Source: Eledone cirrhosa (lineage: Eukaryota). Taken from it: a DNA stretch of 64,000 nt. This document shows positions 1-64,000 of this stretch, piece by piece (the first letter of the stretch is position 1; each line of letters opens with the position of its first letter). The notes under the pieces are model-generated. The model was not told the origin of the DNA and searched no databases. It saw only the letters and a program-made list of their open reading frames with translations. The stretch lies in contig OZ024743.1 in NCBI GenBank assembly GCA_964016885.1, forward strand, positions 244,714,001-244,778,000. Direction: 5' to 3'. Made by a program: the position numbers and the translations under genes.

Positions 1-3000
1 AACCCCACCAGCACCACTACCGCCAATACCACGAGCACCACTACCTCCAACACCACCAGCACCACTACTGCCAATACCACCAGCACCACTACCTCCAACA
101 CCACCAGCACCACTACCGCCAATACCACCAGCACCACTACCTCCAATACCACCAGCACCACTACCTCCAACACCACCAGCACCACTACCGCCAATACCAC
201 CAGCACCACTACCTCCAACACCACCAGCACCACTACCGCCACTACCACCAGCACCACTACCGCCAATACCACCAGCACCAACACCACCAGCACCACTACC
301 GCCAACACCACCAGCACCACTACTGCCAACACCACCAGCACCACTACCGTCAACACCACCAGCACCACTACCGCCAATACCACCAGCACCACTACCTCCA
401 ACACCACCAGCACCACTACCGCCACTACCACCAGCAGCACTACCTCCAATACCACCAGCACCACTACCACCAGCACCACCAGCACCACTACCTCCAACAC
501 CACCAGCACCACTACCGCCAACACCACCAGCACCACTACCTCCAACACCACCAGCACCACTACCGCCAACACCACCAGCACCACTACCACCAGCACCACT
601 ACCGCCAATACCACCAGCACCACCAGCACCACTACCACCAGCACCACTACCGCCAACACCACCAGCACAACTACCGCCACTACCACCAGCACCACTACCT
701 CCAACACCACCAGCACCACTACCGCCAACACCACCAGCACCACTACCGCCACTACCACCAGCACCACTACCACCAGCACCACCAGCACCAGTACCGCCAA
801 TACCACCAGCACCACTACCGCCAATACCACCAGCACCACTACCGCCAATACCACCAGCACCACTACCGACAACACCACCAGCACCACTACCGCCAACACC
901 ACCAGCACCACTACCGCCAATACCACCAGCACCACTACCACCAGCACCACTACCGCCAACACCACCAGCACCACTACCGCCAACACCACCAGCACCACTA
1001 CCGCCAATACCACCAGCACCACTACCACCAGCACCACCAGCACCACTACCGCCAATACCACCAGCACCACTACCGCCAATACCACCAGCACCACTACCAC
1101 CAGCACCACTACCGCCAACACCACCAGCACCACTACCGCCAATACCACCAGCACCACTACCACCAGCACCACTACCGCCAACACCACCAGCACCACTACC
1201 GCCAACACCACCAGCGCCACTACCGCCAATACCACCAGCACCACTACCACCAGCACCACTACCGCCAACACCACCAGCACCACTACCGCCACTACCACCA
1301 GCACCACTACCTCCAACACCACCAGCACCACTACCGCCAACACCACCAGCACCACTACCGCCAACACCACCAGCACCACTACCGCCAACACCACCAGCAC
1401 CACTACCGCCAATACCACCAGCACCACTACCACCAGCACCACTACCGCCAACACCACCAGCACCACTACCGCCAATACCACCAGCACCACTACCACCAGC
1501 ACCACTACCGCCAACACCACCAGCACCACTACCGCCAACACCACCAGCGCCACTACCGCCAATACCACCAGCACCACTACCACCAGCACCACTACCGCCA
1601 ACACCACCAGCACCACTACCGCCACTACCACCAGCACCACTACCTCCAACACCACCAGCACCACTACCGCCAACACCACCAGCACCACTACCGCCAACAC
1701 CACCAGCACCACTACCGCCAACACCACCAGCGCCACTACCGCCAATACCACCAGCACCACTACCACCAGCACCACTACCTCCAACACCACCAGCACCACT
1801 ACCGCCAACACCACCAGCACCACTACCGCCAACACCACCAGCACCACTACCGCCAACACCACCAGCACCACTACCGCCAATACCACCAGCACCACTACCA
1901 CCAGCACCACTACCGCCAACACCACCAGCACCACTACCGCCAACACCATCAGCACCACTACCGCCAACACCACCAGCACCACTACCGCCAATACCACCAG
2001 CACCACTACCACCAGCACCACTACCGCCACTACCACCAGCACCACTACCTCCAACACCACCAGCACCACTACCGCCAACACCACCAGCACCACTACCGCC
2101 AACACCACCAGCACCACTACCGCCAACACCACCAGCACCACTACCGCCAATACCACCAGCACCACTACCACCAGCACCACTACCGCCAACACCACCAGCA
2201 CCACTACCGCCAACACCACCAGCACCACTACCGCCAACACCACCAGCACCACTACCGCCAACACCACCAGCACCACTACCGCCAATACCACCAGCACCAC
2301 TACCACCAGCACCACTACCGCCAACACCAACAGCACCACTACCGCAAACACCACCAGCACCACTACCGCCAACACCACCAGCACCACTACCGCCAATACC
2401 ACCAGCACCACTACCACCAGCACCACTACCGCCAACACCACCAGCACCACAACCGCCAACACCACCAGCACCACTACCGCCAACACCACCAGCACCACTA
2501 CCGCCAACACCACCAGCACCACTACCGCCAACACCACCAGCACCACTACCGCCAATACCACCAGCACCACTACCTCCAACACCACCAGCACCACTACCGC
2601 CAATACCACCAGCACCACTACCACCAGCACCACTACCGCCAACACCACCAGCACCACTACCGCCAATACCACCAGCACCACTACCGCCAACACCACCAGC
2701 ACCACTACCTCCAACACCACCAGCACCACTACCGCCAATACCACCAGCACCACTACCGCCAACACGACCAGCACCACTACCGCCAACACCACCAGCACCA
2801 CTACCGCCAATACCACCAGCACCACTACCGCCAATACCACCAGCACCACTACCACCAGCACCACTACCGCCAACACCACCAGCACCACTACCGCCAATAC
2901 CACCAGCACCACTACCGCCAACACCACCAGCACCACTACCTCCAATACCACCAGCACCACTACCGCCAACACCACCAGCACCACTACCTCCAACACCACC

Positions 3001-3964
3001 AGCACCACTACCGCCAACACCACCAGCACCACTACCGCCAACACCACCAGCACCACTACCTCCAATACCACCAGCACCACTACCGCCAACACCACCAGCA
3101 CCACTACCGCCAATACCACCAGCACCACTACCGCCAACACCACCAGCACCACTACCTCCAACACCACCAGCACCACTACCGCCAATACCACCATCACCAC
3201 TACCGCCAACACCACCAGCACCACTACCTCCAATACCACCAGCACCACTACCGCCAACACCACCAGCACCACTACCGCCAATACCACCAGCACCACTACC
3301 ACCAGCACCACTACCGCCAACACCACCAGCACCACTACCTCCAACACCACCAGCGCCACTACCACCAGCACCACTACCGCCAATACCACCAGCACCACTA
3401 CCACCAGCACCACTACTGCCAACACCACCAGCACCACTACCGCCAATACCACCAGCACCACTACCGCCAACACCACCAGCACCACTACCTCCAACACCAC
3501 CAGCACCACTACCGCCAACACCACCAGCACCACTACCGCCAACAGCACCAGCACCACTACCTCCAATACCACCAGCACCACTACCGCCAACACCACCAGC
3601 ACCACTACCGCCAACACCACCAGCACCACTACCGCCAACACCACCAGCACCACTACCTCCAACACCACCAGCACCACTACTGCCAACACCACCAGCACCA
3701 CTACTGCCAACACCACCAGCACCACTACTGCCAACACCACCAGCACCACTACCGCCAACACCACCAGCACCACTACCTCCAACACCACCAGCACCACTAC
3801 CGCCAATACCACCAGCACCACTACCTCCAACACCACCAGCACCACTACCTCCAACACCACCAGCACCACTACCTCCAACACCACCAGCACCACTACCTCC
3901 AACACCACCAGCACCACTACCGCCAACACCACCAGCACCACTACCGCCAATACCACCAGCACCA

Positions 3965-6900
3965 CTACTGCCAACACCACCAGCACACCACTACCTCCAA
4001 TACCACCAGCACCACTACCGCCAATACCACCAGCACCACTACTGCCAACACCACCAGCACCACTACCTCCAACACCACCAGCACCACTACCTCCAACACC
4101 ACCAGCACCACTACTGCCAACACCACCAGCACCACTACCGCCAACACCACCAGCACCACTACCGCCAACACCACCAGCACCACTACCGCCAACACCACCA
4201 GCACCACTACCGCCAACACCATCAGCACCACTACCTCCAACACCACCAGCACCACTACCTCCAATACCACCAGCACCACTACCACCACTACCTCCAACAC
4301 CACCAGCACCACTACCTCCAACACCACCAGCACCACTACCTCCAATACCACCAGCACCACTACCGCCAACACCACCAGCACCACTACTGCCACTACCACC
4401 AGCACCACTACCTCCAACACCACCAGCACCACTACCGCCAATACCACCAGCACCACTACCGCCAACACCACCAGCACCACTACCTCCAATACCACCAGCA
4501 CCACTACCTCCAACACCACCAGCACCACTACCGCCAATACCACCAGCACCACTACTGACAACACCACCAGCACCACTACCTCCAACATCACCAGCACCAC
4601 TACCGCCAACACCACCAGCACCACTACCTCCAATACCACCAGCACCACTACCTCCAATACCACCAGCACCACTACCGCCAACACCACCAGCACCACTACC
4701 TCCAACACCACCAGCACCACTACCGCCAATACCACCAGCACCACTACCTCCAACACCACCAGCACCACTACCTCCAATACCACCAGCACCACTACCTCCA
4801 ATACCACCAGCACCACTACCGCCAATACCACCAGCACCACTACCTCCAATACCACCAGCACCACTACCTCCAATACCACCAGCACCACTACCGCCAACAC
4901 CACCAGCACCACTACCTCCAATACCACCAGCACCACTACCTCCAATACCACCAGCACCACTACCTCCAATACCACCAGCACCACTACCGCCAACACCACC
5001 AGCACCACTACCTCCAATACCACCAGCACCACTACCTCCAATACCACCAGCACCACTACCTCCAATACCACCAGCACCACTACCGCCAACACCACCAGCA
5101 CCACTACCTCCAACACCACCAGCACCACTACCGCCAATACCACCAGCACCACTACTGACAACACCACCAGCACCACTACCGCCAACACCACCAGCACCAC
5201 TACCTCCAACACCACCAGCACCACTACCGCCAATACCACCAGCACCACTACTGACAACACCACCAGCACCACTACCGCCAACACCACCAGCACCACTACC
5301 TCCAACACCACCAGCACCACTACCGCCAATACCACCAGCACCACTACTGACAACACCACCAGCACCACTACCGCCAACACCACCAGCACCACTACCTCCA
5401 ACACCACCAGCACCACTACCTCCAATACCACCAGCACCACTACCGCCAATACCACCAGCACCACTACCGCCAACACCACCAGCACCACTACCGCCAACAC
5501 CACCTGCACCACTACCGCCAACACCACCAGCACCACTACCGCCAACACCACCAGCACCACTACCGCCAACACCACCAGCACCACTACCTCCAACACCACC
5601 AGCACCACTACCTCCAATACCACCAGCACCACTACCGCCAACACCACCAGCACACTACCGCCAACACCACCAGCACCACTACCGCCACTACCACCAGCAC
5701 CACTACCGCCAACACCACCAGCACTACTACCTCCAATACCACCAGCACCACTACCGCCAACACCACCAGCACCACTACCGCCACTACCACCAGCACCACT
5801 ACCGCCAACACCACCAGCACTACTACCTCCAATACCACCAGCACCACTACCGCCAACACCACCAGCACCACTACCGCCAACACCACCAGCACCACTACCG
5901 CCACTACCACCAGCACCACTACCGCCAACACCACCAGCACTACTACCTCCAATACCACCAGCACCACTACCTCCAACACCACCAGCACCACTACCTCCAA
6001 TACCACCAGCACCACTACCGCCAACACCACCAGCACCACTACCTCCACTACCACCAGCACCACTACCTCCACTACCACCAGCACCACTACCTCCAATACC
6101 ACCAGCACCACTACCGCCAACACCACCAGCACCACTACCGCCAACACCACCAGCACCACTACCTCCAACACCACCAGCACCACTACTGCCAATACCACCA
6201 GCACCACTACCTCCAACACCACCAGCACCACTACCGCCAATACCACCAGCACCACTACCTCCAATACCACCAGCACCACTACCTCCAACACCACCAGCAC
6301 CACTACCGCCAATACCACCAGCACCACTACCTCCAACACCACCAGCACCACTACCGCCACTACCACCAGCACCACTACCGCCAATACCACCAGCACCACT
6401 ACCGCCAATACCACCAGCACCACTACCGCCAACACCACCAGCACCACTACCGCCAATACCACCAGCACCACTACCGCCAACACCACCAGCACCACTACCT
6501 CCAACACCACTAGCACCACTACCGCCAACACCACTACCACCACTACCGCCAACACCACCAGCACCACTACCGCCAACACCACCAGCACCACTACTGCCAC
6601 TACCACCAGCACCACTACCTCCAACACCATTAGCACCACTACCGCCACTACCACCAGCACCACTACCGCCAATACCACCAGCACCACTACCGCCAATACC
6701 ACCAGCACCACTACCTCCAACACCACAAGCACCACTACTGCCAACACCACCAGCACCACTACCGCCAATACCACCAGCACCACTACCGCCAATACCACGA
6801 GCACCACTACCTCCAACACCACCAGCACCACTACTGCCAACACCACCAGCACCACTACCGCCAATACCACCAGCACCACTACCGCCAATACCACCAGCAC

Positions 6901-9900
6901 CACTACCTCCAACACCACAAGCACCACTACTGCCAACACCACCAGCACCACTACCGCCAACACCACCAGCACCACTACCGCCAATACCACCAGCACCACT
7001 ACCTCCAACACCACCAGCACCACTACCTCCAACACCACCAGCACCACTACCGCCAACACCACCAGCACCACTACCGCCAATACCACCAGCACCACTACCT
7101 CCAACACCACCAGCACCACTACTGCCAACACCACCAGCACCACTACCGCCAACACCACCAGCACCACTACCTCCAACCCCACCAGCACCACTACCGCCAA
7201 TACCACGAGCACCACTACCTCCAACACCACCAGCACCACTACTGCCAATACCACCAGCACCACTACCTCCAACACCACCAGCACCACTACCGCCAATACC
7301 ACCAGCACCACTACCTCCAATACCACCAGCACCACTACCTCCAACACCACCAGCACCACTACCGCCAATACCACCAGCACCACTACCTCCAACACCACCA
7401 GCACCACTACCGCCACTACCACCAGCACCACTACCGCCAATACCACCAGCACCAACACCACCAGCACCACTACCGCCAACACCACCAGCACCACTACTGC
7501 CAACACCACCAGCACCACTACCGTCAACACCACCAGCACCACTACCGCCAATACCACCAGCACCACTACCTCCAACACCACCAGCACCACTACCGCCACT
7601 ACCACCAGCAGCACTACCTCCAATACCACCAGCACCACTACCACCAGCACCACCAGCACCACTACCTCCAACACCACCTGCACCACTACCGCCAACACCA
7701 CCAGCACCACTACCTCCAACACCACCAGCACCACTACCGCCAACACCACCAGCACCACTACCACCAGCACCACTACCGCCAATACCACCAGCACCACCAG
7801 CACCACTACCACCAGCACCACTACCGCCAACACCACCAGCACAACTACCGCCACTACCACCAGCACCACTACCTCCAACACCACCAGCACCACTACCGCC
7901 AACACCACCAGCACCACTACCGCCACTACCACCAGCACCACTACCACCAGCACCACCAGCACCAGTACCGCCAATACCACCAGCACCACTACCGCCAATA
8001 CCACCAGCACCACTACCGCCAATACCACCAGCACCACTACCGACAACACCACCAGCACCACTACCGCCAACACCACCAGCACCACTACCGCCAATACCAC
8101 CAGCACCACTACCACCAGCACCACTACCGCCAACACCACCAGCACCACTACCGCCAACACCACCAGCACCACTACCGCCAATACCACCAGCACCACTACC
8201 ACCAGCACCACCAGCACCACTACCGCCAATACCACCAGCACCACTACCGCCAATACCACCAGCACCACTACCACCAGCACCACTACCGCCAACACCACCA
8301 GCACCACTACCGCCAATACCACCAGCACCACTACCACCAGCACCACTACCGCCAACACCACCAGCACCACTACCGCCAACACCACCAGCGCCACTACCGC
8401 CAATACCACCAGCACCACTACCACCAGCACCACTACCGCCAACACCACCAGCACCACTACCGCCACTACCACCAGCACCACTACCTCCAACACCACCAGC
8501 ACCACTACCGCCAACACCACCAGCACCACTACCGCCAACACCACCAGCACCACTACCGCCAACACCACCAGCACCACTACCGCCAATACCACCAGCACCA
8601 CTACCACCAGCACCACTACCGCCAACACCACCAGCACCACTACCGCCAATACCACCAGCACCACTACCACCAGCACCACTACCGCCAACACCACCAGCAC
8701 CACTACCGCCAACACCACCAGCGCCACTACCGCCAATACCACCAGCACCACTACCACCAGCACCACTACCGCCAACACCACCAGCACCACTACCGCCACT
8801 ACCACCAGCACCACTACCTCCAACACCACCAGCACCACTACCGCCAACACCACCAGCACCACTACCGCCAACACCACCAGCACCACTACCGCCAACACCA
8901 CCAGCACCACTACCGCCAATACCACCAGCACCACTACCACCAGCACCACTACCGCCAACACCACCAGCACCACTACCGCCAATACCACCAGCACCACTAC
9001 CACCAGCACCACTACCGCCAACACCACCAGCACCACTACCGCCAACACCACCAGCGCCACTACCGCCAATACCACCAGCACCACTACCACCAGCACCACT
9101 ACCGCCAACACCACCAGCACCACTACCGCCACTACCACCAGCACCACTACCTCCAACACCACCAGCACCACTACCGCCAACACCACCAGCACCACTACCG
9201 CCAACACCACCAGCACCACTACCGCCAACACCACCAGCGCCACTACCGCCAATACCACCAGCACCACTACCACCAACACCACTACCTCCAACACCACCAG
9301 CACCACTACCGCCAACACCACCAGCACCACTACCGCCAACACCACCAGCACCACTACCGCCAACACCACCAGCACCACTACCGCCAATACCACCAGCACC
9401 ACTACCACCAGCACCACTACCGCCAACACCACCAGCACCACTACCGCCAACACCATCAGCACCACTACCGCCAACACCACCAGCACCACTACCGCCAATA
9501 CCACCAGCACCACTACCACCAGCACCACTACCGCCACTACCACCAGCACCACTACCTCCAACACCACCAGCACCACTACCGCCAACACCACCAGCACCAC
9601 TACCGCCAACACCACCAGCACCACTACCGCCAACACCACCAGCACCACTACCGCCAATACCACCAGCACCACTACCACCAGCACCACTACCGCCAACACC
9701 ACCAGCACCACTACCGCCAACACCACCAGCACCACTACCGCCAACACCACCAGCACCACTACCGCCAACACCACCAGCACCACTACCGCCAATACCACCA
9801 GCACCACTACCACCAGCACCACTACCGCCAACACCAACAGCACCACTACCGCAAACACCACCAGCACCACTACCGCCAACACCACCAGCACCACTACCGC

Positions 9901-12900
9901 CAATACCACCAGCACCACTACCACCAGCACCACTACCGCCAACACCACCAGCACCACAACCGCCAACACCACCAGCACCACTACCGCCAACACCACCAGC
10001 ACCACTACCGCCAACACCACCAGCACCACTACCGCCAACACCACCAGCACCACTACCGCCAATACCACCAGCACCACTACCTCCAACACCACCAGCACCA
10101 CTACCGCCAATACCACCAGCACCACTACCACCAGCACCACTACCGCCAACACCACCAGCACCACTACCGCCAATACCACCAGCACCACTACCGCCAACAC
10201 CACCAGCACCACTACCTCCAACACCACCAGCACCACTACCGCCAATACCACCAGCACCACTACCGCCAACACCACCAGCACCACTACCGCCAACACCACC
10301 AGCACCACTACCGCCAATACCACCAGCACCACTACCGCCAATACCACCAGCACCACTACCACCAGCACCACTACCGCCAACACCACCAGCACCACTACCG
10401 CCAATACCACCAGCACCACTACCGCCAACACCACCAGCACCACTACCTCCAATACCACCAGCACCACTACCGCCAACACCACCAGCACCACTACCTCCAA
10501 CACCACCAGCACCACTACCGCCAACACCACCAGCACCACTACCGCCAACACCACCAGCACCACTACCTCCAATACCACCAGCACCACTACCGCCAACACC
10601 ACCAGCACCACTACCGCCAATACCACCAGCACCACTACCGCCAACACCACCAGCACCACTACCTCCAACACCACCAGCACCACTACCGCCAATACCACCA
10701 TCACCACTACCGCCAACACCACCAGCACCACTACCTCCAATACCACCAGCACCACTACCGCCAACACCACCAGCACCACTACCGCCAATACCACCAGCAC
10801 CACTACCACCAGCACCACTACCGCCAACACCACCAGCACCACTACCTCCAACACCACCAGCGCCACTACCACCAGCACCACTACCGCCAATACCACCAGC
10901 ACCACTACCACCAGCACCACTACTGCCAACACCACCAGCACCACTACCGCCAATACCACCAGCACCACTACCGCCAACACCACCAGCACCACTACCTCCA
11001 ACACCACCAGCACCACTACCGCCAACACCACCAGCACCACTACCGCCAACACCACCAGCACCACTACCTCCAATACCACCAGCACCACTACCGCCAACAC
11101 CACCAGCACCACTACCGCCAACACCACCAGCACCACTACCGCCAACACCACCAGCACCACTACCTCCAACACCACCAGCACCACTACTGCCAACACCACC
11201 AGCACCACTACTGCCAACACCACCAGCACCACTACTGCCAACACCACCAGCACCACTACCGCCAACACCACCAGCACCACTACCTCCAACACCACCAGCA
11301 CCACTACCGCCAATACCACCAGCACCACTACCTCCAACACCACCAGCACCACTACCTCCAACACCACCAGCACCACTACCTCCAACACCACCAGCACCAC
11401 TACCTCCAACACCACCAGCACCACTACCGCCAACACCACCAGCACCACTACCGCCAATACCACCAGCACCACTACTGCCAACACCACCAGCACACCACTA
11501 CCTCCAATACCACCAGCACCACTACCGCCAATACCACCAGCACCACTACTGCCAACACCACCAGCACCACTACCTCCAACACCACCAGCACCACTACCTC
11601 CAACACCACCAGCACCACTACTGCCAACACCACCAGCACCACTACCGCCAACACCACCAGCACCACTACCGCCAACACCACCAGCACCACTACCGCCAAC
11701 ACCACCAGCACCACTACCGCCAACACCATCAGCACCACTACCTCCAACACCACCAGCACCACTACCTCCAATACCACCAGCACCACTACCACCACTACCT
11801 CCAACACCACCAGCACCACTACCTCCAACACCACCAGCACCACTACCTCCAATACCACCAGCACCACTACCGCCAACACCACCAGCACCACTACTGCCAC
11901 TACCACCAGCACCACAACCTCCAACACCACCAGCACCACTACCGCCAATACCACCAGCACCACTACCGCCAACACCACCAGCACCACTACCTCCAATACC
12001 ACCAGCACCACTACCTCCAACACCACCAGCACCACTACCGCCAATACCACCAGCACCACTACTGACAACACCACCAGCACCACTACCTCCAACATCACCA
12101 GCACCACTACCGCCAACACCACCAGCACCACTACCTCCAATACCACCAGCACCACTACCTCCAATACCACCAGCACCACTACCGCCAACACCACCAGCAC
12201 CACTACCTCCAACACCACCAGCACCACTACCGCCAATACCACCAGCACCACTACCTCCAACACCACCAGCACCACTACCTCCAATACCACCAGCACCACT
12301 ACCTCCAATACCACCAGCACCACTACCGCCAATACCACCAGCACCACTACCTCCAATACCACCAGCACCACTACCTCCAATACCACCAGCACCACTACCG
12401 CCAACACCACCAGCACCACTACCTCCAATACCACCAGCACCACTACCTCCAATACCACCAGCACCACTACCTCCAATACCACCAGCACCACTACCGCCAA
12501 CACCACCAGCACCACTACCTCCAATACCACCAGCACCACTACCTCCAATACCACCAGCACCACTACCTCCAATACCACCAGCACCACTACCGCCAACACC
12601 ACCAGCACCACTACCTCCAACACCACCAGCACCACTACCGCCAATACCACCAGCACCACTACTGACAACACCACCAGCACCACTACCGCCAACACCACCA
12701 GCACCACTACCTCCAACACCACCAGCACCACTACCTCCAACACCACCAGCACCACTACCGCCAACACCACCAGCACCACTACCGCCAATACCACCAGCAC
12801 CACTACTGCCAACACCACCAGCACACCACTACCTCCAATACCACCAGCACCACTACCGCCAATACCACCAGCACCACTACTGCCAACACCACCAGCACCA

Positions 12901-15900
12901 CTACCTCCAACACCACCAGCACCACTACCTCCAACACCACCAGCACCACTACTGCCAACACCACCAGCACCACTACCGCCAACACCACCAGCACCACTAC
13001 CGCCAACACCACCAGCACCACTACCGCCAACACCACCAGCACCACTACCGCCAACACCATCAGCACCACTACCTCCAACACCACCAGCACCACTACCTCC
13101 AATACCACCAGCACCACTACCACCACTACCTCCAACACCACCAGCACCACTACCTCCAACACCACCAGCACCACTACCTCCAATACCACCAGCACCACTA
13201 CCGCCAACACCACCAGCACCACTACTGCCACTACCACCAGCACCACAACCTCCAACACCACCAGCACCACTACCGCCAATACCACCAGCACCACTACCGC
13301 CAACACCACCAGCACCACTACCTCCAATACCACCAGCACCACTTCCTCCAACACCACCAGCACCACTACCGCCAATACCACCAGCACCACTACTGACAAC
13401 ACCACCAGCACCACTACCTCCAACATCACCAGCACCACTACCGCCAACACCACCAGCACCACTACCTCCAATACCACCAGCACCACTACCTCCAATACCA
13501 CCAGCACCACTACCGCCAACACCACCAGCACCACTACCTCCAACACCACCAGCACCACTACCGCCAATACCACCAGCACCACTACCTCCAACACCACCAG
13601 CACCACTACCTCCAATACCACCAGCACCACTACCTCCAATACCACCAGCACCACTACCGCCAATACCACCAGCACCACTACCTCCAATACCACCAGCACC
13701 ACTACCTCCAATACCACCAGCACCACTACCGCCAACACCACCAGCACCACTACCTCCAATACCACCAGCACCACTACCTCCAATACCACCAGCACCACTA
13801 CCTCCAATACCACCAGCACCACTACCGCCAACACCACCAGCACCACTACCTCCAATACCACCAGCACCACTACCTCCAATACCACCAGCACCACTACCTC
13901 CAATACCACCAGCACCACTACCGCCAACACCACCAGCACCACTACCTCCAACACCACCAGCACCACTACCGCCAATACCACCAGCACCACTACTGACAAC
14001 ACCACCAGCACCACTACCGCCAACACCACCAGCACCACTACCTCCAACACCACCAGCACCACTACCGCCAATACCACCAGCACCACTACTGACAACACCA
14101 CCAGCACCACTACCGCCAACACCACCAGCACCACTACCTCCAACACCACCAGCACCACTACCGCCAATACCACCAGCACCACTACTGACAACACCACCAG
14201 CACCACTACCGCCAACACCACCAGCACCACTACCTCCAACACCACCAGCACCACTACCTCCAATACCACCAGCACCACTACCGCCAATACCACCAGCACC
14301 ACTACCGCCAACACCACCAGCACCACTACCGCCAACACCACCTGCACCACTACCGCCAACACCACCAGCACCACTACCGCCAACACCACCAGCACCACTA
14401 CCGCCAACACCACCAGCACCACTACCTCCAACACCACCAGCACCACTACCTCCAATACCACCAGCACCACTACCGCCAACACCACCAGCACACTACCGCC
14501 AACACCACCAGCACCACTACCGCCACTACCACCAGCACCACTACCGCCAACACCACCAGCACTACTACCTCCAATACCACCAGCACCACTACCGCCAACA
14601 CCACCAGCACCACTACCGCCACTACCACCAGCACCACTACCGCCAACACCACCAGCACTACTACCTCCAATACCACCAGCACCACTACCGCCAACACCAC
14701 CAGCACCACTACCGCCAACACCACCAGCACCACTACCGCCACTACCACCAGCACCACTACCGCCAACACCACCAGCACTACTACCTCCAATACCACCAGC
14801 ACCACTACCTCCAACACCACCAGCACCACTACCTCCAATACCACCAGCACCACTACCGCCAACACCACCAGCACCACTACCTCCACTACCACCAGCACCA
14901 CTACCTCCAATACCACCAGCACCACTACCGCCAACACCACCAGCACCACTACCGCCAACACCACCAGCACCACTACCTCCAACACCACCAGCACCACTAC
15001 TGCCAATACCACCAGCACCACTACCTCCAACACCACCAGCACCACTACCGCCAATACCACCAGCACCACTACCTCCAATACCACCAGCACCACTACCTCC
15101 AACACCACCAGCACCACTACCGCCAATACCACCAGCACCACTACCTCCAACACCACCAGCACCACTACCGCCACTACCACCAGCACCACTACCGCCAATA
15201 CCACCAGCACCACTACCGCCAATACCACCAGCACCACTACCGCCAACACCACCAGCACCACTACCGCCAATACCACCAGCACCACTACCGCCAACACCAC
15301 CAGCACCACTACCTCCAACACCACTAGCACCACTACCGCCAACACCACTACCACCACTACCGCCAACACCACCAGCACCACTACCGCCAACACCACCAGC
15401 ACCACTACTGCCACTACCACCAGCACCACTACCTCCAACACCATTAGCACCACTACCGCCACTACCACCAGCACCACTACCGCCAATACCACCAGCACCA
15501 CTACCGCCAATACCACCAGCACCACTACCTCCAACACCACAAGCACCACTACTGCCAACACCACCAGCACCACTACCGCCAATACCACCAGCACCACTAC
15601 CGCCAATACCACGAGCACCACTACCTCCAACACCACCAGCACCACTACTGCCAACACCACCAGCACCACTACCGCCAATACCACCAGCACCACTACCGCC
15701 AATACCACCAGCACCACTACCTCCAACACCACAAGCACCACTACTGCCAACACCACCAGCACCACTACCGCCAACACCACCAGCACCACTACCGCCAATA
15801 CCACCAGCACCACTACCTCCAACACCACCAGCACCACTACCTCCAACACCACCAGCACCACTACCGCCAACACCACCAGCACCACTACCGCCAATACCAC

Positions 15901-18900
15901 CAGCACCACTACCTCCAACACCACCAGCACCACTACTGCCAACACCACCAGCACCACTACCGCCAACACCACCAGCACCACTACCTCCAACCCCACCAGC
16001 ACCACTACCGCCAATACCACGAGCACCACTACCTCCAACACCACCAGCACCACTACTGCCAATACCACCAGCACCACTACCTCCAACACCACCAGCACCA
16101 CTACCGCCAATACCACCAGCACCACTACCTCCAATACCACCAGCACCACTACCTCCAACACCACCAGCACCACTACCGCCAATACCACCAGCACCACTAC
16201 CTCCAACACCACCAGCACCACTACCGCCACTACCACCAGCACCACTACCGCCAATACCACCAGCACCAACACCACCAGCACCACTACCGCCAACACCACC
16301 AGCACCACTACTGCCAACACCACCAGCACCACTACCGTCAACACCACCAGCACCACTACCGCCAATACCACCAGCACCACTACCTCCAACACCACCAGCA
16401 CCACTACCGCCACTACCACCAGCAGCACTACCTCCAATACCACCAGCACCACTACCACCAGCACCACCAGCACCACTACCTCCAACACCACCAGCACCAC
16501 TACCGCCAACACCACCAGCACCACTACCTCCAACACCACCAGCACCACTACCGCCAACACCACCAGCACCACTACCACCAGCACCACTACCGCCAATACC
16601 ACCAGCACCACCAGCACCACTACCACCAGCACCACTACCGCCAACACCACCAGCACAACTACCGCCACTACCACCAGCACCACTACCTCCAACACCACCA
16701 GCACCACTACCGCCAACACCACCAGCACCACTACCACCACTACCACCAGCACCACTACCACCAGCACCACCAGCACCAGTACCGCCAATACCACCAGCAC
16801 CACTACCGCCAATACCACCAGCACCACTACCGCCAATACCACCAGCACCACTACCGACAACACCACCAGCACCACTACCGCCAACACCACCAGCACCACT
16901 ACCGCCAATACCACCAGCACCACTACCACCAGCACCACTACCGCCAACACCACCAGCACCACTACCGCCAACACCACCAGCACCACTACCGCCAATACCA
17001 CCAGCACCACTACCACCAGCACCACCAGCACCACTACCGCCAATACCACCAGCACCACTACCGCCAATACCACCAGCACCACTACCACCAGCACCACTAC
17101 CGCCAACACCACCAGCACCACTACCGCCAATACCACCAGCACCACTACCACCAGCACCACTACCGCCAACACCACCAGCACCACTACCGCCAACACCACC
17201 AGCGCCACTACCGCCAATACCACCAGCACCACTACCACCAGCACCACTACCGCCAACACCACCAGCACCACTACCGCCACTACCACCAGCACCACTACCT
17301 CCAACACCACCAGCACCACTACCGCCAACACCACCAGCACCACTACCGCCAACACCACCAGCACCACTACCGCCAACACCACCAGCACCACTACCGCCAA
17401 TACCACCAGCACCACTACCACCAGCACCACTACCGCCAACACCACCAGCACCACTACCGCCAATACCACCAGCACCACTACCACCAGCACCACTACCGCC
17501 AACACCACCAGCACCACTACCGCCAACACCACCAGCGCCACTACCGCCAATACCACCAGCACCACTACCACCAGCACCACTACCGCCAACACCACCAGCA
17601 CCACTACCGCCACTACCACCAGCACCACTACCTCCAACACCACCAGCACCACTACCGCCAACACCACCAGCACCACTACCGCCAACACCACCAGCACCAC
17701 TACCGCCAACACCACCAGCGCCACTACCGCCAATACCACCAGCACCACTACCACCAGCACCACTACCTCCAACACCACCAGCACCACTACCGCCAACACC
17801 ACCAGCACCACTACCGCCAACACCACCAGCACCACTACCGCCAACACCACCAGCACCACTACCGCCAATACCACCAGCACCACTACCACGAGCACCACTA
17901 CCGCCAACACCACCAGCACCACTACCGCCAACACCATCAGCACCACTACCGCCAACACCACCAGCACCACTACCGCCAATACCACCAGCACCACTACCAC
18001 CAGCACCACTACCGCCACTACCACCAGCACCACTACCTCCAACACCACCAGCACCACTACCGCCAACACCACCAGCACCACTACCGCCAACACCACCAGC
18101 ACCACTACCGCCAACACCACCAGCACCACTACCGCCAATACCACCAGCACCACTACCACCAGCACCACTACCGCCAACACCACCAGCACCACTACCGCCA
18201 ACACCACCAGCACCACTACCGCCAACACCACCAGCACCACTACCGCCAACACCACCAGCACCACTACCGCCAATACCACCAGCACCACTACCTCCAACAC
18301 CACCAGCACCACTACCGCCAATACCACCAGCACCACTACCACCAGCACCACTACCGCCAACACCACCAGCACCACTACCGCCAATACCACCAGCACCACT
18401 ACCGCCAACACCACCAGCACCACTACCTCCAACACCACCAGCACCACTACCGCCAATACCACCAGCACCACTACCGCCAACACCACCAGCACCACTACCG
18501 CCAACACCACCAGCACCACTACCGCCAATACCACCAGCACCACTACCGCCAATACCACCAGCACCACTACCACCAGCACCACTACCGCCAACACCACCAG
18601 CACCACTACCGCCAATACCACCAGCACCACTACCGCCAACACCACCAGCACCACTACCTCCAATACCACCAGCACCACTACCGCCAACACCACCAGCACC
18701 ACTACCTCCAACACCACCAGCACCACTACCGCCAACACCACCAGCACCACTACCGCCAACACCACCAGCACCACTACCTCCAATACCACCAGCACCACTA
18801 CCGCCAACACCACCAGCACCACTACCGCCAATACCACCAGCACCACTACCGCCAACACCACCAGCACCACTACCTCCAACACCACCAGCACCACTACCGC

Positions 18901-19682
18901 CAATACCACCATCACCACTACCGCCAACACCACCAGCACCACTACCTCCAATACCACCAGCACCACTACCGCCAACACCACCAGCACCACTACCGCCAAT
19001 ACCACCAGCACCACTACCACCAGCACCACTACCGCCAACACCACCAGCACCACTACCTCCAACACCACCAGCGCCACTACCACCAGCACCACTACCGCCA
19101 ATACCACCAGCACCACTACCACCAGCACCACTACTGCCAACACCACCAGCACCACTACCGCCAATACCACCAGCACCACTACCGCCAACACCACCAGCAC
19201 CACTACCTCCAACACCACCAGCACCACTACCGCCAACACCACCAGCACCACTACCGCCAACACCACCAGCACCACTACCTCCAATACCACCAGCACCACT
19301 ACCGCCAACACCACCAGCACCACTACCGCCAACACCACCAGCACCACTACCGCCAACACCACCAGCACCACTACCTCCAACACCACCAGCACCACTACTG
19401 CCAACACCACCAGCACCACTACTGCCAACACCACCAGCACCACTACTGCCAACACCACCAGCACCACTACCGCCAACACCACCAGCACCACTACCTCCAA
19501 CACCACCAGCACCACTACCGCCAATACCACCAGCACCACTACCTCCAACACCACCAGCACCACTACCTCCAACACCACCAGCACCACTACCTCCAACACC
19601 ACCAGCACCACTACCTCCAACACCACCAGCACCACTACCGCCAACACCACCAGCACCACTACCGCCAATACCACCAGCACCA
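3965..19682. repeat. Second higher-order repeat family (about 7.5 kb and 6.9 kb copies plus a 1.33-kb partial copy) carrying frameshifts
   Basis: ORF-track peptides 3965..5653 and 12803..14491 are near-identical, as are 5632..11493 and 14470..19704 apart from block deletions. Bases 1-3964 match about 7175-11471. Confidence 0.9.
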
Positions 19683-22484
19683 CTACTGCCAACACCACCA
19701 GCACACCACTACCTCCAATACCACCAGCACCACTACCGCCAATACCACCAGCACCACTACTGCCAACACCACCAGCACCACTACCTCCAACACCACCAGC
19801 ACCACTACCTCCAACACCACCAGCACCACTACTGCCAACACCACCAGCACCACTACCGCCAACACCACCAGCACCACTACCGCCAACACCACCAGCACCA
19901 CTACCGCCAACACCACCAGCACCACTACCGCCAACACCATCAGCACCACTACCTCCAACACCACCAGCACCACAACCTCCAATACCACCAGCACCACTAC
20001 CACCACTACCGCCAACACCACCAGCACCACTACCTCCAACACCACCAGCACCACTACCTCCAACACCACCAGCACCACTACCGCCAACACCACCAGCACC
20101 ACTACCGCCAACACCACCAGCACCACTACCGCCAACACCACCAGCACCACTACCGCCAATACCACCAGCACCACTACCGCCAATACCACCAGCACCACCA
20201 GCACCACTACCACCAGCACCACTACCTCCAACACCACCAGCACCACTACCGCCAACACCACCAGCACCACTACCGTCAACACCACCAGCACCACTACCGC
20301 CAACACCACCAGCACCACTACCGCCAACACCACCTGCACCACTACCGCCAACACCACCAGCACCACTACCTCCAACACCACCAGCACCACTACCGCCAAC
20401 ACCACCAGCACCACTACCTCCAACACCACCAGCACCACTACCGCCAATACCACCAGCACCACTACCTCCAACACCACCAGCACCACTACCTCCAACACCA
20501 CCAGCACCACTACCTCCAACACCACCAGCACCACTACCGCCAATACCACCAGCACCACTACCTCCAACACCACCAGCACCACTACCTCCAACACCACCTG
20601 CACCACTACCGCCAACACCACCAGCACCACTACCGTCAACACCACCAGCACCACTACCTCCAACACCACCAGCACCACTACTGCCAACACCACCAGCACC
20701 ACTACCGCCAACACCACCAGCACCACTACCGCCAACACCACCAGCACCACTACCGCCAACACCACCAGCACCACTACCGCCAATACCACCAGCACCACTA
20801 CCACCAGCACCACTACCGCCAACACCAACAGCACCACTACCGCAAACACCACCAGCACCACTACCGCCAACACCACCAGCACCACTACCGCCAATACCAC
20901 CAGCACCACTACCACCAGCACCACTACCGCCAACACCACCAGCACCACAACCGCCAACACCACCAGCACCACTACCGCCAACACCACCAGCACCACTACC
21001 GCCAACACCACCAGCACCACTACCGCCAACACCACCAGCACCACTACCGCCAATACCACCAGCACCACTACCTCCAACACCACCAGCACCACTACCGCCA
21101 ATACCACCAGCACCACTACCACCAGCACCACTACCGCCAACACCACCAGCACCACTACCGCCAATACCACCAGCACCACTACCGCCAACACCACCAGCAC
21201 CACTACCTCCAACACCACCAGCACCACTACCGCCAATACCACCAGCACCACTACCGCCAACACCACCAGCACCACTACCGCCAACACCACCAGCACCACT
21301 ACCGCCAATACCACCAGCACCACTACCGCCAATACCACCAGCACCACTACCACCAGCACCACTACCGCCAACACCACCAGCACCACTACCGCCAATACCA
21401 CCAGCACCACTACCGCCAACACCACCAGCACCACTACCTCCAATACCACCAGCACCACTACCGCCAACACCACCAGCACCACTACCTCCAACACCACCAG
21501 CACCACTACCGCCAACACCACCAGCACCACTACCGCCAACACCACCAGCACCACTACCTCCAATACCACCAGCACCACTACCGCCAACACCACCAGCACC
21601 ACTACCGCCAATACCACCAGCACCACTACCGCCAACACCACCAGCACCACTACCTCCAACACCACCAGCACCACTACCGCCAATACCACCATCACCACTA
21701 CCGCCAACACCACCAGCACCACTACCTCCAATACCACCAGCACCACTACCGCCAACACCACCAGCACCACTACCGCCAATACCACCAGCACCACTACCAC
21801 CAGCACCACTACCGCCAACACCACCAGCACCACTACCTCCAACACCACCAGCGCCACTACCACCAGCACCACTACCGCCAATACCACCAACACCACTACC
21901 ACCAGCACCACTACTGCCAACACCACCAGCACCACTACCGCCAATACCACCAGCACCACTACCGCCAACACCACCAGCACCACTACCTCCAACACCACCA
22001 GCACCACTACCGCCAACACCACCAGCACCACTACCGCCAACACCACCAGCACCACTACCTCCAATACCACCAGCACCACTACCGCCAACACCACCAGCAC
22101 CACTACCGCCAACACCACCAGCACCACTACCGCCAACACCACCAGCACCACTACCTCCAACACCACCAGCACCACTACTGCCAACACCACCAGCACCACT
22201 ACTGCCAACACCACCAGCACCACTACTGCCAACACCACCAGCACCACTACCGCCAACACCACCAGCACCACTACCTCCAACACCACCAGCACCACTACCG
22301 CCAATACCACCAGCACCACTACCTCCAACACCACCAGCACCACTACCTCCAACACCACCAGCACCACTACCTCCAACACCACCAGCACCACTACCTCCAA
22401 CACCACCAGCACCACTACCGCCAACACCACCAGCACCACTACCGCCAATACCACCAGCACCACTACTGCCAACACCACCAGCAC

Positions 22485-25400
22485 ACCACTACCTCCAATA
22501 CCACCAGCACCACTACCGCCAATACCACCAGCACCACTACTGCCAACACCACCAGCACCACTACCTCCAACACCACCAGCACCACTACCTCCAACACCAC
22601 CAGCACCACTACTGCCAACACCACCAGCACCACTACCGCCAACACCACCAGCACCACTACCGCCAACACCACCAGCACCACTACCGCCAACACCACCAGC
22701 ACCACTACCGCCAACACCATCAGCACCACTACCTCCAACACCACCAGCACCACTACCTCCAATACCACCAGCACCACTACCACCACTACCGCCAACACCA
22801 CCAGCACCACTACCTCCAACACCACCAGCACCACTACCTCCAACACCACCAGCACCACTACCGCCAACACCACCAGCACCACTACCGCCAACACCACCAG
22901 CACCACTACCGCCAACACCACCAGCACCACTACCGCCAATACCACCAGCACCACTACCGCCAATACCACCAGCACCACCAGCACCACTACCACCAGCACC
23001 ACTACCTCCAACACCACCAGCACCACTACCGCCAACACCACCAGCACCACTACCGTCAACACCACCAGCACCACTACCGCCAACACCACCAGCACCACTA
23101 CCGCCAACACCACCTGCACCACTACCGCCAACACCACCAGCACCACTACCTCCAACACCACCAGCACCACTACCGCCAACACCACCAGCACCACTACCTC
23201 CAACACCACCAGCACCACTACCGCCAATACCACCAGCACCACTACCTCCAACACCACCAGCACCACTACCTCCAACACCACCAGCACCACTACCTCCAAC
23301 ACCACCAGCACCACTACCGCCAATACCACCAGCACCACTACCTCCAACACCACCAGCACCACTACCTCCAACACCACCTGCACCACTACCGCCAACACCA
23401 CCAGCACCACTACCTCCAACACCACCAGCACCACTACCTCCAACACCACCAGCACCACTACCGCCAACACCACCAGCACCACTACCGTCAACACCACCAG
23501 CACCACTACCTCCAACACCACCAGCACCACTACTGCCAACACCACCAGCACCACTACCGCCAACACCACCAGCACCACTACCTCCAACACCACCAGCACC
23601 ACTACCTCCAACACCACCAGCACCACTACCTCCAACACCACCAGCACCACTACCGCCAACACCACCAGCACCACTACCGCCAACACCACCAGCACCACTA
23701 CCTCCAACACCACCAGCACCACTACCTCCAACACCACCAGCACCACTACCGCCAACACCACCAGCACCACTACCGCCAACACCACCATCACCACTACCTC
23801 CAACACCACCAGCACCACTACCTCCAACACCACCAGCACCACTACCTCCAACACCACCAGCACCACTACCTCCAACACCACCAGCACCACTACCGCCAAC
23901 ACCACCAGCACCACTACCGTCAACACCACCAGCACCACTACCTCCAACACCACCAGCACCACTACCTCCAACACCACCAGCACTACTACCGCCAACACCA
24001 CCAGCACCACTACCGCCAACACCACCAGCACCACTACCGCCAACACCACCAGCACCACTACCTCCAACACCACCACCAGCACCACTACCTCCAACACCAC
24101 CACCAGCACCACTACCGCCAACACCACCAGCACCACTACCGCCAATACCACCAGCACCACTACCGCCAATACCACCAGCACCACCAGCACCACTACCACC
24201 AGCACCACTACCACCAGCACCACTACCGCCAACACCACCAGCACCACTACCGCCACTACCACCAGCACCACTACCGCCAACACCACCAGCACCACTACCG
24301 CCAACACCACCAGCACCACTACCTCCAACACCACCACCAGCACCACTACCGCCAACACCACCAGCACCACTACCTCCAACACCACCAGCACCACTACCGC
24401 CACTACCGCCAACACCACCAGCACCACTACCGCCAATACCACCAGCACCACTACCGCCAACACCACCAGCACCACTACCGCCACTACCACCAGCACCACT
24501 ACCGCCAACACCACCACCAGCACCACTACCGCCAACACCACCAGCACCACTACCTCCAACACCACCACCAGCACCACTACCGCCAACACCACCAGCACCA
24601 CTACCTCCAACACCACCAGCACCACTACCGCCAACACCACCACCAGCACCACTACCGCCAACACCACCAGCACCACTACCTCCAACACCACCACCAGCAA
24701 CACTACCGCCAACACCACCAGCACCACTACCGCCAACACCACCACCAGCACCACTACAGCCAACACCACCAGCACCACTACCGCCAATACCACCAGCACC
24801 ACTACCGCCAGCACCACTACCGCCAATACCACCAGCACCACTACCGCCAGCACCACTACCGCCAATACCACCAGCACCACTACCGCCAACACCACCAGCA
24901 CCACTACCGCCAATACCACCAGCACCACTACCGCCAATACCACCAGCACCACTACCGCCACTACCACCAGCACCACTACCTCCAACACCACCAGCACCAC
25001 TACCGCCAATACCATCAGCACCACTACCTCCAATACCACCAGCACCACTACCGCCAACACCACCAGCACCACTACCGCCACTACCATCAGCACCACTACC
25101 TCCAACACCACCAGCACCACTACCTCCAATACCACCAGCACCACTACCGCCAATACCACCAGCACCACTACCTCCAATACCACCAGCACCACTACCGCCA
25201 ACACCACCAGCACCACTACCTCCAATACCACCAGCACCACTACCGCCAATACCACCAGCACCAATACCGCCAATACCACCAGCACCACTACCGCCAATAC
25301 CACCAGCACCACTACCGCCAGCACCACTACCGCCAATACCACCAGCACCACTACCGCCAGCACCACTACCGCCAATACCACCAGCACCACTACCGCCAAC

Positions 25401-28400
25401 ACCACCAGCACCACTACCGCCAATACCACCAGCACCACTACCTCCAACACCACCAGCACCACTACCGCCAATACCACCAGCACCACTACCTCCAATACCA
25501 CCAGCACCACTACCTCCAATACCACTAGCACCACTACCGCCAACACCACCAGCACCACTACCGCCAACACCACCAGCACCACTACCGCCAATACCACCAG
25601 CACCACTACCGCCACTACCACCAGCATCACTACCGCCAATACCACCAGCACCACTACCTCCAACACCACTAGCACCACTACCGCCAATACCACCAGCACC
25701 ACTACCGCCAATACCACCAGCACCACTACCTCCAACACCACTAGCACCACTACCGCCAATACCACCAGCACCACTACCGCCACTACCACCAGCACCACTA
25801 CCGCCAATACCACCAGCACCACTACCTCCAACACCACTAGCACCACTACCGCCAATACCACCAGCACCACTACCGCCAACACCACCAGCACCACTACTGC
25901 CACTACCACCAGCACCACTACCTCCAACACCATTAGCACCACTACCGCCACTACCACCAGCACCACTACCGCCAATACCACCAGCACCACTACCGCCAAT
26001 ACCACCAGCACCACTACCTCCAACACCACAAGCACCACTACTGCCAACACCACCAGCACCACTACCGCCAATACCACCAGCACCACTACCGCCAATACCA
26101 CGAGCACCACTACCTCCAACACCACCAGCACCACTACTGCCAACACCACCAGCACCACTACCGCCAATACCACCAGCACCACTACCGCCAATACCACCAG
26201 CACCACTACCTCCAACACCACAAGCACCACTACTGCCAACACCACCAGCACCACTACCGCCAACACCACCAGCACCACTACCGCCAATACCACCAGCACC
26301 ACTACCACCAACACCACCAGCACCACTACCTCCAACACCACCAGCACCACTACCGCCAACACCACCAGCACCACTACCGCCAATACCACCAGCACCACTA
26401 CCTCCAACACCACCAGCACCACTACTGCCAACACCACCAGCACCACTACCGCCAACACCACCAGCACCACTACCTCCAACCCCACCAGCACCACTACCGC
26501 CAATACCACGAGCACCACTACCTCCAACACCACCAGCACCACTACTGCCAATACCACCAGCACCACTACCTCCAACACCACCAGCACCACTACCGCCAAT
26601 ACCACCAGCACCACTACCTCCAATACCACCAGCACCACTACCTCCAACACCACCAGCACCACTACCGCCAATACCACCAGCACCACTACCTCCAACACCA
26701 CCAGCACCACTACCGCCAATACCACCAGCACCACTACCTCCAATACCACCAGCACCACTACCTCCAACACCACCAGCACCACTACCTCCAATACCACCAG
26801 CACCACTACATCCAACACCACTAGCACCACTACCGCCACTACCACCAGCACCACTACCGCCAACACCACCAGCACCACTACTGCCACTACCACCAGCACC
26901 ACTACCTCCAACACCATTAGCACCACTACCGCCACTACCACCAGCACCACTACCGCCAACACCACCAGCACCACTACCTCCAACACCACAAGCACCACTA
27001 CCGCCAACACCACCAGCACCACTACCACCAGCACCACTACCTCCAACACCACAAGCACCACTACCTCCAACACCACCAGCACCACTACCGCCAACACCAC
27101 CAGCACCACTACTGCCACTACCACCAGCACCACTACCTCCAACACCATTAGCACCACTACCGCCAATACCACCAGCACCACTACCGCCAACACCACAAGC
27201 ACCACTACCGCCAACTCCACCAGCACCACTACCGCCAACACCACCAGCACCACTACCTCCAACACCACCAGCACCACTACTGCCAACACCACCAGCACCA
27301 CTACCGCCAATACCACCAGCACCACTACCGCCAACACCACCAGCACCACTACCGCCAATACCACCAGCACCACTACCGCCAACACCACCAGCACCACTAC
27401 CGCCAATACCACCAGCACCACTACCGCCAATACCACCAGCACTACTACCGCCAACACCACCAGCACCACTACCGCCAACACCACTAGCACCACTACCTCC
27501 AACACCACCAGCACCACTACCTCCAATACCACCAGCACCACTACCGCCAATACCACCAGCACCACTACCGCCAATACCACCAGCACTACTACCGCCAACA
27601 CCACCAGCACCACTACCTCCAACACCACCAGCACCACTACCGCCAATACCACCAGCACCACTACCTCCAATACCACCAGCACCACTACCGCCAACACCAC
27701 CAGCACCACTACCGCCAACACCACCAGCACCACTACCGCCAATACCACTAGCACCACTACCTCCAACACCACCAGCACCACTACCGCCAATACCACCAGC
27801 ACCACTACGGCCAATACCACCAGCACCACTACCGCCAATACCACCAGCACCACTACCTCCAATACCACCAGCACCACTACCGCCAACACCACCAGCACCA
27901 CTACCGCCAACACCACCAGCACCACTACCGCCAATACCACTAGCACCACTACCGCCAACACCACCAGCACCACTACCGCCAATACCACCAGCACCACTAC
28001 CGCCAATACCACCAGCACCACTACCGCCAACACCACCAGCACCACTACCTCCAATACCACCAGCACCACTACCGCCAATACCACCAGCACCACTACCGCC
28101 AACACCACCAGCACCACTACCTCCAATACCAACAGCACCACTACCGCCAACACCACCAGCCCCACTACCGCCAATACCACCAGCACCACTACCGCCAATA
28201 CCACCAGCACCATTACCGCCAATACCACCAGCACCACTACCGCCAACACCACCAGCACCACTACCGCCAACACCACCAGCACCACTACCGCCAATACCAC
28301 CAGCACCACTACCTCCAAGACCACCAGCACCACTACCGCCAACACCACCAGCACCACTACCGCCAATACCACCAGCACCACTACCGCCAACACCACCAGC

Positions 28401-31400
28401 ACCACTACCGCCAATACCACCAGCACCACTACCGCCAACACCACCAGCACCACTACCGCCAATACCACCAGCACCACTACCGCCAATACCACCAGCACCA
28501 CTACCGCCAACACCACTACCACCACTACCGCCAACACCACCAGCACCACTACCGCCAACACCACTACCACCACTACCGCCAACACCACCAGCACCACTAC
28601 CGCCAACACCACCAGCACCACTACCGCCAATACCACCAGCACCACTACCGCCAACACCACCAGCACCACTACCTCCAATACCACCAGCACCACTACCGCC
28701 AACACCACCAGCACCACTACCGCCAATACCACCAGCACCACTACCGCCAACACCACCAGCACCACTACCGCCAACACCACCAACACCACTACCGCCAACA
28801 CCACCAGCACCACTACCTCCAATACCACCAGCACCACTACCGCCAACACCACCAGCACCACTACCGCCAATACCACCAGCACCACTACCGCCAACACCAC
28901 CAGCACCACTACCGCCAATACCACCAGCACCACTACCGCCAACACCACTAGCACCACTACCGCCAACACCACTACCACCACTACCGCCAACACCACCAGC
29001 ACCACTACCGCCAACACCACCAGCACCACTACCGCCAATACCACCAGCACCACTACCGCCACTACCACCAGCACCACTACCGCCAACACCACCAGCACCA
29101 CTACCGCCACTACCACCAGCACCACTACCGCCAATACCACCAGCACCACTACCGCCAACACCACCAGCACCACTACCTCCAATACCACCAGCACCACTAC
29201 CTCCAACACCACCAGCACCACTACCGCCAATACCACCAGCACCACTACCGCCAACACCACCAGCACCACTACCTCCAACACCACCAGCACCACTACCGCC
29301 AATACCACCAGCACCACTACCGCCAATACCACCAGCACCACTACCGCCAACACCACCAGCACCACTACCTCCAATACCACCAGCACCACTACCTCCAACA
29401 CCACCAGCACCACTACCGCCAACACCACCAGCACCACTACCTCCAATACCACCAGCACCACTACCGCCAACACCACCAGCACCACTACCGCCAATACCAC
29501 CAGCACCACTACCGCCAACACCACCAGCACCACTACCGCCAATACCACCAGCACCACTACCGCCAACACCACTAGCACCACTACCGCCAACACCACTACC
29601 ACCACTACCGCCAACACCACCAGCACCACTACCGCCAACACCACCAGCACCACTACCGCCAATACCACCAGCACCACTACCGCCACTACCACCAGCACCA
29701 CTACCGCCAACACCACCAGCACCACTACCGCCACTACCACCAGCACCACTACCGCCAATACCACCAGCACCACTACCGCCAACACCACCAGCACCACTAC
29801 CTCCAATACCACCAGCACCACTACCTCCAACACCACCAGCACCACTACCGCCAATACCACCAGCACCACTACCGCCAACACCACCAGCACCACTACCTCC
29901 AACACCACCAGCACCACTACCGCCAATACCACCAGCACCACTACCGCCAATACCACCAGCACCACTACCGCCAACACCACCAGCACCACTACCTCCAATA
30001 CCACCAGCACCACTACCTCCAACACCACCAGCACCACTACCACCACTACCACCAGCACCACTACCGCCAATACCACCAGCACCACTACCGCCAACACCAC
30101 CAGCACCACTACCTCCAACACCACCAGCACCACTACCGCCAATACCACCAGCACCACTACCGCCAATACCACCAGCACCACTACCGCCAACACCACCAGC
30201 ACCACTACCGCCAATACCACCAGCACCACTACCGCCAACACCACCAGCACCACTACCTCCAACACCACTAGCACCACTACCGCCAACACCACTACCACCA
30301 CTACCGCCAACACCACCAGCACCACTACCGCCAACACCACCAGCACCACTACCGCCAATACCACCAGCACCACTACCGCCAACACCACCAACACCACTAC
30401 CTCCAACACCACCAGCACCACTACTGCCAACACCACCAGCACCACTACCGCCAACACCACCAGCACCACTACCTCCAACACCACCAGCACCACTACCTCC
30501 AACACCACCAGCACCACTACCTCCAACACCACCAGCACCACTACCTCCAATACCACCAGCACCACTACCGCCAACACCACCAGCACCACTACCTCCAACA
30601 CCACCAGCACCACTACCTCCAACACCACCAGCACCACTACCGCCAATACCACCAGCACCACTACCGCCAACACCACCAGCACCACTACCGCCAACACCAC
30701 CAGCACCACTACCGCCAATACCACCAGCACCACTACCTCCAATACCACCAGCACCACTACCGCCAACACCACCAGCACCACTACCTCCAACACCACCAGC
30801 ACCACTACCTCCAATACCACCAGCACCACTACCGCCAATACCACTATCACCACTACCTCCAACACCACCAGCACCACTACCGCCAACACCACCAGCACCA
30901 CTACCGCCAATACCACCAGCACCACTACCGCCAACACCACCAGCACCACTACCGCCAACACCACCAGCACCACTACCTCCAATACCACCAGCACCACTAC
31001 CGCCAATACCACCAGCACCACTACCGCCAACACCACCAGCACCACTACCTCCAATACCACCAGCACCACTACCTCCAACACCACCAGCACCACTACCGCC
31101 AATACCACCAGCAACACTACCGCCAACACCACCAGCACCACTACCTCCAACACCACCAGCACCACTACCGCCAATACCACCAGCACCACTACCGCCAATA
31201 CCACCAGCACCACTACCGCCAACACCACCAGCACCACTACCTCCAATACCACCAGCACCACTACCTCCAACACCACCAGCACCACTACTTCCAACACCAC
31301 CAGCACCACTACCGCCAATACCACCAGCACCACTACCGCCAACACCACCAGCACCACTACCTCCAACACCACCAGCACCACTACCGCCAATACCACCAGC

Positions 31401-34400
31401 ACCACTACCGCCAATACCACCAGCACCACTACCGCCAACACCACCAGCACCACTACCGCCAATACCACCAGCACCACTACCGCCAACACCACCAGCACCA
31501 CTACCTCCAACACCACTAGCACCACTACCGCCAACACCACTACCACCACTACCGCCAACACCACCAGCACCACTACCGCCAACACCACCAGCACCACTAC
31601 CGCCAATACCACCAGCACCACTACCGCCAACACCACCAGCACCACTACCTCCAACACCACCAGCACCACTACTGCCAACACCACCAGCACCACTACCGCC
31701 AACACCACCAGCACCACTACCTCCAACACCACCAGCACCACTACCTCCAACACCACCAGCACCACTACCTCCAATACCACCAGCACCACTACCGCCAACA
31801 CCACCAGCACCACTACCTCCAACACCACCAGCACCACTACCTCCAACACCACCAGCACCACTACCGCCAATACCACCAGCACCACTACCGCCAACACCAC
31901 CAGCACCACTACCGCCAACACCACCAGCACCACTACCGCCAATACCACCAGCACCACTACCTCCAATACCACCAGCACCACTACCGCCAACACCACCAGC
32001 ACCACTACCTCCAACACCACCAGCACCACTACCTCCAATACCACCAGCACCACTACCGCCAATACCACTATCAGCACTACCTCCAACACCACCAGCACCA
32101 TTACCGCCAACACCACCAGCACCACTACCTCCAATACCACCAGCACCACTACCGCCAACACCACCAGCACCACTACCTCCAACACCACCAGCACCACTAC
32201 CTCCAACACCACCAGCACCACTACCTCCAATACCACCAGCACCACTACCGCCAACACCACCAGCACCACTACCGCCAATACCACTATCACCACTACCTCC
32301 AACACCACCAGCACCACTACCGCCAACACCACCAGCACCACTACCTCCAACACCACCAGCACCACTACCGCCAACACCACCAGCACCACTACCGCCAATA
32401 CCACCAGCACCACTACCGCCAACACCACCAGCACCACTACCTCCAATACCACCAGCACCACTACCGCCAATACCACCAGCACCAATACCGCCAATACCAC
32501 CAGCACCACTACCGCCAATACCACCAGCACCACTACCGCCAGCACCACTACCGCCAATACAACCAGCACCACTACCGCCAGCACCACTACCGCCAATACC
32601 ACCAGCACCACTACCGCCAACACCACCAGCACCACTACCGCCAATACCACCAGCACCACTACCTCCAACACCACCAGCACCACTACCGCCAATACCACCA
32701 GCACCACTACCTCCAATACCACCAGCACCACTACCTCCAATACCACTAGCACCACTACCGCCAACACCACCAGCACCACTACCGCCAACACCACCAGCAC
32801 CACTACCGCCAATACCACCAGCACCACTACCGCCACTACCACCAGCACCACTACCGCCAATACCACCAGCACCACTACCTCCAACACCACTAGCACCACT
32901 ACCGCCAATACCACCAGCACCACTACCGCCAATACCACCAGCACCACTACCTCCAACACCACTAGCACCACTACCGCCAATACCACCAGCACCACTACCG
33001 CCACTACCACCAGCACCACTACCGCCAATACCACCAGCACCACTACCTCCAACACCACTAGCACCACTACCGCCAATACCACCAGCACCACTACCGCCAA
33101 CACCACCAGCACCACTACTGCCACTACCACCAGCACCACTACCTCCAACACCATTAGCACCACTACCGCCACTACCACCAGCACCACTACCGCCAATACC
33201 ACCAGCACCACTACCGCCAATACCACCAGCACTACTACCTCCAACACCACAAGCACCACTACTGCCAACACCACCAGCACCACTACCGCCAATACCACCA
33301 GCACCACTACCGCCAATACCACGAGCACCACTACCTCCAACACCACCAGCACCACTACTGCCAACACCACCAGCACCACTACCGCCAATACCACCAGCAC
33401 CACTACCGCCAATACCACCAGCACCACTACCTCCAACACCACAAGCACCACTACTGCCAACACCACCAGCACCACTACCGCCAACACCACCAGCACCACT
33501 ACCGCCAATACCACCAGCACCACTACCTCCAACACCACCAGCACCACTACCTCCAACACCACCAGCACCACTACCGCCAACACCACCAGCACCACTACCG
33601 CCAATACCACCAGCACCACTACCTCCAACACCACCAGCACCACTACTGCCAACACCACCAGCACCACTACCGCCAACACCACCAGCACCACTACCTCCAA
33701 CCCCACCAGCACCACTACCGCCAATACCACGAGCACCACTACCTCCAACACCACCAGCACCACTACTGCCAATACCACCAGCACCACTACCTCCAACACC
33801 ACCAGCACCACTACCGCCAATACCACCAGCACCACTACCTCCAATACCACCAGCACCACTACCTCCAACACCACCAGCACCACTACCGCCAATACCACCA
33901 GCACCACTACCTCCAACACCACCAGCACCACTACCGCCAATACCACCAGCACCACTACCTCCAATACCACCAGCACCACTACCTCCAACACCACCAGCAC
34001 CACTACCTCCAATACCACCAGCACCACTACATCCAACACCACTAGCACCACTACCGCCACTACCACCAGCACCACTACCGCCAACACCACCAGCACCACT
34101 ACTGCCACTACCACCAGCACCACTACCTCCAACACCATTAGCACCACTACCGCCACTACCACCAGCACCACTACCGCCAACACCACCAGCACCACTACCT
34201 CCAACACCACAAGCACCACTACCGCCAACACCACCAGCACCACTACCACCAGCACCACTACCTCCAACACCACAAGCACCACTACCTCCAACACCACCAG
34301 CACCACTACCGCCAACACCACCAGCACCACTACTGCCACTACCACCAGCACCACTACCTCCAACACCATTAGCACCACTACCGCCAATACCACCAGCACC

Positions 34401-37400
34401 ACTACCGCCAACACCACAAGCACCACTACCGCCAACTCCACCAGCACCACTACCGCCAACACCACCAGCACCACTACCTCCAACACCACCAGCACCACTA
34501 CTGCCAACACCACCAGCACCACTACCGCCAATACCACCAGCACCACTACCGCCAACACCACCAGCACCACTACCGCCAATACCACCAGCACCACTACCGC
34601 CAACACCACCAGCACCACTACCGCCAATACCACCAGCACCACTACCGCCAATACCACCAGCACTACTACCGCCAACACCACCAGCACCATTACCGCCAAC
34701 ACCACTAGCACCACTACCTCCAACACCACCAGCACCACTACCTCCAATACCACCAGCACCACTACCGCCAATACCACCAGCACCACTACCGCCAATACCA
34801 CCAGCACTACTACCGCCAACACCACCAGCACCACTACCTCCAACACCACCAGCACCACTACCGCCAATACCACCAGCACCACTACCTCCAATACCACCAG
34901 CACCACTACCGCCAACACCACCAGCACCACTACCGCCAACACCACCAGCACCACTACCGCCAATACCACTAGCACCACTACCTCCAACACCACCAGCACC
35001 ACTACCGCCAATACCACCAGCACCACTACGGCCAATACCACCAGCACCACTACCGCCAATACCACCAGCACCACTACCTCCAATACCACCAGCACCACTA
35101 CCGCCAACACCACCAGCACCACTACCGCCAACACCACCAGCACCACTACCGCCAATACCACTAGCACCACTACCGCCAACACCACCAGCACCACTACCGC
35201 CAATACCACCAGCACCACTACCGCCAATACCACCAGCACCACTACCGCCAACACCACCAGCACCACTACCTCCAATACCACCAGCACCACTACCGCCAAT
35301 ACCACCAGCACCACTACCGCCAACACCACCAGCACCACTACCTCCAATACCAACAGCACCACTACCGCCAACACCACCAGCCCCACTACCGCCAATACCA
35401 CCAGCACCACTACCGCCAATACCACCAGCACCATTACCGCCAATACCACCAGCACCACTACCGCCAACACCACCAGCACCACTACCGCCAACACCACCAG
35501 CACCACTACCGCCAATACCACCAGCACCACTACCTCCAAGACCACCAGCACCACTACCGCCAACACCACCAGCACCACTACCGCCAATACCACCAGCACC
35601 ACTACCGCCAACACCACCAGCACCACTACCGCCAATACCACCAGCACCACTACCGCCAACACCACCAGCACCACTACCGCCAATACCACCAGCACCACTA
35701 CCGCCAATACCACCAGCACCACTACCGCCAACACCACTACCACCACTACCGCCAACACCACCAGCACCACTACCGCCAACACCACTACCACCACTACCGC
35801 CAACACCACCAGCACCACTACCGCCAACACCACCAGCACCACTACCGCCAATACCACCAGCACCACTACCGCCAACACCACCAGCACCACTACCTCCAAT
35901 ACCACCAGCACCACTACCGCCAACACCACCAGCACCACTACCGCCAATACCACCAGCACCACTACCGCCAACACCACCAGCACCACTACCGCCAACACCA
36001 CCAACACCACTACCGCCAACACCACCAGCACCACTACCTCCAATACCACCAGCACCACTACCGCCAACACCACCAGCACCACTACCGCCAATACCACCAG
36101 CACCACTACCGCCAACACCACCAGCACCACTACCGCCAATACCACCAGCACCACTACCGCCAACACCACTAGCACCACTACCGCCAACACCACTACCACC
36201 ACTACCGCCAACACCACCAGCACCACTACCGCCAACACCACCAGTACCACTACCGCCAATACCACCAGCACCACTACCGCCACTACCACCAGCACCACTA
36301 CCGCCAACACCACCAGCACCACTACCGCCACTACCACCAGCACCACTACCGCCAATACCACCAGCACCACTACCGCCAACACCACTAGCACCACTACCTC
36401 CAATACCACCAGCACCACTACCTCCAACACCACCAGCACCACTACCGCCAATACCACCAGCACCACTACCGCCAACACCACCAGCACCACTACCTCCAAC
36501 ACCACCAGCACCACTACCGCCAATACCACCAGCACCACTACCGCCAATACCACCAGCACCACTACCGCCAACACCACCAGCACCACTACCTCCAATACCA
36601 CCAGCACCACTACCTCCAACACCACCAGCACCACTACCGCCAACACCACCAGCACCACTACCTCCAATACCACCAGCACCACTACCGCCAACACCACCAG
36701 CACCACTACCGCCAATACCACCAGCACCACTACCGCCAACACCACCAGCACCACTACCGCCAATACCACCAGCACCACTACCGCCAACACCACTAGCACC
36801 ACTACCGCCAACACCACTACCACCACTACCGCCAACACCACCAGCACCACTACCGCCAACACCACCAGCACCACTACCGCCAATACCACCAGCACCACTA
36901 CCGCCACTACCACCAGCACCACTACCGCCAACACCACCAGCACCACTACCGCCACTACCACCAGCACCACTACCGCCAATACCACCAGCACCACTACCGC
37001 CAACACCACCAGCACCACTACCTCCAATACCACCAGCACCACTACCTCCAACACCACCAGCACCACTACCGCCAATACCACCAGCACCACTACCGCCAAC
37101 ACCACCAGCACCACTACCTCCAACACCACCAGCACCACTACCGCCAATACCACCAGCACCACTACCGCCAATACCACCAGCACCACTACCGCCAACACCA
37201 CCAGCACCACTACCTCCAATACCACCAGCACCACTACCTCCAACACCACCAGCACCACTACCACCACTACCACCAGCACCACTACCGCCAATACCACCAG
37301 CACCACTACCGCCAACACCACCAGCACCACTACCTCCAACACCACCAGCACCACTACCGCCAATACCACCAGCACCACTACCGCCAATACCACCAGCACC

Positions 37401-40400
37401 ACTACCGCCAACACCACCAGCACCACTACCGCCAATACCACCAGCACCACTACCGCCAACACCACCAGCACCACTACCTCCAACACCACTAGCACCACTA
37501 CCGCCAACACCACTACCACCACTACCGCCAACACCACCAGCACCACTACCGCCAACACCACCAGCACCACTACCGCCAATACCACCAGCACCACTACCGC
37601 CAACACCACCAGCACCACTACCTCCAACACCACCAGCACCACTACTGCCAACACCACCAGCACCACTACCGCCAACACCACCAGCACCACTACCTCCAAC
37701 ACCACCAGCACCACTACCTCCAACACCACCAGCACCACTACCTCCAACACCACCAGCACCACTACCTTCAATACCACCAGCACCACTACCGCCAACACCA
37801 CCAGCACCACTACCTCCAACACCACCAGCACCACTACCTCCAACACCACCAGCACCACTACCGCCAATACCACCAGCACCACTACCGCCAACACCACCAG
37901 CACCACTACCGCCAACACCACCAGCACCACTACCGCCAATACCACCAGCACCACTACCTCCAATACCACCAGCACCACTACCGCCAACACCACCAGCACC
38001 ACTACCTCCAACACCACCAGCACCACTACCTCCAATACCACCAGCACCACTACCGCCAATACCACTATCACCACTACCTCCAACATCACCAGCACCACTA
38101 CCGCCAACACCACCAGCACCACTACCGCCAATACCACCAGCACCACTACCGCCAACACCACCAGCACCACTACCGCCAACACCACCAGCACCACTACCTC
38201 CAATACCACCAGCACCACTACCGCCAATACCACCAGCACCACTACCGCCAACACCACCAGCACCACTACCTCCAATACCACCAGCACCACTACCTCCAAC
38301 ACCACCAGCACCACTACCGCCAATACCACCAGCAACACTACCGCCAACACCACCAGCACCACTACCTCCAACACCACCAGCACCACTACCGCCAATACCA
38401 CCAGCACCACTACCGCCAATACCACCAGCACCACTACCGCCAACACCACCAGCACCACTACCTCCAATACCACCAGCACCACTACCTCCAACACCACCAG
38501 CACCACTACTTCCAACACCACCAGCACCACTACCGCCAATACCACCAGCACCACTACCGCCAACACCACCAGCACCACTACCTCCAACACCACCAGCACC
38601 ACTACCGCCAATACCACCAGCACCACTACCGCCAATACCACCAGCACCACTACCGCCAACACCACCAGCACCACTACCGCCAATACCACCAGCACCACTA
38701 CCGCCAACACCACCAGCACCACTACCTCCAACACCACTAGCACCACTACCGCCAACACCACTACCACCACTACCGCCAACACCACCAGCACCACTACCGC
38801 CAACACCACCAGCACCACTACCGCCAATACCACCAGCACCACTACCGCCAACACCACCAGCACCACTACCTCCAACACCACCAGCACCACTACTGCCAAC
38901 ACCACCAGCACCACTACCGCCAACACCACCAGCACCACTACCTCCAACACCACCAGCACCACTACCTCCAACACCACCAGCACCACTACCTCCAATACCA
39001 CCAGCACCACTACCGCCAACACCACCAGCACCACTACCTCCAACACCACCAGCACCACTACCTCCAACACCACCAGCACCACTACCGCCAATACCACCAG
39101 CACCACTACCGCCAACACCACCAGCACCACTACCGCCAACACCACCAGCACCACTACCGCCAATACCACCAGCACCACTACCTCCAATACCACCAGCACC
39201 ACTACCGCCAACACCACCAGCACCACTACCTCCAACACCACCAGCACCACTACCTCCAATACCACCAGCACCACTACCGCCAATACCACTATCACCACTA
39301 CCTCCAACACCACCAGCACCACTACCGCCAACACCACCAGCACCACTACCTCCAATACCACCAGCACCACTACCGCCAACACCACCAGCACCACTACCTC
39401 CAACACCACCAGCACCACTACCTCCAACACCACCAGCACCACTACCTCCAATACCACCAGCACCACTACCGCCAACACCACCAGCACCACTACCGCCAAT
39501 ACCACTATCACCACTACCTCCAACACCACCAGCACCACTACCGCCAACACCACCAGCACCACTACCTCCAACACCACCAGCACCACTACCGCCAACACCA
39601 CCAGCACCACTACCGCCAATACCACCAGCACCACTACCGCCAATACCACCAGCACCACTACCGCCAATACCACCAGCACCACTACCGCCAATACCACCAG
39701 CACCACTACCTCCAATACCACCAGCACCACTACCGCCAATACCACCAGCACCACTACCGCCAATACCACCAGCACCACTACCTCCAATACCACCAGCACC
39801 ACTACCGCCAACACCACCAGCACCACTACCGCCAATACCACCAGCACCACTACCGCCAACACCACCAGCACCACTACCGCCAATACCACCAGCACCACTA
39901 CCGCCAACACCACCAGCACCACTACCTCCAATACCAGCAGCACCACTACCGCCAATACCACCAGCACCACTAACGCCAATACCACCAGCACCACTACCGC
40001 CAATACCACCAGCACCACTACCGCCAATACCACCAGCACCACTACCGCCAACACCACCAGCACCACTACCGCCAATACCACCAGCACCACTACCGCCAAT
40101 ACCACCAGCACCACTACCGCCAACACCACCAGCACCACTACCTCCAATACCACCAGCACCACTACCGCCAATACCACCAGCACCACTAACGCCAATACCA
40201 CCAGCACCACTAACGCCAATACCACCAGCACCACTACCTCCAATACCACCAGCACCACTAACGCCAATACCACCAGCACCACTACCTCCAACACCACCAG
40301 CACCACTACCGCCAACACCACCAGCACCACTAACGCCAATACCACCAGCACCACTAACGCCAATACCACCAGCACCACTACCTCCAATACCACCAGCACC

Positions 40401-42776
40401 ACTACCGCCAATACCACCAGCACCACTACCGCCAACACCACCAGCACCACTACCGCCAACACCACCCGCACCACTACCTCCAATACCACCAGCACCACTA
40501 CCTCCAATACCACCAGCACCACTACCTCCAACACCACCAGCACCACTACCGCCAACACCACCAGCACCACTACCGCCAATACCACCAGCACCACTACCTC
40601 CAATACCACCAGCACCACTACCGCCAATACCACCAGCACCACTACCGCCAACACCACCAGCACCACTACCTCCAATACCACCAGCACCACTACCTCCAAT
40701 ACCACCAGCACCACTACCGCCAATACCACCAGCACCACTACCTCCAATACCACCAGCACCACTACCTCCAATACCACCAGCACCACTACCGCCAATACCA
40801 CCAGCACCACTACCGCCAACACCACCAGCACCACTACCTCCACTACCACCAGCACCACTACCTCCACTACCACCAGCACCACTACCACCAACACCACCAG
40901 CACTACTACCTCCAATACCACCAGCACCACTACCGCCAATACCACCAGCACCACTACCTCCAATACCACCAGCACCACTACCTCCAATACCACCAGCACC
41001 ACTACCTCCAATACCACCAGCACCACTACCGCCAATACCACCAGCACCACTACCGCCAACACTACCAGCACCACTACCTCCAACACCACCAGCACCACTA
41101 CCGCCAACACCACCAGCACCACTACCTCCAACCCCACCAGCACCACTACCTCCAACACCACCAGCACCACTACCGCCAACACCACCAGCACCACTACCGC
41201 CAATACCACCAGCACCACTACCTCCAATACCACCAGCACCACTACCGCCAACACTACCAGCACCACTACCTCCAACACCACCAGCACCACTACCGCCAAC
41301 ACCACCAGCACCACTACCGCCAACACCACCAGCACCACTACCTCCAATACCACCAGCACCACTACCTCCAATACCACCAGCACCACTACCGCCAACACCA
41401 CCAGCACCACTACCTCCAACCCCACCAGCACCACTACCGCCAACACCACCAGCACCACTACCGCCAACACCACCAGCACCACTACCTCCAATACCACCAG
41501 CACCACTACCGCCAACACCACCAGCACCACTACCGCCAATACCACTACCGCCAACACCACCAGCACCACTACCGCCAACACCACCAGCACCACTACCGCC
41601 AATACCACCAGCACCACTACCACCAACACCACCAGCACCACTACCACCAACACCACCAGCACCACTACCACCAACACCACCAGCACCACTACCTCCACCA
41701 CCACCAGCACCACTACCGCCAACACCACCAGCACCACTACCGCCAACACCACCAGCACCACTACCTCCAACACCACCAGCACCACTACCGCCAACACCAC
41801 CAGCACCACTACCGCCAATACCACCAGCACCACTACCACCAACACCACCAGCACCACTACCTCCAACACCACCAGCACCACTACCGCCAACACCACCAGC
41901 ACCACTACCGCCAATACCACCAGCACCACTACCGCCAACACCACCAGCACCACTGCCGCCAATACCACCAGCACCACTACCGCCAACACCACCAGTACCA
42001 CTACCACCAGCACCACTACCGCCAACACCACCAGCACCACTACCGCCAACACCACCAGCACCACTACCGCCACTACCACCAGCACCACTACCGCCAATAC
42101 CACCAGCACCACTACCACCAACACCACCAGCACCACTACCGCCACTACCACCAGCACCACTACCTCCAACACCACCAGCACCACTACCGCCAACACCACC
42201 AGCACCACTACCGCCAACACCACCAGCACCACTACCGCCAATACCACCAGCACCACTACCGCCACTACCACCAGCACCACTACCGCCACTACCACCAGCA
42301 CCACTACCGCCAACACCACCAGCACCACTACCGCCAATACCACCAGCACCACTAACGCCAACACCACCAGCACCACTAACGCCAACCCCATCAGCACCAC
42401 TACCGCCAACACCACCAGCACCACTACCGCCAACACCACCAGCACCACTATCGCCAACACCACCATCACCACTACCGCCACTACCACCAGCACCACTAAC
42501 GCCAACACCACCAGCACCACTAACGCCAACCCCATCAGCACCACTACCGCCAACACCACCAGCACCACTAACACCAACACCACCAGCACCACTACCTCCA
42601 ACACCACCAGCACCACTACCGCCAATACCACCAGCACCACTAACGCCACCACCACCAGCACCACTACCTCCAACACCACCAGCACCACTATCGCCACTAC
42701 CACCAGCACCACTACCGCCAACACCACCAGCACCACTACCGCCACCACCACCGGTATTAATTATCTTCCTCTCCAC
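22485..42776 (-). CDS. Putative glycine-rich, silk-fibroin-like repeat reading frame (GSGAGG[V/I]G)n, about 6,760 codons; coding status unproven
   Basis: ORF track 19683..42776: Gly frame uninterrupted to the frameshift at about 22483, with all indels in this span multiples of 3. No ATG, signal peptide or unique terminal domain; the first residues derive from a retrotransposon. Confidence 0.3.
25150..39620. repeat. 7,221-bp tandem higher-order duplication inside the array
   Basis: Rare markers recur at a constant 7,221 offset: CCAATACCGCC about 25261/32482, ACTACGGCC about 27805/35026, TCCAAGACC about 28316/35537, CCACTATCAC 32281/39502. Boundaries approximate. Confidence 0.9.
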
Positions 42777-43600
42777 TGCATTGCGGGCAGCGGACCCCAG
42801 GTTTGTCGTCGAAGCGACAAAGCTTCAGTCAGAGAACGAGTTGCAGCACATCGCATCTCAAATTAAAGATTAGCTTCCATCGAAAGGGATGAGAGTTCAT
42901 CCGCCAGGGTGCTCACCATCACCATGGTCTAGGTCAGCAGGTTTCAATTGTAACGGGCAACCGACTGCGTCGAGGTTTCTCCTGGTGAAGTTGTTCAGAG
43001 CAGCATGGCAACAAGATATTTGGTGCAGACTGAAGTCATCAACAGCTGCTCCACAACAGTATTTGCGTGGCTTACATGCGGAGGCCGCGGTGTTGTGCTT
43101 CTCCAATGCAGGTACACTCATGATCAATATAGTACCGGTTGATGAAGATGGCACCGAATTGAGCCAAGCGTCACTGTTTGGTTGCGGGGTGGAGCGTAGA
43201 TAGGCGTGACGGTGTTGGTCCAAGGAAGACACGATTTGTCGTACTATTTGCGTTGGAAATCGATATACTGGGGGACGACAAGGCCTTCGTCGTGACTGCG
43301 TACGCAGTATTGGCATAAATGGCCAGTGTAGGTGAAGTGAAAAGCTGATGGGAAGGGGTGGTCGAAGGAAGCGATGTTGCCTCTGAACTTCGAGGTCAAG
43401 GAGGGGATCAAACCCTCCCCCGTTATCGAGATCTCAAGTATAAATGACGCAAAACTGAAGAGTTCGTTATGGTCCTGCAGGCTATTGGTATCGAGTGCTT
43501 GGTCGATGGTCGGCGCTAGCCCATCGCCCACCAAAGTGCAGGCAGCCCTGGGATACTGATGATAATTCTCCGTGACTATCTGACCTGGGAGATCCCCACC
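42753..43600 (-). mobile_element. Decayed CRE-clade-like non-LTR retrotransposon, C-terminal zinc knuckle and restriction-like endonuclease region
   Basis: Minus translation across frameshifts: [66 protein letters not shown]. This matches the CRE-type pattern AWL..P / C.CG..H..C / HN / RPDG / WD / AE.RK..KY. Right boundary uncertain (may reach about 43870). Confidence 0.75.
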
Positions 43601-44214
43601 AAGACCTCGACCGTGCTACGCGAGGTTAGGATCTCATTCTGTTCTTATTCTGTGTCCACTTGTATCTCAGGATCAACCTGTGGTGTCGAGAGGGTTAAGT
43701 ATCGCGGGCAGTGCCACCCGTGCAGAGATTGCGACGCTCGCCAGGAAATACGACGAAAGAAAGATGGAAGAAATTGTTACAGTTGGAACACATCCTTTTT
43801 TTCTTCCGCCTATTTCGCTTGGCGCACGAACGACACTGCTTGACTTCCTGCAGCTTGAGGAATATAGCCGAGGGTGGGTTAAGGGAGCAAGTGGGACTGT
43901 TTCTGTTGTTGTTGTTTTATAGTTGTTGTTACAACTGTTGTTGTTAATACTGCTATTTTTTCTTTTTTTTTACTGTTTAACAAAAGATATAAATGAATTT
44001 ATTCAAAAGCAAAAAACAAACCTTATTTAGTAAGAAAAAAAAAGAAAGAAAGAAGAAAAAGAACGGGAAAAGGAGGGGATGGCAAGATTTCTGGTGTCGC
44101 AGAAGAGAGGAGAGGGTGAGGGGGAGGGTGATTGGGTTTTGGGCCTAGGGCAAGAGAGCAGAAGTGTTGCGCCCCGCGGACAAGACGGCAAAAGCATTCC
44201 CCCCGACAATGGTC

Positions 44215-44500
44215 AGTATTATTGCTGTTCTCGTTGTATTTGTTGTTGCTGCCGCTGTCGTCGTCGTCGTTGTTGTTGTTGTTAATGTTGGTGGTGGTGG
44301 TGGTGTTTTCATTGTTGCTGTAGGCGTCATTGTTGTTGTTGCTATTCTAGCTGTTACTCTAGTCATTACTGTTGTTGTTTTTATTTTTGTGTTGGTGTCA
44401 TTGTTGTAGTTGTTACTCTTGTTATTGATTTGGTTATTATTTGTTGTTGTAGATGTTGCTGTTGTTATTGTTTTTTTTTGTTTCTAGTTGTAGTGGTGTC
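44215..44500. repeat. Degenerate (GTT/GGT/GTC)n low-complexity tract
   Basis: Runs of gttgttgtt, ggtggtggt and gtcgtcgtc. Confidence 0.9.
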
Positions 44501-44703
44501 TTCATGTGTGGTAGACTTAATCCGTCGCCTGGTTTAACACCGCGACCACCACCATCACCTATTCGTTGAGTACCTTTAGCAGAATTTTTAGCATTCAGAC
44601 TAGGTCCGCAGTCAGAAGAAACCTTGCCCCAACCTTCTTTCTCACAAGTCACGGAGGCTATGAAAAGGCCCTTTTCTCTCTAAGTGATAAAAATATACAT
44701 GTA

Positions 44704-44741
<38 letters not shown>

Positions 44742-44919
44742 ATACACTCACGCACACATATATTAATGCTGGGTTGTAAATTCATAGGTATATAAATGAC
44801 AATAGACAGTTACTTATGAGGTGTCTTTACACTTGAAGGATTAGCCATAATCGACGAAACCCTTGTATTAGTCAACCGAGATATATGAATATGAATATGA
44901 ATTTCTATGTATGTATGTT

Positions 44920-45270
44920 ATGTCGGGTCAACGGCCATCCCAAAGTGTGTAAATATGTATATATACACATGTACATATGTATGTATAAGCGCGGGGACAT
45001 AGAAATAGTCGGGCTGGACACCCGATCGCGCGGTTAAACCACTGGGAGTGAAGGACCCCTAGCCTTTGTCAGGGCATTCTTCTAGGAGAAGGCAACTCAA
45101 GAAACTGGGATAACTCCGATATAAAACCTGCAGCTCAGTATTTACCGATGATGTGGATCTTTTCTTCTTTTCGGGTTATAGCTACTGTCGCTCAGAGAGT
45201 GGGATTGGCTCAGTGCACAGTCTTTCCTCACTTTAAAAAATATCTTCACGCACAAACATTGCACGATAGC
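44920..45270 (+). mobile_element. RTE-like LINE 5' UTR-derived fragment, copy 1
   Basis: Shares GGGTCAAYGGCCATCC, GACCCCT(T)AGCCTTTGTCA and CTAGGAGAAGG..AACTC with 45431-46039. The CTAGGAGAAGGAAAACTC motif resembles RTE-clade 5' UTRs (recalled, not searched). Confidence 0.45.
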
Positions 45271-45345
45271 ATTAATTAATAATTATCAATAATGTTATAT
45301 CGTGCAATGGCCATACTTGATAACGAGGGGGAAGCCATCATCATA

Positions 45346-45430
45346 TATGTATGCATGTATGTATGCATGTATGTATGTATGTTTGTATGTATGTATGTAT
45401 GTATATATGTATGTATGTATGTATGTATGT
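45346..45430. repeat. (ATGT)n microsatellite
   Basis: Direct reading; further (ATGT)n tracts at about 46040-46071, 46636-46652, 47198-47265 and 49328-49365. Confidence 0.97.
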
Positions 45431-46039
45431 CAGGTCACCAGTTGGTGCTACTGGTAACATGTATTCCAGTACAACCTGTTCCATGGTCGGGTCGTTGGCG
45501 ACTAAACTGGCAACCCCACCAAGGTTTCTTGGTGAGGAGGGAGACTTTGGACATCCTGCAGGACTAAAAACAAAACCTGTCAAAGGGAAAAGGAACTCTT
45601 AAGGGTCAATGGCCATCCAAATTCACCGGGAGAGATGACCCCTTAGCCTTTGTCAAGGCAGAATTCTAGGAGAAGGAAAACTCTGATATAACACCTGCAA
45701 CTCTGATGGTATCCAATGATGTTGACTTGTTCTTCTTTTTGGTAAATATCATCTTGGTGAAGAGAGTGGGACTGGCTTTGTGCAGTGCCTTTGCTCACTA
45801 TAAAAGCTTCACGGCACAGGCATTGCTTTATATCTGGAGATCTCTCTGCACTTGTCGTCACATGGTACCATGGGCCCAGCACTATGTGTCAATAATTGTC
45901 ACAAGTGTAGTGTTTGTACCAGAGTTTCAAGTCGCTGGCTGGACTAAAAAGTCACACTCATTCAGCGCATCGGTAGGGGTTCTCCTTCATGGATATAAAG
46001 TAGTGGCCGTACTCGAAAACGAGTTGGCAGCCACCACCA
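45431..46039 (+). mobile_element. RTE-like non-autonomous fragment, copy 2, bounded by (ATGT)n on both sides
   Basis: GGCGACTAAACTGGCAACCCCAC and CTAGGAGAAGGAAAACTCTGAT motifs; homologous to 44920-45270. Confidence 0.5.
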
Positions 46040-46071
46040 TGTATGTATGTATGTATGTATGTATGTATGTA

Positions 46072-46635
46072 TATTCTTCTGGTTTTATAATTTCACAAAG
46101 TTTTACCAATAGAGAGAGAGTCGGTTTCTAACATAGACACAAGACTCTCTCATTGATATTTATCTTATTTTTACGTTCAACAAACGTCGCTTGTTGGCGT
46201 AATTGTTTCGCTGTGAAATAATTTAGCTCTGGGTGTATTTCGTCCCAGTGTAGCTTCATTCTGTTCATATAGCCAATGGAGGGATTGTTTTTTGCTATTT
46301 TATAACAATTAAATAAATCATTATTAAGTTCGCAACTCCAAGAGAAATGCGATTTATAATTTCGGTTTCTGTTTACCTTCCTTGTTATTTGTCTTCGGTA
46401 CTTCCTTAATTTTGTTGTTGATGTTGTGTTCAGCCATGCTGTTTGTAGCAAATCCTTGTAAAATAAATTATGTATTTAGTCGGATATCTCTACGAATTCG
46501 AATAAAAGGTGTCTTCAGAAGAATAACCAGTTATTCAACATGACTGTAGTTGTGGCATTACTTTCGGAGATAGTATTCATCTTAAATTTAATAAATAGTC
46601 TCCCAAGCCAAAATATGCGACTGATCGCGTTGACT
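46072..46635 (-). mobile_element. R4/Dong-clade non-LTR element, internally deleted copy (5' region joined to about 80-bp 3' end)
   Basis: ORF 46128..46451 contains WSCELNNDLFNCY..A..GYMNRMKLHWDEIHP..AKQLRQQA, the N-terminal motif typical of R4/Dong. Bases 46072-46153 duplicate the 3' end at 46653-46734. Confidence 0.75.
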
Positions 46636-46652
46636 GTATGTATGTATGTATG

Positions 46653-47195
46653 TTCTTCTGGTTTTATAATTTCACAAAGTTTTACCAATAGAGAGAGAGT
46701 CGGTTTCTAACATAGACACAAGACTCTCTCATTGGAATTTACACAACATCAACTAGGTAGATATGTATGTATGCATGTGTAGATATGGATATTATTGTAT
46801 GTGTGGATGTGTATGTTTTGAGTTGTATGTGTGCATGTGTATATGCTTTGTATCTGTACATGTGTATATGCAGTTATTAGATGCAAAATCTTTGGAATGT
46901 TTTACATATTTTTACTGTTCCATTAATGATTGTACTTGTAAATTTCCTAACTAGTTGTGTTCTTTCTGTTCCTGTGAAGCCTAGCTTCTCAAGATTTGTA
47001 TTGAGGCAGTTACTAACATACCTCAGTGCCCCAATAATCACAGGCATAAATTTGAAGGTGTAATCAGGGTGGAGTATCTGCAGATTTCTCATCAGTTCTG
47101 CATAAATATTCTCCTTTTCACTAAACTTTGATATTATATTGGCATCTGGTGGGCAGCTAATTTCCACTACTGTGCATGTTTTCTTTTCCCTGTCC
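46653..47195 (-). mobile_element. R4/Dong-clade element, 5'-truncated copy (RLE endonuclease C-terminus plus 3' UTR)
   Basis: ORF 46877..47167 EISCPPDANIISKFSEKENIYAEL..FMPVIIGAL..GTVKICKTF matches the E...P.D.N...K..EK..Y..L / P.IIGALG RLE motifs. Confidence 0.85.
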
Positions 47196-47196
47196 C

Positions 47197-47227
<31 letters not shown>

Positions 47228-47393
47228 TGTATGTATGTATGTATGTATGTATGTATGTATGTATGTGTGTGTATGTCTCTCTCTGTGTGTGCGTGTGTGT
47301 GTGTGTGTGTGTGTATGAATGTATATATATATTCGTGTGTGAGTATATGTATGTAAGTATGTATGTTCTGGTTTTATTTTTTATAATTCTCAC

Positions 47394-47409
47394 TGAGAGA
47401 GAGAGAGGG

Positions 47410-47468
<59 letters not shown>
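47394..47468. repeat. (GA)n microsatellite, apparently expanded within a third diverged R4/Dong-like 3' end
   Basis: Flanks TTCTGGTTTT..ATAATTCTCAC and GAGCCGGTTTC resemble TTCTGGTTTTATAATTTCAC..GAGTCGGTTTC at 46075 and 46656. Confidence 0.7.
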
Positions 47469-47470
<2 letters not shown>

Positions 47471-47843
47471 AAGAGCCGGTTTCACCATCATCAACAGCAA
47501 GAAGATATGCATCACCAGTAATATCAAGGACACAATAACATGATTAGGATATGTAAATTATGCGGTGTTACGGTTCAATATATCTAGTAACTCTTTCATG
47601 TCAACTAAAATCTTTGCACCGGTAATACATGTTTATATAGTGAAAGTAATGTATAAAATGTTTTAGTCATTAAATTACATGATATTATGAATAATGTATG
47701 GTTTTAGAGATAAGGACTTCGTTCTTGGTTTACAGAGAAATGAATTTCGTAAAACTGTGCTTGTACATATACAGTTAATGTGTGTATGTTTACATAGAAG
47801 CTATAGGTGCTATTCGGAAAAACACAGTCCCATTCACTAATTA

Positions 47844-47846
<3 letters not shown>

Positions 47847-47893
<47 letters not shown>

Positions 47894-47909
47894 AGCATGT
47901 ACTCACACG

Positions 47910-47996
<87 letters not shown>

Positions 47997-48050
47997 GTAT
48001 ATACACATACACATAAATACATACAAGCATGCACACTATGTATGTGTGTG
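47847..48050. repeat. Compound (AT)n/(CA)n microsatellite
   Basis: Direct reading. Confidence 0.97.
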
Positions 48051-48189
48051 TGTGTTTGTGCGTACTCCATTAGTTGCAATTATCTCTCTAGTTCCTGCCA
48101 TGCGTTTGAATGAGAATGCTTGTATATTAAAAACCCCTATATATATATATAGTGACGAAACATAAGTCAATTGCATGAACTCATAATCC

Positions 48190-48252
48190 TTTATTTACTA
48201 TATATATTTCGATGATAGCCATTGAATGGCTATGACCTCATCAGGCAGTTAG
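48190..48252 (-). ncRNA. Hammerhead ribozyme-like motif (probably degenerate), Penelope pLTR type
   Basis: Minus strand: CTGATGA (48244-48238), stem II GGTCATAGCCAT-TCA-ATGGCTATCATC, GAAA (48210-48207), palindromic TATATA, then AATAAA. Stem I pairing is imperfect. Confidence 0.6.
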
Positions 48253-48355
48253 TCAGTTCTTAGATATGCCAGCTCTGTGTTTATAGTGTTGATGGTATCA
48301 GAGCCTTGGGACATATTATATATATATATATAATATGATATATATATATATATCA

Positions 48356-48592
48356 CCTTGACCGACCAGTCCGTCGGGCACCAATCGGCGCCGCTGGTCA
48401 CAGCACGTCGTGCTGTTTTAGCCATAAGATAACGCCATCCCACTGGCAGGGCGAGCAGGCCGGTACTCATTTCTACAGCTGAGTAAACTGGAGCAACGTG
48501 AAATAAAGTGTCTTGCTCAAGGAAACAACACATCACCCGGTCCGAGAATTGAACTCACAACCTTTCGATTGCAAGCCGAATGCTTTAACCAC
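48356..48592 (-). mobile_element. tRNA-derived SINE
   Basis: Minus strand starts GTGGTTAAAGCATT (A-box-like) with GAGTTCAATTC (B-box-like), then the conserved-looking core TCCTTGAGCAAGACACTTTATTTCACGTTGCTCCAG. A related copy lies at 49620-49710. Confidence 0.8.
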
Positions 48593-48666
48593 AAAGCATA
48601 TATATATCAGTGCAAATGTATATGTATGAATATGTGCGTAAATACTTACACGCATACACACACACA

Positions 48667-48797
<131 letters not shown>

Positions 48798-49249
48798 CCC
48801 ATTTAATACACTAATATTAACTTTGTGCAAGTTTAAAGTCCATTTCCTGTGAGATAACACTTTTATAATGGCGGACATTATTTAACGTTGCAGTTCAATG
48901 ACACTTTTTTTTCACATATTTAGCAGTACTGTCTTCTGTGATGACACCTTAAGATAAACAAAACACAGAAACACAAACACTTACATATATACACCACCTT
49001 ATTGTTACTGTTTCTGAGATTGAAGAACAAACAGTTCTCAGATCGGAAACCATCAATGAACACTTAAAATAATACATGCATTTGCTCAACTTAGTTTATC
49101 TCATTTCTCCAACTTGTGATTCTGAATTTCTACGTTGAATAAAATGTCGGCAAAGACGTAAGCTGAATAAAACCCGTTCTGAAATGACATGTATACACTG
49201 TGTTAATTATATATAAACTAAATTAAACACAGTTTATTTCACTGAAATC

Positions 49250-49287
<38 letters not shown>

Positions 49288-49290
49288 GGC

Positions 49291-49329
<39 letters not shown>

Positions 49330-49365
49330 ATGTATGTATGTATGTAATGTATGTATGTATGTATG
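49250..49365. repeat. (GTCT)n then (ATGT)n microsatellite
   Basis: Direct reading. Confidence 0.97.
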
Positions 49366-49619
49366 AAGACTTGTTATTTGTCAAAGTGGTTGTAATGTCC
49401 TTAAGAACATCCAGTCTAAAGTTTAAATACCGCACGCCCCTGCAATACAAGTCTAGAAAATGAAAGTCTTTGTATTACTTATAAAAGTGTTATTGAGGGA
49501 TTAATCGGTTATTTGTGTTATGTTGAAATACTAGAATCGCTTTGTTTGTTTTGTTAAAAGTCTACGTGGTCGGTATACGTTCGTATCTCCTCTCAGATAT
49601 CTCCCTTTTTATTATAGCT

Positions 49620-49710
49620 TAAGTGAAAGTTGTGAGTTCGATTCGCGGACCTGATGGTGCGTTGTGTCCTTAAGGAAGACACTTATTTTACGTTGCTTCG
49701 GTGCACTATC
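49620..49710 (+). mobile_element. Partial tRNA-derived SINE (same family as 48356-48592)
   Basis: GTTGTGAGTTCGATTCGCGGACC..GTTGTGTCCTTAAGGAAGACACTTATTTTACGTTGCT aligns to the reverse complement of the 48.4-48.6 kb copy. Confidence 0.7.
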
Positions 49711-49799
49711 TAATAAAAACAAAACATACTATTAAAGAGAACAGAAAAAAAAAGAAAACAGAAAATGCATAGGAGAAAAAGAAAGATCAAACGTCAAAA

Positions 49800-50025
49800 G
49801 CGTAACCAAGGAAAATGGCCAGAGACACCAGCCTGATTATGCTCCCTCCTCAAGCGGTCCGCCGTATTCCCGACTTTACGGAGAGCGATGCAAAGAGGAA
49901 GCGGCCGACCAGGCCCCGGTATTTGACTATCGTCTACTCCTCATTGCGGGCAGCGGAGCCCTGGTTTGTGGCCGAAGCGACAAGGCTGGAGGCGGAGAAC
50001 GAGTCGCTGCATATCGCAGAAAATG
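49800..50025 (-). mobile_element. Second CRE-like endonuclease fragment, paralogous to 42753-42860 and extending past the array junction
   Basis: CATTGCGGGCAGCGGAGCCCTGGTTTGTGGCCGAAGCGACAAG..GAGAACGAGT aligns with 42779-42842. Minus translation SDSFSASSLVASATNQGSAARNEE*TIVKYRGLVGRFLFASLSV. Confidence 0.8.
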
Positions 50026-50378
50026 TTTTGCGACGACACAGATGCCAAGCTGTGTCGACCTTTGCAATATCGGTGTCATGGAGAGAGAAGACTGTCATTC
50101 ATGGGCGTTTGCTGGTCTTCCACAAAACACCATGCCTGGGCTTGTGCCGCAGGGGCTTTCTTTCTAAGTCACAAGCTTGGGCATGGTGGTGGTGATGGAA
50201 TTGTTGTTGCTTAGTTTTAAGTCACCCCTTATGGAACATCCTTATGATATATTTGTAGCCGATGGGATTTGTTGCTGCTGTTAGTTAATCTCAAGTCAAA
50301 TGTGCATTCCTCTTGTATGTAGGTAGACCGAGCATTCTTGATGTACGTAGGTAGCTGGTGTTGTCTGACACACACACA

Positions 50379-50453
<75 letters not shown>
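50379..50453. repeat. (ATCT)n microsatellite
   Basis: Direct reading; shorter tracts at about 50588-50614 and 51751-51770. Confidence 0.97.
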
Positions 50454-50588
50454 GATTGTTATTTTATTTTATATATAGTTTATTGTTATTTATTAATGTT
50501 AAAGTTATATGATTTTTATGTAAAACCCCCGCCGTCACGTCTTGTAATGTGCCATTTTTGTACGCCCTTGTGGCAAATAAATAAAGAT
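50453..50588 (+). mobile_element. Short 5'-truncated copy of the Tx1-like 3' UTR
   Basis: About 135-bp match to 51619-51752, ending TGTGGCAAATAAA..AAGAT followed by (ATCT)n. Confidence 0.85.
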
Positions 50589-50614
50589 ATCTATCTATCT
50601 ATTTATCTATCTAT

Positions 50615-51752
50615 CGGCGTGGCTCATGATGCGCAAACACACGCTGAGGCGACTCCATCTTTAGGTATTCCTGATCGGCGAAGCGGTGTGGCTGTCGTTT
50701 GTGAGACGAGCTCTTCCACAACTCGTCTCGCTAACAGAACTACAGTCCTGGGTCAAGCGAAGACCGAAAATGGGCGCCTGGCACCTCGAGTGCTTTCAGG
50801 CGCTCACAGCCATCTACCAAGCGGAAACGGCAATTAGCGGAGACTCCACTTCGACATTCTACAGTGGATTAGTAGGTGATAAGTGCGACGACATTCTCGG
50901 GGAAACTCTAGGCATCGAGGAGGACGAACTGACCAGTCTGTTCGGGAGGACTTTCCCTCCAGGGCCTATGGATAACTTACAGAGGTCTCTGTCCTGGCAG
51001 TGATACCGAGGAGCTCTACCAGTTCGAGACAAAATCTACAGGCACGGACGCCCTGGCAGAGATCCTGCCAAATGGACCTGTCCAAGATGCGAGCAGGACA
51101 TCGAAACCGTTCTGCATGCAATTGTTCAGTGCCCAGAGGTGACCGACCTGTGGAATTATGTCGAACAGCTACTGTCACGTGTGGGACAAATCCAGTTGTC
51201 AGCCGAGTCCATCGTGAGGTTCACCCCGCCGCCTTCATTTAAGAATGAAGGAGAGGCGGTTTTCCTCTGTCTGGTGGCTATAGCGAAAGAGCTAATATGG
51301 TGGCCGAGGTTAAAAGGACTGAGGGCAAACACCTTTCTCTCCGGACAACAACTTATCCCCTTCTTTAAGTATCACTTCAGAAGGAAGGTGAGAGTGGAGA
51401 GAGAGGTGCTACACCCCAGTAAATTCGCTGAAAGGTGGGTGAATGTCGCGAAAATGGCCCGAGTGATTGGGCTTTCTCTGTATATAAACCTGTAGGTTGA
51501 GGAAGATTAACTGAGGGAAGACAGGAACACCTACAAAACGTGTTCCTGGTGTTGAGGGTTGTTCTATTTACGGGGTGTAAAACAACCTCACAGTAACGTT
51601 CCCCGCCATTGGGGATTTCGATTGTTATTTTATTTTATATAGTTTATTGTTATTTATTAATGTTAAAGTTATATGACTTTTATGTAAAATCCCCGCCGTC
51701 ATGTCTTGTAATGTCCCATTTGTGTACACCCCTGTGGCAAATAAAGAAAGAT
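50615..51752 (+). mobile_element. Tx1/L1-clade LINE, 5'-truncated 3' part (C-terminal zinc-knuckle region plus 3' UTR)
   Basis: Translation across lesions: LSWQ*YRGALPVRDKIYRHG..CPRCEQDIETVLHAIVQCP..LWNYVEQLL..AIAKELIW, the CCHC C-terminus of L1/Tx1 ORF2. AATAAA near the 3' end. Confidence 0.85.
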
Positions 51753-52243
51753 ATCTATCTATCTATCTATATTCACCAATATATTTATCTACGAATAATA
51801 ACAACAATAACAACAAATCATAAATCACAATGGTCGTTCGAAGATAGAGAGATAGAACACCTCATAACTTAGGATATATGCTTGTTAATGATCAAACAAA
51901 ATATGGAAGAAAATCATTGATTTAAAGGAATATAAAATGAAATGCGACAATGGCCAGAGTGACAAAAGTGAAAAAACCCCCTGAAGATGATGCAAGATTC
52001 ACAGAATGTTGTAATAACGGAATTGTTAAATCTATTTATTTTTGCTATAAACCCCGTCACTTTTTATGAGTTCTATACTAGTGTTTTCGGACAAGTTCGA
52101 AATTTGAAAGTGAACTTGCTTTTTGTAAAACTTACACAACATAGGCTTAACTATAAAATAGTTGAATGAGTCGGATAGAAACCCCCCGGACACACACACA
52201 TATATATATATATCTGTCGGCTCTGTCCACAATTTCCGAGTCC

Positions 52244-52308
<65 letters not shown>

Positions 52309-52355
52309 AAAAAAGATGAAATCGAAAATGCAACTGGAGTATTTTTTTTTTTTTA

Positions 52356-52515
52356 ATATTTATTTGGTTCGTTTACCGGTTTCGCAGTTCTTCTGCTTTT
52401 CAAAAGTAGAGTTGAGATGTGGTTTTTTCTCGCGAAAAACCACGAACCCTCCATCTCAATTCTACTTTTGAAAAGCACAAGAACTGTGAAACCGGTAAAC
52501 GAACCAAATAAATAT
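52356..52515. repeat. Foldback: 64-bp inverted repeat arms with a 32-bp loop
   Basis: 52356-52419 is the reverse complement of 52452-52515 with 3 substitutions. The loop region holds a second hairpin, GTGGTTTTT..AAAAACCAC. Confidence 0.95.
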
Positions 52516-53229
52516 ATTTAAAATAAAAAAGACTCTTTTTTCTTATACTTTCAATCGTGTAGGACGCCTCGTTTTTTTTTTCATTTTGTAAAAAAACGTC
52601 ACTTTCTAATATCTACTATATAAATTGGAAGTGGTCGGACGTTGTATATTTAAGTAAGTAGGTGTAGTTGGATAAACGTCGAAACGGCTTGTTGGAATGC
52701 AGCGAAAATTTACACAGTTATGCAGAATGACCCGAAGAGGCATTGGGTCGACTTTTAGGGCACAAGCTTCCATGGTTACGGAGAAAATCGATGAAACAGG
52801 AATTTCCCATTCAAATTGAACTGAGAGTAATCTTGAACGCAGAAGTCAATATTTCGATAAACGTTCCAACCGAACGAAAACAGGAAGACGATATTTTGGT
52901 TCGTGAAGACGTTCCCTGGCATTGAACGGGAAAAAAAGCGAGGATAATACGTCGTTATATGGAGCGAGAAAGAACAATTTCATGCAAAGACAAGACCAAG
53001 TTTATGGTATAAATGGAGTCGTTAGACTAATATTCTATTTAACATAACAGAATGATTTCCAGCCCCGGAGTTTAAGAATGATGTAAATAAAATTGAAAAC
53101 GAAAATGACAGAGGTTATTAAAATAGTAAAAGTAAATAGTGAAGATTTAGGCCAGTACATACGTATGCCTCGACGGACATACACATACATACGCACACAC
53201 AAATACATACCCCCCCCCACACACAGATA

Positions 53230-53264
<35 letters not shown>

Positions 53265-53444
53265 ACGAGCGCGCGCGTGTATAAACCTTATGCATTTTTA
53301 CAGTATTTTCACCAAACTTAAGATATAGGTTACTTATGTACTCCGGATGGTCATGGGCACTTTCATTTTTACAGATATTGATTATAGGGCCTCCCGGCAG
53401 ATAACCCCCTTGAAGTCGACTGAAGAACTGCAGTGCAATGCAAC

Positions 53445-53677
53445 AAATCGTCATAACTTCTGGAGTTCGCAACCGATTTTCACAAAACTTGACACATGGG
53501 CTACGTTTGTCCTACAGATGAATGTGAACTCTGAGAATTGGCACATATTGAGTAGGGGACCCCTGTGGGCAGGAACCCTCTTTTGGAAAAAGCCGATGAT
53601 TTTGTAAAAAGTATAGTTTTCAAAGTAGCACTGAAGTATTGACATAATACCCGAGCAACGCCGGGTTCCTCTGCTAG

Positions 53678-53678
<1 letters not shown>
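53445..53678 (+). mobile_element. Non-autonomous Helitron-like 3' end
   Basis: Subterminal hairpin ACCCGAGCAACGCCGGGT followed by CTAG(T), abutting (AT)n; upstream AACCGATTTTCACAAAACTT motif. 5' boundary uncertain (may reach about 52300). Confidence 0.65.
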
Positions 53679-53679
<1 letters not shown>

Positions 53680-53747
<68 letters not shown>

Positions 53748-53817
53748 AAGGAAGGGAGAGAAAGGGGACAGAGAGTTAGATATAGATACAGAAACACATT
53801 GATGGATAGATAAGTGG

Positions 53818-53882
<65 letters not shown>
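53680..53882. repeat. (AT)n and (GA)n microsatellites
   Basis: (AT)n about 53680-53743; (GA)n about 53820-53882. Confidence 0.97.
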
Positions 53883-53883
<1 letters not shown>

Positions 53884-54496
53884 GGGGTAGTGGAGAGAGG
53901 AAAGTGTGTATATATGTTGAGTGTCACAGTGTAGAAACTAAAACAAAATGGGATTTGAATTGATTATTGAATGCCTTAGTTAAAGAAAAGGGGTTGCAGA
54001 AAATAGGGAGTCAAACAAACAAACAGAGAAAGAGAGAAATAAACAACAAAGAAAATACAAAAGCAATAATTGTTGATTGGTTGGATGGTTGGATGGTTGG
54101 TTGATTATAGAAACTTTTGAAAGGGAAGAGCAGGGGGGGGGGGGGGGGGGGAAGAGTGGAGTGGAGGAGTAGAGGGGGGCAGAAGGGAGTGGAGGAGTAG
54201 AGAGGGGAGAGCTTTGGTTCCGGGTTCCATGGTGCTGTCGATTTTTTGGCAGTTTCTTTTCATTTAGACATACGCATTGCGCACGAGGAGAGAGAGGGAC
54301 ATGGAGAGATAGCAAAAGGAAGCGAGGGGGTGGGGACATAGAAAGAAAGAAGGAGAGAGAGAGAGAGAGGATGGATATGAAGTAGGGGTGGGGGAGGAGG
54401 TGGAGAACGCTAAATGCGTTCTGTAGACGTTGATTCCTGTTTATACGCAGCGTCAGGAGGATGGGGCGGGGTGGTGTGGTGCACTATCAGCCATCG

Positions 54497-55000
54497 ATCA
54501 CACCACCATCATCATCACCACCACCCGCATCAGCATCATCATCATCATCATCGTCATCATCATCATTGTCATCATTGTCGTCACCATTATCGTTGATGTC
54601 GTGGTCGTTGTCACCATCGTCACACTCATCCCACCACCAACACCACCATCATCCCCACCATCTCCACTACTACACTCTCCACTACAATAACCGCCACCAC
54701 CACCTTCCTTCTTACAATATCACCCTCAACCACCACCGCTATTACCACCAACACCACCGCCATCCTTCCTACCCCCCCCCCCCCCCCCCTCCCCTGCCGC
54801 CGCCGCCTCCGCTGCCGCCGCCTCAACCCTCATCATCATCACCACCACCACCACCCTCACCACCAACACCACCACCACCACCCTCACCATCATCACCACC
54901 ACCATCACCACCACGGCCGCCACTGCCGCCGCCGCACCACCACCACCCTCACCACCACCACCACCACCACCACCAAAACAACAACAACAGTAACAACAAT
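54497..55000. repeat. Degenerate trinucleotide low-complexity tract (CAT/CAC/CCG/CAA)n with poly-C
   Basis: Direct reading; it generates the spurious poly-H/P/S ORFs. Confidence 0.9.
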
Positions 55001-55228
55001 ACATGTCTGCTGTATTTCTGGTTGTAGTTGATTTCTAGACAAGAAATATATTTAGAAATATACTTGAAACATCTATTTAGAGGTTTGGAATGTTGGCGAA
55101 ACGGATACAGCACCGTACTAAATACCTTACACAGTCTAACTACAGCCTTCAACGCTGTAGTTCGAATCCAACCACAGTCAATTCTGTAGATCACTTAATT
55201 TTAATTTGGTGCCACTTGAGCATGATGT

Positions 55229-55454
55229 TTATCTGGTAATTTACACTTTAGTGTGCAGTCTACCTGTTAATTTACAATGTAGCGTGCCTTCTACCTAATC
55301 TTTTACACTTTAGTGTGCATTCTACCTGGCCATTTAGACTTTGACATGCAGTCTACCTGGTCATTTACACTTTAGTGTGCAGTCTACCTGGTCATTTACA
55401 CTTTAGTGTGCAATCTACCTGGTCATTTACATTTAGTGTGCAGTCTACTTGGTC
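55229..55454. repeat. 31-bp minisatellite, about 7 copies
   Basis: Unit TCTACCTGGTCATTTACACTTTAGTGTGCAG, best conserved at 55352-55445. Confidence 0.92.
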
Positions 55455-56039
55455 TTTGATAGCCATATTCTTTGAGTGGTCAACATTTTTTCCCGGTTGG
55501 CTTCCGAACATAAACACTTGTCCAGACTAAACCCATTTTTATGTTTCTTGAGGATGTCGTGACCAACTCTAATTACCTCTCGGTGTTGTGAATCGGAGGC
55601 GGTGGAACTGGGAGGCCGGGGGTGAGGGTGCATGCCCTTCTCCCCCAATAATTATATTTTTCTCCCAAAATTACCAAAACACACATCTATTTGTATATAC
55701 GCTACAATTTATGTACATGTTATGTTTACCGCATATATCGAAGTCTTTTTATATCTTGGTTGATATTTGATAATAACAGCTAAACTAATCACTACAACTA
55801 AATTGACCAAATTTGATCCCCACTCCCAATTTAGAAATGCTTCCACCACTCCTGTGAATATTACCTGAATACAGCTTAAAGTCATCGAGGAAAAATTTGT
55901 GAGTGACATTAAACGTTTCCTTCAGTTGATCCTATCTTGATATTTCCGCTGCAGGGCTAACATGGTGGTTCACTGCTGACACGAACAGCATTACAAACAA
56001 GCTGTCACCTGTGAATATTCCTGTCGATAATCCAATTCT

Positions 56040-57575
56040 ATCTATCTGACCACAGATCAGATGCCGCTGTGCATTGTAGTGTTCTAGCCTCTGAAGACAG
56101 GACCAAAGCCTTGAGGACCGCCTCCAGGTATCGATGGTCGACCCTATCGAAAGCTTTCGATTGATTTAAATTGATTAGAGCCCCACCGAAACCAGGTTTA
56201 CACCCTACTCTCTCTATGATGTATCGCATGAGGTGGAGGTTGTCGTGTATGGACTTGGTCGAGATTGCGCAAGTTTGCGCCTCCCCTACCAAATCCTCGA
56301 CGACAAGCGCGAACCTCTTTGCTAACACCTTGGCCAAAATTTTAAACTCTGTTTTTAGCAGAGTTATGGGCCTGAAGCTATCTAACGTATCCCTCTTGTT
56401 CTCGACTTTCCTTATCAGCGTCACTACGCCCGGGCTCACAGAACTAGGAATACTCCCGTTCTGCTGAACCTATGGTGAGATCGGAGAACAAGTCTGGCAT
56501 ATCTACGTAAAGTGCGTAGGGCAGACCATCAAAACCGAGGGGATTTGCATCTTGTGCAGCCGACTAGGGCATCCCGAATCTGGGTTGAAGTTATCGGCTT
56601 TTTGCAGCGCCCAGCATCGGCTTGTGAGAGACGCGGCAGGCCATCAAGATAGGGACTGAAATTCACTACCGTCTCACTCATCTGCCTGAAATCGTTCAGC
56701 TCTCGTCGTTTAGGTTCGTAAAAGATCGAATTGTGGTTTTGTTACCACGCGGGTCCGTTGAACAGCTTTGGTTCGTTCGTTTCCTAGAGCACGCGCCTTA
56801 GCTCTGAAAATGCAACCTTTGTGTTTCGCATTGAAGAAATGATCTAATGCTATTCTCGCCGCTACCACGTCAGTTGCGATGTTACTACAAATAGCCTCAT
56901 CTAATTTAGCTACCACCTTCCCCTCCTTTTTATTTTTCTCTAACGCTACTTCTTTACTAAATCTTATCGAGATTCCTCTAATCTCTTTTTTGAGAGCCTA
57001 CCACCACCTGTTATTGACGACATCCCCCTGTCAACTTTTGTTTAACTACTTTGTTGACCCGGTCCCTGCATGTCCCTTATCTAGGATCTGGCTGATCAGG
57101 TATTTGAGGCGTTTGCACCCACTGCTCCTATCAGCTACTCCCACACAATCCCAGTTTGCGTCTAAGATGCCGTTCCAGTCCCCCGCTAACAGTAAATGGT
57201 GAGACGTTCTCAGAAAGGCTTCTAGGCGCCTAAAGAAGTCTGGCCCTCCGGCCCCGGTCGGGGCGTAGATGGCCACCAGTCTTAACGCACAATCTTCACT
57301 ATAGCTTACGTCCAGGACCACCAACTTGCCATCCGGGTCTCGGAAGATCGACCTTACCTCGAAATTCAGGCCTTTCCTAAACAGCACTGCCACCTCTCAT
57401 TCTCGGCTAAGAGATGTGAAGATCTGATAGTCGTCGAAAATGGGGGCGAATGCGAACGTGTCGGAAATCGTGGTCTCGCTAACGCCAGTCACATTTATAT
57501 CTAGTGACCTGAGGTTGTTCAGCGAGTGACCCTACTTTCAGGATGACCCCAGGCCACGAAAATTCAAGCATGGCT
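56040..57575 (-). mobile_element. Tx1/L1-clade LINE ORF2 remnant (APE endonuclease plus start of reverse transcriptase), disrupted and 3'-truncated
   Basis: LNFRGL..VSET; VAVLFRK; IYAPT; LAGDWN; FRPITLLKTEFKILAKVLAKR; QTCAI..SIHDN; QSKAFDRVDH. Contains stops, frameshifts and deletions. Confidence 0.93.
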
Positions 57576-57634
57576 AAAAGAGAGAGAAAAGTCCCTTTAA
57601 AAGTCTGGATGTGGGTTTCACATTCAGGCTATTA

Positions 57635-60130
57635 AAGAAATTGGGGAGGGGAGTTGAGTCCATCAGGGAAACAGGACACAAGGCGGTAAATCAGACTCTG
57701 TTCAGTCATGGTGCGCGGGGCTTGTGATCAGTGATGTAAAAGAACACCCAGTCCTGAGACATGTAGGGAAGAGTGACCTGGGGAACGGAATGACGGGCGA
57801 CAGGAGTATCCAAACCGAGTCGTATGTCCCTCAAATGTTCAGTAAAACGGTCCGCCAAACGGCGTCCCGTTTGTCCTATGTATAAGGACCTGAAAAGGGA
57901 ACACCGGAGGGCATAGACAACGTGGGTGGAGGTGCAGGTGAAGAGGGCCTGTGAGAGTGGTGAGGGAGGAAATGAAAGTACAAGTGTTACAGTGAGGACG
58001 AGAACAAGGATGAGAGCCAGGTAGAGTTGTAGGAGAGGACAAGAAGGAACTACATACCAGGAGGTCACGGAGGTTACGGGCGCGCTTAAATGCGGTGATA
58101 GGTGGGTTAGGAAAAAAAAGAGAAGTGATGGGGGTCAGAAGAGAGGGTGCAGAAGGAACGGAGAATATGTCACCGGAGTGGTAGGGTGATGGGGTGGTAG
58201 GTGAGAAGGAAAGGAAGATGGGTGTTGGGAGGGTGCTGGTGCAGTGAGAGGGCTGGGGTACGGTCGGTTTCACGGGCGCGGGTGTGAGCAGCTTGGATCA
58301 GGGTGGGGGGATATCCACGCTGGATGAAGCAGGAGGCCATGTGAAAGGAATGGGTTTCGAAATCGTGGTCCTGACTACAGAGCCGACGAAGACAGGGGAA
58401 TTGGGAATAAGGTATGGAGAGTTTTGTGTGGGTTGGATGTGAGGAGGTGAAGTCGAGGTAAGAGTGGGAGTCAGTCGGTTTATAGAAGATGGAAGTAGAG
58501 AGGGTGTGATGAGAGTGATCGATAGATAGAGAGATATCTAGAAAACGGATAGAAAAATCGGAGACGGAGGCGGTGAAGGTGAGAGCAGGTTGAAAAGATC
58601 GGACAAAATATAGAAAGCAGTCGAGCTGTTCACGTGATAGAGAGGTGGTGCCGATACAGTCGTCGATATAACGACTGTATAGCTTAGGAGTCGGTCCAGT
58701 GCACTGGGAGAAGATCTGGGCTTCGACGTAGCCAACAAAGAAGTTGGCATAGTTTGGGTCCATTCTGGTTCTCATCGCTACCCCCAGAGACCTGCTGATA
58801 GAATTCACTGGAAAAGGAAAACCCATTGAGGGTGAGAACAAGCTCAGCCAGACGGAGAAGAGTGGTAGTGCTGGGGTAAAGGGTAGGGCGTTAGTCTAAA
58901 AAGTGTCGGAGAGCGCGGAGGCCAGGAGGAAAGGAGAAGGAGTTAAAAAGTCTTAGGGCATGATTGGTGTCGTGGATGTGGGAGGGGAGGTTGACAACTA
59001 ACGGGGCGAGGAGGGAGTCTAAGTATTCAGAGATGATTTCGGTGGGGCAGCTGCACGCGGAAACGATAGGACCGCCGGCGGTGGATCGGCAGTATCGGTA
59101 GAGGGTCGGACGCCATGCTTTCCAGCATAGTTACGTCCCTTTACGATCTGAGTTCAAATCTCGCCGAGGTTGACTTTGCCTTTCATCCTTATGGGGTCGA
59201 TAAAATAAAGTACCAGTAATGTACTGGGTAATTGCTGGCCTTGTGCCTAAAGTAGAAACAATTATTTGGTTTGTGCATTTGGGGGAGGAAGTAGATTGTG
59301 GGTGTGCGAGGGGTGCGTACAATAAGGTTGGTGGCTGTGGGGGGTAGGTGAGAGGAGGAGATGAGCTCGTGATGGTGGAGGACACGAGTTGTTGGTAGCC
59401 AGGAGTGGGGTCGGAGGATAAAGGGCGGTAAAATAGAGTATCATGAAGTTGGCGGAGGGCCTCAGCCTTGTAGAGGTCAATGCTCCAAACCACCACAGCG
59501 CCACCTTTGTCAGCGGGTTTGATGACAATGTCATCGCGACGAGAATGTTGATGGAAACGGAACTGATTCACAGTACGTCGGCAAGTATCGACAAAGGAGT
59601 CGAGGGTGCTGAACTGGCCAGAGCTCGGCGTCCAATGTGATTGCCGGCGACTGAGACGAGTGAAGTCATCCGTCTGTGTTGATGATGGCGTGTCGTGAAA
59701 AGAAGCTTTCAGCTTTAGTCGACGGAAGAACCCTTCAATCTCGGCACGTGTGCGGAACTCGCAGGTTGATGTAGTTGGTATGAAACACAAACCCCGGGCG
59801 AGGATGGAGCGCTCAGCTTCGAAGGATGGTAGGTCCTGGGGTATTGTGACAACAGTGTAGGGACGTGAGGGAGTGAAAGTAGCGGAGGCGGAGGGGCTAA
59901 GGTGGTTGGGCAAAGTGTGTGCAGATTCAGTGGTGGGGAGAGGAAAGGGAGTGGTAGGTGACGGGATAGTATGGTTAGGTTTGGCGGTGAAATGAGTATG
60001 CGTGGGTGGTGACGGCAGGGCGGTAGAGGTTTGTTGTTTTTTATGGAAGTGAGGAAATTGAAGGTAAAGGGTGAATTGGATAAGGGATTTCGTCGAGGAG
60101 GCGTGCAAGTGGAGGAGAGATGGAGGTAGG
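57635..60130 (-). mobile_element. Penelope-like element (Neptune type), RT plus C-terminal GIY-YIG, decayed
   Basis: [10 protein letters not shown]; [13 protein letters not shown]; PIVSACSCPTE; GVAM.T.M.PNYANFF; RYIDD; YKPTDSHSYL..SSHP..SIPYSQF..LRRLCS; CxxxxCxxC linker; VVYALRC..YIGQTGRRLADRFTEH; EQSLIYRL..PDGLN. Confidence 0.93.
59077..59262 (+). mobile_element. tRNA-derived SINE of octopus type inserted into the Penelope RT
   Basis: GGCGGTGGATCGGCAGTATCGGTAG head, B-box GAGTTCAAATC, body GACTTTGCCTTTCATCCTT..GGGGTCGATAAAATAAAGTACCAGT. It separates RT motifs PK.HKP and PIVS. Confidence 0.85.
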
Positions 60131-60167
60131 TCTTGGGGAGATCTCGGTCGAGAGAATGGATTTGGGC

Positions 60168-60345
<178 letters not shown>

Positions 60346-61514
60346 GTTATTTGCAGTTCCCAGAGTGCGCCTGAAATTGCTACGAACCCTGGCTGCCCAT
60401 ACTGGATTTTTCAAAAGCAACCTTTGCTAGGTGTGTTTATGGCAGATCAAATTTTTTTGTGGAACTATCAATAGCTGTTTAAGTCATAAGTCCTTCTTCC
60501 ATCCAACTTTCTTCATTCAGAATGAATAAGCCGGGGAAGTTTAAGCTCGAAGAGTATCGAGCTTATTCAACAAACTTATGTATAAGAATAGCAAACTTAC
60601 TGCCTTACCGTTCAGAACAAACACAGAACAATTGAGGAAGTCATCGCAATTATTGAAGAAATTATAACCGAGTGAAAATATTCGGGTACTGTTCAAGCAC
60701 CCTATATATCACCTTTTGTAAAGCCCTTCGAATGACTGAAGCAATTCAATAAAACCATCCCGTTTTCCCCCTATAGTAGACATAACCCGAGAAAACACAC
60801 CATAATAAGTCGGATAAACAATCAGTAGTGTTGGCCCTAAAGAGGGCCTTGTAACGTTCACTGTTGCAAAGTGTCAATAATGGAGAAGTTACATCTTCTT
60901 AATTAGTGTTAATTTTCCCACGATCCGACACCTTGAAATATCGACAAAATAAACTTTACTCTCAAAGACGGCATGTTACAATTAACATACCGGGAGTACG
61001 AATATTCGTCAACATACGATTTGGGTTTTATTCTTTGGACTAATCTCATGGTAAGCCAACTTCCAGGTCATTGATCATCACACTTTTTTGTAACTTATCA
61101 CCGATTCTTGCAGTTGACTTTAATGTGACCTAAGCGTGTGTACATGTTCAGAATCCATATCAGTGGATGTGATATATATGTATATATATATATATACGGG
61201 ATAACAGGTTATTGTTATAGGCAGTCCACTTAGATGTAGTCTAGTTGGAGTAGTTCGTGTAGTGGATAGTATTAACGTGTGGTTTAGTTTGACTCAACAA
61301 GACGTTTCCCTAGTGATGCTGCGAGTTCGCGGTGATTTCTATGTAGTTTATACTTGGAGTAATAATAATTCAAGAAAGAAGAGTGACATAGTTCGCTATA
61401 CAATAAGGGCTTTATTCATATTGCTGACAATGGTTTCTTTGATCTGGTAGGTCTAGAGTTCGCTATACGCCTGATTATGCGCCAATCGATCTCCAATACT
61501 TTGTTTATAACCAG

Positions 61515-62343
61515 TCGTTTTTATAAGAGCGGGCGAAATGAAGAAGGTACATAAGGCATGGTTTTTATATAGGTGTGGTATTAAACCAGAACAATAATAT
61601 CAATGATAAAATAAAATAACTAGATAGAAAATAGTTAAAATAATAACATCAATATAAGTAAGACATAGAGTATAATGAAGAATCTAGCATGTTAAACAAA
61701 CTGATATGATACAGATGTATGGAATTGACGTGTGAAAACTGCTATAGGGTACATTAGATATAGTGATGGGGTGGCGACTAGATAACAGTAACCACTAACA
61801 TGTACTTGGAGACAGAATTTATGAGGTATCCACTATGCTGTAGGCATTCTGGCAATAAACCGGAGATTTACTTATTATTTGACAGATAAACATTTTCGTT
61901 TGATTAATTTAGTGATGATGATAGTTTTTATGTGGTGTTAAATGGAGTTGTAGATTCGTTATTTAAGTGGTCTATACTAAAGGTAGGGATTGTTAGTTCG
62001 AATCGTGGGGGTTTAGTTTTCACAGCATCAATAACAAATCATGTATAAATAAGACAGTAATAACAACAATAATAGAAACAATAAAGGTAATAAAATAGTA
62101 AAATGTGCATGGTAGATATATAGAACATGATGAATAATGTTAGGGATACATTGAGATGTTCATAATAATAATAAGAATAATAAGAGGAAAGTAAGATTTC
62201 AAGGAGTGTAGGAGTAATAAGATAATGCACTTAGAATTAAGTTCATCTGTTAGAGATCATGAGTGCTAATGAGAGATATAATTGTTTGGTCCGAAGGAGT
62301 GAATAACAGCGAAGATGGGATTGATTTATGGGCTGATAAGATA
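61515..62343 (-). repeat. Left arm of long inverted repeat (inverted Penelope 3' UTR/pLTR)
   Basis: Reverse complement of 63172-64000 with no net indel (coordinates sum to 125515) and roughly ten substitutions by eye. Confidence 0.95.
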
Positions 62344-63042
62344 TCCTAAAATCTTCAATAGAAAAACTATAAAACTCTCATACTCTACTGCTGCAAACAT
62401 TGAATCGCACATACACAAGATCAACCACAAGAATACCTCTAGGAAAGATATCCCACCCATACGCAACATAGCACCAAACACAAAACACAAACGCATTACC
62501 GTATCACAACTGCAAACGCACATGAACGCACCACAGCAAAACTTCAATAGGCATGAATCACAACCCACATATAATAGCTTGCAAAACCGCAATGTGAAAG
62601 CTGCACAGAGTAATACCCCGAACTGCAACTGTCACCTACCGGATAAGTGCCCATTAGGTGAATAGGTGCCTTGATTCGAGCCTAGTGTACTATAGACTCG
62701 GACAACTCCACTTGGCACTACATTGGATCCACCGCGGGTGTTTTTAAAAAAAGATGGTATGTGCACAGACATTCAATGAAGAACCGTGCACTAGTAAATT
62801 CTACAACCCTCGCCAATAAAATCTCGCAACTTAAGGACAATAACCTTGATTATAATATTAGCTGGTCGAAATTGGCGGCCGCAAAGACATACAGCAGCGG
62901 TATGTCTCACTGCGGGCTCTGCAACCTTGAATTGCTGCATATCTTGAGGAACGATAAAATGCTACTCAACAGCAAAATAGAAAGGTCAATTTTCTGCAGA
63001 CATAGGATTGCTACAAAATTCGCGAGATTTAAACCACCGTGA
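62340..63042 (+). mobile_element. Penelope-like element 3' fragment: linker plus GIY-YIG endonuclease, frameshifted; probably Naiad-like rather than Neptune
   Basis: KIFNRKTIKLSYS..N; CNC..CPL..CL..LVY; YIGST..FKKRW..H..S; STTLA..I..LK; ISW; CGLCNLE; LLNSKIE..CRH. Clade call is from recalled motifs. Confidence 0.85.
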
Positions 63043-63171
63043 TTCGAACCAATATCACTTAGCTTTTAACATATGAAATCCGCCTTCTCACACAGCCCAA
63101 TACGGAACTATAATCTTCTATAAATACCTTATAGCCTCCCTAATTCTATTCCACTGGAATGTGTCTACAAC

Positions 63172-64000
63172 TATCTTATCAGCCCATAAATCAATCCCAT
63201 CTTCGCTGTTATTCACTCCTTCGGACCAAACAATTATATCTCTCATTAGCACTCATGGTCTCTAACAGATGAACCTAATTCTAAGTACATTATCTTATTA
63301 CTCCTACACTCCTTGAAATCTTACTTTCCTCTTATTATTCTTATTATTATTATGAACATCTCAATGTATCCCTAATATTATTCATCATGTTCTATATATC
63401 TACCATGCACATTTTACTATTTTATTACCTTTATTGTTTCTATTATTGTTGTTATTACTGTCTTATTTATACATGATTTGTTATTGATGCTGTGAAAACT
63501 ATACCCCCATGATTCGAACTAACAATCCCTACCTTTAGTATAGACCACTTAAATAACGAATCTACAACTCCATTTAACACCACATAAAAACTATCATCAT
63601 CACTAAATTAATCAAACGAAAATGTTTATCTGTCAAATAATAAGTAAATCTCCGGTTTATTGCCAAAATACCTACAGCATAGTGGATACCTCATAAATTC
63701 TGTCTCCAAGTATATGTTAGTGGTTACTGTTATCTAGTCGCCACCCCATCACTATATCTAATGTACCCTATAGCAGTTTTCACACGTCAATTCCATACAT
63801 CTGTATCATATCAGTTTGTTTAACATGCTAGATTCTTCATTATACTCTATGTCTTACTTATATTGATGTTATTATTTTAACTATTTTCTATCTAGTTATT
63901 TTATTTTATCATTGATATTATTGTTCTGGTTTAATACCACACCTATATAAAAACCATGCCTTATGTACCTTCTTCATTTCGCCCGCTCTTATAAAAACGA
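63172..64000 (+). repeat. Right arm of long inverted repeat (runs off window)
   Basis: Reverse complement of 61515-62343. Confidence 0.95.

What the first reader, a model, noticed from the sequence alone, without database searches (positions are those of the whole stretch)
42700..42900. The array begins inside a retrotransposon endonuclease domain; the 'N-terminus' is transposon-derived
Seen: the minus strand reads ..GCCCGCAATGCAGTGGAGAGGAAGATAATTAATACCGG|TGGTGGCGGTAGT, while the paralogue near 49.9 kb reads ..GCCCGCAATGAGGAGTAGACGATAGTCAAATACCGG|GGCCTGGTCGGC. So MERKIINT is the CRE-type AE.RK..KY motif, and the array replaces the element's continuation right after TACCGG. The units nearest the junction look the most heterogeneous. 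Inference: either a giant satellite grew from a GGT seed inside a dead CRE element, or a transposon fragment was exonised. A possible acceptor is TGCAG|TG near 42776 on minus; a weak donor is CCG|GTATT near 42753 on plus.
Basis: partly seen in the sequence, partly recalled or inferred. Interest (0 to 1): 0.7.

Follow-up and report, generated by a model that had tools for sequence, protein, structure and literature searches.

The report
Giant satellite at a broken retrotransposon
A 48-kb run of a 24-base repeat starts exactly where a dead retrotransposon copy breaks off; the element does not resume on the far side, so this is likely an ordinary non-coding satellite that grew at a deletion scar, not a new protein or an expansion inside an intact element.

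Summary
The junction is real. The left flank (43835-42751, minus) is a decayed, RT-deleted copy of an R2-group (CRE-like) retrotransposon. Its endonuclease region aligns to a profile of 25 other copies (E 2e-131) up to the first base of the array. The array is 48.25 kb, 1,961 parsed units, single-locus, and ends 5.5 kb left of the window. The far flank instead holds short copies of the break point: an exact 10-bp repeat of the element's last bases, a 16-of-21 match to the bases before them, and a (GGT)n tract whose start matches unit 1 at 18 of 19. The best reading is a deletion repaired with small locally templated patches, one of which seeded the array, later amplified in kilobase blocks. 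Exonisation is unsupported: eight frameshift units, no frame open end to end, no synonymous bias, and the proposed splice words are shared by many copies of the element. No RNA data were available. A second GGT-derived array of 21 kb lies in an aquaporin intron nearby, so such arrays are ordinary here.

The parts
43758..43835 (-). N-terminal Cys/His (PHD-like) finger remnant of the element
   Evidence: 57% identity over 28 aa to the N-terminus of P0002, pairwise E 2e-8; relatives P0014 and P0017 carry PF00628
43364..43558 (-). Element residues ~95-162; the RT domain that should follow has no match here (internal deletion, inferred)
   Evidence: tblastn with P0002, E 3e-5; the next match is residue 732
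42751..43233 (-). Decayed zinc-knuckle and restriction-like endonuclease region, cut off after the K-Y-R codons; last ~330 bp missing
   Evidence: nhmmer E 2e-131, tblastn E 3e-28 with stops, 3'-end comparison with 29 copies
42751..42760 (-). Last 10 bases of the element (TTAATACCGG); the final GG is shared with array unit 1. An exact second copy lies outside the window, 60 bp beyond the array's far end (L031:4430-4439, same orientation)
   Evidence: only 2 occurrences in 344 kb; 0 of 11,818 control windows reach 9 bases
1..42752 (.). In-window part of a 48.25-kb array of a 24-bp unit of eight GGT-like triplets; 1,961 parsed units of 107 types, 8 frameshift units, higher-order duplications at 1.3-18.5-kb spacing. 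It continues 5.5 kb left of the window to L031:4500 (G000:C4:244708500). Beyond it, outside the window: a 60-bp flank (L031:4440-4499; 17 bases resembling the element end, then 43 of unknown origin; acceptor-like on plus), the second 10-mer, 44 unique bases, and a (GGT)n tract (about L031:4280-4388) that is the likely seed donor
   Evidence: all 496 genome-wide matches of a 38-mer lie in this array
42273..42752 (-). First 20 units of the array, the most heterogeneous; unit 1 with the junction CGG matches the start of the far (GGT)n tract at 18 of 19 bases
49789..50017 (-).
44035..44217 (-). Separate 3'-end fragment of the family with an A-rich tail, lying in an (AAC)n tract

Best explanation
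This is a 48-kb single-locus satellite, likely non-coding, that begins where a decayed R2-group (CRE-like) retrotransposon copy is cut off and that likely grew from a small patch of neighbouring GGT microsatellite copied into a deletion scar. Shown: the element anatomy, the loss of its 3' ~330 bp, the array's extent and block duplications, and three short likenesses between the far flank and the break point. Inferred step 1: a break in the dead element deleted its 3' end. Inferred step 2: microhomology-primed repair (polymerase-theta-like) or an equivalent slippage event laid down a patchwork: ~16 bases from the GGT tract (primed on CGG), ~20 bases of the element's end, 43 unassigned bases and the element's last 10 bases, and then joined the far flank. 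Inferred step 3: the GGT patch became a 24-bp unit and was amplified by slippage and unequal exchange. The long open frames follow from the unit, in which no single substitution makes a stop in three of the six frames.
For: Far end is not element continuation. 10-mer repeat: 0 of 11,818 control windows reach 9 bases. Bases just beyond the array match the element end at 16 of 21; 3 of 5,000 random windows score as high. The far GGT tract is the only place within 1 mismatch of the first 19 junction/array bases in ~296 kb. Eight frameshift units of two kinds recur at block-like spacings. All three plus frames have stops end to end (16, 51 and 4), and the minus frame closes at 19683. Synonymous types are 13 of 38 observed against 20 of 72 possible in the Thr frame and 14 of 38 against 24 of 72 in the Val frame. 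A 21-kb GGT/GTT-derived array lies in an intron of the nearby aquaporin gene. Patchwork templated insertions with pieces under 25 bp and end-of-array decay are both described (passages of PMC12426944 and PMC5139131).
Against: The three likeness tests were chosen after looking. The 19-base match is low in complexity: 24 other places match within 2 mismatches. One patch is exact and another only ~75% alike, which fits a single event poorly. The 43-base piece maps to nothing above background (22-61% of controls do as well), and its hairpin is not unusual (z -0.6). The far junction was not checked with reads. No ancestral or empty allele was seen. The far edge has a strong acceptor-like signal (12 of 30,063 AGs).
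Confidence: 0.58

Rival explanations
1. Plain deletion: an older satellite and the element were joined at 2-3 bases of microhomology, and the likenesses at the far end are chance.
For: The junction has only GG/CGG in common. 5 of 29 other copies end between -75 and +46 bases of this site, and one (L028) runs into a triplet-derived repeat. Abrupt satellite junctions next to TE pieces are reported in molluscs (PMC5139131, passages).
Against: It needs an exact 10-mer and a 16-of-21 match to adjacent element sequence, in the right order and strand, within 70 bases of the far end. Unit 1 is a whole unit, and that end is the most diverged.
Confidence: 0.17
2. Insertion with a 10-bp target-site duplication: a truncated retroposed piece (60-bp head, triplet-repeat tail on plus) landed at an already broken element end, and its tail expanded into the array.
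For: Exact 10-bp direct repeats enclose head plus array. Triplet tracts beside dispersed repeats occur here.
Against: The head is found only once (29-mer with up to 3 mismatches; 121-bp DNA search, which skips common words). The element's break would have to coincide with the edge of the duplication. The head's array-proximal bases resemble the element end itself.
Confidence: 0.13
3. The array is a giant spliced exon on plus (Thr- or Pro-rich, mucin-like, or non-coding), with splice signals taken from antisense element sequence.
For: The far edge has a branch-point word, 13 of 16 pyrimidines and TAG (12 of 30,063 flank AGs; thresholds set on the observed site). AG to first GT spans 48,252 bases, a multiple of 3. 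A better-looking donor (CAG|GTTTGT) lies at 42801. The Thr frame carries an N-T-T sequon in most units.
Against: No frame is open across the array, and no clear synonymous bias. The pyrimidine tract is the reverse complement of the element-like purine run, and the AG belongs to the unit. No mucin-type Pfam domain reached its cut-off in 295 flank ORFs and candidate exons. The nearest gene found, an aquaporin, is complete without it, with its ATG 27 kb downstream. No protein hit at E<=1e-20 among 7,971 candidates (weak evidence).
Confidence: 0.07
4. One reading: the satellite expanded inside an otherwise continuous element.
For: The array starts at the last aligned base of the element, and element-like bases occur at the far end.
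Against: Those bases copy sequence before the break, not after it. The continuation scores at background. The element offers no GGT seed.
Confidence: 0.03
5. Assembly artefact at one or both edges.
For: Long low-complexity array; copy number and the far junction were not checked with reads.
Against: Short-read contigs of 2 runs of one sample span the near junction. No N lies in the array. Duplicated blocks differ by 6-16% of units.
Confidence: 0.02

Closest known systems
R2-group non-LTR retrotransposons with a C-terminal restriction-like endonuclease (clades CRE, NeSL, R2, Hero, R4; PMC3636483, passages); CRE types reported in cephalopods (PMC10294476, passage)
   Same: Full-length relatives have one ORF with RT, then CCHC knuckle, RH, E, RPD and D motifs; P0002's best solved-structure hits are R2 proteins (E 6e-7).
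   Different: This copy has no RT, has stops and frameshifts, and lacks its 3' end. The spacer lengths miss the quoted trypanosomatid CRE/SLACS pattern by about one residue each (0 of 23 strict, 20 of 23 loosened).
Minisatellites and satellites born from microsatellites or between short flanking repeats (Haber and Louis model as summarised in PMC6947457, passages)
   Same: The unit is built of GGT-like triplets, short direct repeats lie near both ends, terminal units are more diverged, and there are block duplications.
   Different: The unit is not derived from element sequence, the 10-bp repeat is not part of the unit and lies 60 bp outside the array, and the array is very long for a single-locus 24-bp unit.
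Polymerase-theta templated insertions at deletion junctions (PMC12426944, passages)
   Same: A deletion with several pieces under 25 bp that copy both flanks, primed on a few bases, mixed with unassignable bases.
   Different: An old germline event inferred from one assembly; one piece would since have grown about 2,000-fold; no enzyme evidence.
Mucin PTS tandem-repeat exons (recalled; no call)
   Same: In one frame the unit reads TTSTTTAN, and acceptor- and donor-like words lie at the edges.
   Different: Frameshifts, no open frame, and no flanking mucin-domain exons found.

Membership tests
R2-group non-LTR retrotransposon (RLE type) | RT followed by CCHC knuckle and PD-(D/E)XK-type endonuclease in one ORF | tested here: met
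   Met for the family: 21 of 23 relatives carry PF00078, and 20 of 23 fit the loosened motif. The window copy aligns to P0002 residues 732-894 but has lost the RT.
CRE clade | Published CRE/SLACS REL spacing C[X1-3]C[X7-8]H[X3-4]C[X9-10]RHD/N...R/KPD[X12-14]D/E (quoted in PMC12857005) | tested here: not met
   0 of 23 relatives fit strictly; the typical spacing is 1/9/3/8, RH[T/A/S/V], 19/9/15. The pattern comes from SLACS/CRE1/CRE2 only and the miss is small, so it does not exclude animal CRE-like elements.
CRE clade | Placement with CRE references in an RT phylogeny | not testable with these tools
   No named CRE reference sequences were on hand; the CRE-like label rests on recalled motifs and on the passage in PMC10294476.
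CRE clade | Target-site specificity and target-site duplication | not tested
   Element ends were not surveyed; one 3' fragment lies in an (AAC)n tract.
Satellite / long minisatellite | Long head-to-tail array with homogenised units and higher-order duplication | tested here: met
   1,961 units, 4 types make up 1,413 of them; duplicated blocks of up to 216 units.
Satellite / long minisatellite | Non-coding | tested here: inconclusive
   Sequence argues against coding; transcription and splicing could not be tested.
TE-derived satellite | Unit homologous to element sequence | tested here: not met
   The profile of the element's 3' region stops at the array edge and has no hit inside it.
Polymerase-theta templated insertion | Inserted pieces map to the flanks of a deletion | tested here: inconclusive
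   Three pieces map, 43 bases do not; tests were post hoc; no ancestral allele.
Mucin PTS exon | One open reading frame across the repeat exon | tested here: not met
   16, 51 and 4 stops in the three plus frames.
Mucin PTS exon | Flanking exons with VWD, SEA, EGF or chitin-binding domains | tested here: not met
   None at cut-off in 295 ORFs and candidate exons; short or distant exons could be missed.
Exonised transposon | Spliced transcripts using the sites | not testable with these tools
   No RNA run was available to lay.

The most novel reading that the evidence does not exclude
One repair event at a dead retrotransposon created both the seed of a 48-kb array and, by copying the element's purine-rich end to the far side, a working antisense splice acceptor, so that the whole array is spliced as a giant exon (mucin-like or non-coding, perhaps upstream of the aquaporin gene). 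The weaker form, without splicing (probability about 0.45, interest about 0.4), is a readable birth record of a giant satellite from a break-repair patch.
Probability: 0.06. Interest if true: 0.7.

Novelty: new member of a known kind. Interest (0 to 1): 0.24.

Why it matters
Mostly it corrects a false gene call: the 6,800-10,000-residue repeat frames and their 'N-terminus' come from a triplet satellite beside a dead retrotransposon. If the patchwork reading holds, the locus records at base level how a single-locus satellite starts, which is rarely visible and could be tested across related species and across the genome's other arrays.

Tried and rejected
Element resumption at the far end: not found. 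An inversion placing the missing 3' end on the plus strand: no such profile hit in 344 kb. An inverted repeat around the far 10-mer: 21 of 44, reached by 7.6% of random sites, dropped. The 43-base piece as a mosaic of local sequence: background level. A Helitron-like hairpin end: fold z -0.6, single copy. Pfam on the window's element frames: no family hit. PDB search with the RLE region: nothing meaningful. Thr-frame protein search: none at E<=1e-20. Expression: no RNA holder listed, which is no evidence either way. The two RAD-seq runs laid had no reads over 42810-43109, so nothing is known about other individuals. Earlier scan notes: nothing returned. Literature searches (listings only) showed no paper on this array; of 79 papers I saw 10 rows, none containing 'templated insertion'. 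Supplements were not consulted.

Full report
Setting. The window is G000:C4:244714001-244778000 in a 3.0-Gb genome. The closest named protein hits are from Octopus and Argonauta, so it is likely an octopod. Negative coordinates are bases left of the window (genome place = 244714000 + number).

Observation. Both junction sequences are as quoted, apart from one extra TGG on the array side. They align at 79% over 106 bp. A DNA search with 42753-43450 gave 43 matches among 40 scored candidates of 749, mostly 66-79% identical. A profile of 25 other copies (4 of the 29 fetched loci left out as truncated or off-register) aligns 43233-42750 at E 2e-131 and ends at the array. Most other copies continue with a K-Y-R-G-L-T-D-R-F-L-F-like stretch. 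In this copy one A is lost before TACCGG, so the frame reads AVERKIINT and runs into the Gly-rich frame; there is no ATG after the last upstream stop. Short-read contigs from two runs of one sample span the junction. This sample may be the assembly's source, so it checks the assembly but is not a second individual.

The element. A 263-aa stretch of a better-kept copy (L023) finds 23 proteins at E<=1e-10 among 6,981 candidates, 21 of them with an RT domain. Against one of these (P0002) the window copy has a finger at 43835-43758, residues 95-162 at 43558-43364 and residues 732-894 at 43226-42765, with nothing for the RT between. It is an internally deleted, decayed copy. The family has the R2-group layout described in PMC3636483 (passages), and R2 proteins are its best solved relatives. 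The SLACS/CRE pattern quoted in PMC12857005 (passages) fits 0 of 23 strictly and 20 of 23 when loosened. I therefore call it CRE-like; that label is partly recalled and not tested by phylogeny. PMC10294476 (passage) reports CRE types in cephalopods.

The array. It fills 1-42752 and ends at -5500: 48.25 kb, 1,961 parsed units of 107 types. All 496 genome-wide exact matches of a 38-mer lie in it, so that sequence is single-locus. Blocks of 40-216 units recur at spacings of 1.3-18.5 kb. The first 20 units hold 10 rare types, the last 20 hold 4, and the maximum elsewhere is 6. Decay of terminal units is a known edge effect (PMC5139131, passages).

The far end. It is not the element's continuation. 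Scored against 20 real continuations (12-48, leave-one-out; 10 loci dropped as truncated or off-register), the bases after the array score 3.9 and those after the far 10-mer 7.6, against 5.9 +/- 4.6 for 1,500 random windows. A downstream-only profile over 344 kb finds only separate copies, all on minus; the nearest, at -8400 to -10770, has its own endonuclease region. Breaks at this site are not routine: of 29 other loci, 20 reach the 3' end (one in pieces), 5 end between -75 and +46, and 1 within 10 bases.

What the far end does hold. In order along the minus strand: bases matching the element just before the break at 16 of 21 (3 of 5,000 random windows score as high); 43 unassigned bases; an exact copy of the element's last 10 bases (2 occurrences in 344 kb; 0 of 11,818 control windows reach 9); 44 unique bases ending in CGG; and a (GGT)n tract whose start matches the junction and unit 1 at 18 of 19. 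That is the only match within 1 mismatch in ~296 kb, though 24 places match within 2. These tests were chosen after inspection. The flank is found once in the genome.

Mechanism. A single repair event explains why the element ends exactly at the duplicated 10-mer: the deletion removed the 3' end, and short pieces copied from both flanks filled the joint. PMC12426944 (passages) describes such patchworks of pieces under 25 bp with unassignable bases. A slippage duplication between short repeats (Haber and Louis, as summarised in PMC6947457, passages) gives a similar product. The GGT piece would then have formed the 24-bp unit and expanded. The anatomy is shown; the order of events and the enzyme are inferred. 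The unequal divergence of the patches and the unassigned 43 bases count against the reading.

Coding or exon? Five +2 and three -1 units recur along the array. No plus frame is open end to end, and the minus frame from the junction closes at 19683. Single substitutions cannot create stops in the Gly, Thr or Pro frames, so long ORFs are expected, and no frame shows a clear synonymous excess. The far edge on plus looks like a real acceptor (12 of 30,063 AGs) and the span to the first GT is a multiple of 3, which keeps a small chance for an exon; the pyrimidine tract is also what the copied element end gives on the other strand. Pfam scans of 149 and 146 flank ORFs or candidate exons, drawn from 521 ORFs of 70 aa or more and 91 candidate exons, gave transposon domains, two weak sub-threshold hits and one aquaporin exon. 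That gene is complete in three exons from position 70227. Its second intron holds a 21-kb array of a 68-bp GGT/GTT-derived unit that also ends in a GGT-rich tract, so giant triplet-derived arrays occur in non-coding DNA here.

Verdict. This is a known kind of object, a satellite beside a transposon remnant, with a junction scar that can be read unusually well. Interest is low to modest.

Noticed in passing
G000:C4:244784227-244911832 (L082:6227 onward; window-equivalent 70227-197832), plus: Intact-looking three-exon aquaporin gene, 83% identical in exon 1 to a protein named aquaporin-5-like of Argonauta hians, with introns of 95 and 32 kb.
   Followed up: partly
window-equivalent 171241-192663 (L092-L094): 21-kb array of a 68-bp GGT/GTT-derived unit inside aquaporin intron 2, followed by a GGT-rich tract.
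   Followed up: partly
L031:1-1600 and L032:9230-10000 (window-equivalent -8400 to -10770), minus: Longer copy of the same retrotransposon family with finger, part of the RT, endonuclease and A-rich tail; frameshifted, with an internal deletion.
   Followed up: partly
L034-L033 (window-equivalent -30519 to -22121): Tandem array of a 466-bp unit, 100% identical by TRF, in two pieces; a 200-N gap lies about 1-2 kb to its right. Very recent or an assembly effect.
   Followed up: no
window 61515-62343 and 63172-64000: 829-bp inverted repeat at 98.9% identity, cut by the window end, around a frame at 62686-63042 that looks GIY-YIG-like by eye (no Pfam hit).
   Followed up: no
window 57700-59560, minus: Remnant with a weak GIY-YIG hit (E 6e-4) and an RT-like frame by eye; likely Penelope-like (label recalled).
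   Followed up: no
window 44035-44217 and flanks: A 3' fragment of the element sits within an (AAC)n tract, and the studied copy begins just after such a tract; a preference for these microsatellites is possible but was not tested.
   Followed up: no
profile hits in the 344-kb region around the window: All six significant copies of this family in the region lie on the minus strand.
   Followed up: no
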